Shown one piece after another: positions 1-46,272 of a stretch of DNA of 46,272 nt (its first letter is position 1; each line of letters starts with the position of its first letter). The notes below the pieces were generated by a model. It made no database searches, was not told where the DNA came from, and worked only from the letters and a program-made list of their open reading frames with translations. The position numbers were made by a program, and so were the translations under genes. The DNA comes from Candidatus Thorarchaeota archaeon. Its GTDB lineage: Archaea > Asgardarchaeota > Thorarchaeia > Thorarchaeales > Thorarchaeaceae. The stretch spans positions 1 through 46,272 of the forward strand of contig JBHLRZ010000004.1 of NCBI GenBank assembly GCA_048882045.1. The letters run 5' to 3'.

Positions 1-143
1 TTCAATGCTCTATCACTACCTGCAATCAGATACAGCATTGCAGGACCTGCTCCAATTCGTATCAGTTCTTTGACGACTATCGGTCTCTTTCTTCGCGATC
101 CTCTCGACTTTCCTCTCATTGCTGAGTCATTTGAAGCTATCAT
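1..143 (-). CDS. 5' part of a hypothetical protein running off the left edge
   Basis: Open frame from ATG at 143 (MIASNDSAMRGKSRGSRRKRPIVVKELIRIGAGPAMLYLIAGSDRAL...) to the window edge. Not in the ORF track because it is truncated. Confidence 0.45.
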   Translation of the reverse strand, partial: MIASNDSAMRGKSRGSRRKRPIVVKELIRIGAGPAMLYLIAGSDRAL

Positions 144-172
144 TCAGACTGGTTTCAATGTTTCTACAAAAA

Positions 173-215
173 GAGAATTTGGGCCCGTCGCGAGGGAAAA
201 CATAGGGAAAGCAGG
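173..215. repeat. Copy 1 of the ~43-bp direct repeat (3'-end fragment of the candidate ncRNA at 2398-2499)
   Basis: GAGAATTTGGGCCCGTCGCGAGGGAAAACATAGGGAAAGCAGG matches 2390-2432 at 38/43 positions by manual alignment. Confidence 0.85.
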
Positions 216-290
216 GAAACAGTAATTTGTGTATACACGTGCTCAAGGTGATTCAATAGAGATATACGCATTTACACTATGTGACTTCTT

Positions 291-1592
291 GTGATCGCGA
301 GAGGAGTTTCAATTGGATTGATAGCATTGGTTTTGATTTCACCAATCACAGTGTTGTCTGATAGGGCTCTACATGGATCTAATCACTCCAATGCTAGCGA
401 AATTATCTCCTACCTGCCTTCTGATGTTTCATACAACTCCTCTGTAGTCATTTTATCCGATACTGATTTTGTTATGCAGAATTGGCCAGGTAATGGAAGT
501 GAGAGTTCCCCCTACTCGATTTCGAATCTGCGTTTCAGTCCTGATGAAGATTCAATAATAAGAATTTACAACACGAGAGCACACTTTCTGTTGAACAATT
601 GTGTTTTTGAGTCTCAGGATAGTTATCCTTGGCCAAGCTATGGGGCAGGTGTCATCCTCTTCAATGTTTCAAATGGCGTTATCGAAAATTGCTCCATCAA
701 TGGAAAAAACACTGGTCTAGGTATAACAAACATAAACAACACCCTGATAAGAAATAATCTGATCAAAAGATGCGATCATGCAATTGACATGTATCAGATT
801 TCCAACTGTGCCTTTTCCAACAATTCGATCTTCTCACATGACTACAGTACCGGTATTTCAGGAGGCAGAATAAGCTACAGCAATTTTACTGCGAATATAC
901 TCGTTGAAGGATTCACTGGATTGTCTCTAGGTCCCAATAGTATCAATAACACTCTTACATTGAATCGAATTGGATGGTGTACCGAAGCAAATGCTAAAGA
1001 CTTTGGTTCTGGAAACACATGGGAAGGAAACAGCTGGAGTGATTGGGATGGGGTCAGTCCCTACCTTATTTCCGGATCAGCCGGTAGTGTCGATGTTTCC
1101 CCCATCTTGTTTGATGAAGATGTTATCGCACCGACAATTGAATTCTATCGCTATAATGGAGTTGTGGCCGATTCATTGCACCCTATTTACTCATTCACGT
1201 TTGTCGTCAATGTGTCTGATGCCACGGGAGTTGATTCAGTCAGTTTGTTCATAAACAATGGGTTTCTGATTGAGGACGGCAAATTGGTGCAGAGCTTCTG
1301 GACTGAGTATAATATGGACTATCAACCTATCGAAGGAAACCTGAGAAGATACTCCTATACATTTAGTTGCAATGGAAGTTTCAGCGCCACCTATTATTAC
1401 TGGGCTAACGACACTCTTGGATACTCCCGACGAAGCGAAATCGACTCTTTCAGTATAAGCCCTTTTCCGTGGGGCACTTGGTCTCCCGATAATACCCCGT
1501 CACTGGGTCCTGAATACCTCTTACTCCTACCAATCGGAGCACTTGTACTTGTATGGCTGGTTAGACGACTGAAACCAATCGACAAGCCGTAA
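291..1592 (+). CDS. Secreted, membrane-anchored right-handed parallel beta-helix (NosD/CASH-like) surface protein
   Basis: N-terminal hydrophobic signal, WPGNGSESSPY motif, Asn/Ile-rich beta-helix repeats, GNSWSDW, an Ig-like domain, and a C-terminal TM followed by RRLK. Confidence 0.8.
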   Translation: MIARGVSIGLIALVLISPITVLSDRALHGSNHSNASEIISYLPSDVSYNSSVVILSDTDFVMQNWPGNGSESSPYSISNLRFSPDEDSIIRIYNTRAHFLLNNCVFESQDSYPWPSYGAGVILFNVSNGVIENCSINGKNTGLGITNINNTLIRNNLIKRCDHAIDMYQISNCAFSNNSIFSHDYSTGISGGRISYSNFTANILVEGFTGLSLGPNSINNTLTLNRIGWCTEANAKDFGSGNTWEGNSWSDWDGVSPYLISGSAGSVDVSPILFDEDVIAPTIEFYRYNGVVADSLHPIYSFTFVVNVSDATGVDSVSLFINNGFLIEDGKLVQSFWTEYNMDYQPIEGNLRRYSYTFSCNGSFSATYYYWANDTLGYSRRSEIDSFSISPFPWGTWSPDNTPSLGPEYLLLLPIGALVLVWLVRRLKPIDKP

Positions 1593-1656
1593 CTTGAACA
1601 ATCATCTGTCAATAATGTAAGTTTGAAGATAATAGAATGCGGGGAGAGAAAAGAGT

Positions 1657-1696
1657 AGAATTTGGGCTCAGCACTTGAAAATATCGGGAAAGAATG
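1657..1696. repeat. Copy 2 (more degenerate, 2-bp deletion) of the ~43-bp direct repeat
   Basis: AGAATTTGGGCTCAGCACTT--GAAAATATCGGGAAAGAATG aligns with AGAATTTGGGCCCGGCGCTTGGGAAAATATAGGGAAAGTAGG. Confidence 0.7.
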
Positions 1697-1831
1697 AGGG
1701 GGATTTTGAGACACTGGCAAAAGTATCTCAAGAAATTGACCGTGCAACTGAAACGAGAGAGGAAATCCATAGATTATTTTGACAAGATACTTAAATATTC
1801 GAGAACGATTGAAGATTTGAGGTTCTATATA

Positions 1832-2251
1832 ATGGGTGTCGTAAAAGTTGCAGGCTCAGTCCTTGTCTTGGCAGGTGGCGTTCTATCGCTATTAATACCA
1901 ATCGAATTATTGTTTGGGTGGTTTGGACTTTTTGATTTATTGCTATTAGGGTTTACCTACGGACTCATTGTTGCTAGTATTGGAGAGTTTTACATATATT
2001 TTGGTTTAATCTTGGCAATTTTAACCATCTTGGGTGGTATCATCGGATTTAGGAAAAAGGCTGGCGGTGGTATCGCGTTAGTTGTTGGAGCTATTATGAT
2101 ACTCGGTGGATTCGTAAATGCACCATTATTATTTCCAATGTCAGCAATGCTCCTATGGACAGGTCAATTCTTTGTTGGACCGGGTGTTCTTACCATTGAA
2201 GCAATTCTAATTGTTGTCGGCGGTATTCTTTGTCTAGCTGGTGGCGATTGA
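1832..2251 (+). CDS. Small Gly-rich membrane protein (~4 TM), 139 aa
   Basis: Hydrophobic segments begin at the ATG at 1832 (MGVVKVAG...). The upstream extension of ORF 1694 overlaps repeat copy 2 and a likely promoter. Confidence 0.7.
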   Translation: MGVVKVAGSVLVLAGGVLSLLIPIELLFGWFGLFDLLLLGFTYGLIVASIGEFYIYFGLILAILTILGGIIGFRKKAGGGIALVVGAIMILGGFVNAPLLFPMSAMLLWTGQFFVGPGVLTIEAILIVVGGILCLAGGD

Positions 2252-2389
2252 AACCTGAAGTTCTAACGATGGATCCTCAAAAATACCTCATCTTTCAGAA
2301 TTTCTAGTTCAGGATAATTATCTGTTCATTCATCTGGAGGGTTCATACATCATATACTAATCGTACGACGACATGATTAGGAAAGAAAT

Positions 2390-2432
2390 GAGAATTTGGG
2401 CCCGGCGCTTGGGAAAATATAGGGAAAGTAGG
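2390..2432. repeat. Copy 3 of the ~43-bp repeat, forming the 3' end of the candidate ncRNA
   Basis: GAGAATTTGGGCCCGGCGCTTGGGAAAATATAGGGAAAGTAGG. Confidence 0.85.
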
Positions 2433-2499
2433 CTACCGTAAGGTAGCAGGTATTCGCGTGGTTAGGAGGGGAGTTTGAAGTTACCCTCACGCCAGACCC
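2398..2499 (-). ncRNA. Candidate novel ~102-nt structured non-coding RNA
   Basis: On the minus strand 5' GGGUCUGGCG pairs with 3' CGCCGGGCCC (10 bp, two G-U pairs that would be A-C on the plus strand). It has an internal GCUACC/GGUAGC hairpin, a pyrimidine-rich segment, a TATA box at -29..-22 and a U-rich trailer. Confidence 0.6.
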
Positions 2500-2520
2500 T
2501 GTCGATAATTCTATTGATAG

Positions 2521-2529
2521 TATATTAAG
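2521..2529 (-). promoter_or_regulatory. TATA box of the candidate ncRNA
   Basis: CTTAATATA on the minus strand at canonical archaeal spacing from the GGG 5' end at 2499. Confidence 0.55.
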
Positions 2530-2674
2530 GATTGAGTTAGAGGAAATTGGAAAAATTAAGTGTGGTACTGCTCACAATGAAGTAGACACTCAGATTCTTG
2601 AAGATTGAGAAAATAGGACTTGATTTACTGTGTTGTTAGATGCCTATTGTCACGGCATCCGTTAACACAGTTGA

Positions 2675-5600
2675 CTATTCCTCATCATCCTCAACAGGAA
2701 GGAGCTCTCTAAGTTGGGCTTTTGTCAACTTCTCCAGTTCCTCAATCCCCATCAACTCCTTTAGCTCTTCCGGCAACATTGCAATGATCTCTGACTTTGT
2801 CAAACGAGACTCGGGTCTAGTAGCAGTAGGTTCCTTGTCATCAATCTCTTCTGAAATGATGACATCTTCTGCTGTTGCACTTTCAATCTCATCGACCTCG
2901 ATTCTATCATCAGCAATCTCAGTAAGAGTTCTTCCATCGTCTCTCCTACTTCGTACACTACTTGATGCTCTTGACAAACCTTTTGCCATTCTTGACGATG
3001 TATAAGGTATGACAACCAGAAATACAACTGGCAGAAGTACAATAACACCCAAAGAGTAGCTTCTGAGAAAGTCCATGGTGAGTACTGTCGTCCCTGCTAG
3101 GACAACAAGGAACATGAAGAATTTCATGCGAATAGAAGATCCCAAGCTCTCAACAAGATCCGCACACTCCTGTTCAACAACAATCGGAGGTGTTCCTAGA
3201 ACAGCCATTTCTCCAAGTCGAGAAATTCCTTTCCGAATATCTCTGTAGACGTTCAGAACGACTATCACTATTGAGGAGATGTAGGCTGCAAATATGGTCA
3301 TCATGATAGTCGGTACCTGAATTTCACCAAGGTGAAAGACGTTGTCCAATACATAGAACTTCAACCATTCTATGTTCTGACCCCAATCAAATAGCTGCAC
3401 AATGACAATTGGTACGAAAATCAAATGCCATAGACCTAGAAACATTCTACGTCGGCCTATTCTCTGAGAGTGAAGTACCGATGAAGCTGCGTCTCTGTAT
3501 AACCAGATACCATATAGGATTAGTGAGATTCCCAAGAGTAACACGCTCTCTAGGACAGCTAGACTATAATTCCCTGACCCCGCTGATACATATGAATGGA
3601 AGATTGTAAGACCAGCTAGCGCTACAATGACTCCATACAAGTAGTCTAGTCTCCGAAGTCCTCTCAGGAGCTGCTCTTGTGAACCTCTAGTGAACGAAAG
3701 CCCGGAAGAAATTCGGAAGTAGATCCACAATCCAATGAAACTGACTAGAAATACGATCCCAAAGACAGGGACGAATTGTTCGATGGGTAGTGACAGCTGT
3801 GGGACTGCCACGATGACTGGCACTTCGGATAATGTCTGTGGTGAAAATGTAACACACATGATTCCCTCCGCTGCTATTACGATTGGTTCGTCTCCGTAAC
3901 CTTCTGATGCAACAATATAGCTCACAACATATTTTCCAATCTGACCGAGCTCCGTTGCCAACTTGGTCTGGCTCTGGAAAGTCACTGTAATAGTCAGGTC
4001 CGGCACTGGATTCCCATATTTGTCTGTCACCTCAATGGTGATATTCAACTGATCTCCTTGCTGAGGTACTTCTGGGAAGAATTCCACATTGAACACAAGT
4101 TCTGCATGTACTTCAATGGTCCCTCTTGTTGTGGACTCTTGCGCTAGATAGGGGTGATCAATTGTCAGAGTATAGTTGTATATCCCTGCTGCCCAACCCG
4201 CGGTTGAAACTACTCGAGAATACGTTCCATTGTTGTGGTCTACCAAGACAAAGAAAGAATCATGTATGAGGACTGAAACAGAACCGCCATCCATCACATT
4301 GTCAAGCATATCAAACAAATCAACTTTGAAGATAATGGAATCAGTACCCTGTATATATGTTGCATTCTCAATCGGTGATAGAAGTGTGATGTTTGGCTGG
4401 CTCTTCACTTCCAACATGAAGGTCGTTGTGCTTGTTGGTATGTGTAGGCCTGAAATCGTCACATTGAGAAGATGTTGGCCAGGAATCAATTCTGGTATGA
4501 AAGTCCAGATGATCTTGAAGTAGTCGGAGGTTCCTGAGAAACTGTATACGCCACCAAAGTCGAGTACATAATGGTAATCACCGATTGGATTGCCATATTG
4601 ATCTTCTACTGCTATAGTAAATGTAGCATTCTCATAATTGAGAAGAACCAAGGGATTCGTGTCAACTCTGACAATGGCATCTCCGATGATGTCGAAGCTG
4701 GCTGTCAGTTGCTGAGTTTCCATGAATGCTCCTGAGACGGTTATTTGTGCACTATATTCTCCTAGAGGGAGGTTCGTCGTTGTGATATTGATTTCGTAAA
4801 ACCCTATACTTGTTTCAATGAGTGGATATGTTGTACCATGTAAATATAGGGTCACTGTTGCACCTGTGATGAATGATGTTTCATTGTCACGGACACGAAC
4901 AACGAAATTGATAGTCTCACCCTGACTAAATGATGCTCCTGGAGAAGGTTGAATGATCTGTGCTGCGACAATTCCTTGTACACCTATACTAACATTATGA
5001 GTTGACCTAAGAATTAGATTGCTCTCAACTGACATATTCAACCAGTAGCTTCCCGGAACAAAGCTTGGATCTATGGTCCATGAGATTTTATGGGATGCTG
5101 AAAATCCTGACCTGTTGTAGATTCCTGCAAAGTCTAATGTATAGTTGAATCCAGTTAGCGCGTTGCCATAGGCATCTGTGACTGTGAAATCGAAGGTTAC
5201 ATTGTATTGATTAAGTACAGGGCTAGGGGTTATCGAGAGATCAACAGATGCATATCCCTTGACGAATAGCTGGAAGGAAATCAGCTGTGAAGACAGATAG
5301 CTGTGCGATATTGCAACCGTGATATTGTACTGTCCTAATGGAAGACCAGCTGTCGGAACTTGTCTGGAATACACTCCAGGAACTCCTTCAGTCAATGTAT
5401 ATGTGCTCCCACGTATCGTTGCAGTCACCAGTGCAGTTGAGATTGAATAACCAGCAAGGTCTTCAACAACTACTGTGAAGTTGATTTCATTACCTTGAAT
5501 GTACGTTGATTGATCCAAAGGTGAAGGTACAATTGACAATGGGTTTCCAATAATATCCACCCATATCATAAACTCGCTCTGAGATAGGAATGGTCCGCTT

Positions 5601-8600
5601 ATCGTTATATTAAGCTGATATTTTCCCGGATAAAGATCTGGTTGGAACTCCCAAGATGTTTCATAGGAATATGATGTTCCTGATTTCGTGAAGGTTCCAG
5701 CGAAGACGAAGTCATAGTCGAATGTATAGATTGGGTTTCCGTATGTATCTACAACAACAAAATCGAATCTCGAAGTCTGATGGTTATACACAATATCAGG
5801 CATAGAAACATCTACAACTGCCTGTCCGTTGACTGTCAGAACATGGTAGGAATCTTCTGCAAACAGGTATGTGTGTTCAATTAAAATCAGTAATGAGTAG
5901 TTTGCTGGTGAATAACCATTTGTATCCAAGTTCATCCAATAGGTGCCATCACCGTATGGTGTGAAAAGGATGCTAGCTGGACTCAGTAGTGATACAGTTG
6001 CATCAGGAATCAAACTCCCATACCAATCTCTAACTGTGACGGTCAGTGTCGTTAAGTCTCCTTGGGTCAATATCCATCCCAAAGAAGATTCAACACTTGT
6101 TTCAGGAAGCGAGTAAACAAACAGGTCGTGAGCATCAGCTCTTGGGTCACCAAAGTCTGCTCCCACATACACGATAATGCTATGCTGACCAACACTCAGT
6201 GAAGCATTCAGTGTTACTCTGAATTCTGCTCCTTCGATATGAGTTGCTGTATAGTTTGATCCACCAAGTTCAATTTTAGCCCAAGCACCAACAGGCGTGA
6301 CACCATATGAGTCGTATACAAAGACAGAAACTGTGAAGTTATTACCTCCTGTGACTGTTGACTCATAAGCAACAGCAGGCGCGAGTGTGCCAGTCACTGC
6401 CATATGATAGGAGCCAAATACAGTTCCTTCCACATAGGGATGTTGGATTATTATTTCTCCCGAGTAATTCCCAACTGGCATTGAAGCAATGTCGTTTAGT
6501 TGGTATCGCCCTGGTTCAATCTCGATCAATGTGAACTCAATTACACCAAAATCTACTGATACAGTCGCACTGCTAATGGGATTTCCAAAGGGGTCGGTAA
6601 CATTGAGCCACGTTGTGAATGACTGGTCTTGCTGTGTTTGTGGTGGAGAGTTTCGTAAAACAGTAAGATCGTATGCCACAACAGAAAGTGATTTTGAAAG
6701 ACTAGTCCCAGATGTGGCATACTGGTGATCTGCAGAAGCAAGAACTGTGTAACTACCTGGTGAAAGGTCGATTCCTATGATTGATCTAAAGTATGATCCC
6801 TCTACATAAGAAACTGGATAGATTATACCATCAAGCGTCACATTAACATCAGCATCTGTAACTTTCGAACCCAGGATGTCAGTTACTGTAATGTTGATGT
6901 GAAGGTTATTTCCCTGTAGGACTTCGGATTCTGTAAAGAGAGAAATACTGAGTGGTGACTCAACTCTCAGAGCATTCTCAAACTCGAAGCTGATTGGATT
7001 ATAGTAGAGGTGGTCGACATACAGAGACAGGTTAGCTAATCCCATAGGCCAGTTCGGTGCCACAGTCGTTGTGTAAAGCTGTGTAGAATCTTCATAGACC
7101 ATACCCATGGTTTGTTCTGAGGTTCCTATACCAAAACGATATGACGCCACAAGTGATACTGAGGCATCACTCACTGGTTCGCTGAAAACGTTGAGGACTG
7201 TGGTATTAGCCCATAAGCTACTACCCTGAAGTGTTACGCTTGTTTCAAGGTCGAATGCAACATCAAGCATGTATAGAAGGTCAATATTACGGATTGTAGC
7301 GAGTGTGTTTCGTGACTTGAATATCGGGAATGCTACAATGTCTTCTCCAGCCCCAACATCAACATTCCCAATAGGGGCCATGTTGAACGCGATACCCGGA
7401 TATGCTGCGTAGTCAATCGTGCCGCTAAAACTAATTGCAGTCAGAAGGTCATCGGATGTGGAAATGACAAACTCGTCCTCACCATCACCATCGAAATCTA
7501 GTACAATGCCACTTCTGGGTATGGCATCACTCACAAACACGGTCCAAGATTGAACTGCTGTGGTCGTTAGTTCATAAAGTGATGCATTACCACCCGCATC
7601 CAAAAATGATAATTCATCGACACCATCCTCATCAACGTCGTGAGGTAAGGTGACCCTGATATGTTGACCTGTAAATATGTAACTGGGCCAATCACCAACG
7701 TTCACTGTGTTTCTGTCTACTAGGCAGACATAATTTGTTGGTACGTCAACCAACCAACTGCGATAAACTACTAGTAGTTGATCGCTTGTGTGTGTTGAAT
7801 TCCTATATACTTGAATGCTGACTGGGTCGTCATAATCCGTTGCTCCTGGAGATGTGTAATTGAGTGTCTTCAAATACGTGACGTTATTGAGCTGATACAA
7901 GTAGACAGCATTATCGTACCTCAATATGGCTAGTTGAGGATCAGTACCGTACATGTTGATTGGTACATAGTCCACAATCGATGTCCATTCCTTTAAAGCC
8001 GCGTCAGTCCATGTGCCAAAACTATCATCTGCTCTAATCAAGAATTGACCCGTGCTGTTTTCCCCTACATAAGCCAGTTCGTCAATCTTGTCGCCATCAT
8101 CATCCACAATGACCATTCCGTGTGCTGCCTTTGCCGGATAGAGACTATATGATGTGTTTTTCCACGAAGTGAATGTGTCACCATTGAAGGCCCAGATTTT
8201 GATGTGAGTATAGTTGTTGCTGATGAGTATTGGATCCAGCACATTGTCACCATCAAACATACCTGTGTAAACTTCAAACACTTCATCCGTGGCATCTGTC
8301 AGAGTGAATTCACCAAGCTTTGTGAAATTAGAGCTGAAGACTCTCAAACTTGTACTCTTGAAATCCATATCTGATACAACATTGTATATTCGGCTCTCTC
8401 CAAGAGAATCATTACCGAGTGCCAAGACATGTCTTTGGGCCTCATCGAACGTGACATTATAGTGGACACCTGATGCAAGATGCCCCTCTACTGTCAAAAT
8501 GTGAGGATTGGAGAAATTGCCATAGGAGTATGTGTTCAAGAATGGGTCTACAACTTTGATGTAGTATTCGTAGTTTCCCGCTTGCAAATCTGTTTGGAAG

Positions 8601-10156
8601 AAGATGAACTTACCACCTTGTGCCTCAGTCATGGCATTCTCTTGATAGCCTCCTACAGCGAAGTCTGATGGGCGGATGTAGACTTTAGCTTCTCTTACAT
8701 ACATCTCATCAGTTGCTGTTAGTTCGACTTTGAGATAGGGATCATAGACTGTTGGATGAGTTGGATAGATAGGATCTAGAGTGACTTCAGGGGGAGCGGT
8801 ATCACTCAGGAGAATCTTGATTTGCCCATAGTGCATGATTGTGTCACTTCTCCCATCATTGTTAATATCGTACGAGAGCACCTGTTCAAAAGGTCCTGGC
8901 AGTCTTGGATCTTCATAACCGATTTCCCCGTTGCTACCTCTAATCAATGAAAATTGACCTGTCGGACCTTCTAGCACGACATCTGTGAAAGAATCTGAGT
9001 CAAGATAATCTGTGGCAAATCCGCGAGAAAACATGCTCACACACTCTTCCTGTGAGATTCTCAAAACTCTTCCATCGACCCCGCTAACAAAAATCACGGA
9101 AGACCTCATACCAGGGACAACAACTAGGTCTTCTTGCATGTCCATGTTGAACTTCCCTGTTTTCACATAAGACTCCCCTAGGTACTTCGTATCCCTAAAC
9201 GAAAACCTTGGAGTCAGATTAGCGTTGAGAGCAATTAGAACATTCTCTTGAGCAATATTATCAGCCATTGTTACTGCTAGATTATCGAAGTCATTATCAT
9301 ACTCAAAAGAAACCATGTCATAACCATGAACATGGGGAGTTGATAGAATGGGGGATGGATTTATAGATGTGCCATCTCCGTAAATAGTGTCAACAACAAC
9401 CCTACTGAGGGATGTCCATGGATCTTGTATCCACATGACTCCAATCTCATCACCAGCTGCAATCGAAAAATTGCCAACGCATACTTTTACAATCTCTTCT
9501 GTAGTAAATGGTATCTGTGGAAAGACACCAAGTATCGTGTCACTGTTAAGGTCTTTTATGACCAGACGAATTCTGCTATACACACCCACATCAATCAGTG
9601 AGTCACCATTGAAGTCTCCAACGATGATTCCAGTTGGATCTGGAATGGGATCATAGTTGTACTTGGTTACTGAACCTCCTCCATCAAAATCAACTACAAC
9701 GAGATTCGTATTCGTAAGGTTGAACATAATGAATAGAAACTCAGTGTACCCGTCCAAATCAACATCTGCTCCGATAAGCGTGTTGTGCAAAGGGTTTCCG
9801 AGTCCAATATTCACTGAAGCGTCAACTATGTTTATTGGATCTCTGAAGCGAAGTGTGTCATTGAATATCCAAACTACCCCACGTCCATGAGTAGTGTTCC
9901 CTGCTGCTACCGATGGGACATAGTACGGCAGGTTGACTCCTACTAGATTCGAAGCTGGTTCAAATTGACCCTCTATCTCATTGATTGAAATGACTGAGCT
10001 GTTATTCGAAACATCTATTGAACATAGAGACGTGAACAGCAACATCACGACAACTAATGGTAGTCCTATCTGGAGCAACTCTCTCTGGTTCTTGGAAAAT
10101 GGTTTTACACAGGGTCTAAAGCTGCTAACAGTTCGATTCTTCATCATTTCAATCAC
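2675..10156 (-). CDS. Giant cell-surface protein: 2 FG-GAP/VCBS beta-propellers + 12 Ig-like repeats + 7-TM domain + acidic cytoplasmic tail
   Basis: N-terminal hydrophobic segment; DxDxDG-type motifs (DVDLDGYTE, DFNGDSLID, DINNDGRSD, DDDGDKIDE, DVDEDGVDE, DFDGDGEDE); 12 repeats of VxDxxGxP-type motifs; seven hydrophobic helices at the C-terminus. Confidence 0.85.
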   Translation of the reverse strand: MIEMMKNRTVSSFRPCVKPFSKNQRELLQIGLPLVVVMLLFTSLCSIDVSNNSSVISINEIEGQFEPASNLVGVNLPYYVPSVAAGNTTHGRGVVWIFNDTLRFRDPINIVDASVNIGLGNPLHNTLIGADVDLDGYTEFLFIMFNLTNTNLVVVDFDGGGSVTKYNYDPIPDPTGIIVGDFNGDSLIDVGVYSRIRLVIKDLNSDTILGVFPQIPFTTEEIVKVCVGNFSIAAGDEIGVMWIQDPWTSLSRVVVDTIYGDGTSINPSPILSTPHVHGYDMVSFEYDNDFDNLAVTMADNIAQENVLIALNANLTPRFSFRDTKYLGESYVKTGKFNMDMQEDLVVVPGMRSSVIFVSGVDGRVLRISQEECVSMFSRGFATDYLDSDSFTDVVLEGPTGQFSLIRGSNGEIGYEDPRLPGPFEQVLSYDINNDGRSDTIMHYGQIKILLSDTAPPEVTLDPIYPTHPTVYDPYLKVELTATDEMYVREAKVYIRPSDFAVGGYQENAMTEAQGGKFIFFQTDLQAGNYEYYIKVVDPFLNTYSYGNFSNPHILTVEGHLASGVHYNVTFDEAQRHVLALGNDSLGESRIYNVVSDMDFKSTSLRVFSSNFTKLGEFTLTDATDEVFEVYTGMFDGDNVLDPILISNNYTHIKIWAFNGDTFTSWKNTSYSLYPAKAAHGMVIVDDDGDKIDELAYVGENSTGQFLIRADDSFGTWTDAALKEWTSIVDYVPINMYGTDPQLAILRYDNAVYLYQLNNVTYLKTLNYTSPGATDYDDPVSIQVYRNSTHTSDQLLVVYRSWLVDVPTNYVCLVDRNTVNVGDWPSYIFTGQHIRVTLPHDVDEDGVDELSFLDAGGNASLYELTTTAVQSWTVFVSDAIPRSGIVLDFDGDGEDEFVISTSDDLLTAISFSGTIDYAAYPGIAFNMAPIGNVDVGAGEDIVAFPIFKSRNTLATIRNIDLLYMLDVAFDLETSVTLQGSSLWANTTVLNVFSEPVSDASVSLVASYRFGIGTSEQTMGMVYEDSTQLYTTTVAPNWPMGLANLSLYVDHLYYNPISFEFENALRVESPLSISLFTESEVLQGNNLHINITVTDILGSKVTDADVNVTLDGIIYPVSYVEGSYFRSIIGIDLSPGSYTVLASADHQYATSGTSLSKSLSVVAYDLTVLRNSPPQTQQDQSFTTWLNVTDPFGNPISSATVSVDFGVIEFTLIEIEPGRYQLNDIASMPVGNYSGEIIIQHPYVEGTVFGSYHMAVTGTLAPAVAYESTVTGGNNFTVSVFVYDSYGVTPVGAWAKIELGGSNYTATHIEGAEFRVTLNASLSVGQHSIIVYVGADFGDPRADAHDLFVYSLPETSVESSLGWILTQGDLTTLTVTVRDWYGSLIPDATVSLLSPASILFTPYGDGTYWMNLDTNGYSPANYSLLILIEHTYLFAEDSYHVLTVNGQAVVDVSMPDIVYNHQTSRFDFVVVDTYGNPIYTFDYDFVFAGTFTKSGTSYSYETSWEFQPDLYPGKYQLNITISGPFLSQSEFMIWVDIIGNPLSIVPSPLDQSTYIQGNEINFTVVVEDLAGYSISTALVTATIRGSTYTLTEGVPGVYSRQVPTAGLPLGQYNITVAISHSYLSSQLISFQLFVKGYASVDLSITPSPVLNQYNVTFDFTVTDAYGNALTGFNYTLDFAGIYNRSGFSASHKISWTIDPSFVPGSYWLNMSVESNLILRSTHNVSIGVQGIVAAQIIQPSPGASFSQGETINFVVRVRDNETSFITGATVTLYLHGTTYPLIETSIGFYEINITTTNLPLGEYSAQITVSGAFMETQQLTASFDIIGDAIVRVDTNPLVLLNYENATFTIAVEDQYGNPIGDYHYVLDFGGVYSFSGTSDYFKIIWTFIPELIPGQHLLNVTISGLHIPTSTTTFMLEVKSQPNITLLSPIENATYIQGTDSIIFKVDLFDMLDNVMDGGSVSVLIHDSFFVLVDHNNGTYSRVVSTAGWAAGIYNYTLTIDHPYLAQESTTRGTIEVHAELVFNVEFFPEVPQQGDQLNITIEVTDKYGNPVPDLTITVTFQSQTKLATELGQIGKYVVSYIVASEGYGDEPIVIAAEGIMCVTFSPQTLSEVPVIVAVPQLSLPIEQFVPVFGIVFLVSFIGLWIYFRISSGLSFTRGSQEQLLRGLRRLDYLYGVIVALAGLTIFHSYVSAGSGNYSLAVLESVLLLGISLILYGIWLYRDAASSVLHSQRIGRRRMFLGLWHLIFVPIVIVQLFDWGQNIEWLKFYVLDNVFHLGEIQVPTIMMTIFAAYISSIVIVVLNVYRDIRKGISRLGEMAVLGTPPIVVEQECADLVESLGSSIRMKFFMFLVVLAGTTVLTMDFLRSYSLGVIVLLPVVFLVVIPYTSSRMAKGLSRASSSVRSRRDDGRTLTEIADDRIEVDEIESATAEDVIISEEIDDKEPTATRPESRLTKSEIIAMLPEELKELMGIEELEKLTKAQLRELLPVEDDEE

Positions 10157-10545
10157 TTCAAGCAGATTGGCGAGTCTTCGTAGGTGGCGTTCATATGAAA
10201 TATCAACATCAAATACGAAATTTCGCGTACTATTTTTCTGGGATTTATTTCAAGATATGTAGGATGTAGAACTTCGAAAAATGGTGAAGAATATACCTTT
10301 TGAAAAGAAGATAGGATCCGATTCGGTGTGTGTAGGTATTCGAAAGTTTCCTTTCGATTCGCGTGGTAGGAGGGAGATTGTTTTGAAGATATTAGAAATC
10401 AACGAATCGAATCCTTTGTGGGCTCCGGAATCTCTGGTTAATAAACTTATTTTTGTCGGAATATTGCACAAAAATAAATTCAGTACAACCCTTTGGCTGA
10501 TATTAAATAGTGTCCACTAATGTGGAGGCTTTGCCCCTTGCGGGA

Positions 10546-10905
10546 CTAGTATCCCCACTCCTGTCCTTGCCTCTGACGGTACCAACGATTGCCCTTCTTG
10601 GTGAGAGAGTATGTTCCCTGAATTTCAGTTAGCAGTCCCATCTCGACCATGTTTCGAAGAACACCGAATAGCTTGTCGTCAGATGCGCCTGTGGCTGACT
10701 TGAGCATTGGAAAGGTCATCTTGCCGTTCCTCTTGATGTGCTGTGCAATATCGTACTTTCCAACAGATCTGGTTTCAGTACGGACTATGATGTGTCCGCA
10801 GTTTGTGCAGAGGAGGTCTCCCTTGTGATCGTCACGGGCTACTTCCCTACTGCCACAGATCGGGCAGGTCGTCTTTGAGAATCTTAGTGAACGTCTATGT
10901 GACAT
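10546..10905 (-). CDS. TFIIB-type zinc ribbon + winged-helix protein (119 aa)
   Basis: CPICGS...LLCTNCG ribbon and a C-terminal wHTH (LRNMVEMGLL...YSLTKKG). Start moved to the ATG at 10905 to avoid overlap with the upstream gene. Confidence 0.75.
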   Translation of the reverse strand: MSHRRSLRFSKTTCPICGSREVARDDHKGDLLCTNCGHIIVRTETRSVGKYDIAQHIKRNGKMTFPMLKSATGASDDKLFGVLRNMVEMGLLTEIQGTYSLTKKGNRWYRQRQGQEWGY

Positions 10906-10969
10906 GTTTCCGACCGAGTTGGACTCGACTAGTACCTTGATAAAACTAACGAAGCGACTGAAGGCTAAC

Positions 10970-11473
10970 TCATGGTTTCTCTTCAACAAGGTTTCGAAAG
11001 AACGCTTCGTAGTCGATCTCGAATGGGACCCTTACTCCCAACCGCACTCTCCTGGTTGTCTTATCCATTTCGACATACCCTTGAGCTTGCAACTCCCGTA
11101 AGTCCTCCATGACTCCTCGCAGACTCTTCTTTCTAAACTCTCGCACTCGGTCATAGGAGACCCAGCCTCCTTCCTGATATGCGAGTGTGATGACAATTAG
11201 TAGAGTTGCAGCCAACTTGTCAGGGAGGGGTGATTCCTGTTTCAACTTGGTCTGAAGGGAAGTGTCCACATAAAACACACCACTGACGGGATTGTGTTTG
11301 ATTGTGAGTCCCACTGGTTCTAAGCGTTTGTGGAGTTCACCCATTCTCCTGAATAGGGTCCCTCTTCCTATGTCCTCTGGTAGACCTAGAGCATCGAGCA
11401 TGTCATCTACTCCTGCACCTATGGGATCTCCAGATCTGGTAAGGAGCTTCATGAGAATGGCATACTCGTTCAG
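10970..11473 (-). CDS. Tandem winged-helix KITE-family protein (ScpB / Nse3-MAGE-like SMC subunit)
   Basis: Two WH-like halves. ELHKRLEPVGLTIKHNPVSGVFYV and LAATLLIVITLAYQEGGWVSYDRV resemble MAGE WH-A and WH-B. Probable CTG start at 11473 with AGGTGA 7 nt upstream (ORF track start is 11452). Confidence 0.6.
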   Translation of the reverse strand: MNEYAILMKLLTRSGDPIGAGVDDMLDALGLPEDIGRGTLFRRMGELHKRLEPVGLTIKHNPVSGVFYVDTSLQTKLKQESPLPDKLAATLLIVITLAYQEGGWVSYDRVREFRKKSLRGVMEDLRELQAQGYVEMDKTTRRVRLGVRVPFEIDYEAFFRNLVEEKP

Positions 11474-11603
11474 GGTTCTTTCACCTGCGACTATCCTATT
11501 CGCTAATCAAGGAGGTATAAACACTGAGGTCGAATGAATGAAGCGCGCTTTTCCAAAATTATTAAGACATATCAACTAACTTGATTATTGTAGTTGAGGG
11601 AGA

Positions 11604-12044
11604 ATGACAAGTGAACCGAACACAAAGCGTGAGCGTATCTACACAGTTATTGTCATTCTTATTCTTGTCACCACTAATCTCTACTTCTACGTGGTTGATC
11701 CGCTCTCTATCTTTGAATTTCTAGGTTTGGAGCTTTTCTATCTCCTGATATTTGGACTATATGAAAGACTCTTGATCTGGACCAACACCAAGTACAAGCA
11801 AATTGAAGTGAGCCACCTTGATGAATTTATGATCCTCTACATTTTCTTTGTAGTTCAAATTATGCCAGGAGTTTTGTGGGTCATCTTGGGGGAAACTGAT
11901 CTATCTTCTCTTCAAATCCCGATATTTGGCATGTCAGTTATGATACTCTGCTTCTTGCTGGCAAGGGCGATAGTCAGACAGATTCAATTTACCAGGCAGT
12001 CTTCAGAAACACAAGATCCCTCTCAACAGGCTACTGAATTGTAG
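11604..12044 (+). CDS. Hypothetical 4-TM membrane protein
   Basis: Four hydrophobic segments; GAGGGAG RBS upstream of the ATG. Confidence 0.7.
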   Translation: MTSEPNTKRERIYTVIVILILVTTNLYFYVVDPLSIFEFLGLELFYLLIFGLYERLLIWTNTKYKQIEVSHLDEFMILYIFFVVQIMPGVLWVILGETDLSSLQIPIFGMSVMILCFLLARAIVRQIQFTRQSSETQDPSQQATEL

Positions 12045-12144
12045 TCAATGCTTTGATAGTCACAATATGTGACTTCATTCTGTGACCCTAACAAGTGGCT
12101 TCGCTATATATACTGATTCTGAGCAGTACTTCTTGTGAAAAATC

Positions 12145-12243
12145 ATGGCTCTAGCTACTAACTACCGAAATTCACTCGTGAAGAAGAACAAGAAGGCTCA
12201 GTCAACTGATGCCATCACCTACGCTTACTTCGCCTACAGGTGA
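12145..12243 (+). CDS. Small basic peptide A (32 aa, MALATNYRNSLVKKNKKAQSTDAITYAYFAYR)
   Basis: Read manually. TATA-like CTATATATA at ~12104. Paralogous to 12393-12491. Confidence 0.6.
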   Translation: MALATNYRNSLVKKNKKAQSTDAITYAYFAYR

Positions 12244-12248
12244 TCTCA

Positions 12249-12365
12249 TTGACACGTGCTGAAAGAACTGCAAACTGGCTCTTAGCCGATGCTGTTGTGA
12301 CCCAGCGTGGTCACCCAGTGGTCACAGAAGTGGGCACAGAGTCTCAGAAACACAATATCCTGTGA
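12249..12365 (+). CDS. Possible 38-aa ORF (MTRAERTANWLLADAVVTQRGHPVVTEVGTESQKHNIL)
   Basis: TTG start preceded by AGGTGA formed by the end of peptide A. It overlaps GTCAC/GTGAC inverted repeats, so it may be regulatory rather than coding. Confidence 0.3.
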   Translation: MTRAERTANWLLADAVVTQRGHPVVTEVGTESQKHNIL

Positions 12366-12392
12366 CCACCCTATGAATGGTTGTGAAACATT

Positions 12393-12491
12393 ATGGCTCT
12401 CGCTAAAATCCAAGGTAGCAAACGTATATTGAACAAAGCAAAGCACGTTCAGTCCACAAGGGCAATCGCTGAATCATATTTCAGGAGATAA
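12393..12491 (+). CDS. Small basic peptide B (32 aa, MALAKIQGSKRILNKAKHVQSTRAIAESYFRR)
   Basis: Shares MALA...KxKxxQSTxAIxxxYF..R with peptide A. Its last codons (AGGAGA) form the RBS of the MFS gene. Confidence 0.6.
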   Translation: MALAKIQGSKRILNKAKHVQSTRAIAESYFRR

Positions 12492-12496
12492 TTAGA

Positions 12497-13843
12497 TTGA
12501 CTGAAACGATACTTGTCGAAGAAACTCAAGAACAGCCCGAAACCAAGGGCTTCAAGGCAGTCCTCAGCCATCGCGACTTCTCCTATCTCTGGTCAGGTCA
12601 ATTGGTGTCCAATATAGGTACAGCAATTTCTGTCCTTGCTCTCATGTTCTATGCCTATGATCTCACAGGTTCTGCTATTGCGATGGCAATCCTAGCAATG
12701 ATGGAAACACTGCCTGTTGTCGTGTTTGCTGGGTTTGTCGGTGTGTATGTTGATCGGTGGAACCGAAAGACAATCATGATCGCATCTGATGTCACTCGAG
12801 CAATCACAATTCTCCTCATCCCTCTCACAATATACTTTCCACCATTTATGCCCACGATATATTGGGTATATCTCCTCACGTTCATCTATGCTACAGCCAA
12901 TGCATGGTTCTTTCCTGCAAGGAGCGCTTCAATCCCCAATCTAGTTGAAGGGGATGAACTGGTAGCCGCCAACTCTCTATCTCAGATGACATTTCAGGTA
13001 GTTCAGCTAGTAGTCCCCCCACTCGGCGGAATCCTAGTAGCGCTCCTTGCTCCAGACTATTTCCTTGCGTTTGCAATAACAGCAAGTACATTCGTGGTCT
13101 CTGCGTTTGCACTTCGTAGTATACAGACCAACCTTCGACCTGACAGATCTCTGGATGATAAGGAATCACTCATGAAGCAGATTGTTCAGGGAGCTCGTTA
13201 TGTCATTGGGAATGCAATCTTGTCATTTCTGTTCGTGTTTGCTATGCTTCTTGCAGTATCATCAGGAATCTTGAATGCATTACTAATGCCATATTTGGAT
13301 GGAGAACTTGGATTCGGGTCAGTTCAATTAGGATTGATTCTAAGTGCCGGCGCTGCTACCGGTGCGGTCACAGCCATCTACTTCAGCAGGAAGCAAGACT
13401 TGGACAAACCACTATACCTCATTGTGATGGCGGAATTACTAGCTGGTGTGGCAATATTCGCCTTAGTCTTCGCATTTGATCTTGTTACAGTGATGTTGTC
13501 CTGGGCCATGATAGGTGCTGTTGATGTTGTCATCAACATTCCACTTTCAGTATTGATGCAAAAACTTGTTGAAGACAAACTCAGGGGTCGTGTCTTTGCT
13601 CTTCTCAATGTAGCATTCACAGCGGTACAGGTCGTTGGAATGGGTATTGGAGGAGTTTGGGCTGAGGTTGCGGGTTCGACTGGTCCTCCGATGCTTGGAG
13701 CAGCCTTCGGACTAGTACTGATTTCAGTCATAGGGTTCATAGTAGTGAGTGTACTGAATCTACACTCTCGCCTTGAAACACCCCCAATTGAGGAAGAGGT
13801 TGAAGAGGAAGTCGAAGAAACACTGATAGTAGTCCATGCTTGA
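12497..13843 (+). CDS. MFS transporter, DHA3/MefA-like efflux family
   Basis: About 12 TM; RDFSYLWSGQLVSNIG, GVYVDRWNRKTIMIASD (MFS motif A), LRGRVFA. Confidence 0.9.
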   Translation: MTETILVEETQEQPETKGFKAVLSHRDFSYLWSGQLVSNIGTAISVLALMFYAYDLTGSAIAMAILAMMETLPVVVFAGFVGVYVDRWNRKTIMIASDVTRAITILLIPLTIYFPPFMPTIYWVYLLTFIYATANAWFFPARSASIPNLVEGDELVAANSLSQMTFQVVQLVVPPLGGILVALLAPDYFLAFAITASTFVVSAFALRSIQTNLRPDRSLDDKESLMKQIVQGARYVIGNAILSFLFVFAMLLAVSSGILNALLMPYLDGELGFGSVQLGLILSAGAATGAVTAIYFSRKQDLDKPLYLIVMAELLAGVAIFALVFAFDLVTVMLSWAMIGAVDVVINIPLSVLMQKLVEDKLRGRVFALLNVAFTAVQVVGMGIGGVWAEVAGSTGPPMLGAAFGLVLISVIGFIVVSVLNLHSRLETPPIEEEVEEEVEETLIVVHA

Positions 13844-13867
13844 TGACCTCAAGCATGGCAGTCCTCT

Positions 13868-14524
13868 TTATGTGGAATCTATCTCTGCGAAGGATGGCCT
13901 CCAGATCTCACGTGTTTCTGGATCATAGTTCAACTGACCTCGAGACACAAGAATGACCACATAGAGAAACTGTTTCAGGAAGACATCGAACTCATCACTC
14001 TTAACGATGTCGTCAAATAGGACTCTCCCATTTCCTAGAGTTCGTAAGAACCTCTCCAGGTCCGCAAGGAAGACAGAATCCTCGGTGTCTAAGGCATAGC
14101 CATTCGGTAGTTCAGCTACTTTCGGTATTGGGTCATCTTGAGGTTCTTGTGACATAGCATCAATGAGATTAACAATCCTTTCCAAAGACTCTCCAAGTGC
14201 ATCATGTTCTAGTTGCGTTAATATCAAAGGCTGAAGTGGTGTCAACAGACTTGCAAGTTCTCGAGTCGACTTACCTTTCAATCGGTTAACATAAATTTCT
14301 GGCGCAGCTAGAACCCTAGCAAGCTCCTGTACGCGATTGACCTTGGTTCCTAAGACCTCATTCAACATCTCATCGATGTCAATTCTGCTGTCAATCTTTG
14401 CTACAAGTTCTTGGAGTTCCTTGTATGGTTGGGTAAGTCGGATTTCGAGAGGATCAATATCTCCTGAGCGAACAGCCTGGACCATCTTGAATACCTGTTC
14501 AGCTAGGATCTCATTATCACTCAT
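13868..14524 (-). CDS. Kleisin (ScpA/Nse4-like) subunit of the SMC complex
   Basis: Immediately downstream of smc. N-terminal GDIDPLEI resembles ScpA GxIDPWDI, and the C-terminal WH FLYVVILVSRGQL resembles kleisin FLALLxLxxxGxV. Confidence 0.65.
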   Translation of the reverse strand: MSDNEILAEQVFKMVQAVRSGDIDPLEIRLTQPYKELQELVAKIDSRIDIDEMLNEVLGTKVNRVQELARVLAAPEIYVNRLKGKSTRELASLLTPLQPLILTQLEHDALGESLERIVNLIDAMSQEPQDDPIPKVAELPNGYALDTEDSVFLADLERFLRTLGNGRVLFDDIVKSDEFDVFLKQFLYVVILVSRGQLNYDPETREIWRPSFAEIDST

Positions 14525-14538
14525 TCAACCTTCTCCTT

Positions 14539-17500
14539 TCATTGTGGCTTGAACTTAGGACTCTCTATTATGACTGATGGATCAGTACCGTTTGGCGATA
14601 CGACTCCCAGAATCTTGTCAGCATGTCTCAATAGGTGTGTACTCTTGGCTGGAGTAAGAATGATGAATTGACTCCTACGTGATGCATCGTGGAAGAGTCT
14701 GCTGACTAGTTCCGTGTTTGTGGCATCAAGGAATGTGTCCACCTCATCCATCACATACACCGGAGCAGGATTGAACCCTTGCAGTGCCAAAATCAGTCCA
14801 ATTGCGATTAGAGATCTCTCCCCTCCAGACCCTGCACTGATTGCTCCAAAACCCTCAGTCTTGATACGTGACTGGAACTCTACGCCATATCGCCCATCTC
14901 GAAGGGCTAGTTCGAATCGGACACTTCCAGGAAACTCAACACGACCAAGAACCTGGTTCACCCCCTTCTCAACATTACGAAGGGTTTCGTTCATCCCATT
15001 GTGGTATTGCTCACGTATGTTTTTGACTGCGGCTTCAGCCTCATCCAACTCTTCAGTAAGCTCAGCAACCCGCTGGAACAAGACCTTCAACCGCCCCTTC
15101 AACTGATTCTCAGTGTGCGCAACAGTTTCCGAAACATCCTGATAGTCATCCAAGATGTGACGCAGTTTGACCAATTCTCCTCTTACGATATCTATTAGAC
15201 GAATGTCATCAGGACGTTCTTTGCCTTGAAGTTCTTGTTCTAAGTTCTCCAAGTCATATTCGAGGTTAGTAAGCTGACGCTTTGCCTGCAATACCTCAAG
15301 TCGACGATCCTTCACTGTGAGATTGAGTTCTACGAGTCGTTCACTCAGCGTCCTCAATGTGTTCTTAATCTCTTCAAATTCTTCTCTTGCAGCGGTCTGG
15401 GCCTTCTTTGTTTCCTCTGCGCTCTCTTTCATAACCTCAATCTTGTCGAGAATTGTAGATGTGATGTCCTTAGCCTGTTTTATCTCCTCTCGTAAATCTG
15501 AGAGACTACTAGAAAGCATTGTGATGTTATCTGTGATTCTTCGCAGTTCCATTCTTTTTAGCTCTTCATCTCTTTCTGCTGCATGCAGTTTGTTGTCGAC
15601 TTTGGTCAAGTCACTTTGGACACGCCGATGTTTTGTCCTGATTGCTGACTCTTGGCCAACCAGTCTGCTTCTTTCAGGTGGTTGTGTACTGTCAAGCTTT
15701 CTGAGTTGCCTCTCTGACTTACCAAAGTCACCTTGAAGACTTTTCAGTTCATCATCAATTGAAACGATCCGTTCCTCGAGTTCGGGAATGCTCTCTGATA
15801 GTTTCTTCCGCCTTTCCCATGTGGATCCCCAACGAGTCATCTGTCCCAACAGGTCCATAGTTTCTTCTCTCTCGTTGGTCAACTTCTCTAACCGTGTCAT
15901 GATGTCAGTGACATGCTTTCTCTCAATCTGCAACATTTTCTCCTTGTTTACTAGACTAGTCTGGAGTGGGGCAGTTGAGACCAAGCCAGTAGGTTCACTC
16001 TTAGGATGACTTACTATCTGTGTGTTTCTTGGAATCATGACGTATCCATCAAGCGTCACCGTGCGTAATCCTTGTTTCATGGACAGTTTCGTGGCGGTCT
16101 GAACATCCTTTGTTAGGATAAAGTTTCCAAACACTCTTCTGAAAAGCTTCTGTGTTTCCAAATCTGTAGACAGTCTGCTCCAGAGCCAGTCCACAACTCC
16201 TGTACCCTGAGGCAACTCGGGTCTCTCAGATGATTCATCCTCCTTTAGAAAGATGATGGGTGAAAGAGCCTCGGCTTTATTTCTCAACTTTAATAACAAC
16301 TGGTAGTCTGACTGCTCAGTCGCAACAAACGCCAGAAGAAGATTCCCTGAAAGAACAGCCTCGACTGCTGTGGAGATCTCATCGTCTGCTGTGAACATCT
16401 CTATGAGAGGGCCCTCAATGGACTCAAGCTTGTGTTCTGCAATTGCGTCCTTGAGGTTTCTCACTGACTCTGGTATTCGTTTTGAGGTCTCTGAGAGTTT
16501 CATCTTGATCTCGTCGATCTCTTTCTGCAGGCTTGCAACAAGGCTTGTCTTTCTAAACCTCTCCTCATTCTTGGATGATATCTCTCGCTCCAATTGGGAT
16601 TTTCTCGCAGTCAGTTCCTTCTCGTCGGTCTTCTCAATCTTTGTCCAGATGTGAGACCATTTACTCTCAATCGCTTGAAGCTCTGCCTCTTCGACCTGGA
16701 GTCGTTCTCTTAGACTCCGAATCAGTACATCCTTGCCCTCAATCTCAGCTTGGAGTGCCTTATAGCGGCCATATGCTTCTGCTCTCTTTGTATTCCAGTC
16801 TGAGAAGGCTGCAAGCTCATCTCTAATACTGGACCGTTCCTCTTCGAGCTGTTCGAGTTCCTCTTGCAACTCCCTCTGCCTTTGCATATCCTGTTCTTTC
16901 GAGGCTGATGACCGTTCAAGGTCATCTCTTAGTTTTTCTTCCCTCTTCTTCTCAGCTCTGATATTATTCTCCAACTGACGTAGTTCAACGACCTGTTTCT
17001 TTGAATCTCCCTCTAGCTTCGCTAGGTTCCTTTCCTCTTCCTCAATCCTTGCGTCTATCCGACCAAGCTCGGTCTGGAGTCCTGCTAGGCGAGATTCAAT
17101 AGCTGCTGATGCTTCTTCCTGTTCAGAGATTTGTCCTTGAATCTCGTTCTGTTCTTCTAGGATGCTAACAAGTCCAGACTCCTTTGACTCTATATCGCTT
17201 TTTGTTTCCTCCATCCGTTTGGAAAGATCATCAAAGGAGGACCATTTCAATTCCTGTTCGAGCTCCCGTTCTTGTTCCTGTAGGGCTCTCTTCTTCTCAA
17301 GTCTGGACAGATCATATTGCAAGAGCTCCAACTCTCGCTCTACTGTCTTTGATTCCGAGAGAGCTGCCTCGAGTTTACCACGACTCTGAGTGACTTCGGT
17401 TTCTTGAAGGCTGATGCGGTCTCGAAGTACATCCAATCCCGTACCTTCCTCTACAAGTCTTCTGACCTCGAAGGGATCCATGTCTCTGATAGCGTTGATT

Positions 17501-17907
17501 CGCTCTTGTGGCATAAAGACGAGCGGATTGTCTGTTTCAAGACCGAACCCTGTAACCATGAGCTTGTGCTCAGCTGCTTTCACACGCTTCCCATCGACAT
17601 AGGCTCGTGGGATTCCATCTCGGTCAATCTTTCTAAGAAACCTCCTGCTCTGACCATTTACTTTGACACTGATTTCTACCTCAGCTGTGCTTGCACCATG
17701 ACGTATGAAGTCACTCCATTTACTATACCTATTCTCTCTCTGATTAGAACCAAGCGCAAACTTGAGTGCATGAAAAATAGAGGTCTTACCACTACCATTA
17801 GGACCCGCAAGGACAGTAAGGCCTTTGTCAAACTCTACTGTTCCTTTGAAAAAGGAAAGGAAGTTCCCTAGTCTTGCGGATTCAATATAGACGCTTGTTT
17901 CACCCAT
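14539..17907 (-). CDS. smc: SMC protein, SMC5/6-like
   Basis: Walker A GPNGSGKT, Q-loop FMPQERI, long coiled coils, hinge (GPLIEM...SGNLLLAFV), signature GSGGERS, Walker B YVMDEVD, switch QFIILTP. Confidence 0.9.
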   Translation of the reverse strand: MGETSVYIESARLGNFLSFFKGTVEFDKGLTVLAGPNGSGKTSIFHALKFALGSNQRENRYSKWSDFIRHGASTAEVEISVKVNGQSRRFLRKIDRDGIPRAYVDGKRVKAAEHKLMVTGFGLETDNPLVFMPQERINAIRDMDPFEVRRLVEEGTGLDVLRDRISLQETEVTQSRGKLEAALSESKTVERELELLQYDLSRLEKKRALQEQERELEQELKWSSFDDLSKRMEETKSDIESKESGLVSILEEQNEIQGQISEQEEASAAIESRLAGLQTELGRIDARIEEEERNLAKLEGDSKKQVVELRQLENNIRAEKKREEKLRDDLERSSASKEQDMQRQRELQEELEQLEEERSSIRDELAAFSDWNTKRAEAYGRYKALQAEIEGKDVLIRSLRERLQVEEAELQAIESKWSHIWTKIEKTDEKELTARKSQLEREISSKNEERFRKTSLVASLQKEIDEIKMKLSETSKRIPESVRNLKDAIAEHKLESIEGPLIEMFTADDEISTAVEAVLSGNLLLAFVATEQSDYQLLLKLRNKAEALSPIIFLKEDESSERPELPQGTGVVDWLWSRLSTDLETQKLFRRVFGNFILTKDVQTATKLSMKQGLRTVTLDGYVMIPRNTQIVSHPKSEPTGLVSTAPLQTSLVNKEKMLQIERKHVTDIMTRLEKLTNEREETMDLLGQMTRWGSTWERRKKLSESIPELEERIVSIDDELKSLQGDFGKSERQLRKLDSTQPPERSRLVGQESAIRTKHRRVQSDLTKVDNKLHAAERDEELKRMELRRITDNITMLSSSLSDLREEIKQAKDITSTILDKIEVMKESAEETKKAQTAAREEFEEIKNTLRTLSERLVELNLTVKDRRLEVLQAKRQLTNLEYDLENLEQELQGKERPDDIRLIDIVRGELVKLRHILDDYQDVSETVAHTENQLKGRLKVLFQRVAELTEELDEAEAAVKNIREQYHNGMNETLRNVEKGVNQVLGRVEFPGSVRFELALRDGRYGVEFQSRIKTEGFGAISAGSGGERSLIAIGLILALQGFNPAPVYVMDEVDTFLDATNTELVSRLFHDASRRSQFIILTPAKSTHLLRHADKILGVVSPNGTDPSVIIESPKFKPQ

Positions 17908-17911
17908 CAAT

Positions 17912-18982
17912 TCATCTTCCCATTATTCTATGAAGTCTATCGCTACTCTTCTTTGCCCTGAGTAATCTGGTCAATCGGTCCTCTGCCGTACCAGTCAACA
18001 AGAAAGGATGTCTACTGAGAAATTCTCTGTCCTTTACTGAGAGAGGGAGTCCTTCATTGAGAACCTCAATTACCCTCTGAGTTTCAGCATAGTCCTCTCC
18101 AACTGCCATGAGATAGAGTTGGTCCAAAAACTCGTCCGGGTATTCATCGCTTATTTTACTCAGTTCAGGTTGTCTTGTGCCCCTCGTCTTCTTTGCTAGT
18201 GATTCGAGAAATCTGGAGTTTCCAAATGCTACCACACCACTATGTTCGATGAGCTCTTCGACTTTCTCCTTAGGAAGTTGACCTCCCTCAACCTCTTCAG
18301 TCATATAGAGGCTCATTGCAAGATGATTGACATCTGAGAATCCCCATCCCTCTGTTAGTTCTGCAATGACTGAAACATCAAGATCCTCTCGATCTTTCAG
18401 GACTTGTTCAAGTAACCGAATTCTGTCCTCTATAGATGCACTCTCGACTATGTATGTCCTGTCAAACAATGAGAGTAGCTCCCTATCTACCTGGTCTGGT
18501 CTTGTAGTGGCTGCGATGACTATCACTTCATCCCCACTCCAACTGATGTTCTTGATCTCATCCTGAAGCACAACTGACTGGACAGAGTCTCTTGGTCCGA
18601 TGGCCTCTAATTTTGCAATATATAGTGCAGAGGGTGAGTTCCTCTTCGAAAACTCAAACCCACTTCTTAGTGAGTCAGGTCCCCTTTTGTTCTCGTCAAG
18701 AACTCCTTCCATCTTGAAAGTGACGACTTTGATTGGCACCTCCCGTGCAAGAAAGTGAGTGAAGGCTGCGAAGTCTGTCCCTGGTGGCCCCACAAGCAAG
18801 ACTCTCCCACCAAAGACCAATCCCCTGTCAGTCATCTGAGCCTTCAGGATATCATACCGCTTGAGAAGATGCAGGAACTCTGTGGCAAAGGTCACTACAG
18901 AATACTGACTGACGCGTTCGGGTGGAAACTGCTCCGGTGTGGTGAGTGTCACCGTCTCAACGAATTCTTTTTCTTCGCCCAA
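17912..18982 (-). CDS. Degenerate (probably inactive) CDC48/PAN-type AAA+ domain protein
   Basis: VLLVGPPGTDF (no Walker A Lys), SALYIAKLEAI (no Walker B DE), AATTRPDQVDRELLSLFDR (eroded second region of homology), followed by the lid LTEGWGFSDV. Confidence 0.75.
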   Translation of the reverse strand: MGEEKEFVETVTLTTPEQFPPERVSQYSVVTFATEFLHLLKRYDILKAQMTDRGLVFGGRVLLVGPPGTDFAAFTHFLAREVPIKVVTFKMEGVLDENKRGPDSLRSGFEFSKRNSPSALYIAKLEAIGPRDSVQSVVLQDEIKNISWSGDEVIVIAATTRPDQVDRELLSLFDRTYIVESASIEDRIRLLEQVLKDREDLDVSVIAELTEGWGFSDVNHLAMSLYMTEEVEGGQLPKEKVEELIEHSGVVAFGNSRFLESLAKKTRGTRQPELSKISDEYPDEFLDQLYLMAVGEDYAETQRVIEVLNEGLPLSVKDREFLSRHPFLLTGTAEDRLTRLLRAKKSSDRLHRIMGR

Positions 18983-19162
18983 CTTTCAACCCCACTATGG
19001 TGCTGGCTTCTCGGTCGTGCGTCTGAAGCCATATTACATCTTCGGAGTGGGTAGGGAATCGCGCCGTTCGATTTTGTGCGTGTAAGATTGGAATCTCCGA
19101 TGACTTCCGCGCCGAAGTGTGCTAGGTTCATAACGGTTAAGACAGGCACATTCTACCGGTAG

Positions 19163-20887
19163 GTGGTTCTGATGACTATTCAAAGTGACAAACTTCGCGA
19201 TAGGGTACTTAATGTCATAGCGACAGTGGAGAGCAGAGGGCTCTTTGTACACTCCTCGGACTTGGAGCTTAAGTATAGTTCCTCTGGCTCCAAGGCGCAG
19301 GTAAGGACTGCCAAACTCCCCCTGATTATAGGAACCTGTGTCCTTAATGCACTGGTTCCACGTTCTGCGATGCTTCTCGTCGGAGGACATGGAGGAGGGA
19401 AGACTACCCTCGCTAAGATTCTGGGTCGAATGATGACTGGTAAATCACTAGATGAGGTTGAGGATGGTATTCTTCGAGGTCATCCACAGCTTACTGAGGA
19501 GAAAATGATTGCTACTTTAAAGCCCGGTCCTCTCATGAAGGACGGTGTCGAAGTTGTTGTCTGGCGTAGGTTCGTTACAGATTTCTGGAAGATTATCGAT
19601 GAGGTGAACAGACTAACACCCCATGCGCAAAACATCCTCCTATCTCTTTTAGCGGAGGGAGAGATGAAGTATTATGATGAGATTAAGAGGTGTGAAGAGT
19701 ATTGTCTGTATGCCACACTAAATCCTGCAGATTCAGGGACCTTCGAGATTGGTCCACCGTTCCTTGACAGGTTTGGAATTGCAGTACCAATCACTATGCC
19801 GACTGTCAATGACCTTGAACTCATTCTTGCATCTCGAGATGATCGCCTGTTTGGATATGATGAGCTCTGGCAGGTCCCTGCAATTCTGACTGAGGAAGAC
19901 CTCCTTACTATCTGGAATCTTGCCGACAAGGTTCCTGTTTCACCTGAAGCATCAGAATTCATGAGATCAGTTGTCAGGGAATTCGGAGCATGCATTCGCG
20001 CTGACAAGAGCCAGTCTACTGGTCTCACTGTTGAAACAGGGCTGTGTGATGGCTGCCATTTCAATACAGCAAAGAGTGTATGCAACAAGGTTGTCATCCC
20101 ACTTAGTGTTCGTGCTGCAAAAGACCTCAATAGATACTCAAAGTCTGCTGCGTGGTTAATTGGAGCAACTGAGGTCAGTGTAGAGATTGTAAAATCAGTA
20201 GCTCCTCTTGTGTTCTGGCATAGGACTCAATATGTTAGAGACGAATTGGACAGGTCTCCATACTACGGTGACATCTATGAGTATACAAAGCATCTTGTTG
20301 AGCTGGCTGTATCCAGATTCGCTCAGCGAGAACCTGCTATCAAAATAATGGACTCGTACAAGCAGGGTAAAGAGTCCAAAGACGCAATGAATGAGCTCAA
20401 AGAGATGGGGAAAAGTGACCTGCTTGTCCGCTTGGATCATATCGAACTCGCTAAGGCTCTGAAGAAGTCAGGCTATCAGAAAATGGTCAAGAACATCGAA
20501 AAGGGAATCAAGAACAAGAATGTCGATGAACTAAGCCAGATTCATGAAGAACTGATGAAGGATACTGACTTCCCAAATCGGAGTATGCTCTTGAAACAGG
20601 TATCTGAGGCTTTACATAGACTCACACTTACGCAGTTCGCTCTAACATTCGAACAGTGGCAAGACCTGTGGACCACTATCAGTCTTCAAATCCCCAAGCT
20701 GACCAGTATTCTGAAAGAAACCCTTGAACCTCCAAAGAGGAAGATAGTGAGGACAGATGGGCTTACTGTGGTCGTCTATGTTACTGGGGACAAACCTGAC
20801 TCAGCTGTCTTTCTGGAAATCTCTGGTGGTACAGCGGCACTGCAGCTCAAAGAGGAGATTGAGAAACAGATAGGAGAGCAGTCCTAG
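19163..20887 (+). CDS. MoxR-type (helix-2-insert clade) AAA+ ATPase with C-terminal extension
   Basis: GGHGGGKT, IIDEVNR, ATLNP, PFLDRF, SVRA sensor; Cys cluster C..CDGC..C. Confidence 0.8.
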   Translation: MVLMTIQSDKLRDRVLNVIATVESRGLFVHSSDLELKYSSSGSKAQVRTAKLPLIIGTCVLNALVPRSAMLLVGGHGGGKTTLAKILGRMMTGKSLDEVEDGILRGHPQLTEEKMIATLKPGPLMKDGVEVVVWRRFVTDFWKIIDEVNRLTPHAQNILLSLLAEGEMKYYDEIKRCEEYCLYATLNPADSGTFEIGPPFLDRFGIAVPITMPTVNDLELILASRDDRLFGYDELWQVPAILTEEDLLTIWNLADKVPVSPEASEFMRSVVREFGACIRADKSQSTGLTVETGLCDGCHFNTAKSVCNKVVIPLSVRAAKDLNRYSKSAAWLIGATEVSVEIVKSVAPLVFWHRTQYVRDELDRSPYYGDIYEYTKHLVELAVSRFAQREPAIKIMDSYKQGKESKDAMNELKEMGKSDLLVRLDHIELAKALKKSGYQKMVKNIEKGIKNKNVDELSQIHEELMKDTDFPNRSMLLKQVSEALHRLTLTQFALTFEQWQDLWTTISLQIPKLTSILKETLEPPKRKIVRTDGLTVVVYVTGDKPDSAVFLEISGGTAALQLKEEIEKQIGEQS

Positions 20888-22626
20888 TGTCTAGAGCTGT
20901 TGAAGGTCCATCGCATGATTCAGGTTTCTTGGAAGTAGCTCGAAGAGCATGGAATCAAGCACTGATAGACTTCTACCATCCTCCTTTGCCAGAACCACAG
21001 ATTGAGAACAAGGCTGAGGCATCCAGCTTCTTCTATATTGATTCAGGAACATGGACTGTCCATCTCAACGTTGCTGGCGTACCACCATATATGGATGCCA
21101 ATGAAGCTGAACCATATCTACGCTCAGTTTGTCACCATGAGATTCAACACTATCTACTATGTCCCTATGATGGCGTCACAAATGGTCTAATGTTTGCTGG
21201 AGCAAGGAAGAATGTGAATGACGCAACTGCAATGTTCGTCTGCAACATGTTCGCCGATCTAGTTGTAGATTCCAAACTCCTGAAACGATACCCTTCATTG
21301 ACCCATGAACGTGTGAATGCTTGTCTACATGAATCTGTACTTAGGATTCATGAGCCCAGTCCCCTCTGGATATTGATAGCAGGGACATACCGCGCAATGT
21401 GGGGATTTCCAATTCCTTCGAAAGCCAAAATTGATGACCGGACTTTTGCTGTTGCACAAGAAATCACAAAGATTGCCCGAAAATCAATCGATAACGAATC
21501 CAGATGGCCAAAAGCTTGCGAGAAGATTGCAAAGATAATTGCAGACTGGATGCCAGATGATGAAGAGAATCAGCTACCTGGAATGGGTGGACTTGATGGC
21601 AAGGAAACGTCTGGAAGTGACGGAATGGGTGATGCGGGTGAAGACACTGTTCTTGTACCTCTAGATGTCGATGCGGTGATGGGTAGTCCAATCGAGGTTC
21701 GTAACGGAGACCTGGCTCGAAAGTGCATGGATAGCGATTCAGTCGATGTTTCTGATGCAGAGATGGAGCGACTCGCAGTCGAGGTAGAGCAACGTAACGG
21801 GAACCTAGAGGATCTAGAGGGTGTATATCTGACTGCAGGTGTGGGATCTCCTAGAAAGGAATGGATTCGTTTCTGGTATCGTGCAAAGGCACAAGGTACA
21901 CTTAGGATTGAGGTCGTCAAACAGAGGTATGAGGGGTCCGCACCTCTTACTCCAGAAGTCTGGAGACTTGGTGACCCGATTGAAGACCTCGACATTGTTC
22001 AATCACTTCAAGCATTTCCTGTCCTTATTCCAAACAGGTCAACACGGAAGTGGATGAAAGTAGAATCATTGGGTACTGAGAGGTCTAAATCTCTTCCAGA
22101 CATGCTCATAGTGATTGACTCCAGTGGTTCGATGACATGGGGCATGAGGTCAAAGACTGTTTCAGGTTCCTACCACACTGCATTGGTATCAGCCTTTGCT
22201 GCAATGGAGGTCGCGCTTCGAAAGGGTTCAAGGATTGCTGCCATCAACTTCTCTGATGGTAGCCATTCGAGTAATTGGTCTACTACCCGTGAAGGAGCCG
22301 AACGGGTCCTCCTTGCCTATCAAGGTGGCGGCACAGTAGCTCCAACCAAGAAGATAATGGAGGCATGTGACAAAGCGGAGTCACAGGTCATGGTTCTGAT
22401 GATTACGGACGCTGAGATTGCAAACTGGAAAAAGTTCATCGATTCGATACGTGATTTGACAACTAGAGGCCACAAACCATTCATTTTCCACATTGGAGCT
22501 GGAAAGCGAAAGACCAAGGTCCAGCGGTCTTTGGAGGATGCAGGAGCGAGTGTCTTCCCAATAAAATCAGTGAAGGACTTACCTGGTCTTGTTATCAGAG
22601 AGGTCCATGGTGTGTACGATAGATAG
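20887..22626 (+). CDS. vWA-domain protein with N-terminal HExxH metallopeptidase-like domain
   Basis: HHEIQH and NMFADLVVD, an acidic Gly-rich linker, MIDAS DSSGSM...GGGT...ITDAE. Overlaps the stop codon of the ATPase gene. Confidence 0.85.
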   Translation: MSRAVEGPSHDSGFLEVARRAWNQALIDFYHPPLPEPQIENKAEASSFFYIDSGTWTVHLNVAGVPPYMDANEAEPYLRSVCHHEIQHYLLCPYDGVTNGLMFAGARKNVNDATAMFVCNMFADLVVDSKLLKRYPSLTHERVNACLHESVLRIHEPSPLWILIAGTYRAMWGFPIPSKAKIDDRTFAVAQEITKIARKSIDNESRWPKACEKIAKIIADWMPDDEENQLPGMGGLDGKETSGSDGMGDAGEDTVLVPLDVDAVMGSPIEVRNGDLARKCMDSDSVDVSDAEMERLAVEVEQRNGNLEDLEGVYLTAGVGSPRKEWIRFWYRAKAQGTLRIEVVKQRYEGSAPLTPEVWRLGDPIEDLDIVQSLQAFPVLIPNRSTRKWMKVESLGTERSKSLPDMLIVIDSSGSMTWGMRSKTVSGSYHTALVSAFAAMEVALRKGSRIAAINFSDGSHSSNWSTTREGAERVLLAYQGGGTVAPTKKIMEACDKAESQVMVLMITDAEIANWKKFIDSIRDLTTRGHKPFIFHIGAGKRKTKVQRSLEDAGASVFPIKSVKDLPGLVIREVHGVYDR

Positions 22627-22630
22627 AGGT

Positions 22631-24073
22631 CTATCCCTCTTTTTCCTCTTCTTCATCTGTGCTAGGTTGTGGTTGACCTGTCAAGTAGGCTTGAATGGAT
22701 TTTGCCGCGATTCTTCCAGCACCCATGGCTTCAATGACGGTTGCAGATCCAGTTACGATGTCTCCCCCGGCCCATACTTTGTCTATACTCGTGCGGTTGT
22801 TCTTGTCAACAACGATGTATCCCCATCTATTGAGCTCTAAATCTGGCATCGTATTGATCAATAATGGATTTGCTCCAGTACCAATGGATATGACTACCTG
22901 ATCACATTCCATTTCGAAGTTGGACTCCTCAATGGGTATTGGTCTCCTCCTTCCGCTTGCATCAGGTTCACCAAGCTCCATCCTGATGCATTCCATCCCA
23001 GTGACCCTCCCTTCCTCACCAAGGATTTTGATTGGGTTCGTAAGAAGCTGGAAGTTAACTCCTTCCTCCTCTGCATGATGTACTTCCTCGCCCCTCGCTG
23101 GGAGTTGTTCTCTTGCCCTGCGGTAAACAATCGTAGATTCTGCTCCAAGCCTTTTGGCTGTTCGAGCTGAGTCCATTGCAACATTCCCTCCTCCCACGAC
23201 ACAGGTGTGCTTTCCAGGAGGTAGAGGTGAATCATAGTCTGGGAAGAGGTATCCCTTCATCAGGTTGCCTCTGGTCAAGTATTCATTTGCTGAGAAGACA
23301 CCGTTAAGCTCCTCTCCTTCAATTCTCATGAATGTCGGGAGCCCAGCTCCTACACCAATGTATGCTGCATCATACTCGTCTAGGATTTCATCAATAGTGA
23401 TGGACATTCCAACGACTTCATTCAGTTGGATCTTGACACCCTGTTTCTCAAGATACTCCACTTCAGCCCCAACAATATCCTTTGGGAGTCTGAATTCAGG
23501 GATTCCATAGACAAGAACTCCGCCAGCCTCATGAAGTGCCTCGAATATTGTGACTTCATGACCTTCTTGAATGAGGTCTCCTGCAACGGTCAGTCCAGAG
23601 GGACCTGAGCCAATGATTGCAACTTTCTTTCCACTCGGTTTTGGTTTTGTTGGGATCTCGACGAGGTTATTGTTTCTCTCATAGTCTGCGACAAATCGCT
23701 CAAGGGCTCCAATAGACACTCCACCATATCTCTTGAATAGAGTACATGATCCCTCACACTGTGTTTCTTGAGGACAGACTCTTCCAGTAACAGCTGGAAG
23801 GACATTGGTTTCCTTGATCAAGCGGGCTGCTTCAACAAATTTACCTTCTGAAACGAGTTTGATAAACTCCGGAATCTGGACACCAACAGGACATCCTCCG
23901 ACACATGGTCTCTTCCTACAGTCAAGACATCTCGATGCCTCTCTCATAGCCATCTCTGGTGTCAGTCCGAGGGGGACCTCCTCGAAGTTGGCTGCACGCG
24001 TGTCTGGGTTCTGTGCTGGCATCTTCGACCGTGGAATCGCCATTCTCTCTTTGGGAGTCAGTTTCTCTGCCAT
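22631..24073 (-). CDS. nfnB: NfnB/SudA (GltD-like) large subunit of NADH-dependent ferredoxin:NADP+ oxidoreductase
   Basis: EASRCLDC...CVGGCPV, GRVCPQETQCE, GSGPSG FAD site, GGGNVAMD NADP site, AGGDIVTG; adjacent to nfnA. Confidence 0.85.
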   Translation of the reverse strand: MAEKLTPKERMAIPRSKMPAQNPDTRAANFEEVPLGLTPEMAMREASRCLDCRKRPCVGGCPVGVQIPEFIKLVSEGKFVEAARLIKETNVLPAVTGRVCPQETQCEGSCTLFKRYGGVSIGALERFVADYERNNNLVEIPTKPKPSGKKVAIIGSGPSGLTVAGDLIQEGHEVTIFEALHEAGGVLVYGIPEFRLPKDIVGAEVEYLEKQGVKIQLNEVVGMSITIDEILDEYDAAYIGVGAGLPTFMRIEGEELNGVFSANEYLTRGNLMKGYLFPDYDSPLPPGKHTCVVGGGNVAMDSARTAKRLGAESTIVYRRAREQLPARGEEVHHAEEEGVNFQLLTNPIKILGEEGRVTGMECIRMELGEPDASGRRRPIPIEESNFEMECDQVVISIGTGANPLLINTMPDLELNRWGYIVVDKNNRTSIDKVWAGGDIVTGSATVIEAMGAGRIAAKSIQAYLTGQPQPSTDEEEEKEG

Positions 24074-24946
24074 CTAGGCGACCTCCTTCTGTGCTTTGTC
24101 TTTCAGAACCGCTCCATCATGCTTACACTTATGGAGCTGAAATGCCAGATTCTCCTCTGGAACATACGCTCGTTTCCTAGCAAAGACCAAGTCCCAGTCC
24201 ACTTCGTGTGCATTAAAGTCAGGTCCGTCAACACAGGCAAATCTAGTTTCTCCACCGACTATTACTCTACAGACTCCACACATTCCCGTCCCATCTAACA
24301 TGAGAACGTTCAAGGCTGCCACGGTTGCTATTCCATGTGGTTTGGTCCCATTACTCGACACCATCATCATGTATGTGCACCCAACAAAGTGCGCATGGTC
24401 AATCTTTCCCTCTTTCTCTAGAATAACTGGAAGGGCTTCCTTGACATGTCCCTTGATTCCTCGAGAGCCATCGCCTGTCACTATATAGAGTTCATCCACA
24501 ACTTCTCGGAGCTTGTCCTCGTTGTAGACGATGTATCCTGTTCGGGCCTCCATCAATCCAATGACACGGTTTCCAGCTTCCTTGAATGCTTTGGCTAGTG
24601 GATATATTGCTCCAAGACCGTAACAACCTCCACCAAGAAGGACTGTACCCCATTTCTCAATCACTGTTGGTCTACCAAGAGGTCCTACCAGAGTGAAGAC
24701 CGATTCACCTGGCTTCATCCTGGAGAGTTTCATCGTTGAAACTCCAGCCTCAAGATAGTACACAGTTATTGTCCCGGCTTCAGCATCCCAGTCTGATAGT
24801 GTGAAGGGAATTCTCTCCCCGACCTCGTCAGGAATGATCATAATGAACTGACCTGGCTTTGCACGCTTTGCGATGATTGGCGCTTCCAAGACTAGATGAT
24901 ATGTATTAGGAACAATCTCCTCGTTCACTAGAATCTTGCCACTCAT
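24074..24946 (-). CDS. nfnA: NfnA/SudB (PyrK-like) small subunit
   Basis: PGQF, ERIPFT, GPLG, DGTGMCGVCRV...CVDGPDF [2Fe-2S] motif with Asp ligand. Confidence 0.85.
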   Translation of the reverse strand: MSGKILVNEEIVPNTYHLVLEAPIIAKRAKPGQFIMIIPDEVGERIPFTLSDWDAEAGTITVYYLEAGVSTMKLSRMKPGESVFTLVGPLGRPTVIEKWGTVLLGGGCYGLGAIYPLAKAFKEAGNRVIGLMEARTGYIVYNEDKLREVVDELYIVTGDGSRGIKGHVKEALPVILEKEGKIDHAHFVGCTYMMMVSSNGTKPHGIATVAALNVLMLDGTGMCGVCRVIVGGETRFACVDGPDFNAHEVDWDLVFARKRAYVPEENLAFQLHKCKHDGAVLKDKAQKEVA

Positions 24947-27129
24947 TACGCTACCTCCTTCGCTTTCTCTAACCTCTTAACAAGTTCATCCAATGTTTCC
25001 TTAGATACGGGTTTATCGCGCTCAGACAATGCTTCTACAAAAGTTTCCAAATCTTGGATTCGTTCAGGTATGGTTGCACCCCGATATCTGGGATACCAAT
25101 CATGCTTTCCTTTTGGTGCGGGTTTCCAGGATGCTCTTCTCCATTTTCCTCCGGTCTTGATATCACGTTTGAAAGCGGACAACTCCTTCCAGATTTCATC
25201 GACCTTCTTATACTCGAATCCGTTACTCCCGATCTTCTTGCCAATCTCTGCTAGAATCTCCCAATCTGGTCTTGCAAGACCTGGAGGTTTCACAGTTGCT
25301 TTCATCTTGAGTGGGAGCATCTCTAGGTTCACAAATGTGCCATCTTCCTCAACAAAAGTAGTTGAGGGCAGGATTACAGAGGCGAGAGTTACCCAATCTG
25401 ATGGATAAGGTGATTGATAGATTATTTTTGGAACCTTCTCAAATCCTTCTACACCAATTGAGCCATCCAGTACATATAGAACCTCTAACTTACCTTTCTG
25501 TGCCTTTTCGCGCATCTCCACTATGTTTAGACCAGAAAACTTTCCATTACTTGTTGAGGGTCCGGGCAGCATATCAGTTCGCAGTCCAGCTTTCATTACA
25601 CCAGCTTCATTGCCAAGAGGGAACATTGGGATTAGGACACCGTCTTTCCCAGCAAGCTTTGAAAGCGTGCGGAGAACTTCTTCTGGCTGCTGGAGTTCAA
25701 GAATCTCTGGTCCCACCAAGATTGCTCCGATTCCCTCTTTGGTCATTCCAGCTAGTGTGGAGAAGATATTCTTTGGTGGTACTGGTAGGTATTCTGTTGC
25801 CCATCGTCGCAGGTTGGCTCCTGCTTCACCAACGACAGTGAGGGGCACTCCTCTTTTCACTTCATTGTAGACAACTTTGGCAACAACTTGGTGCGTCTTG
25901 ACAAAGTCACTTCCAACAGATAGAATCCAATCAACATTCTCCAAACTTTCTAGACTCTTGATTCTAGCAAAATCCTGATCGCTTGCCAACTCAGTGTGAA
26001 TGAGGGCTGGAAAATCTGAACCCTGAAAGTCAACATTAGCACTCTTGACTGCATTACGTGCTAGCTTCTGGAGCAAATAAGCAGACTCAGAGCTCATCTG
26101 TGGACTTCCTAAGAATCCTACATTCTCAGGATTAGCTTCAATCAATATCTTCGTTACTTCAGATATTGCATCATCCCAAGATACTGGGACTTCCTCTTCA
26201 TTTTGATTGACTTGTGGTGTCTTGAGTCGGTCTGGAGCATTATTTGTGGAAGGGATACAGAAGCGTCCCAAAACGCATAGATGGCCATGGTTTGGATTGG
26301 AATCCCTTCTTCCTGGGCTCGATCCCATTACACGCTCCCATTTGACATCCATCTGTACTTGGCAACCAACTCCACAGAGTGCACAAGTCGTTTCTATTGA
26401 TTCGTCTGGAGTGCCAATCCACTTTGACATTCTAGGAGTTAGAGCTCCAGTAGGACAGACATCCACACAGGCACCACAAAACCAACAACCGCTCTCAATA
26501 TGGGAGTTTCCAAATGCTGTATCAACCCTTGTACCGTGCCCTCTATTGGTAAATGTGATTGCGCTTGTTCCACGAACCTCATCACAGACTCTTACGCATC
26601 GCGCACAGAGAATACAGAGGTTATAGTCGCGATCAAAGAATGGGTCCTCTCTCTCTATTGGTATACTCTTGTACTCTGGTTCGTAATCTAGATCCTTTGT
26701 GTCAAGAAGCTCTGCAACCTCACGTAGTTCACAGATCTCTCTATTCGGGCATGTGTTGCATCCAGTCACCGAACCTGCCCTATGAATTTCAGTCCTGTAT
26801 TCTAAACAGCCCGGCCACTCATAACAGACAATGCAGGCACTGGGATGTTCTCTCAGAATCAACTGCAAGATATTACGCTTCATCTTGATCAGACTGTCTG
26901 ATGTTGATTTGATTACCATGCCTTCCTTTGGTTGTGTTGTGCAGGATGCCGCATACCCCTTCCAACCTTCAATTTCTATTAGACATAATCGACAGCCTCC
27001 ATATGCTTCCAGTTCAGGATGGTCACAGAGAGTTGGAATCTGTATCCCCGCGGAACGAGCAACGTCTAGAACGGATTGGGCATCATCGTTAAATTGAATC
27101 TTCTTTCCGTCGATGGTAAGTGTTGGCAT
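24946..27129 (-). CDS. NuoG-like / FdhA-like multi-FeS subunit lacking a catalytic Mo-ligand Cys
   Basis: IPTLC...CRLC...SC [2Fe-2S], HPSACIVC, CILCARCVRVC and CWFCGACVDVCP, TCALCGVGC...HLC. The molybdopterin-fold remainder is shortened, with NVDFQGSDF where Fdh has NVDHCARLC/U. Confidence 0.8.
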   Translation of the reverse strand: MPTLTIDGKKIQFNDDAQSVLDVARSAGIQIPTLCDHPELEAYGGCRLCLIEIEGWKGYAASCTTQPKEGMVIKSTSDSLIKMKRNILQLILREHPSACIVCYEWPGCLEYRTEIHRAGSVTGCNTCPNREICELREVAELLDTKDLDYEPEYKSIPIEREDPFFDRDYNLCILCARCVRVCDEVRGTSAITFTNRGHGTRVDTAFGNSHIESGCWFCGACVDVCPTGALTPRMSKWIGTPDESIETTCALCGVGCQVQMDVKWERVMGSSPGRRDSNPNHGHLCVLGRFCIPSTNNAPDRLKTPQVNQNEEEVPVSWDDAISEVTKILIEANPENVGFLGSPQMSSESAYLLQKLARNAVKSANVDFQGSDFPALIHTELASDQDFARIKSLESLENVDWILSVGSDFVKTHQVVAKVVYNEVKRGVPLTVVGEAGANLRRWATEYLPVPPKNIFSTLAGMTKEGIGAILVGPEILELQQPEEVLRTLSKLAGKDGVLIPMFPLGNEAGVMKAGLRTDMLPGPSTSNGKFSGLNIVEMREKAQKGKLEVLYVLDGSIGVEGFEKVPKIIYQSPYPSDWVTLASVILPSTTFVEEDGTFVNLEMLPLKMKATVKPPGLARPDWEILAEIGKKIGSNGFEYKKVDEIWKELSAFKRDIKTGGKWRRASWKPAPKGKHDWYPRYRGATIPERIQDLETFVEALSERDKPVSKETLDELVKRLEKAKEVA

Positions 27130-28958
27130 TACTTGGCACCTCCCTTTTCGAACGCAGATTTTTTAATCACTGAAGATGCCTTGGGTGGACAAACCTCAAA
27201 ACAGGCTCCACATTTGATACACAGGTTCTGGTCGATGACATGAACAACATCTTTCTCCCCAGAAATCGCACTGGCTGGGCAGATCCGTTTACATGCTCCA
27301 CAAGCAATACAGGTCTTCTCATCAATCTCATACCTGATGAGGTCTTTACAGACCATGGCTCTGCATTTCTTTTCATTGATGTGTTCTTCATACTCGTGTC
27401 TGAAGTATCTAAGAGTTGTAAGCACTGGATTAGGCGCAGTTTGTCCTAAGCCACAAAGTGAGCCATCCCTGACAGTCTTCGCTAGTTCCTCGAGTGCTTC
27501 GATATCTCTTGGTTCTCCGTTACCTGCTTTGATCTTGTCAAGTATCTCTAGCATTTGCAGTGTTCCGATTCTACAAGGAGCACATTTCCCGCATGACTCC
27601 TCCTGTGCAAAAGAAAGGAAGAATCGAGCCACATCGACCATGCATGTTGTTTCATCCATCACAATCATGCCGCCGGAACCCATTATTGTTCCAGCTTTAG
27701 TCAAAGAATCATAATCTACATCGAGGTCAATCATCTCAGCAGGCACACAACCTCCTGAGGGTCCTCCTGTTTGGACTGCCTTGAATTCTGCATCATCTTG
27801 AATTCCACCTCCAATATCATAGATGATTGTCCGAAGAGTAACTCCCATTGGTACTTCAACAAGTCCAGAATTTTCTACCTTTCCTGTCAAAGCAAAAACA
27901 GCTGTACCTTTACTCTTTTCAGAACCGATTGAGGCAAACCATTTCGCACCTTTTCTTAGAATGTGAGATGTTGAAGCAAGTGACTTGGTATTGTTGAGAA
28001 CTGTTGGCTTGCCCCATAGTCCACTCTCAGTTGGATACGGAGGGCGTGGTCGGGGCATACCTCGTTTGCCCTCGATAGATGCCAGAAGTGCAGTTTCTTC
28101 ACCACATACAAAAGCACCAGCACCTTCTTTCACATGAATTCTAACACTGAAATCAGTTCCCAGAATATTCTCTCCAACATACCCCCGCTCAGTTGCTACC
28201 TCCAAAGCTTTTCTGAATCTCTTGACTGCCAGTGGGTATTCATGACGAACATAAATGAAACCATCACTGGCACTTATCGCGTAACAAGCTATCAGTATGC
28301 CTTCCAACACACTATGCGGGTCGGCTTCCAGCAACGACCTATCCATGAAGGCTCCAGGATCTCCTTCATCAGCATTACATACCACATATTTCTGATTTCC
28401 TGGTGCTCCTCTTCCAAGTTTCCATTTCAACCCTGTTGGAAATCCTGCACCGCCTCTACCTCGCAATCCAGAATCAAGTACTTCCTGAATGACTTCATCA
28501 GGAGTCATCTCAGTAATTGCCCTCTTGAGACCGTCGTATCCTCCTCGACTCAGATAGTCATCTATGTTTTCAGGATCAATCTCACCGCAGTTCTTGAGAA
28601 TAATTCTGTGTTGGTGTGAATAGAATGGTATATCATCATATTTCGGAATCTTCTCGCCTGTGTTTGGTTCGACATAGTATAGGTCTTCGACAGGTTCTCC
28701 CTTTCCAATATGGGACTGGATTATTTTGGGGATATCGGTGTCCTTGACCATGGCATAAAACGTGCCTTCGGGTTCCACGGCGACAATAGGACCTTGTTGA
28801 CAGAATCCATGGCATCCAGTCTTCTTTATGATGACCTTATCTTCCAACCCTTGTTTCTTTATTTCATCTAATAGCATGCCATGGAGAATTTCAGACTTTG
28901 ATGACTCGCATCCTGTTCCACGGCATATGAACAGAGTTCTCTTATCTTCGACAGTCAT
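27129..28958 (-). CDS. NuoF/HydB-like FMN/NADH-binding subunit (bifurcating-type architecture)
   Basis: N-terminal thioredoxin-like [2Fe-2S] domain, LRGRGGAGFPTG, NADEGDPGAFMD, GGPSGG, ESCGKCAPCR, C-terminal 2x[4Fe-4S]. Confidence 0.9.
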   Translation of the reverse strand: MTVEDKRTLFICRGTGCESSKSEILHGMLLDEIKKQGLEDKVIIKKTGCHGFCQQGPIVAVEPEGTFYAMVKDTDIPKIIQSHIGKGEPVEDLYYVEPNTGEKIPKYDDIPFYSHQHRIILKNCGEIDPENIDDYLSRGGYDGLKRAITEMTPDEVIQEVLDSGLRGRGGAGFPTGLKWKLGRGAPGNQKYVVCNADEGDPGAFMDRSLLEADPHSVLEGILIACYAISASDGFIYVRHEYPLAVKRFRKALEVATERGYVGENILGTDFSVRIHVKEGAGAFVCGEETALLASIEGKRGMPRPRPPYPTESGLWGKPTVLNNTKSLASTSHILRKGAKWFASIGSEKSKGTAVFALTGKVENSGLVEVPMGVTLRTIIYDIGGGIQDDAEFKAVQTGGPSGGCVPAEMIDLDVDYDSLTKAGTIMGSGGMIVMDETTCMVDVARFFLSFAQEESCGKCAPCRIGTLQMLEILDKIKAGNGEPRDIEALEELAKTVRDGSLCGLGQTAPNPVLTTLRYFRHEYEEHINEKKCRAMVCKDLIRYEIDEKTCIACGACKRICPASAISGEKDVVHVIDQNLCIKCGACFEVCPPKASSVIKKSAFEKGGAK

Positions 28959-29422
28959 TTGCTCTTCCCCTTCTCCTCCTCTTGGTCCTGCTTGTCGATC
29001 TGCACGAAGAGTCTCGATACCTTTCGTTGAGTCATTTTTCCATGCACTTCATCATCAACGACAGTTACTGGTGCCAGTGCACAACATCCAAGGCAGGCCA
29101 CTCGCTCAATGCTATATCTCCCGTCTTCGCTAGTTTCACCTGGTTGAATTCCCAATCTCTCCGTTGTTGCTGAAAGGAGTCTCTCTCCACCTTGAACGAA
29201 ACATGCAGTTCCCATGCACATCTTCACTTGGTGTTTTCCAGGTGGTGTGAATCTGAAATTCTTGTAGAAGGTAGCTACGCCATAGACGTCTTGCTCGCTG
29301 AGATGCATTTCCTCCGCAAGCTTCTGAACGGCTTCTTGAGGGATGTAACCCAGACGCAGCTGAATCTTTTGTAGAGATGAGATCAGCTCTGAAACAAGGG
29401 CTTCTCTAGAAGGCTCGAGCAT
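28955..29422 (-). CDS. NuoE/HydC-like [2Fe-2S] subunit
   Basis: VATFY, CMGTAC, CLGCCALAP. Confidence 0.9.
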   Translation of the reverse strand: MLEPSREALVSELISSLQKIQLRLGYIPQEAVQKLAEEMHLSEQDVYGVATFYKNFRFTPPGKHQVKMCMGTACFVQGGERLLSATTERLGIQPGETSEDGRYSIERVACLGCCALAPVTVVDDEVHGKMTQRKVSRLFVQIDKQDQEEEKGKSK

Positions 29423-29480
29423 GATTCCGGCTGCGCTTTTCCTTCCATTAAAAGGATTTGGAATGGGAATATTGAAAATG

Positions 29481-30155
29481 TTAGGGAGAGCTCAGAATGC
29501 AAAACAAGCTGGATGAGTCAATCTCCTGTATCTCATAGGTTGCTGATGCCTCTTCTGAGAATCGCTTGAAGTCTTCTTTTGAAACAGTAGTCGCTTTAAA
29601 CCCGTCCTTGCAGACGATTGTTCCATCTTTTGTCCTTGCCCAATCTATCTCCCCTAGGAGACCTTCATTTGCTTGAAGCTTGAACCACTCGAGCCTTTCT
29701 TTCCAGATCTTTTCTGAATATGTAGAGAATATACACATTCCTCCACTTCTTGCGATTCGCAGACTTTCTTTGAATAGGACCACTGGGTCCACCTTGAATG
29801 CAGAAATCCCATTCTGGATACAAATCACAACATCGACTGAATTGTCCCTTATTGCCGTAGTTCCTGCATTCATCTGAAGATACTGAATCCCTGCATATGT
29901 AGAATGCCTTTTCCATGCATATTGAAGGCTCTCAAATGCAGTGTCAATTCCAATAACATTGGGTGATACCTTAAGCAGCTCTGGGAATATTCTTCCATAT
30001 CCACATCCCAATTCCAAAAGCAGGTCAGATGGTTTCAGTTTGCTCACTACATAGTCAATCTCAGCCTCAAGGTATTGAATAATACGAGGTGGGGCAATTT
30101 CATAACATCTTTCCAAGTTTAGTGCAGAGAGTTTTTCGGTGTAATAACTAGTCAT
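29481..30155 (-). CDS. Class I SAM-dependent methyltransferase
   Basis: LLELGCGYGR motif I, GID, DNSVDVV. Confidence 0.85.
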   Translation of the reverse strand: MTSYYTEKLSALNLERCYEIAPPRIIQYLEAEIDYVVSKLKPSDLLLELGCGYGRIFPELLKVSPNVIGIDTAFESLQYAWKRHSTYAGIQYLQMNAGTTAIRDNSVDVVICIQNGISAFKVDPVVLFKESLRIARSGGMCIFSTYSEKIWKERLEWFKLQANEGLLGEIDWARTKDGTIVCKDGFKATTVSKEDFKRFSEEASATYEIQEIDSSSLFCILSSP

Positions 30156-30266
30156 CTCAGCTTCGGATTCTGGTATTACTTGAGTTCGAATGAATCTTGC
30201 GAATATTCCTTCAAGAAGTGAATTGATATAGGGGCGCAGACTGTTCTAGGATGAGAGTGAGTAATA

Positions 30267-31784
30267 ATGGACACAAACCCCATCTCCACTGAAGACATGC
30301 GAATTCTCGAGCTGAATGCAGAGTATCTTGGAGTTACTCATAGCACACTCATGCTCAATGCTGGACGAGAGGTAGCGAGAGTCATAACTGATACCTACGA
30401 TGTTAAGGAAAAACACGTGGTCATTCTCTGCGGACTTGGTGGAAATGGTGGGGATGGGATTGTCGCTGCTCGGTATCTCGACGAGATAGGCGCAGATGTT
30501 GATGTGTTTCTCCTCGGTCCTGAAATCAAGATTAAGAATACTGATACTCTGGCGAATTGGGAGATTCTGAAAAATCTCCTTGGAATAACAAGTCTAGAGT
30601 TAGTCACTGAAACAGATGTCAAATCATGCAAAGCTATCGGTGATGCAGATGTTCTCGTTGACGGGATTATGGGTTTTGGTCTCAGGTCAAAACTAAGAGA
30701 ACCTCTTCTCACTGCTGTGAAGATGATCAACAAGTCATCAGCAGCCAAGTACTCCATTGACATTCCAAGTGGTATTGATTCTGAAACCGGTAAAGTACAT
30801 GGGGTTGCTGTCAAAGCTGATCACACCATAGCCCTACATGCTCCTAAGGTCGGAATGACAAAGAATCCTGAATATGCTGGAAAAGTACACGTGGTTTCGA
30901 TTGGAATACCAAAGGAAACTTCTTTCATCGTTGGTCCAGGGGATCTTAGACGTTTTGATCAACCTCGCCCTCTCTATTCTAGGAAAGGTGATTTTGGTAA
31001 GATCCTTATCGTGGGCGGAAGTGATGTTTACTCAGGAGCTCCAGCTCTTTCTGGAATGGCAGCATTACGTACAGGAGCAGATCTTGTTAGTATCCTTGCT
31101 CCAGAACCTGTCGTTCCTGCTATACGAGCATATAGTCCAAACCTTATGGTGGCAAGCCTAGGCACTCAGATACTTACATCTGAATCAATAGACCAAGTAT
31201 TAGACTATGCTTCTCAAAATGATGTCGTAGCCCTCGGTCCTGGACTAGGGGTCGATCAACAGACCCGACTTGCAGTCCTGACCATCGTTGAGCAACTTAT
31301 GAAGAAAAAGAACTCTCTTGTAATCGATGCAGATGGTCTCAAAGCGATAGCAGCGTCAAGTATTCTGCTTGATCCTGAAAGGTGTGTACTCACTCCTCAT
31401 TGGGGAGAGCTTGAGATTCTAATGGGTCAAAAACTGGGTGATGCACTTTCTTTGCAGAACCGGATTGACCAAGCCCGATCATGTGCAAGAAAATACAACT
31501 CAGTTATTCTTCTCAAAGGTCCTGTTGATGTAATTGCTCATCCTGAAGGCATGTTCAAGCTCAATCGAGAGGGTGCACCTGCAATGACTGTAGGCGGCAC
31601 AGGCGATGTTCTTACTGGAATCACAGCGGGACTCCTTGGTCAACATGGAACTGCGTTTCAGGTTGCAACTGCTGCAGCATTCATCAGTGGTAATGCTGGA
31701 GAACTTGCATTCGATCAACGTGGGGACCATATAGTAGCAACAGATTGCATCGAGAACATCCATCGTGTATTTGACCAGTGGTAG
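30267..31784 (+). CDS. nnr: Bifunctional NAD(P)H-hydrate epimerase/dehydratase
   Basis: YjeF_N GxGGNGGDG, DIPSG; kinase-like domain KGDFG, GPGLG, DADGL, TPHWGE, GGTGDVLTG. Confidence 0.92.
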   Translation: MDTNPISTEDMRILELNAEYLGVTHSTLMLNAGREVARVITDTYDVKEKHVVILCGLGGNGGDGIVAARYLDEIGADVDVFLLGPEIKIKNTDTLANWEILKNLLGITSLELVTETDVKSCKAIGDADVLVDGIMGFGLRSKLREPLLTAVKMINKSSAAKYSIDIPSGIDSETGKVHGVAVKADHTIALHAPKVGMTKNPEYAGKVHVVSIGIPKETSFIVGPGDLRRFDQPRPLYSRKGDFGKILIVGGSDVYSGAPALSGMAALRTGADLVSILAPEPVVPAIRAYSPNLMVASLGTQILTSESIDQVLDYASQNDVVALGPGLGVDQQTRLAVLTIVEQLMKKKNSLVIDADGLKAIAASSILLDPERCVLTPHWGELEILMGQKLGDALSLQNRIDQARSCARKYNSVILLKGPVDVIAHPEGMFKLNREGAPAMTVGGTGDVLTGITAGLLGQHGTAFQVATAAAFISGNAGELAFDQRGDHIVATDCIENIHRVFDQW

Positions 31785-31798
31785 GACAACATATCCTA

Positions 31799-32788
31799 CT
31801 ACTTGATGATTGGCATCTGTTCCAGTAAATGCCTCGCTAATTCTTTGTTTTCTTCATTCACTGGAATCCAAACTATCCCCACATCTGGCTGACCATAGAG
31901 GACTGCAGACCCATTCGGAGCAAGAAGAACAGCAGGAAATCCCATAAGATCCTCTTCACCATCCACTATGACCAACGACTTCTTTGAATCATGGATTGCA
32001 GTATCAATCACCGACCATGCTTCTGGGTAGATTACTGCCGCAGGATTGTAGAACATGTATTCCTTCGCAGATGAAAACTCCTCTCCATATGGTCCTCTCT
32101 TCGTAATACCATCAACAATCATCACATCTGGTGTAAAACCCTCTCTCAGTATCGTGTGTGAGGTCACATCTCCAACAGCTACAACCACAGTAGGTGATTC
32201 TATTTTGATTCGTTCAACAACAGACTTCTCTGGTGGTCCTGCCTTTGAGTTGTATACCTCTCCCTTTGGTGTCTTTAATCCCGATCTACCTTCAATCTGA
32301 AGTAATCTGGGTGGTTCACTAGTACCACGTAGGCGACGACCTTGCCGGTCGACCTCTCCAAGTCTGATCTTTGCTGACGATAGTTTGTCTCCGTCATTTG
32401 TTCGAACAGGTTTCAAGAATTCTATATGATCTTTCACACCAAGCTTCTTCTTTCTCTTCGCAAGAGCTCCTGATTTGATCTCAGTACAACACGGTCCTTC
32501 GTACATGAGGAAGGTTGTGTCACCTTTGATTGCCATTAAGTCATCAATCTTTGTGACAGCTCTTGTTTCAATCACATCACTCAATCCAATCTCGCTGACG
32601 TACTTCTCCAATTTCATCAGACGATAATCGACTGGTTGAATCAAGGCTGCTAGCTCGAGACCTGAACCGACAAGTTCACCTGCAGTCACACATGCTCTTG
32701 GCTCTGCCATCTCTGCAAGTCTGTCGATCATCACCTTGTGTCCGAGATGAAGACGATCGAATAGGTTCAAAGCCCAAGTTCCAGCCAT
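31799..32788 (-). CDS. Phosphopantetheine adenylyltransferase fused to DUF359 GTP-dependent dephospho-CoA kinase
   Basis: FDRLHLGH (HxGH) and KLSSAKIR, then VGDVT, DGITKR, NPAA, GEEDL, YGQP. ATG at 32788 preferred as start. Confidence 0.8.
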   Translation of the reverse strand: MAGTWALNLFDRLHLGHKVMIDRLAEMAEPRACVTAGELVGSGLELAALIQPVDYRLMKLEKYVSEIGLSDVIETRAVTKIDDLMAIKGDTTFLMYEGPCCTEIKSGALAKRKKKLGVKDHIEFLKPVRTNDGDKLSSAKIRLGEVDRQGRRLRGTSEPPRLLQIEGRSGLKTPKGEVYNSKAGPPEKSVVERIKIESPTVVVAVGDVTSHTILREGFTPDVMIVDGITKRGPYGEEFSSAKEYMFYNPAAVIYPEAWSVIDTAIHDSKKSLVIVDGEEDLMGFPAVLLAPNGSAVLYGQPDVGIVWIPVNEENKELARHLLEQMPIIK

Positions 32789-32866
32789 TAATTTCTCACA
32801 CGCGTCTTTCAACAATTAGAACACTTAATATCATCGAATGACTCTATTCAGGTATCAAACTGACAA

Positions 32867-33571
32867 GTGGAAAAGGTGAGAATTCTAGCAACAGCGGATG
32901 TTCATAGCCCGAGATTTCTGGATGAGTTCAAAGGAAGTCTTTCCTCACATGAGCCGCCAGATGTGTTTTTGTTTGCAGGGGACATGATTAATCGCGGAAG
33001 TGCAGTGGAATATGGTAGTATACTAGATATTTTAGAGGACTCTCTTGGAGATTCATTTCCTGTAATTGGTTGTTTTGGAAATGAGGAGTACAGTGAGGTC
33101 CGAAAGGAAATTGTGTCCATCGTTGGTGATAGAATGCTCTTTCTTGATGAGAAGTCAACCATCGTCGAATCAGATGGTCTCAAGATTGGTATTGTAGGTA
33201 CACAAGGGTCTCTGGACAAGGCTACTAGTTGGCAACGAAGGAATATTCCTAGTGTGAAGGGTGTATTTGAGAGGCGAGCAAGAAGAGCTGAGTCTCTCTT
33301 GAAGAAGATGGACAAAAAGGTCGATCATACGATACTCCTGATGCACTACAGTCCCTGCCTTGAAACCTGCGAGGGGGAGGATGATAGAGCATTCTCTTGG
33401 CTTGGAAGCAGGAAGTTCTACAAGATTGTGATGAAGCAACAACCTGATCTTGTAGTCCACGGTCATGTCCATAACTCAACTCGTCATGAAGCAAAGATTG
33501 GGAATACAGTTGTTCGGAATGTTTCACTTCCTGCTGTAGGTTCAATTGCAGCATTAGATCTCTGGAATTGA
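32867..33571 (+). CDS. Calcineurin-like metallophosphoesterase (Icc-like), copy 1
   Basis: ADVH, AGD, GNEE, HYSP, HGHVH. Confidence 0.88.
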   Translation: MEKVRILATADVHSPRFLDEFKGSLSSHEPPDVFLFAGDMINRGSAVEYGSILDILEDSLGDSFPVIGCFGNEEYSEVRKEIVSIVGDRMLFLDEKSTIVESDGLKIGIVGTQGSLDKATSWQRRNIPSVKGVFERRARRAESLLKKMDKKVDHTILLMHYSPCLETCEGEDDRAFSWLGSRKFYKIVMKQQPDLVVHGHVHNSTRHEAKIGNTVVRNVSLPAVGSIAALDLWN

Positions 33572-34221
33572 GAGCAGTGATTATTGCGGCTGTTGCAGAT
33601 GTTCATAGTCCTCGATATTTTGTCGAGTTTGTAACATCACTTGGCAAGTTTTCCCAACCAGATCTTTTTCTTCTGGCTGGAGATATTATAAATCGAGGAA
33701 GTGTTGAGGAATATCCCATTGTAGTAGATGCTATTGATCGTTTCTTCGGAGAAATTCCCATTGTTGCCTGTTTTGGTAATGAGGAATATGCTGAATCTAG
33801 AGACGAAATCACCTCTCTCGTTGGAAATAGAGTCCACTTTCTTGATGCCTCCACAGCTACGTTGAATTTGGCAGGGAACCGACTCGGAATCGTCGGAGCT
33901 TCTGCACTCCTCGAGAGTTCTGATGATATTTCAGATATTAGGACCTTCTTTGAGAATCGTGCAAATAGGATTACAAAACTACTCAGACAAGTCCACAGAG
34001 AATCCCGAAATGTTATACTTCTGATGCACTACAGTCCATTGGAAGAAGATAATCATTCGTTCTCTTGGTGGGTCGCAAGAGCAATCAAGAATGTAGAACC
34101 AAATATCATCGTACATGGACATGTGCATAGTCCATTTGAATTGGAACTGCTGATAGGGTCAACCACGGTACACAACGTAGCCCTGCCAGCAGTCGGTTCA
34201 ATTACTGAACTATTTCTTTAA
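33568..34221 (+). CDS. Calcineurin-like metallophosphoesterase, copy 2
   Basis: Same motifs; tandem paralog overlapping the previous stop codon. Confidence 0.85.
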   Translation: MRAVIIAAVADVHSPRYFVEFVTSLGKFSQPDLFLLAGDIINRGSVEEYPIVVDAIDRFFGEIPIVACFGNEEYAESRDEITSLVGNRVHFLDASTATLNLAGNRLGIVGASALLESSDDISDIRTFFENRANRITKLLRQVHRESRNVILLMHYSPLEEDNHSFSWWVARAIKNVEPNIIVHGHVHSPFELELLIGSTTVHNVALPAVGSITELFL

Positions 34222-34223
34222 GA

Positions 34224-34649
34224 TTAGTCGTCGTGGCCAGTGACTTTCATGGTCGGCTCAAACTTGTACCCGTATACAATGACTCCGCTCTCACCAAATT
34301 CCTTTATTTTACGGAAGCAGGCACGGACACGCATTCCTATCTTGACATCCTCGGGATCAACATTCACTATCTGGGCTGTGAGTCTGGTTCCCTCATCAAG
34401 TTCAACCTGAGCAACAACATAGGGGATCTGTCGCTTGAAGTCATCAGGAGCTTGACGAACAACAGTGAACGAGTAGATTGAGCCAAGACCCTTGAATTGG
34501 TAATCAACGAGTTGCCCCTTCCTCCTGCATTTTGGGCACACTGGTCTTGGAGGGAAGTAATGTGTTTTACAGGTCTTGCATTGGTTGCCTTGGATGTTGT
34601 AAATTGACCTGATTCGTCTCCAGACTTGTGCTACTCCTTGTTCTGCCAT
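34224..34649 (-). CDS. DUF35 Zn-ribbon/OB-fold scaffold of the thiolase-HMG-CoA synthase complex
   Basis: CKTC...FPPRPVCPKC, OB-fold, YGYKF; position after the thiolase gene. Confidence 0.9.
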   Translation of the reverse strand: MAEQGVAQVWRRIRSIYNIQGNQCKTCKTHYFPPRPVCPKCRRKGQLVDYQFKGLGSIYSFTVVRQAPDDFKRQIPYVVAQVELDEGTRLTAQIVNVDPEDVKIGMRVRACFRKIKEFGESGVIVYGYKFEPTMKVTGHDD

Positions 34650-34655
34650 TTCATA

Positions 34656-35816
34656 TCATCTCCCTAGAATGTGCACAATAGATGTTGCACCGGTGCCTCC
34701 AATGTTCACAGCAAGTCCTTTCTCTGCACCGTCAACCTGACGCTTGTCAGCTTCTCCACGTAGCTGCAGAGCCAGTTCGACGATCTGAGCCACTCCAGTA
34801 GCTCCAATCGGATGTCCTCTAGCTTTCAACCCGCCAGATGTGTTGACTGGGAACTTGCCTCCTATCTCTGTGATTCCCTCTTCGAGAGCCTTTCCGCCCT
34901 CACCTTTCTTGGCGATGCCAACATCCTCAGTGAGTATGATCTCTCCAATTGAGAAGCTGTCATGAAGCTCGAACACATCAATGTCCTTCAGCTCCAGCTT
35001 AGCTTCCTTCAGAGCACTTCTTGTTGAAGTAGCCACTGCATTCATTGTCGTAATCGAATCTCTATCGTGAAGTGCAAGTGTATCACCTCTCTGTTCAGAA
35101 GATTCAATCCATACAGGGGTGTCCGAATACTTCTTGGCCATCTCTTCATTACATACAACCAGTCCTGCAGCACCATCAGTGACTGGAGCTGAGTGAAGTA
35201 TTCTCAACGGATCAGCAAGAAGTCCTGACTTCATCACGACCTCGATTGGCACCGCTCTCTGGAACTGGGCCCATTCATTATGTTCTGCGTTTGCGTGGTT
35301 CTTAACAGTCGGTAATGCCAGTTGTTCCTCGGTAGTACCAAATTCCATCATATGACGTCGTGCCATAAAAGCGTAAAGTGCAGGAAATGTTGCTCCGAAC
35401 ATTCCTTCATTCTCCCAGTCGGAAGCCACAGATATCGTGTTCATCGCTTCTGTCTGGTTCACATCACTCATCTTTTCTGTACCCAAAACGAGCATGAGTT
35501 TGTGCTCTCCTGACTTCACAGCCATGTAAGCTTGTCGAACGGCAGCTCCTCCGCTTGCGCAGGCAGCCTCGACACTGTATGCAGCCATATCGCCAAGACC
35601 ACCCAAGTCCGCGGCTTGTGCTCCCAAATGCTCCTGTCCTGTAAATCGTCCAGCACTCATGTTCCCAATGACAACACCGTCAATGTCACTACCCTTAACA
35701 CCCGAGTCGAAGATTGCGTACATCCCCGCCTCAAGAGTGATATCTGGGAGGTTCTGTTCCCAGAGCTCACCAAATTTACACATTCCCACTCCAATAATTG
35801 CTACCCTGTTACTCAT
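34656..35816 (-). CDS. Acetoacetyl-CoA thiolase (archaeal type)
   Basis: EAACASG, ELHDSF, GHPIGATG. Confidence 0.92.
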   Translation of the reverse strand: MSNRVAIIGVGMCKFGELWEQNLPDITLEAGMYAIFDSGVKGSDIDGVVIGNMSAGRFTGQEHLGAQAADLGGLGDMAAYSVEAACASGGAAVRQAYMAVKSGEHKLMLVLGTEKMSDVNQTEAMNTISVASDWENEGMFGATFPALYAFMARRHMMEFGTTEEQLALPTVKNHANAEHNEWAQFQRAVPIEVVMKSGLLADPLRILHSAPVTDGAAGLVVCNEEMAKKYSDTPVWIESSEQRGDTLALHDRDSITTMNAVATSTRSALKEAKLELKDIDVFELHDSFSIGEIILTEDVGIAKKGEGGKALEEGITEIGGKFPVNTSGGLKARGHPIGATGVAQIVELALQLRGEADKRQVDGAEKGLAVNIGGTGATSIVHILGR

Positions 35817-35827
35817 CTTAATACCTC

Positions 35828-36880
35828 CTACAGTGCCTTGATCTTCTTGCGATACTTTGCATATGTCACATAGTCGACGTAGGTTTTCCTCTCTATGTAG
35901 TCATCTACTGTTGGGACCTCTCCTCGACGGTCTTCAATTGCATCCTCGACTGTTATTGAGAATGCATCGCTCCCGGCTCCGGATCCATATGCAACCATGA
36001 ATATTTTCGAGCCTGGTTTAGCAATGTCCAGAATCCTCGCCAGTCCGATCATTGCTGAGCCAGAGTATGTGTTTCCAATCTGACGAACAACCAGACTGTC
36101 CTCTAGCTTCTCTGGTGGAACCTTCAACTGTGCTCCCATAGCTATCGGGAACTTTCCGTTGGGCATGTGGAAACAGAAGTAGTCATAATCATCGACGGTC
36201 GTTCCAGTCTTCTTGAAAAGGGACTTTGCCCCCTCTCCAACGTGTCTGAAGTACGCTGGTTCGCCAGTAAACCTGGCTCCATGGCTTGGAAAGTCTTCGC
36301 CTTCTCGTCTCCAGAAGTCAGGAGTGTCAGTTGTGAAGGACACTGTTTCTTCAATTGTAGCAATCGTATTTTTTAATCCAATCAGATATGCTGCTCCACC
36401 TGCTGCTGCTGAATACTCCAGTGCATCTCCAGGTCTACCCTGAGCGGTGTCTGAACCGATTGCAAGTCCAATCTTTATCATCTTAGACAGTGTCAGACCC
36501 ATTGTTGTCTGCATTGCTGCAGTTCCAGCTTTACAGGCGAACTCATAGTCTGCACAAGTCATGTCGTATGAACAACCTATTGCTTCTGCAACAATTGTAC
36601 CTGTTGGTTTGACAGCATAGGGGTGTGACTCTGAGCCTACATAGACAGCTCCTATATCTATGGGATCGATGTCCGCTCTCTTGACAGCATTCCGAGCTGC
36701 TTCCACTGAGATGGTTGCTACATCTTCATCTGGTCCTGGTACGGATTTCTCAAAAACCCCAAGTCCCTTTCCGATTTTTCCGGTCTTATCGCCCCACACT
36801 TCTGCGATGTCCGTTGTTTTGATACGATATCTTGGAATATATACACCGTATCCGATAATCCCGACTTTGTCTTTCGTCAG
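35828..36880 (-). CDS. Hydroxymethylglutaryl-CoA synthase (probable CTG start)
   Basis: [33 protein letters not shown]. The conserved N-terminus [16 protein letters not shown] lies upstream of the ORF-track start. GGAGGT sits 7 nt before CTG at 36880. Confidence 0.92.
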
Positions 36881-36998
36881 TTTTTATACCTCCAATCTTA
36901 CACACAGGCGATATGGCCCATATTCTCCTGTGTTCAAAGTATAATGTTCTCCTAATATAAATTCGTTAAACGTCGAACTGTACTACGTTGAAATACGT

Positions 36999-37104
36999 TA
37001 GTCAACAGCCTGAGGTCAAGCCCCATATGAAGCTTGCTGTCAGACCCATAGAGTTGAACGGCTTTCACCGTTGGTCACCACGGAGCTTTGAAGGTTGTCG
37101 ACTA
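36999..37104 (-). ncRNA. Candidate structured RNA element (~106 nt)
   Basis: Nested minus-strand helices UAGUCGACA/UGUUGACUA, AAGCUCCGU/AUGGGGCUU, GACC/GGUC and AACGGU-GAAA-GCCGUU; several G-U pairs valid only on this strand. Confidence 0.4.
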
Positions 37105-37217
37105 TATATGCCTAGTGACTTGACACTGATATCCGTTGATACTCTGATAGGAAATTGACGAATTTACCTCATGCTGTGTGAATTAATACTATAAGGATAC
37201 ACACGAAGATAGTCGCG

Positions 37218-37418
37218 GTGTTCAACGTGTCAGACACTCCTCGAACCAAGATCCGAGAAGTCATAATGACAACTCAAAAGACGGCAGCTGAGCTTCTTCA
37301 TGAGCTTAATATCAGTGACGACCACGTTATTCTTGTGAATGGAAAGCAGGTGGATCTTGACTTCCAACTGAAAGAGAGTGACAAGGTTGTGATTCTACCC
37401 AAGATTGCGGGTGGGTAA
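37218..37418 (+). CDS. Ubiquitin-like MoaD/ThiS/SAMP-family protein
   Basis: 66 aa, ILVNG...LKESDKVVILPKIAGG with C-terminal diglycine. Confidence 0.85.
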   Translation: MFNVSDTPRTKIREVIMTTQKTAAELLHELNISDDHVILVNGKQVDLDFQLKESDKVVILPKIAGG

Positions 37419-39104
37419 ACGACCAACTCTTTCTATCAGTCTTTGTGTTGGCTTCATGTCCATGACCAGTTGTTGTATGGGTTTGCGAGCTCCTGGAATA
37501 CCAATCTCTGAGGCAATTGTGTGAATCACCTTTATTGTAAGTATAGACATTTCCTTCTTGTTGAGGTCTTTGGCATCCTCAACATACTTCTTGACTGCAT
37601 TCCGTAGCATCTTGGTTGAACCAGAGCTAAACTGAGTTGCACGTTTCTGTGCATTGGCAATCTCTTCTGGGACTCCAAACCATTTTGCCACCTCCCTGAA
37701 TATGATTTTCCTGCTTGGCTCTGCTGAGGGATCAAGTAAGTACTCTATCGGAATTGCGAAAGCCAGATTACAAAATCCAGCGTCGAGAAACGGAAACAAA
37801 GAGTTAATGCCATGATATGCGATTGCCTTCTCATCTCGGACAATGTTATTCTCGTGTGTAACTGAAAAGTCACTCCAGAGTTCCTCCTCCACTTTCTCAG
37901 CTCCGCTCTCAATCAACGATTTCTCATATCTTGCATAACCAGCAAAGAGCTCATCAGGTCCCTGCCCTGAGAGAAGGATCTTGATTCCCTCATCCCTTGC
38001 CCATCTTGCTGCAAGAAAGAATGGAATTGATATTTCCACATCCATACGTCTTGTTGTTTCAATTGCATAGATGACCTCAGGTAGGATGTTCCAAACCGTT
38101 TCCTCATCAAATGGGACAATCGTGTGATCAAAGCGAGCTCCAGAATAGAGAGTGGCTGATAGTCTATGAGCTGCTCGTTTGGTTATCTTGGTATCTATGG
38201 ACTCAGGGGCTGTAACAGATATTAAGCGAGTACCCTTAAGCCCTGCAACTGATTTCACACGCATAGCAAGAAGTGAACTGTCAACTCCTCCTGAGAATAA
38301 CACACCACATATCCGTAGTTTGAGTCGGAGTGGGATTATACTTCTCAGACTCCCGGATAGGTTATCTAGTATGAAACTCCGTTCTGTTTGACTCTCATGA
38401 AGAGTAAAGGACTCTATATCGTCTTCCTCCCAGTATTCTGGAGGTTTTGAATGAGCTGTCATCATCTGTGCAAGTTCTATCTCAGTACGTTTGTATTCTG
38501 GGGGTCTAATATCAGACACCTTCGAAATAGTTACAGGATTGAATTTTCTCTCAGATCGTATGTAGGACTGTATCTTTTCGAACTCCCAAGTTCCATCTTC
38601 AGATACTGTCAACACTGTTCCAGGATTGAAAATCTTCGGTTTTTCTTCTGTAATTTCCCAGATCCCTTTCTTCTCTGATGAAAGTGCTATTCCATATTCC
38701 AACTCTGCATAGTAGAGTGGTCTAGCTCCATCCACTGACCTGAAGACTCTGATCTGATTGTCTTCAGTAATACCTACCGCGTTAATCATCTGTGTAGCAA
38801 AAATGTCTGACCGTTGGTCCCGAGAATCTAGTATTCTAAGAACTTCCGCAGGAAGGAATGTAGTAAACTCATGGCACTTGTCAATAAGGATGTGTTTCAC
38901 AAAGCGATCATCAAACTTGTTCTTGAAAATGAACGGTGACTCAGAAAGAAGACCGAAACGAATCATTCCTGCTGGTAGTTTTTCACTGAATATTGATAGT
39001 GGTCCTCTGTGTGAGAGGCGCTTAGTCATTCGGTTGAAAATCTTACGTGATGAACGAGTATCGATTTGATTTGAACGGGAGAAGAGGCCTACAATACCCG
39101 GCAT
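37395..39104 (-). CDS. Asparagine synthetase B-like protein with non-catalytic glutaminase domain
   Basis: MPGIVG (Pro instead of Cys1), DGARPLYY, SSEKK, FSGGVDSS PP-loop, SGQGPDELFAGY, PFLD. Confidence 0.8.
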   Translation of the reverse strand: MPGIVGLFSRSNQIDTRSSRKIFNRMTKRLSHRGPLSIFSEKLPAGMIRFGLLSESPFIFKNKFDDRFVKHILIDKCHEFTTFLPAEVLRILDSRDQRSDIFATQMINAVGITEDNQIRVFRSVDGARPLYYAELEYGIALSSEKKGIWEITEEKPKIFNPGTVLTVSEDGTWEFEKIQSYIRSERKFNPVTISKVSDIRPPEYKRTEIELAQMMTAHSKPPEYWEEDDIESFTLHESQTERSFILDNLSGSLRSIIPLRLKLRICGVLFSGGVDSSLLAMRVKSVAGLKGTRLISVTAPESIDTKITKRAAHRLSATLYSGARFDHTIVPFDEETVWNILPEVIYAIETTRRMDVEISIPFFLAARWARDEGIKILLSGQGPDELFAGYARYEKSLIESGAEKVEEELWSDFSVTHENNIVRDEKAIAYHGINSLFPFLDAGFCNLAFAIPIEYLLDPSAEPSRKIIFREVAKWFGVPEEIANAQKRATQFSSGSTKMLRNAVKKYVEDAKDLNKKEMSILTIKVIHTIASEIGIPGARKPIQQLVMDMKPTQRLIERVGRLPTRNLG

Positions 39105-39109
39105 TGTAT

Positions 39110-39547
39110 TCAAGTCTTTACTTCTTCTAACATGACTTGCTTGACACCAGTGATTCCCTGTAGTTTCGAATGCAGTGCCTTGACTTCTACATTCAGCTGC
39201 TCAGGTGTGAAATAGCACTCGTAAAAGCACTCGTCAGCTGCTTGACAAATACCGCTAGTGAAAAGAATGTCCTCGAGTGATACTTCCATGAATGCTTCAG
39301 TCAACTCTTCTAGGAAGGTCTTGCTGAGTTTTTCGATTACAAGCCTGAGATACATCACCTTGTCGCTGTGGACAGGATAGAGTTTGACGTTGCCATCCTT
39401 AACGACAAGAATCACCAGTCCAAAATTATGGCCGATTTTATCAACGAATTCAGCTGGCAGAGTGATGGAGTCTCCTTTCTCTATCTTCAAAACTCGCGCC
39501 TGCGTCATGTCACCCTTACTCAATCGTATCTGCCTCCGGACAGTCAC
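39110..39547 (-). CDS. Hypothetical protein, possible AbrB-like + ACT-like domains
   Basis: KIEKGDSITLPAEF resembles a swapped-hairpin barrel; the C-terminal beta-alpha-beta-beta-alpha-beta pattern ends LQGITGVKQV. Confidence 0.55.
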   Translation of the reverse strand: MTVRRQIRLSKGDMTQARVLKIEKGDSITLPAEFVDKIGHNFGLVILVVKDGNVKLYPVHSDKVMYLRLVIEKLSKTFLEELTEAFMEVSLEDILFTSGICQAADECFYECYFTPEQLNVEVKALHSKLQGITGVKQVMLEEVKT

Positions 39548-39598
39548 TTGCCATGAATGCTTGTAATGATTATATCTCTTGTGGGAGCGTCAATCTTC

Positions 39599-41179
39599 CT
39601 AGCTTCTCCGTCGAAACCAGCTGCGAATCCTCGCCAGAGCTTCAGATTCTGGTTTCTCAACGACTCGAAGTGACCAACTAGGCTCTGCTGTAATGGAATA
39701 TTCAAGAAAAGCCACCTCTCCTTCAGAACGAATCTTCTCCATTTCCTGAAGTTGAGTGGTCAACCATGCTTTCTTTGAGACAGGCATTCTCGATGTAGCC
39801 AGATCGAAGAGTTCTGGATGAAGATCAAAAATCAGAGCCTGCTCTTTCATGTACTCAAGAACCCCATATTGGAGTGATTGACTTATTTTTTCCCTGTCTG
39901 TGAAGAAAGATGCTGCTACTGACATGTTTGGATATTTTTCTGGTATGTTCAATGCAAATTTGAAGGAATTAGTGAATTTAGAGAGATGTGTCGCAGCGTC
40001 TAGAAAAAGGATGGTTTCTGGTTTTCCTTCGTACGTATCAACCGACATATCCACCACCGTATCTGCTACCGGTTCTTCTTTATCAATTAATGTTTGAATC
40101 AGCTGATCTGTCACTGGTGGTAAGTCATCTTCATCAATTTCTTCTATTGACTCGTAGGAGAGAGCCTCACTCTCCCATTCTTGCTCTTTCTCCTTCTTCT
40201 TGACTTCCTCTTCATCCTTCTTGGGCCTCCTGTGATGAGGTATATATCCAATTTCTTCAACTAGGTGCTGCAATATTAGCGGCAGGAATAGGTCATAAAG
40301 AGTTCCTCTGGTTTCAAGGATAATTAGCACTGGCTTAAAGGATGCAACAGCCTCGACAAGTCCGGAATTGAAATCATCTGATGCATCAAAGAAGAGTTTG
40401 AGATTGTCTTCTGAATAGCCCTTCTCTACTCTTTCTGACCATTCAGCATAGACTTCTTTGTATTCCTGCTTTCGTCGATCTTTTATCATGTTCACGAACT
40501 TGCCCAGATATCTGACTCCACGTGAAACCGCTGTTACTGGACTTACGAAGACCGTCATCATACCTACAGCTTCACCAGCGTATTTGCTTGCCTCAGTATC
40601 TCGAATCTTCCCCAACACCTCTTCTGTTAGAGAAGGTGGTCCAAGTTTCTCTACAAGAACCTCAATCATTCCCTCAAAGTTTTCAAATGCAGCATCTCCT
40701 GGACCAATTTTCTCTCCAATGGGAGATGCATCAGACAAGACCTCTGCGAAGACATTGGGTCTTTTTACAAGCCAATTGAGAGGAATCTTGAGAGACTGAA
40801 AATCGTGCAACCATGTTCTATCTGAGTCCTTTGAGCCAAAATAGAACTTAGAGGAGTCGGGAAAGAGACCATTGAAAATCTCCATGAATTGATCAAAACC
40901 AGGTTTTGTGCTCAGCCCCATCTCATCCTTTTCCATTGCATCAACAACCAAAACAAGACCTGCCTCCTTGCCCTTTGCCAATTTTGCCATTGTAAGCATA
41001 ACTTGTTTTGGTGATAGGTACAGGAGGTCACTTTCTGCAAAAGGTGCATCATAGAATGAGAATATTCCCAACCGTCTCCATACTCTTCTAGATAGCATAG
41101 TATTTGCTAAATGTGAGAACCACTCGTATCCTCTCTTGTATCTTGGAATGGATTCTTCTTCTATATCGACATTGGGCAT
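39599..41179 (-). CDS. Hypothetical protein (526 aa)
   Basis: Long ORF with AGGTG RBS before the ATG at 41179; acidic low-complexity insert; Walker-B-like ILFLDAATHL. Confidence 0.75.
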   Translation of the reverse strand: MPNVDIEEESIPRYKRGYEWFSHLANTMLSRRVWRRLGIFSFYDAPFAESDLLYLSPKQVMLTMAKLAKGKEAGLVLVVDAMEKDEMGLSTKPGFDQFMEIFNGLFPDSSKFYFGSKDSDRTWLHDFQSLKIPLNWLVKRPNVFAEVLSDASPIGEKIGPGDAAFENFEGMIEVLVEKLGPPSLTEEVLGKIRDTEASKYAGEAVGMMTVFVSPVTAVSRGVRYLGKFVNMIKDRRKQEYKEVYAEWSERVEKGYSEDNLKLFFDASDDFNSGLVEAVASFKPVLIILETRGTLYDLFLPLILQHLVEEIGYIPHHRRPKKDEEEVKKKEKEQEWESEALSYESIEEIDEDDLPPVTDQLIQTLIDKEEPVADTVVDMSVDTYEGKPETILFLDAATHLSKFTNSFKFALNIPEKYPNMSVAASFFTDREKISQSLQYGVLEYMKEQALIFDLHPELFDLATSRMPVSKKAWLTTQLQEMEKIRSEGEVAFLEYSITAEPSWSLRVVEKPESEALARIRSWFRRRS

Positions 41180-41255
41180 GCTAAACACCTTGGGATCACA
41201 TTCCGTTGACCCTCTAGGCCATTAGCAATGCTAATGTGATAAAGATATTGCCCGA

Positions 41256-42455
41256 TTAGTCCATTCTCAGTGCATAGAATGCAACTACTGCAGCAACGAG
41301 CACTATACCTATGACAACAATGATTCTCCAATCGTACGTTGCTGGACCCCCTTCGTTTGGATCCGGCAAGGAGGATAGTAAACTAAGGGCGCGTCCTGGT
41401 GAATCCATGTTTAGAATCTGACAAGCATATCCTGCATAGAGAAGAGATCCCTCACTGAATCCTGGACTGTTCGCCCAACTTCCGTCAAGCGCTTGACATT
41501 TTATGACGAAGTTCTCCAAAGCCGATATGTTAACGCCAGATATTGCATTCATTGTTTCAAGAGCACTCATTGCATAGAATGTGCTCACAAGATTAGGTGC
41601 ATCGGTTGCATTACCCTCTTCAAATCCACCGATATACTCCGGGTATGGATAGTCCAAGATTTGTCTCTCACGCAACCAGTTCTGAACACTAGAAGCGCTT
41701 GGAACAGAAGACAGTGGGTCAATAGCTTCGTAGGCTAGGACTGCTGCAGCTGTGGCTGTCACACTGGACCCACTTGAATCAGGACTAAGTTTGTAATAGC
41801 CTCCATCTCTACAAGTTTCAATCCATGCTAGAACTGCTGTTTCATTCACATAGGTGTCCCAAATGTGTTCCAGAGGATAAATGTCTTCGATGATTCTAAA
41901 GGATACTACAGCACGGAATGTTGAGATGAGTTCTGCGTCTGCCCCTGGAATGAAACCATATCCACCGTCTTCTGACAAAGTTGAATTGATCCATAGCGCA
42001 CTCGCAGTGGCGTTGATATCGTAGTCGTTTACTCCAGGAATGTCATTAAATCTGGGATCTTTCAACATTTCCCACAAGAGTAGTCCATTGAAATTGACAT
42101 CTCCTACTACATCGGCTAGGAGATAGTTACTGAACCCTCCGTAGTTAGTATCATCTTCGTTAGACAGAAATTGATGGTCTTCAACAAAATCGAGCACATC
42201 AGTGATGGCAATTGGCGGGGGTCTCTGTGAAAGTGAACCAAATTCGTTCATTATACTGAGTGCACCATATGTGGGGTTGATTCTGGTGACTCCATCAAAA
42301 GGCAGAAAGTAGCCTCCCCTTACTGTGTCGTAATGATTTGTCATGTACGAACTCAAAATATCATATCGACTTGCAGCTGCTACTGGTTGAGCAGTAGAAG
42401 CTACAAGAACCAATGTAAACGCAAGAGCGATTGCTACGAATTTGACCTTCTTCAT
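41256..42455 (-). CDS. Secreted, membrane-anchored prenyltransferase/squalene-cyclase-repeat (alpha/alpha toroid) protein
   Basis: Signal peptide; repeats GGF/Y...STF.A (DGGYGFIPGADAELISTFRAV, GGFEEG...STFYAMSAL, CQALDGSW); C-terminal TM. Confidence 0.75.
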   Translation of the reverse strand: MKKVKFVAIALAFTLVLVASTAQPVAAASRYDILSSYMTNHYDTVRGGYFLPFDGVTRINPTYGALSIMNEFGSLSQRPPPIAITDVLDFVEDHQFLSNEDDTNYGGFSNYLLADVVGDVNFNGLLLWEMLKDPRFNDIPGVNDYDINATASALWINSTLSEDGGYGFIPGADAELISTFRAVVSFRIIEDIYPLEHIWDTYVNETAVLAWIETCRDGGYYKLSPDSSGSSVTATAAAVLAYEAIDPLSSVPSASSVQNWLRERQILDYPYPEYIGGFEEGNATDAPNLVSTFYAMSALETMNAISGVNISALENFVIKCQALDGSWANSPGFSEGSLLYAGYACQILNMDSPGRALSLLSSLPDPNEGGPATYDWRIIVVIGIVLVAAVVAFYALRMD

Positions 42456-42572
42456 GGATACATCACGGTCAATCTGGATGTCACTGAGGTATTAGCTCAG
42501 CGCTTTTAGGTTCGGGCTGAGGTGTGGATATTAAGGTTTCCCCATAACAAGAGACGTACTAGCAAAAGGATG

Positions 42573-43526
42573 TCAGGCATACCCGATAGGTCCTCGTTGC
42601 ATTTGCCGGATGTAGGAATATGCTGAATCAGCAGAAATTGCACCGTGCCCCACAGCTACAGCTATCTGTTTCATTGACTCAACAACATCGCCAGCTGCAA
42701 ACACTCCTGGAATGTTTGTGGCCTGTTTAGCGTTGACTAGAATCTCACCACGCTTATTGGTTTCAACTCCAATACTCTTTGCAAGACTACTTTCAGGGTT
42801 GGATCCTAGTGCTACGAACGCCCCTTCTACAGCTAGTGATTTGACTTCGCCAGTCTTGACATTCTCTATGACAAGTTCGTTGACCAAATCTTCACCCTTT
42901 ATCTCTTTGACAATTGTATCCCATAGAATCTCAACGCTTGAGTTGAATATATAGTCTTGAATGATCTTCTCTGCTCTCAGCTCATCTCGTCTGTGTATGA
43001 GGTAGACCTTGTTTACTACCTCTGCCAGATAGAGAGCCTCAGTGACTGCGGTATTGCCTCCTCCAACAACAGCTACAGTCTTGTCACGAAATAATGGTCC
43101 GTCGCACGTTGCACAATAGGATACACCTCGACCAGTCAGCAGCTCCTCACCGGGAACACCTAGGTGTTTGTGGCCTCCGCCAGTTGCGAAGATGATTGCC
43201 TTTGCACGATACACTCCTCTTCGAGTATCAAGAAGAAAATCGCCGTCCTCACCTTCTCTCTCGACGCTCTTCACCTCAGTGATCTCTCTGATGAAAGCCC
43301 CACATTTCTTGACCTGTTCTTTCATCTTGTTTGCCAGTTCGAGACCTACAATGAATGTATATCCGGGATAGTTCTCAATGCCAGGACTTGTTGCCTGTGC
43401 TCCACCTAGGACCTTCGATTCAAGTAGTAATGTCTTGAGACCAAAACGTGCTCCGTAGATGGCGGCAGTCATCCCAGCTGGACCACCACCGATGACAATC
43501 AATTCCCAGTCAAGGTCTTCAGTCAC
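42573..43526 (-). CDS. trxB: Thioredoxin-disulfide reductase
   Basis: GGGPAG, IENYPG, GVSYCATCDG, GGGNTA, HRRDELRA, FAAGD. Confidence 0.95.
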   Translation of the reverse strand: MTEDLDWELIVIGGGPAGMTAAIYGARFGLKTLLLESKVLGGAQATSPGIENYPGYTFIVGLELANKMKEQVKKCGAFIREITEVKSVEREGEDGDFLLDTRRGVYRAKAIIFATGGGHKHLGVPGEELLTGRGVSYCATCDGPLFRDKTVAVVGGGNTAVTEALYLAEVVNKVYLIHRRDELRAEKIIQDYIFNSSVEILWDTIVKEIKGEDLVNELVIENVKTGEVKSLAVEGAFVALGSNPESSLAKSIGVETNKRGEILVNAKQATNIPGVFAAGDVVESMKQIAVAVGHGAISADSAYSYIRQMQRGPIGYA

Positions 43527-43577
43527 GTCAAGTTCTCCAATAGTCTATCCCATTCATAATCTGTCGTGAAATTGGGC

Positions 43578-44498
43578 TTAATCTTTCTTTCCTGTGTGGA
43601 AATCAAGACCGAGAAGCTTCATCTCACTCGAGGTTATGTTCGTTTCTGGTGTGATTTCCACTCTTTCAACGGGTCTGAGGAGGTCGCTTAATCTACTAAA
43701 CGTAACCTCTCGAATCGGCAAGTTTCCTCGTACCATGAGATATGATGCTTTTCTGAACTTTTCAGGATCATAGCTGAACACATGACCTGGTCCAACAACT
43801 AACACTACATCTACTGACGCTAGTTTGTCCCATGGCCAAGCTGCATCATTGAAACCTTCAATCACTACTACATCAGATAAGTTCTCGATGACATTGAATG
43901 ATTCAGAAACATATCTCTCAAAGTTAATTTGTTCAAACTCCCGTACCGCTTCGAAACTGTTGACTTCTAGGATGGCAGCTCCTCTTGTCAGCTTGCCTAC
44001 TTCCTCGAGATTGATTATCAGCTGGTCAGCTTCGACTAATTTCTGTGCCAGCAAAACAGTCGTATCGACTCTAGAGCCGCTAGGCTTGCTGAACCGCTCC
44101 ATTGTTAGTATGGAACTCGACCCTGATAGACCAAGGGTGTTGGGAAGCGTCTGGAGGGGTCTCTCAATCCTCAATGGTACGAAGAGACTGTGGACCGGAT
44201 TTGCCAGTTCGATAGGGCTCTTTGAATTAAACGCACTTCTAACTCGCGTAGCATCCTTTGAAACCAGTTGTCCTTTCTCCAGGCAGTTTTTAGTATGTTC
44301 GTAGTTGAACCAGTAGTTGTGTCCACTCATTGGTTTGAAGTATTCAACAGTCTGACCATCTCCTGAGTATGCGCTGACTAGTTTCTTGGCAAGCTCGGTC
44401 TTCCCACTATCAAAGCTATTCATTCCTACGAGCAGGACCCTCTTGGTCAATTCATCAACCTCGTTGAAAAAGAGAAGAGTGGAGCCTTGCGGCTCCAA
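43578..44498 (-). CDS. Predicted archaeal P-loop ATPase/GTPase (COG4028-like, BioD/CobQ-type fold)
   Basis: SFDSGKT, YFKPMSGHNYW, NPVH, VVIEGFNDAAWP. The true start may be a few codons downstream. Confidence 0.7.
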   Translation of the reverse strand: MEPQGSTLLFFNEVDELTKRVLLVGMNSFDSGKTELAKKLVSAYSGDGQTVEYFKPMSGHNYWFNYEHTKNCLEKGQLVSKDATRVRSAFNSKSPIELANPVHSLFVPLRIERPLQTLPNTLGLSGSSSILTMERFSKPSGSRVDTTVLLAQKLVEADQLIINLEEVGKLTRGAAILEVNSFEAVREFEQINFERYVSESFNVIENLSDVVVIEGFNDAAWPWDKLASVDVVLVVGPGHVFSYDPEKFRKASYLMVRGNLPIREVTFSRLSDLLRPVERVEITPETNITSSEMKLLGLDFHTGKKD

Positions 44499-44515
44499 GT
44501 TTCATTGTTCGAAAG

Positions 44516-46174
44516 CTACATCATACCGGGCATTCCGCCCATGCCACCCATTCCGCCACCCATTCCACCGGCACCCGGTGGTGGAGCTGCAGTTGCCTTG
44601 GCTGCGATGACGTCGTCAATGCGCAAGATCATCTGGGCTGCTTCAGCTGCAGAACGGATTGCTTGACTCTTGACTCTGGCTGGCTCAATGACGCCTGCCT
44701 TCATCATGTCAACGGATTTGCCCTTCATCACATCGACACCGAACCAGATACCAGTCGCTTTTGAGTGGTCCTTATTCAAGTCTGCGATGAGATCAATGGG
44801 GTCGTGTCCACCGTTCTCTGTGAGGGTCTTTGGTATGATCCGAAGCGCCTCAGCAAATGCTTCAATAGCTAGCTGCTCACGACCGCCTACCTTGTTTGCA
44901 TATGATTCTAGTTGCCTAGCAATCTCGAGCTCAGTTGAGCCACCACCAGCAACATAGGTTCCGTCTTCAACAACATTTCTGACAACACAGAGTGCATCGT
45001 GAAGTGCACGGTCAGCCTCATCAACAACGTGCTCAGTTCCACCGCGGATCACAATGGATACTGCCTTTGGATCCTTGCAGTCCTTGACGTAGACGAGCTT
45101 GTCGTCGCCAATCTTGACCTCTTCGACAGTACCAGCAACGCCAAGATAACCGCCATTCAACTCATCAAGGTTGGTTGCTATCTTTCCGCCAGTTGCCTTG
45201 CTGAGCTTCTCGAGTGTGCTCTTCTTTGCCCTTCGGATGGCCATAATTCCTTTCTTGGCCAAGAAATGCTGAGCCACATCATCGATTCCCTTCTGACAGA
45301 CGAGAACGTTTGCTCCAGTTGCCACGATCTTGTCGACCATGTCAGTGAGCATCCTCTGCTCTTCGTCTAGGAATGCCTTGATCTGCTCAGGTCTGTCAAT
45401 CTTTATCTCAGCATCGAACTCGGTCTTTTCGACCTCGATAGCCGCGTTGACTAGAGCAATCTTTGCACCTTCGATCCTCTTTGGCATTGAAGCATGTACA
45501 ATCTCTTTGTCGATGACCATTCCCTTGACAAGTTCAGTCTCAGTCAGACTCTTACCTTGCTTCTTGATGATCTCGATCATCTCGATGTCAGCTCTGACAC
45601 GACCATCGACTTCCTCTGTGATCTGCAGTACAGAGTCGACAGCAAGCTTGGCAAAGTGATCCTTGGAACCACTAATTGACTTGCTGTTCATGGAGGTGGT
45701 CGCAATACCAGTTAGGATTTTCTTGTCTCTTCCCTCCATTGATACTGCAATTCCCTTCAGAATGTCAGTAGCCTTCTCAGCAGCTTTCTGATAACCTCCG
45801 ACAATGATAGTCGGATGAATCTTCTTCTCCAACAACTCCTGTGCTCTCTTAAGGAGCTCTCCAGCAATCACAACGGATGTGGTTGTACCATCGCCGGTCT
45901 CCTGATCTTGGCTCTTAGCCACCTCAACGAGCATCTTTGCTGCTGGGTGCTGTACGTCGATCTCCTTCAGAATTGATGCACCATCGTTTGTGATAGTGAC
46001 ATCTCCTAGGCTATCAACGAGCATCTTATCCATCCCTCGAGGACCCAGTGTGGACTTTACTGCGTCTGAGATGACGATACCAGCCATGATGTTGTTGGCT
46101 TGTGCGGACTTGCCGCGTGTTCTTGAAGTACCCTCCTTCAGAATCAGGATGGGTGTTCCAGACATTTGTGCCAT
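44516..46174 (-). CDS. ths: Thermosome (group II chaperonin) subunit
   Basis: STLGPRGMDKMLV, TNDGASIL, GDGTTT, GGM-repeat tail. Confidence 0.97.
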   Translation of the reverse strand: MAQMSGTPILILKEGTSRTRGKSAQANNIMAGIVISDAVKSTLGPRGMDKMLVDSLGDVTITNDGASILKEIDVQHPAAKMLVEVAKSQDQETGDGTTTSVVIAGELLKRAQELLEKKIHPTIIVGGYQKAAEKATDILKGIAVSMEGRDKKILTGIATTSMNSKSISGSKDHFAKLAVDSVLQITEEVDGRVRADIEMIEIIKKQGKSLTETELVKGMVIDKEIVHASMPKRIEGAKIALVNAAIEVEKTEFDAEIKIDRPEQIKAFLDEEQRMLTDMVDKIVATGANVLVCQKGIDDVAQHFLAKKGIMAIRRAKKSTLEKLSKATGGKIATNLDELNGGYLGVAGTVEEVKIGDDKLVYVKDCKDPKAVSIVIRGGTEHVVDEADRALHDALCVVRNVVEDGTYVAGGGSTELEIARQLESYANKVGGREQLAIEAFAEALRIIPKTLTENGGHDPIDLIADLNKDHSKATGIWFGVDVMKGKSVDMMKAGVIEPARVKSQAIRSAAEAAQMILRIDDVIAAKATAAPPPGAGGMGGGMGGMGGMPGMM

Positions 46175-46272
46175 TTTCGTTTCCCCAAATTTGGTATGAC
46201 AGTCCCACGTTCACGTAGTGTTCCTGTCCATTATGAAAAGTGTACAAGCACTTCGTGCTGTACAGCCTGATT

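What the first reader, a model, noticed from the sequence alone, without database searches (positions are those of the whole stretch)
173..2499. Single-gene cassettes stacked behind the 3' end of a novel RNA gene (integron-like array or integration hotspot)
Seen: the last ~43 bp of the candidate RNA gene (2390-2432) recur in the same orientation at 1657-1696 (degenerate) and 173-215 (38/43 identical). Neither copy carries the RNA's 5' half. Each interval holds exactly one accessory envelope gene (a beta-helix surface protein; a 4-TM protein), both antisense to the RNA. The repeat has a GGGCCC palindrome and GGGAAA boxes about one helical turn apart (194, 205, 214 in copy 1). Established: tyrosine-integrase elements insert at 3' ends of tRNA/tmRNA genes and leave displaced 3' fragments. 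Inference: 0.7-1.4 kb cassettes with no integrase of their own were inserted sequentially at a non-tRNA target by a recombinase acting in trans, giving a cassette system that varies surface genes.
Basis: partly seen in the sequence, partly recalled or inferred. Interest (0 to 1): 0.8.

Follow-up and report, generated by a model that had tools for sequence, protein, structure and literature searches.

The report
Gene cassettes stacked behind an archaeal RNA gene
In a genus of Thorarchaeota (Asgard archaea), the last ~43 bases of a conserved small RNA gene are a repeatedly used landing site where single genes, mostly for membrane or surface proteins, have been inserted one after another, each leaving a displaced copy of the RNA's tail and no recognisable integrase.

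Summary
The 3' ~43 nt of a minus-strand ncRNA gene (about 2499 to 2395) recur in the same orientation at 169-215 (41/47 identical) and, degenerate, at 1657-1696. They occur nowhere else in the 3.6-Mb genome.

The RNA is real. It has a TATA box at -29 and a 27-nt core invariant across the genus. Its 16-bp terminal helix shows covariation, and the helix's 3' strand lies inside the repeat. Rfam and ARAGORN find nothing there.

Comparison with about 40 related loci gives the main result:
- Relatives carry 0, 1, 2 or 4 units between the RNA and a conserved small gene (F2).
- Each unit holds one ORF and is bounded by a copy of that genome's own RNA tail.
- Repeat identity runs from 39/39 down to a 15-nt remnant.
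- Clean empty/occupied pairs exist.
- Cargo differs between genomes: beta-helix proteins, small TM proteins and ORFans.
- The window's TM gene is an ordinary chromosomal gene at an unrelated locus in another Thorarchaeota MAG.

No integrase lies at the locus and none was detected in this genome. The repeats are not hairpins, so this is not an integron. The best reading is a site-specific insertion hotspot served in trans. The mechanism is inferred, not shown.

The parts
2395..2500 (-). Conserved ~105-nt ncRNA gene. A 16-bp terminal helix closes a loop that holds an invariant 27-nt core, a variable hairpin and a pyrimidine tract.
   Evidence: Conserved in about 20 of 24 congeners and in 31 Thorarchaeota contigs. 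The RNAalifold terminal helix has 13 pairs, 6 of them with compensatory changes. The minus-strand fold has z = -3.1, the plus strand -0.8. No Rfam or tRNA hit.
2521..2528 (-). TATA box (TTAATATA) of the RNA gene, about 22-29 nt upstream of its 5' end.
   Evidence: Invariant or near-invariant in the alignment of 20 loci.
2386..2432 (-). Repeat copy 3: the RNA's own 3' end (pyrimidine tract, AT-rich box, 3' strand of the terminal helix, U-rich trailer). This is the insertion target.
1697..2385 (+). Cassette A (RNA-proximal). It holds one ORF, 1694/1832-2251, encoding a small multi-TM protein found in no congener.
   Evidence: Absent from 27 congeners. The nearest homologue (71% aa; 79% nt over the ORF only) lies at an unrelated chromosomal site in another Thorarchaeota MAG, with no RNA gene or att-like copy nearby.
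1657..1696 (-). Repeat copy 2: a degenerate displaced RNA 3' fragment. Its 3' part is identical to the RNA; its 5' part is diverged and has an indel.
216..1656 (+). Cassette B. It holds one ORF, 291-1592 (433-aa NosD-type beta-helix protein with signal-like N-terminus and C-terminal TM anchor), with its own promoter motif at about 242-269.
   Evidence: Pfam NosD. Hydrophobic segments. The promoter motif GCGTATATNTCTATTGAA (RNA-strand reading) is conserved next to the F4 genes of other loci. The locus-specific F4 clade has 100/100 support.
169..215 (-). Repeat copy 1: a displaced RNA 3' fragment, 41/47 identical to the RNA's end.
152..167 (-). Conserved GTAGAAACATTGAAAC motif upstream of F2. 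In 'empty' relatives it follows the RNA gene directly.
1..143 (-). 5' part of the F2 gene (small protein with an Arg-rich N-terminus; Zn-ribbon C-terminus in relatives). It is the conserved right-hand neighbour of the insertion site and continues on contig C77.

Best explanation
The 3' ~43-45 nt of a Thorarchaeota-specific ncRNA gene is a reused, position-specific insertion site. Compact units, nearly always one ORF with its own promoter and mostly encoding membrane or secreted proteins, enter at this site. Each entry regenerates an intact RNA 3' end next to the RNA body and leaves a displaced copy of that end on the far side of the insert. New units enter next to the RNA and push older ones outward. 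Displaced copies then decay. Recombination between copies can delete or reorder units.

In the window, two such units lie between the RNA and the conserved neighbour F2: the TM gene and the beta-helix gene.

Shown: the insertions, the duplications, a fixed right boundary with a left boundary that is usually the same, the stacking, the turnover among relatives, and the absence of an integrase at the locus.

Inferred: the events are conservative site-specific (att x att) recombination between a small circular or larger donor DNA carrying a copy of the RNA tail and the chromosomal RNA gene. On this reading the catalyst is a recombinase encoded elsewhere (a mobile element or an unrecognised family), as with integrases that target tRNA 3' ends.
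For: 1. Reality and uniqueness of the repeat.

2. The same architecture (RNA, one ORF, a copy of that genome's own RNA tail, then F2) occurs in other genomes with different cargo. These are G022 (139 aa), G014 (100 aa), G006 (407 aa, repeat 39/39 identical), G020 and G021 (beta-helix). Metagenome contigs add L077, L133 (repeat 38/39), L135, L137 and L140.

3. Empty versus occupied sites. L047 has RNA then F2 directly. L053, whose flanks are 85-89% identical to L047's, has a 1.4-kb insert there, and the trailer after L053's displaced copy matches the trailer after L047's RNA. L105 and L088 (empty) pair with L135 (occupied) in the same way.

4. The right boundary of the duplication is the same within about 3 nt in independent events (...TTCTC / TTATTCT). 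The left boundary is usually at CCTACTTTCCC.

5. Array L138 reads: RNA, F4a, copy, 94-aa TM gene, copy, F4b, copy, 100-aa TM gene, degenerate copy, F2. Its last unit plus degenerate copy equals the single unit of G018/L041. Copy scores, proximal to distal, are 63, 69.5, 58 and 32.

6. F4a and F4b of that array are not sister genes, so they are not a recent tandem duplication.

7. Order is permuted in L134: RNA, F2, copy, F4.

8. The cassette A gene is foreign to the genus and sits at a non-homologous locus in another MAG.

9. Genome-wide control. Among 79 short direct repeats spaced 0.3-6 kb, the only other set seen to copy the 3' end of an RNA gene is a classic stack of tRNA 3' fragments behind an intron-bearing tRNA on contig C49. 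So integration at RNA 3' ends does operate in this organism.

10. From my own knowledge, not checked in a paper here: about 43 bp is within the size range of archaeal att cores.
Against: - No tyrosine recombinase was detected in this genome (PF00589, 93% complete). None was detected in G006, G014, G021 or G022, which carry cassettes. None lies at any of the roughly 40 loci.
- No free circular or plasmid/viral copy of the site was found.
- In the window the proximal, supposedly younger copy 2 is more decayed than the distal copy 1. This needs an extra assumption: a diverged donor site giving a hybrid copy, or selection on copy 1.
- In L138 the copy scores are not strictly graded either; only the most distal copy is clearly the most decayed.
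- L135's copy keeps only the 3' ~25 nt, and L050's identity extends about 10 nt further left. The left boundary is therefore not perfectly fixed.
- L133 has the beta-helix gene next to F2 with no copy between them.
- Beta-helix cassettes in different lineages each sit next to a copy resembling their own host's RNA tail. This also fits gene conversion between repeats.
Confidence: 0.55

Rival explanations
1. These are ordinary decayed integrative elements. Larger integrase-bearing plasmids or proviruses integrated at the RNA's 3' end, as they do at tRNA genes. Later deletions removed everything, the integrase included, except one gene per element.
For: The same genome has a stack of five displaced tRNA 3' fragments without a PF00589 integrase. 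One interval there still holds HerA/CedD-like and multi-HTH genes, as a degraded conjugative element would. Tyrosine recombinases occur sporadically in the genus on short contigs.
Against: About a dozen inserts from independent loci each hold one intact ORF at high coding density. None shows pseudogenes, multi-gene relics or integrase fragments. Sizes (0.45-1.6 kb) track ORF length. The youngest events (39/39 and 38/39 repeats) are already single-gene units.
Confidence: 0.2
2. The process is recombinase-independent. One option is 'insertion with long target duplication', as described for restriction-modification genes in bacteria. The other is Campbell-type homologous recombination of circles that were earlier looped out between two copies of the RNA tail.
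For: Insertions of gene units with 30-100+ bp target duplications and no mobility genes are documented, for example 46-bp duplications in Haemophilus influenzae (PMC2853133). No recombinase was found here. Order permutation and loss of units are what homologous exchange between 43-nt repeats would give.
Against: The documented cases have variable targets and duplication lengths. Here the same site and nearly the same boundaries recur in many independent events. Homologous recombination explains reshuffling but not how foreign genes first acquired a copy of the RNA tail.
Confidence: 0.15
3. The copies are functional duplicates rather than scars. They could act as promoter or leader elements for F2, as terminators, or as antisense target sites that let the ncRNA pair with cassette mRNAs.
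For: The copy next to F2 is usually the better preserved; in the window, copy 1 is better preserved than copy 2. The copy contains an AT-rich box and lies 30-50 nt upstream of the conserved F2 leader motif. Transcribed on the cassette strand, a copy would be complementary to the RNA's tail.
Against: L077 retains only 15 nt of the copy and L133 has none before F2, yet F2 is intact. The spacing from the AT box to the F2 motif varies from 36 to 47 nt. The conserved F4 promoter lies between the copy and the F4 start, about 27 nt from the start, so the copy is probably not in that mRNA. The copies form no stable hairpin and have no T-run on the cassette strand. Function would not explain empty and occupied sites.
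Confidence: 0.07
4. The repeats are a chance similarity or an assembly artefact.
For: The source is a MAG, and several contigs of relatives break at or near the RNA gene.
Against: The repeats are far above chance. The same architecture recurs in independent assemblies from different studies. The contig breaks fall at the repeat, as expected of real repeats.
Confidence: 0.01

Closest known systems
Integration of archaeal or bacterial integrative elements at the 3' ends of tRNA/tmRNA genes, with tandem stacking of displaced 3' fragments
   Same: The direct repeats equal the 3' part of a structured RNA gene. The RNA gene stays intact. Successive events stack behind the gene. Relatives show empty and occupied sites. 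The repeat length of about 43 bp is in the usual range. A textbook tRNA example lies in the same genome on contig C49.
   Different: The target is a novel lineage-specific ncRNA, not a tRNA or tmRNA. The inserts are single genes of 0.45-1.6 kb with no integrase or other element genes. No tyrosine recombinase was detected in the host genome.
Integrons (IntI, attI, attC cassette arrays), including those reported in archaeal MAGs (PMC9668308)
   Same: There is an array of mostly single-ORF units separated by a repeated site. New units are added at one fixed end. Order can be permuted and units lost. Cargo is accessory and often ORFan.
   Different: There is no intI. The repeated site is a copy of an RNA gene's tail and does not fold as an attC hairpin. 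At least the beta-helix cassette has its own promoter. Orientation is not uniform in relatives. Arrays are short (0-4 units).
'Insertion with long target duplication' of gene units without mobility genes (Furuta et al. 2010, PMC2853133)
   Same: Small gene units are inserted with a direct duplication of the target longer than 30 bp and no transposase or integrase.
   Different: Those events are scattered, have variable duplication lengths and mostly carry restriction-modification genes. Here one site is hit again and again with a fixed right boundary, a mostly similar left boundary and diverse cargo.

Membership tests
Integron | Integron integrase (intI, a tyrosine recombinase) adjacent to the array | tested here: not met
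   PF00589 gives 0 hits in the whole genome. The neighbours are an Ig-repeat giant protein, F2, an SBP gene, a WD40 gene and H+-PPase. No recombinase lies upstream either.
Integron | attC sites: imperfect inverted repeats that fold as single-stranded hairpins | tested here: not met
   DNA folds of both displaced copies, on both strands, give -0.1 to -2.2 kcal/mol, no better than shuffles. The only palindrome is GGGCCC.
Integron | Array of mostly single-ORF cassettes in one orientation, promoterless and expressed from Pc | tested here: inconclusive
   The single-ORF criterion is met. Orientation is mostly opposite to the RNA, but the 94-aa unit in L138 and F2 in L134 are co-oriented with it. 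The F4 cassette has its own conserved promoter-like motif.
tRNA/tmRNA-targeting integrative element (tyrosine integrase) | Direct repeats identical to the 3' part of the target RNA gene, with the gene left intact | tested here: met
tRNA/tmRNA-targeting integrative element (tyrosine integrase) | The target is a tRNA or tmRNA gene | tested here: not met
   ARAGORN finds 0 genes in the window. Rfam gives no hit at gathering or at E<=10 on the RNA.
tRNA/tmRNA-targeting integrative element (tyrosine integrase) | The element encodes its own integrase next to an att site | tested here: not met
   Each insert has one ORF. Those scanned against Pfam or NCBIfam have no recombinase domain: WIN TM and F4, L050 407 aa, L040 139 aa, L044 100 aa, L138 94 and 100 aa, L133 160 aa.
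tRNA/tmRNA-targeting integrative element (tyrosine integrase) | Empty and occupied sites among related genomes | tested here: met
   L047 vs L053; L105/L088 vs L135; L075 vs the window.
Insertion with long target duplication | A target duplication longer than 30 bp flanks an insert without mobility genes, with target and length varying from event to event | tested here: inconclusive
   The first part is met. The second is not: the same site and nearly the same boundaries recur. Definition taken from PMC2853133.
MITE or dispersed repeat | Many copies scattered over the genome | tested here: not met
   Only the three copies at this locus occur in 3.63 Mb.

The most novel reading that the evidence does not exclude
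The locus is a previously unknown cassette-capture platform of Asgard archaea, anchored on an ncRNA gene. It would use a recombinase family not recognised by current profiles, or the ncRNA itself or its RNP (for example with the adjacent Arg-rich/Zn-ribbon protein F2) to specify the site. It would move single genes, including foreign chromosomal genes, as minimal units. That makes it functionally analogous to integrons but mechanistically unrelated.
Probability: 0.12. Interest if true: 0.9.

Novelty: new variant of a known kind. Interest (0 to 1): 0.62.

Why it matters
Gene flow in Asgard archaea is of wide interest, and their mobile elements are barely known. This locus shows a defined, repeatedly used entry point for single accessory genes, many of them cell-envelope genes. 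It offers natural series of 0 to 4 insertions, clean empty/occupied pairs and events young enough (39/39 identical repeats) to be caught in populations. That makes the mechanism directly testable in metagenomes or enrichments. If the catalyst is new, it would be a second, independent solution to cassette capture. If it is an ordinary integrase, the locus still extends RNA-3'-end targeting to a novel non-tRNA RNA and shows integrase-less single-gene cargo.

Tried and rejected
- Dispersed repeat or terminator motif: rejected.
- tRNA, tmRNA or a known RNA family as target: rejected.
- Integrase at the locus, on the leftward extension (contig C77) or in the genome: not found.
- attC-like hairpin: rejected.
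- att site on viral or plasmid contigs: two IMG/VR scans gave nothing. The one 18-mer hit has no similarity in its flanks and is taken as chance.
- Cassette A gene elsewhere: found only as an ordinary chromosomal gene in another MAG, with no att or RNA nearby. This gives no direct evidence of a mobile intermediate.
- Close source for the G006 407-aa cassette: only paralogues of 30% identity or less in the genus.
- Duplications behind the shorter RNA variants of other Thorarchaeota genera: none.
- The multi-HTH 923-aa protein next to the tRNA stack as a multi-copy recombinase candidate: it is single-copy in the genome and was not pursued.
- Antisense-target and promoter readings of the copies: considered and judged weak (see rivals).
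Full report
**1. Observation**

The window is the start of contig C4 of a 3.63-Mb, 93%-complete MAG. Related contigs are titled Candidatus Thorarchaeota.

The repeat finder returns a 47-nt direct repeat, 169-215 vs 2386-2432, at 87% identity. A weaker third member lies at 1657-1684.

A 17-nt core with up to 3 mismatches hits exactly these three places, against 0.13 expected. Pattern and BLAST searches of the whole genome find nothing else. My own scan of the genome for short direct repeats spaced 0.3-6 kb lists this pair among 79.

**2. The RNA gene**

On the minus strand a TATA box (2528-2521) precedes a GC-rich segment that folds better than shuffles (z = -3.1, against -0.8 for the plus strand).

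BLAST finds it in about 20 of 24 sampled congeners, in 15 metagenome contigs and in 31 GTDB-representative contigs, nearly all titled Thorarchaeota or Promethearchaeota.

The alignment shows an invariant core (CAAACTCCCCTCCTAACCACGCGAATA), a variable hairpin with compensatory changes, an invariant CTACTTTCCCT, an AT-rich box and a terminal helix. RNAalifold on 24 distinct sequences gives a 13-pair terminal helix, 6 pairs with double compensatory changes; one pair is G-C in 14 sequences and A-U in 10.

The 3' strand of that helix, the pyrimidine tract before it and the U-rich trailer after it make up the repeated 43-47 nt. Rfam and ARAGORN find nothing. So the repeats are copies of the 3' end of a real, non-tRNA RNA gene. 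This agrees with the scan's separate note on the RNA (e1-5583525).

**3. Completing the locus**

The plus-strand ORF 1-225 is an artefact. The real gene is on the minus strand and encodes the N-terminus of a small Arg-rich protein, here called F2.

Contig C77 ends with the window's first 77 nt. It supplies the rest of F2, a 692-aa SBP_bac_5 protein, a WD40 protein and H+-PPase. It has no more copies and no integrase.

Read in the RNA's direction, the locus is: RNA, TM gene (opposite strand), copy 2, beta-helix gene F4 (opposite strand), copy 1, GTAGAAACATTGAAAC, F2, SBP, WD40, PPase.

**4. Relatives**

I fetched ±10 kb around the RNA in 19 congeners and added the metagenome and GTDB loci. I oriented all of them on the RNA and clustered their ORFs.

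The WD40-PPase block is always present. It starts right after the RNA in one clade, and from 0.5 to 5.1 kb further on in the others.

In eight loci the RNA is followed directly by F2. In G022, G014, G006, G020 and G021 the order is: RNA, one ORF on the opposite strand, a 40-45-nt copy of that genome's own RNA tail, the F2 leader motif, F2. Contigs L077, L133, L135, L137 and L140 show the same pattern in whole or in part.

Cargo differs between genomes:
- F4 beta-helix proteins.
- A 407-aa protein with a C-terminal anchor.
- A 139-aa soluble protein and a 100-aa soluble protein.
- 94-aa and 100-aa two-TM proteins.

Identity begins at CCTACTTTCCC in most events and ends at TTCTC or TTATTCT in all. 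L050 extends about 10 nt further left, and L135 keeps only the 3' ~25 nt.

Repeat identity falls along a series. It is 39/39 in G006 and 38/39 in L133, roughly 80-90% in G020, window copy 1, G014, G021 and G022, and roughly 75-80% with an indel in window copy 2. G018 has only a marginal full-length trace, and L077 a 15-nt remnant. That spectrum is what decaying scars look like. It argues against strong selection on the copies.

**5. Insertion, not coincidence**

L047 (G016) and L053 (G020) share 85-89% identical flanks. L047 has RNA then F2. L053 has a 1.4-kb F4 unit in between, and the trailer after L053's displaced copy (GTCTAACTTGT...) is the trailer after L047's RNA (GTCTAACTTCT...).

The same holds for L105/L088 against L135.

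L075 carries the window's RNA type, with the repeated tail identical to the window's. It has RNA then F2 with no cassette.

**6. Stacking**

Contig L138 reads: RNA, F4a, copy, 94-aa TM gene (same strand as the RNA), copy, F4b, copy, 100-aa TM gene, degenerate copy, F2. Its last unit and degenerate copy are the single unit seen in G018/L041. Three units were therefore added on the RNA side.

Copy scores, proximal to distal, are 63, 69.5, 58 and 32, against a null maximum of 37.5.

F4a and F4b are not sisters in a tree in which all locus-linked F4 genes form one clade (100/100) apart from genomic paralogues. L134 has the permuted order RNA, F2, degenerate copy, F4. L133 has a young 139/160-aa unit in front of an F4 that has no copy on its F2 side.

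**7. Origin of cargo**

The window's TM gene has no homologue in 27 congeners. Its nearest relative is 71% identical in protein and 79% in DNA, the DNA match running from 14 nt upstream of the start to the stop. That relative lies between unrelated housekeeping-type genes in another Thorarchaeota MAG, with no RNA gene or tail copy nearby.

F4 belongs to a family with 10-19 members per genome, but the nearest relatives of the window's F4 are all at this locus.

**8. Mechanism**

No PF00589 recombinase was detected in this genome. Only 8 of 28 congeners have one, never at the locus, and not G006, G014, G021 or G022. The copies do not fold as attC hairpins. F4 carries a conserved promoter-like motif about 27 nt before its start, between the copy and the ORF. 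So this is not an integron, and the inserts are not self-sufficient integrative elements.

The same genome does hold a classic stack on contig C49. An intron-bearing tRNA (ARAGORN: tRNA-Gln) is followed by five displaced tRNA 3' fragments. HerA/CedD-like and multi-HTH genes lie in the first interval, and again there is no PF00589 hit. Integration at RNA 3' ends thus occurs in this lineage and leaves integrase-less relics.

I therefore favour site-specific recombination in trans at the ncRNA tail (0.55). The rivals are trimmed classical elements (0.2), recombinase-independent routes such as long-target-duplication insertion or Campbell-type homologous exchange (0.15; PMC2853133), functional duplicates (0.07) and artefact (0.01).

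One point is unexplained. In the window the proximal copy 2 is more decayed than the distal copy 1. A hybrid site from a diverged donor would fit, because copy 2's 3' part is identical to the RNA and its 5' part is diverged. That is an inference.

**9. Verdict**

It is unproven on the recombinase and overstated as 'integron-like'.

Novelty: a new variant of a known kind. Interest: 0.62.

Noticed in passing
G000 contig C49 (L100) 723-17203: An intron-bearing tRNA (ARAGORN: tRNA-Gln, 723-828) is followed in the same orientation by five displaced tRNA 3' fragments at about 9745, 13055, 13782, 16503 and 16918. The intervals are 8.9, 3.3, 0.7, 2.7 and 0.4 kb. The first interval holds a 923-aa multi-HTH protein and a 1029-aa HerA/CedD-like ATPase. 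There is no PF00589 integrase. A further fragment lies on C91:1996.
   Followed up: partly
G000 contig C43 12134-22446 and C56 11120-14516: A 60-67-nt repeat recurs 7 times on C43 and 3 times on C56 at 1.0-2.5-kb spacing. One strand contains ATGGCACG(T)GAGAT. It is probably the conserved 5' end of tandem paralogous genes, but it could be another cassette-like array.
   Followed up: no
window 1-225 and G000 contig C77: The 5'-open plus-strand ORF 1-225 is spurious; the real gene is F2 on the minus strand. Contig C77 (5067 nt) overlaps the window start by exactly 77 nt, so the two contigs join. The break inside F2 may reflect strain heterogeneity in the array.
   Followed up: yes
L133 (Ga0209536_100011052), L054/L079, L134: The ncRNA tolerates insertions. 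L133 has a ~27-nt hairpin inside the otherwise invariant core. L054 has a ~40-nt expansion of the variable hairpin. L134 has a 4-nt insertion in CGCGAATA. Other Thorarchaeota genera have shorter variants that lack the variable hairpin but keep CTCCCCTCCTAACCACGCGAATACC. The core contains CCUCC, like an anti-Shine-Dalgarno sequence.
   Followed up: partly
window 2675-10156 and upstream flanks of relatives: The 5' side of the RNA gene is also variable. A conserved pair of small genes (~168 aa and a ~120-aa Zn-ribbon protein) is separated from the RNA by nothing, by a 277-aa membrane protein, by a 349-aa protein, or by the giant Ig-repeat protein seen in the window. I did not look for duplications on this side.
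   Followed up: partly
window 1694-2251: Homologues of the TM protein are 138-142 aa and cover 75% of the long ORF, so the true start is probably ATG 1832. The 5' 138 nt of the ORF, which overlaps repeat copy 2, is probably untranslated.
   Followed up: partly
window 2572-2634: Weak sub-threshold Rfam match to a C/D-box snoRNA model (snoR130, 20.3 bits, E = 1.8) between the RNA gene's promoter and the end of the giant ORF. Probably chance.
   Followed up: no

Follow-up and report, generated by a model that had tools for sequence, protein, structure and literature searches.

Asgard archaea presumably live in close physical association with other microbes, and next to nothing has been established, to our knowledge, on the means by which an Asgard cell recognises and retains a partner or a surface. 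The window analysed here (46,272 nt from the genome of a Candidatus Thorarchaeota archaeon) carries a gene for which a sequence-only reading had proposed an adhesive head, an Ig-like stalk, seven transmembrane (TM) helices in N-out/C-in orientation and a cytoplasmic tail. This raises the question of what kind of surface protein is encoded, and whether its seven-helix base is related to any known receptor.

The gene is a single intact ORF without internal stops (Table 1). Orthologues of full length (~2,500 aa) are present in many Thorarchaeota MAGs, and a paralogue with like architecture is encoded by a 1,678-aa frame on another contig (C29) of the same genome. An N-terminal hydrophobic anchor is followed by two FG-GAP-type propellers, 12 Ig-like units, seven helices and an acidic tail. 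The proposed layout was confirmed by hydropathy, Pfam matches, motif spacing and AlphaFold2 (AF2) models. On the best reading, the gene product is a giant cell-surface protein which is built like an adhesion receptor.

Table 1. Coordinates of the gene and its subregions in the window
Feature	Window position	Strand	Basis
Complete gene with its stop codon, encoding a surface protein of 2,493 aa	2675..10156	(-)	ORF list and translation
N-terminal cytoplasmic stretch with S-x-[FY]-R-P motif, and hydrophobic segment (aa 26-51)	10004..10156	(-)	Hydropathy
Beta-propeller 1, FG-GAP type, probably 8-bladed, Ca-loop motifs present (aa 68-452)	8801..9955	(-)	AF2
Beta-sandwich (Ig-like) spacer separating the propellers (aa 458-557)	8486..8785	(-)	AF2 strands (model residues 404-503)
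Beta-propeller 2, FG-GAP type, probably 8 blades (aa 558-957)	7286..8485	(-)	AF2
Stalk, 12 Ig-like units of ~95 aa, sequon-rich (aa 958-2104)	3845..7285	(-)	Motif spacing, Pfam
Seven-helix membrane module, conserved orphan Asgard family (aa 2105-2410; helices in aa 2127-2386)	2927..3844	(-)	Hydropathy, AF2
Cytoplasmic tail (aa 2411-2493)	2678..2926	(-)	Comparison of orthologue tails

A Kyte-Doolittle scan of the whole protein revealed exactly seven C-terminal hydrophobic segments and a single N-terminal one, all of which had also been noted earlier. The latter would be either a signal peptide or a signal anchor which stays uncleaved and may form an eighth TM helix. Of 40 full-length relatives, 23 have an [FY]RP motif 10-14 aa ahead of this hydrophobic segment, and others carry RRP or RKP instead.

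For the head, hmmscan of the protein returned Pfam FG-GAP_3 in three stretches (E 1.7e-8), and strict DxDxDG-type loops occur at aa 131, 430, 840, and 887. The sequence-only reading had placed two clusters of such motifs around one Ig-like domain. The AF2 model of aa 55-965 (pLDDT 88.6) indeed contains two complete propellers with a beta-sandwich in between; the spacer has weak Pfam matches to X25_BaPul_like and Big_13 (aa 505-547). Each propeller has ~31 strands in the model and is best matched by 8-bladed propellers. They are thus probably 8-bladed, in contrast to the seven blades of integrin.

The stalk was reported to contain 12 Ig-like repeats, and the same number was obtained here (10 by motif scan and two by eye, at ~95 aa spacing between ~aa 960 and 2100). 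Pfam matches in the stalk are to Big_1, Big_7, Invasin_D3, Wzt_C, and BsuPI. Self-BLAST detected no repeats in the stalk at E 1e-3, the Ig-like units being too diverged. The last unit ahead of TM1 (aa ~2030-2086) matches Big_1, CarboxypepD_reg, and Filamin-type Ig folds.

The seven C-terminal segments (TM1 to TM7: aa 2127-2146, 2172-2191, 2199-2219, 2238-2256, 2283-2303, 2345-2363, and 2368-2386) are identical to those listed previously, and AF2 likewise gives seven long helices at the positions indicated by hydropathy (pLDDT 82.6, pTM 0.75). This fold is a prediction from a 40-sequence alignment, with lower pLDDT (about 67-78) for TM1 and TM7. The loops after TM1, TM3, TM5, and TM7 are rich in K/R, and the TM5-TM6 loop is the longest (~40 aa), both as described before. 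Among N-x-S/T sequons, 44 are found in the ectodomain (27 of them in the stalk) vs. 19 +/- 3.8 in shuffles, while the sole sequon of the membrane part is located in the TM2-TM3 loop, which is predicted to be outside. The sequon distribution thus supports the N-out/C-in topology, which is also based on hydropathy, positive-inside loops and the AF2 helices. No internal helix duplication was detected by hhalign of sub-alignments (probabilities <=2.6%), and the prediction of a two-copy complex of the module scored 0.27 (mark: 0.42), which speaks neither for nor against a homodimer.

In the 40-sequence alignment (A1), P15, E226, F245, and P272 (module numbering) are invariant. All family motifs are contained in the C-terminal 300-aa module of the window protein: LYG[LI]WLYRDA (end of TM3), GLWH (TM4), IEWF..Y[IV]LE (outside loop), N.YRE (after TM5), GTP..V...E (loop), SSIR[IM]KF (before TM6), and IP[YF].SS (end of TM7). 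Conservation peaks in TM3-TM7 and is higher in the inner helix halves than in the outer ones (2.71 vs. 2.29 bits). A cluster at the cytoplasmic face is conserved in 80-100% of the 40 sequences (Y70, W114, Y116, R117, D118, R133, W139, H140, Y200, E226, I238, R239, and K241), and a further conserved cluster is found in the outside loop (G155, I158, W160, F161, and P178). Sequence identity is higher in the module than in the head, both relative to the same orthologues (74% vs. 47%, locus L013) and to paralogue-type relatives (43-48% vs. 27-29%).

The module belongs to a small orphan family which is almost confined to Asgard archaea. Its relatives form 103 clusters among 1.84 billion representatives, with phmmer E-values down to 4.6e-133. 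In 185,579 species genomes, 70 loci were found, all archaeal and nearly all labelled Asgard. Among 400 Asgard genomes searched, 90 have the module (mostly Thorarchaeota; 56 of 85 in the family of the window genome), with two to three paralogues and up to four matches per genome. When the ectodomains of 28 full-length relatives were surveyed, FG-GAP_3 was found in 12, FG-GAP in 8, BNR_2 in 8, and CarboxypepD_reg in 3. The module is a portable Asgard base which occurs beneath at least three kinds of ectodomain (FG-GAP, BNR/sialidase-like, and CarboxypepD_reg-like) and is combined with differing tails.

These tails are an acidic helical motif, a double zinc ribbon (7 of the 28 full-length relatives), or none. 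In the window protein, a basic stretch is followed by an LxEIAD motif, an acidic linker and, at the end, a helical motif of 45 aa which is conserved (window positions 2678-2812; 10 invariant columns in alignment A3). This end motif has only sub-threshold Pfam matches (CAAP1, SAP, HeH), and its PDB matches, which are restricted to designed repeat proteins and due to a short low-complexity match, were discarded. The paralogue type nearly lacks a tail and ends ~27 aa past the IP[YF] at the end of TM7. A cytoplasmic enzymatic or known signalling output domain is absent in all family members.

A comparison of gene neighbourhoods across clades did not reveal a gene conserved beside every member. For the paralogue type, a synteny block is retained throughout Thorarchaeota, in which the 7TM gene has a pyridine-nucleotide disulphide oxidoreductase on one side and, on the other, an uncharacterised protein of 509 aa together with a CheY-like receiver. 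These neighbours were rejected as partners: the genes are convergent, and in one genome (L056) the block is intact with the 7TM gene being elsewhere. Neighbours of the window type differ by clade, with a VWA protein downstream in one clade and NIF3 in another.

We tentatively favour, at somewhat less than an even chance, a modular adhesion-receptor-like protein in which the 7TM base couples the ectodomain to a putative cytoplasmic partner. Architecture, topology, conservation pattern, family distribution and the failure to detect relatives among known 7TM families are taken as shown, and ligand binding, coupling and signalling are inferred as follows. The two calcium-loop propellers at the tip would probably bind ligands or surfaces, and a rigid stalk of 12 Ig domains, predicted to be glycosylated, would space them away from the membrane, where the conserved N-out/C-in module roots the whole protein. 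Base and stalk may be joined by the conserved TM4-TM5 outside loop (a short helix and a hairpin) and by the linker ahead of TM1 with its invariant proline. A putative docking or coupling site for a cytoplasmic partner is formed by aromatic and charged residues which hardly vary and which lie within the helical TM5-TM6 loop and where TM2, TM3, TM4, TM5, and TM6 end on the cytoplasmic side. Ectodomain engagement or load could then reach the cytoplasmic face. Both its conservation pattern and its modular reuse suggest that the base does more than passively anchor the protein. The contact-sensing receptor proposed earlier is thereby a candidate role; however, the analysis revealed neither an output domain nor a conserved partner gene nor a signalling component. 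The lack of an output domain, the variable or near-absent tails and the lack of a universal neighbour gene count against a coupling receptor, as does the consideration that a multi-helix base could be conserved just for stable insertion and packing.

The same observations favour the main rival explanation, a plain heavy-duty anchor for a protein of the cell envelope or of a coat, which we consider possible though rather unlikely. Here, the helices, perhaps including the N-terminal eighth, would only fix a very long load-bearing protein in the single archaeal membrane; they might organise it laterally but would transmit nothing inward. A large, sequon-rich and presumably glycosylated, adhesin-like ectodomain is consistent with such an anchor, and so is the presence of two to three such proteins per genome, as envelope components would show. 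However, archaeal surface proteins are normally anchored by one C-terminal helix or by a lipid. Mere anchoring also leaves unexplained why the charged and aromatic residues of the cytoplasmic face are near-invariant, why a 40-aa helical cytoplasmic loop is conserved, and why the base is more conserved than the head.

A more far-reaching version of the coupling receptor, which we consider unlikely, is an Asgard-own class of modular 7TM receptors, either evolved within the group or deeply inherited. One transducer would serve interchangeable heads, and contact or mechanical signals would be passed via the inner-face docking site and clade-specific tails. In Thorarchaeota, the N-terminal helix may stay in place, resulting in an ectodomain loop tethered at both ends and an eight-helix assembly. 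The heads of such a class would be FG-GAP propellers, sialidase-like BNR propellers and CarboxypepD_reg arrays, and its tails the HeH/SAP-like helical motif and double zinc ribbons.

Less likely still, the base might itself be the effector, as an ectodomain-gated ion channel, a small transporter or a membrane enzyme with the D/E/R/Y/W cluster of the cytoplasmic leaflet as active site.

No transporter or permease was retrieved in fold searches of the module model, and the helix count remained at seven; neither of the two outcomes named earlier as refuting the sequence-only reading thus occurred. Nothing exceeded the helical background in these searches; there was no GPCR or 7TMR-DISM among the matches, and a rhodopsin with TMq 0.16 does not stand out. 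In the ESM Atlas, the best TM-score was 0.37 by shape, and the best value by language-model features (0.80) is at chance level. By hmmscan, neither the protein nor its C-terminal 404 aa matched a 7tm family at E <= 1, and no 7tm family recurred among 40 family members at E <= 10. There was no Pfam match to a GPS/GAIN domain before TM1, no Pfam or NCBIfam match for the module, and no recurrent Pfam family at E <= 10 among the 40 module sequences. Non-recurrent matches to DUF2178 (4 of 40 sequences, 0.016), and to HlyIII, UbiA, and PMT_4TMC (single members each) were dismissed. The 7TMR-DISM_7TM model (PF07695) has no match in the window's genome; of the 40 family members, 2 give a match to it (E about 0.94). 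A microbial rhodopsin was rejected, there being no Pfam match, and no lysine for retinal in TM7. Matches of the A1 profile to PDB sequences are noise (E 0.22 for a designed protein and 3.9-6.7 for the beta-1 adrenoceptor). A relationship of the module to GPCRs, rhodopsins, 7TMR-DISM or transporters was thus not detectable in the sequence and fold searches run. The earlier caution that GPCR homology was not shown and that the likeness may be convergent proved to be right.

Adhesion GPCRs (class B2: latrophilins, CELSR, ADGRV1) share with the window protein a very large adhesive ectodomain of repeat modules, seven N-out/C-in TM helices with TM5-TM6 as the longest cytoplasmic loop, and a tail. 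They differ by GAIN/GPS and the 7tm_2 signature, which the window protein lacks, its last ectodomain unit being Ig-like; furthermore, its predicted bundle retrieved no GPCRs in the fold searches. The likeness is one of layout, an analogy and not membership. We know of no heterotrimeric G proteins in archaea. At their cytoplasmic ends, TM3 and TM7 have polar motifs (YRD and IPY, respectively) which superficially resemble DRY and NPxxY. Despite these motifs, the same gross layout and topology, and some Asgard-eukaryote structural clusters annotated as GPCRs in a 2026 preprint, which are not tied to the module family (bioRxiv 10.64898/2026.10.28.762692), we regard it as very improbable that the protein shares true, though very distant, homology with the GPCRs of eukaryotes (of class C or the adhesion type), representing an Asgard ancestor of 7TM receptors.

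The term "integrin-like" holds for the repeat type only; propeller count and anchor differ, and blade number probably does so too. Like the window protein, integrin alpha has FG-GAP repeats with DxDxDG-type Ca loops, a propeller head, an Ig-like stalk (thigh and calf being the analogues), a membrane anchor and a short tail, and the head profile weakly matches integrin alpha-V (E 0.012-0.1). In contrast, the window protein has two propellers rather than one, twelve stalk domains, seven anchoring helices instead of one, and a tail without GFFKR; no counterpart of the beta subunit was identified. Bacterial adhesins with FG-GAP/VCBS or Big domains (e.g. the propeller of Vibrio cholerae Bap1/RbmC; Big_1 stalks of invasin/intimin) are further systems for comparison. 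Such proteins are either secreted or use a beta-barrel, a single helix or the cell wall as anchor, and none is known to have this 7TM base. Bacterial 7TMR-DISM proteins (7TMR-DISMED, 7TM module, output domain) are also prokaryotic fusions of an extracellular domain to a seven-helix module and are read as receptors, but the window protein lacks a kinase, cyclase or HD-GYP output domain.

In the literature searched, no paper was found that links Asgard archaea to FG-GAP, or archaea to both FG-GAP and seven-transmembrane proteins. In a passage of PMC9258230, Liu et al. (2021) is cited for "integrin repeat-containing" Asgard proteins. The protein looks like an independently built adhesion receptor, and would exemplify how a receptor-like architecture can arise independently of the GPCRs and integrins of eukaryotes. 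This lineage-specific giant adhesin-like family on an uncharacterised seven-helix base is a concrete candidate for Asgard contact machinery. If the module binds cytoplasmic partners, it would offer a way into Asgard signalling or cytoskeleton coupling. As a well-defined orphan domain (~300 aa, confident model, clear motifs), the module could enter domain databases. Distant members at NCBI are named "sialidase family protein [Candidatus Sigynarchaeota]" or "zinc ribbon domain-containing protein [archaeon]", names which follow only the ectodomain or the tail.

The giant surface-protein gene of the window (see Table) is organized as the sequence-only reading had described it. It is a single reading frame with one N-terminal hydrophobic segment (aa 26-51), and a hydropathy scan detected exactly seven C-terminal hydrophobic segments. 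Loops rich in Lys and Arg come after helices 1, 3, 5, and 7; helices 5 and 6 are joined by a loop of about 40 residues. The adhesion-receptor-like architecture proposed there, consisting of propellers, Ig-like domains, and seven helices with N-out/C-in topology, was confirmed by the open frame, hydropathy, Pfam, and AlphaFold2; the interpretation as a contact-sensing receptor is partly supported. Architecture, topology, and family are established here.

Table. Features of the giant surface-protein gene, its seven-helix module, its flank, and its paralogue (aa, residues of the window protein; A1, alignment of 40 seven-helix modules)
Feature	Position	Strand	Basis or remark
Giant surface-protein gene	2675-10156	-	single open frame, 2,493 codons
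N-terminal motif and hydrophobic segment	10004-10156 (aa 1-51)	-	motif comparison, hydropathy
Propeller 1	aa 68-452	-	complete in structural alignment of AlphaFold2 model
Beta-sandwich between propellers	~aa 458-557	-	head model
Propeller 2	aa 558-957	-	complete in structural alignment of AlphaFold2 model
Helices 1-7	aa 2127-2146, 2172-2191, 2199-2219, 2238-2256, 2283-2303, 2345-2363, 2368-2386	-	hydropathy
LYG[LI]WLYRDA	inner end, helix 3		A1
GLWH	helix 4		A1
IEWF..Y[IV]LE	outside loop, helices 4-5		A1
N.YRE	after helix 5		A1
GTP..V...E	long inner loop		A1
SSIR[IM]KF	before helix 6		A1
IP[YF].SS	end of helix 7		A1
C-terminal helical end motif	2678-2812 (aa 2449-2493)	-	two LTK/LSK-x-[EQ]-L half-sites, P-E-x-[VLI]-K-E between
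NosD-like 433-aa ORF	291-1592		Pfam
185-aa ORF	1694-2251		
Paralogue in the window's genome	contig C29:11466-16502	+	1,678-aa open frame; locus L002 covers part

The last 404 residues of the protein have no match in Pfam or NCBIfam. A full HMMER scan of 1.84 billion representative proteins with aa 2105-2410 retrieved only 103 relatives of the seven-helix module, 42 of them below 1e-30; the module is nearly always C-terminal in these proteins, which have 1,300-2,500 aa. Four positions are invariant and eleven near-invariant in A1. The AlphaFold2 model computed on this alignment (pLDDT 82.6, pTM 0.75) shows seven long helices; a short outside helix and a hairpin separate helices 4 and 5, and helices 2, 5, 6, and 7 extend into the cytoplasm as helix.

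For the ectodomain, Pfam matched FG-GAP_3 in three stretches (E 1.7e-8) and the bacterial Ig-like families Big_1, Big_7, Invasin_D3, and Wzt_C within aa 1460-2080. The head (aa 55-965) was modelled by AlphaFold2 from an alignment of 44 relatives and is all-beta (pLDDT 88.6), with about 31 strands in each propeller. Strict Ca-loops are located at aa 131, 430, 840, and 887. A profile of the head matches integrin alpha-V only weakly (E 0.012-0.1). The heads are thus FG-GAP-type Ca-loop propellers; they differ from an integrin head in being duplicated and, according to the model, probably eight-bladed. Behind them follows a stalk of 12 Ig-like units with a spacing of about 95 aa. The ectodomain contains twice as many N-glycosylation sequons as shuffled sequences do (44 vs. 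19 +/- 3.8). The membrane part has a single sequon, located in the loop that connects helices 2 and 3 and is predicted to lie outside, in agreement with the N-out/C-in topology.

A pattern-plus-tblastn scan of 185,579 prokaryotic species, each represented by one genome, yielded 70 loci, all of them archaeal. Nearly all carry the label Thorarchaeota; a few come from Promethearchaeota, Hermod-, Baldr-, and Njordarchaeota, and some are listed only as uncultured archaeon or archaeon. The sole non-Asgard label belongs to a MAG assigned to Nitrososphaerota (CAZWPQ010000022.1); this could reflect an error of binning or labelling, or else a rare transfer. Of 400 genomes from the window's phylum that were searched with a profile, 90 have the module, with up to four matches per genome. 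Within the window's own family, 56 of 85 genomes contain it; strong matches occur in four smaller families, and weaker ones (E about 1e-30, covering helices 2-7) in 13 of the 135 genomes from another large family. A single in-frame TGA or TAG is present in some matches from two genomes of one family (f27), which may point to pseudogenes, sequencing errors, or recoding.

Most Thorarchaeota genomes seem to encode both a protein of about 2,500 aa (window type) and one of about 1,840 aa (paralogue type). The paralogue in the window's own genome has an N-terminal anchor, an FG-GAP-like head, an Ig stalk, and a 7TM base that is 47% identical to that of the window protein; it is almost tail-less, ending about 27 aa past the conserved IP[YF] of helix 7. 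As proposed in the sequence-only reading, the ectodomains sharing the module were surveyed. Among 28 full-length relatives, these are FG-GAP_3 (12), FG-GAP (8), BNR_2 sialidase-like propellers (8), and CarboxypepD_reg repeats (3), and seven of the 28 carry a cytoplasmic double zinc ribbon past helix 7. Database names such as "sialidase family protein [Candidatus Sigynarchaeota]" and "zinc ribbon domain-containing protein" reflect the ectodomain or tail only. Because ectodomains and tails differ over one and the same module, the latter is, as judged from these sequences, a portable base; none of the libraries and records consulted gives it a name.

When the same relatives are compared by identity, the module proves more conserved than the head: the values are 74% and 47% for the orthologue at locus L013, and 43-48% and 27-29% for paralogue-type proteins. 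Information content peaks in helices 3-7 and is higher in the inner helix halves (2.71 bits) than in the outer halves (2.29 bits). The most conserved residues include a set at the cytoplasmic face (module numbering: Y70, W114, Y116, R117, D118, R133, W139, H140, Y200, E226, I238, R239, K241) and a second set in the outside loop that links helix 4 to helix 5 (G155, I158, W160, F161, P178). An invariant proline is found about ten residues ahead of helix 1, and the membrane core is devoid of conserved charged residues. We tentatively favour a modular adhesion-receptor-like surface protein with a base that would couple the stalk to a cytoplasmic docking site. The proline linker and the outside loop would join the conserved base to the stalk, and the putative docking site, made up of helix ends together with the helical 5-6 loop, would receive some cytoplasmic partner. 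The main rival, which we consider less likely, is that the helices serve an envelope protein as a passive but robust multi-helix anchor; this agrees with the absence of output domains and partners but is at odds with the conservation pattern. The protein represents an Asgard-restricted variant of the theme "adhesive ectodomain on polytopic membrane module", with an orphan 7TM domain and a putative function.

Neither a different helix count nor a transporter or permease fold, which the sequence-only reading had named as contrary outcomes, was encountered: hydropathy and AlphaFold2 agree on seven helices, and no match stood out in fold, profile, or Pfam searches. The confident module model had no Foldseek match at E <= 1e-3 among 350,542 PDB chains. 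The best query-normalised TM-score (0.34) was obtained for a designed bundle, class C GPCRs scored 0.20-0.23, and the best 50 of the top 1,000 chains included no GPCR and no rhodopsin. In the ESM Atlas, the best match by shape had a TM-score of 0.37, and the best score by features (0.80) was at the level of chance. Against PDB sequences, a profile gave only noise, no family recurred when all 40 modules were scanned against Pfam at E <= 10, and the 7TMR-DISM model had no match in the window's genome. The module thus has no detectable kinship with known 7TM classes. The module lacks the type of internal repeat that many transporters have. A channel, transporter, or enzyme is an improbable identity for the base. 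True GPCR homology is supported by no search and is highly improbable.

At the N-terminus, 23 of 40 full-length Thorarchaeota-type relatives have a cytoplasmic S-x-[FY]-R-P motif (SSFRP in the window protein) 10-14 residues ahead of the hydrophobic segment; others have RRP or RKP. Cleaved signal peptides do not usually have a conserved n-region motif, which suggests that the helix may stay attached as an uncleaved signal anchor and would be an eighth membrane helix. Three tail features are retained in window-type orthologues: an LxEIAD motif, an acidic linker, and a helical end motif of 45 residues, in which ten alignment columns are invariant. Since Pfam returned only sub-threshold matches of CAAP1, SAP, and HeH type for the latter, a possible helix-extension-helix is a lead only.

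A comparison of the relatives' loci revealed no neighbour common to all members. The paralogue type is found within a conserved Thorarchaeota synteny block (NUDIX, Macro, oxidoreductase, then, on the opposite strand, a 509-aa protein and a CheY-like receiver). The 509-aa protein, which has no Pfam match, and the stand-alone receiver are convergent to the paralogue-type gene (L041:8976-10997, minus strand, and 29 other loci). The block is intact where the 7TM gene is located elsewhere, and plain synteny seems to account for the linkage. On the 3' side of the window type, one clade has a VWA protein and another has NIF3. The VWA-domain protein (297 aa; L013:9255-10148, minus strand, with equivalents in L014, L016, L018, L021, L022, L025, and L027) directly follows the giant gene in convergent orientation and is absent at that position in the window. 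Upstream, the window encodes a TFIIB-zinc-ribbon/winged-helix protein and, further on, an MFS transporter and an SMC operon. The downstream flank carries short genes resembling cassettes, including a NosD-like one; just past the 3' end of the giant gene, positions 173-2529 hold short single genes.
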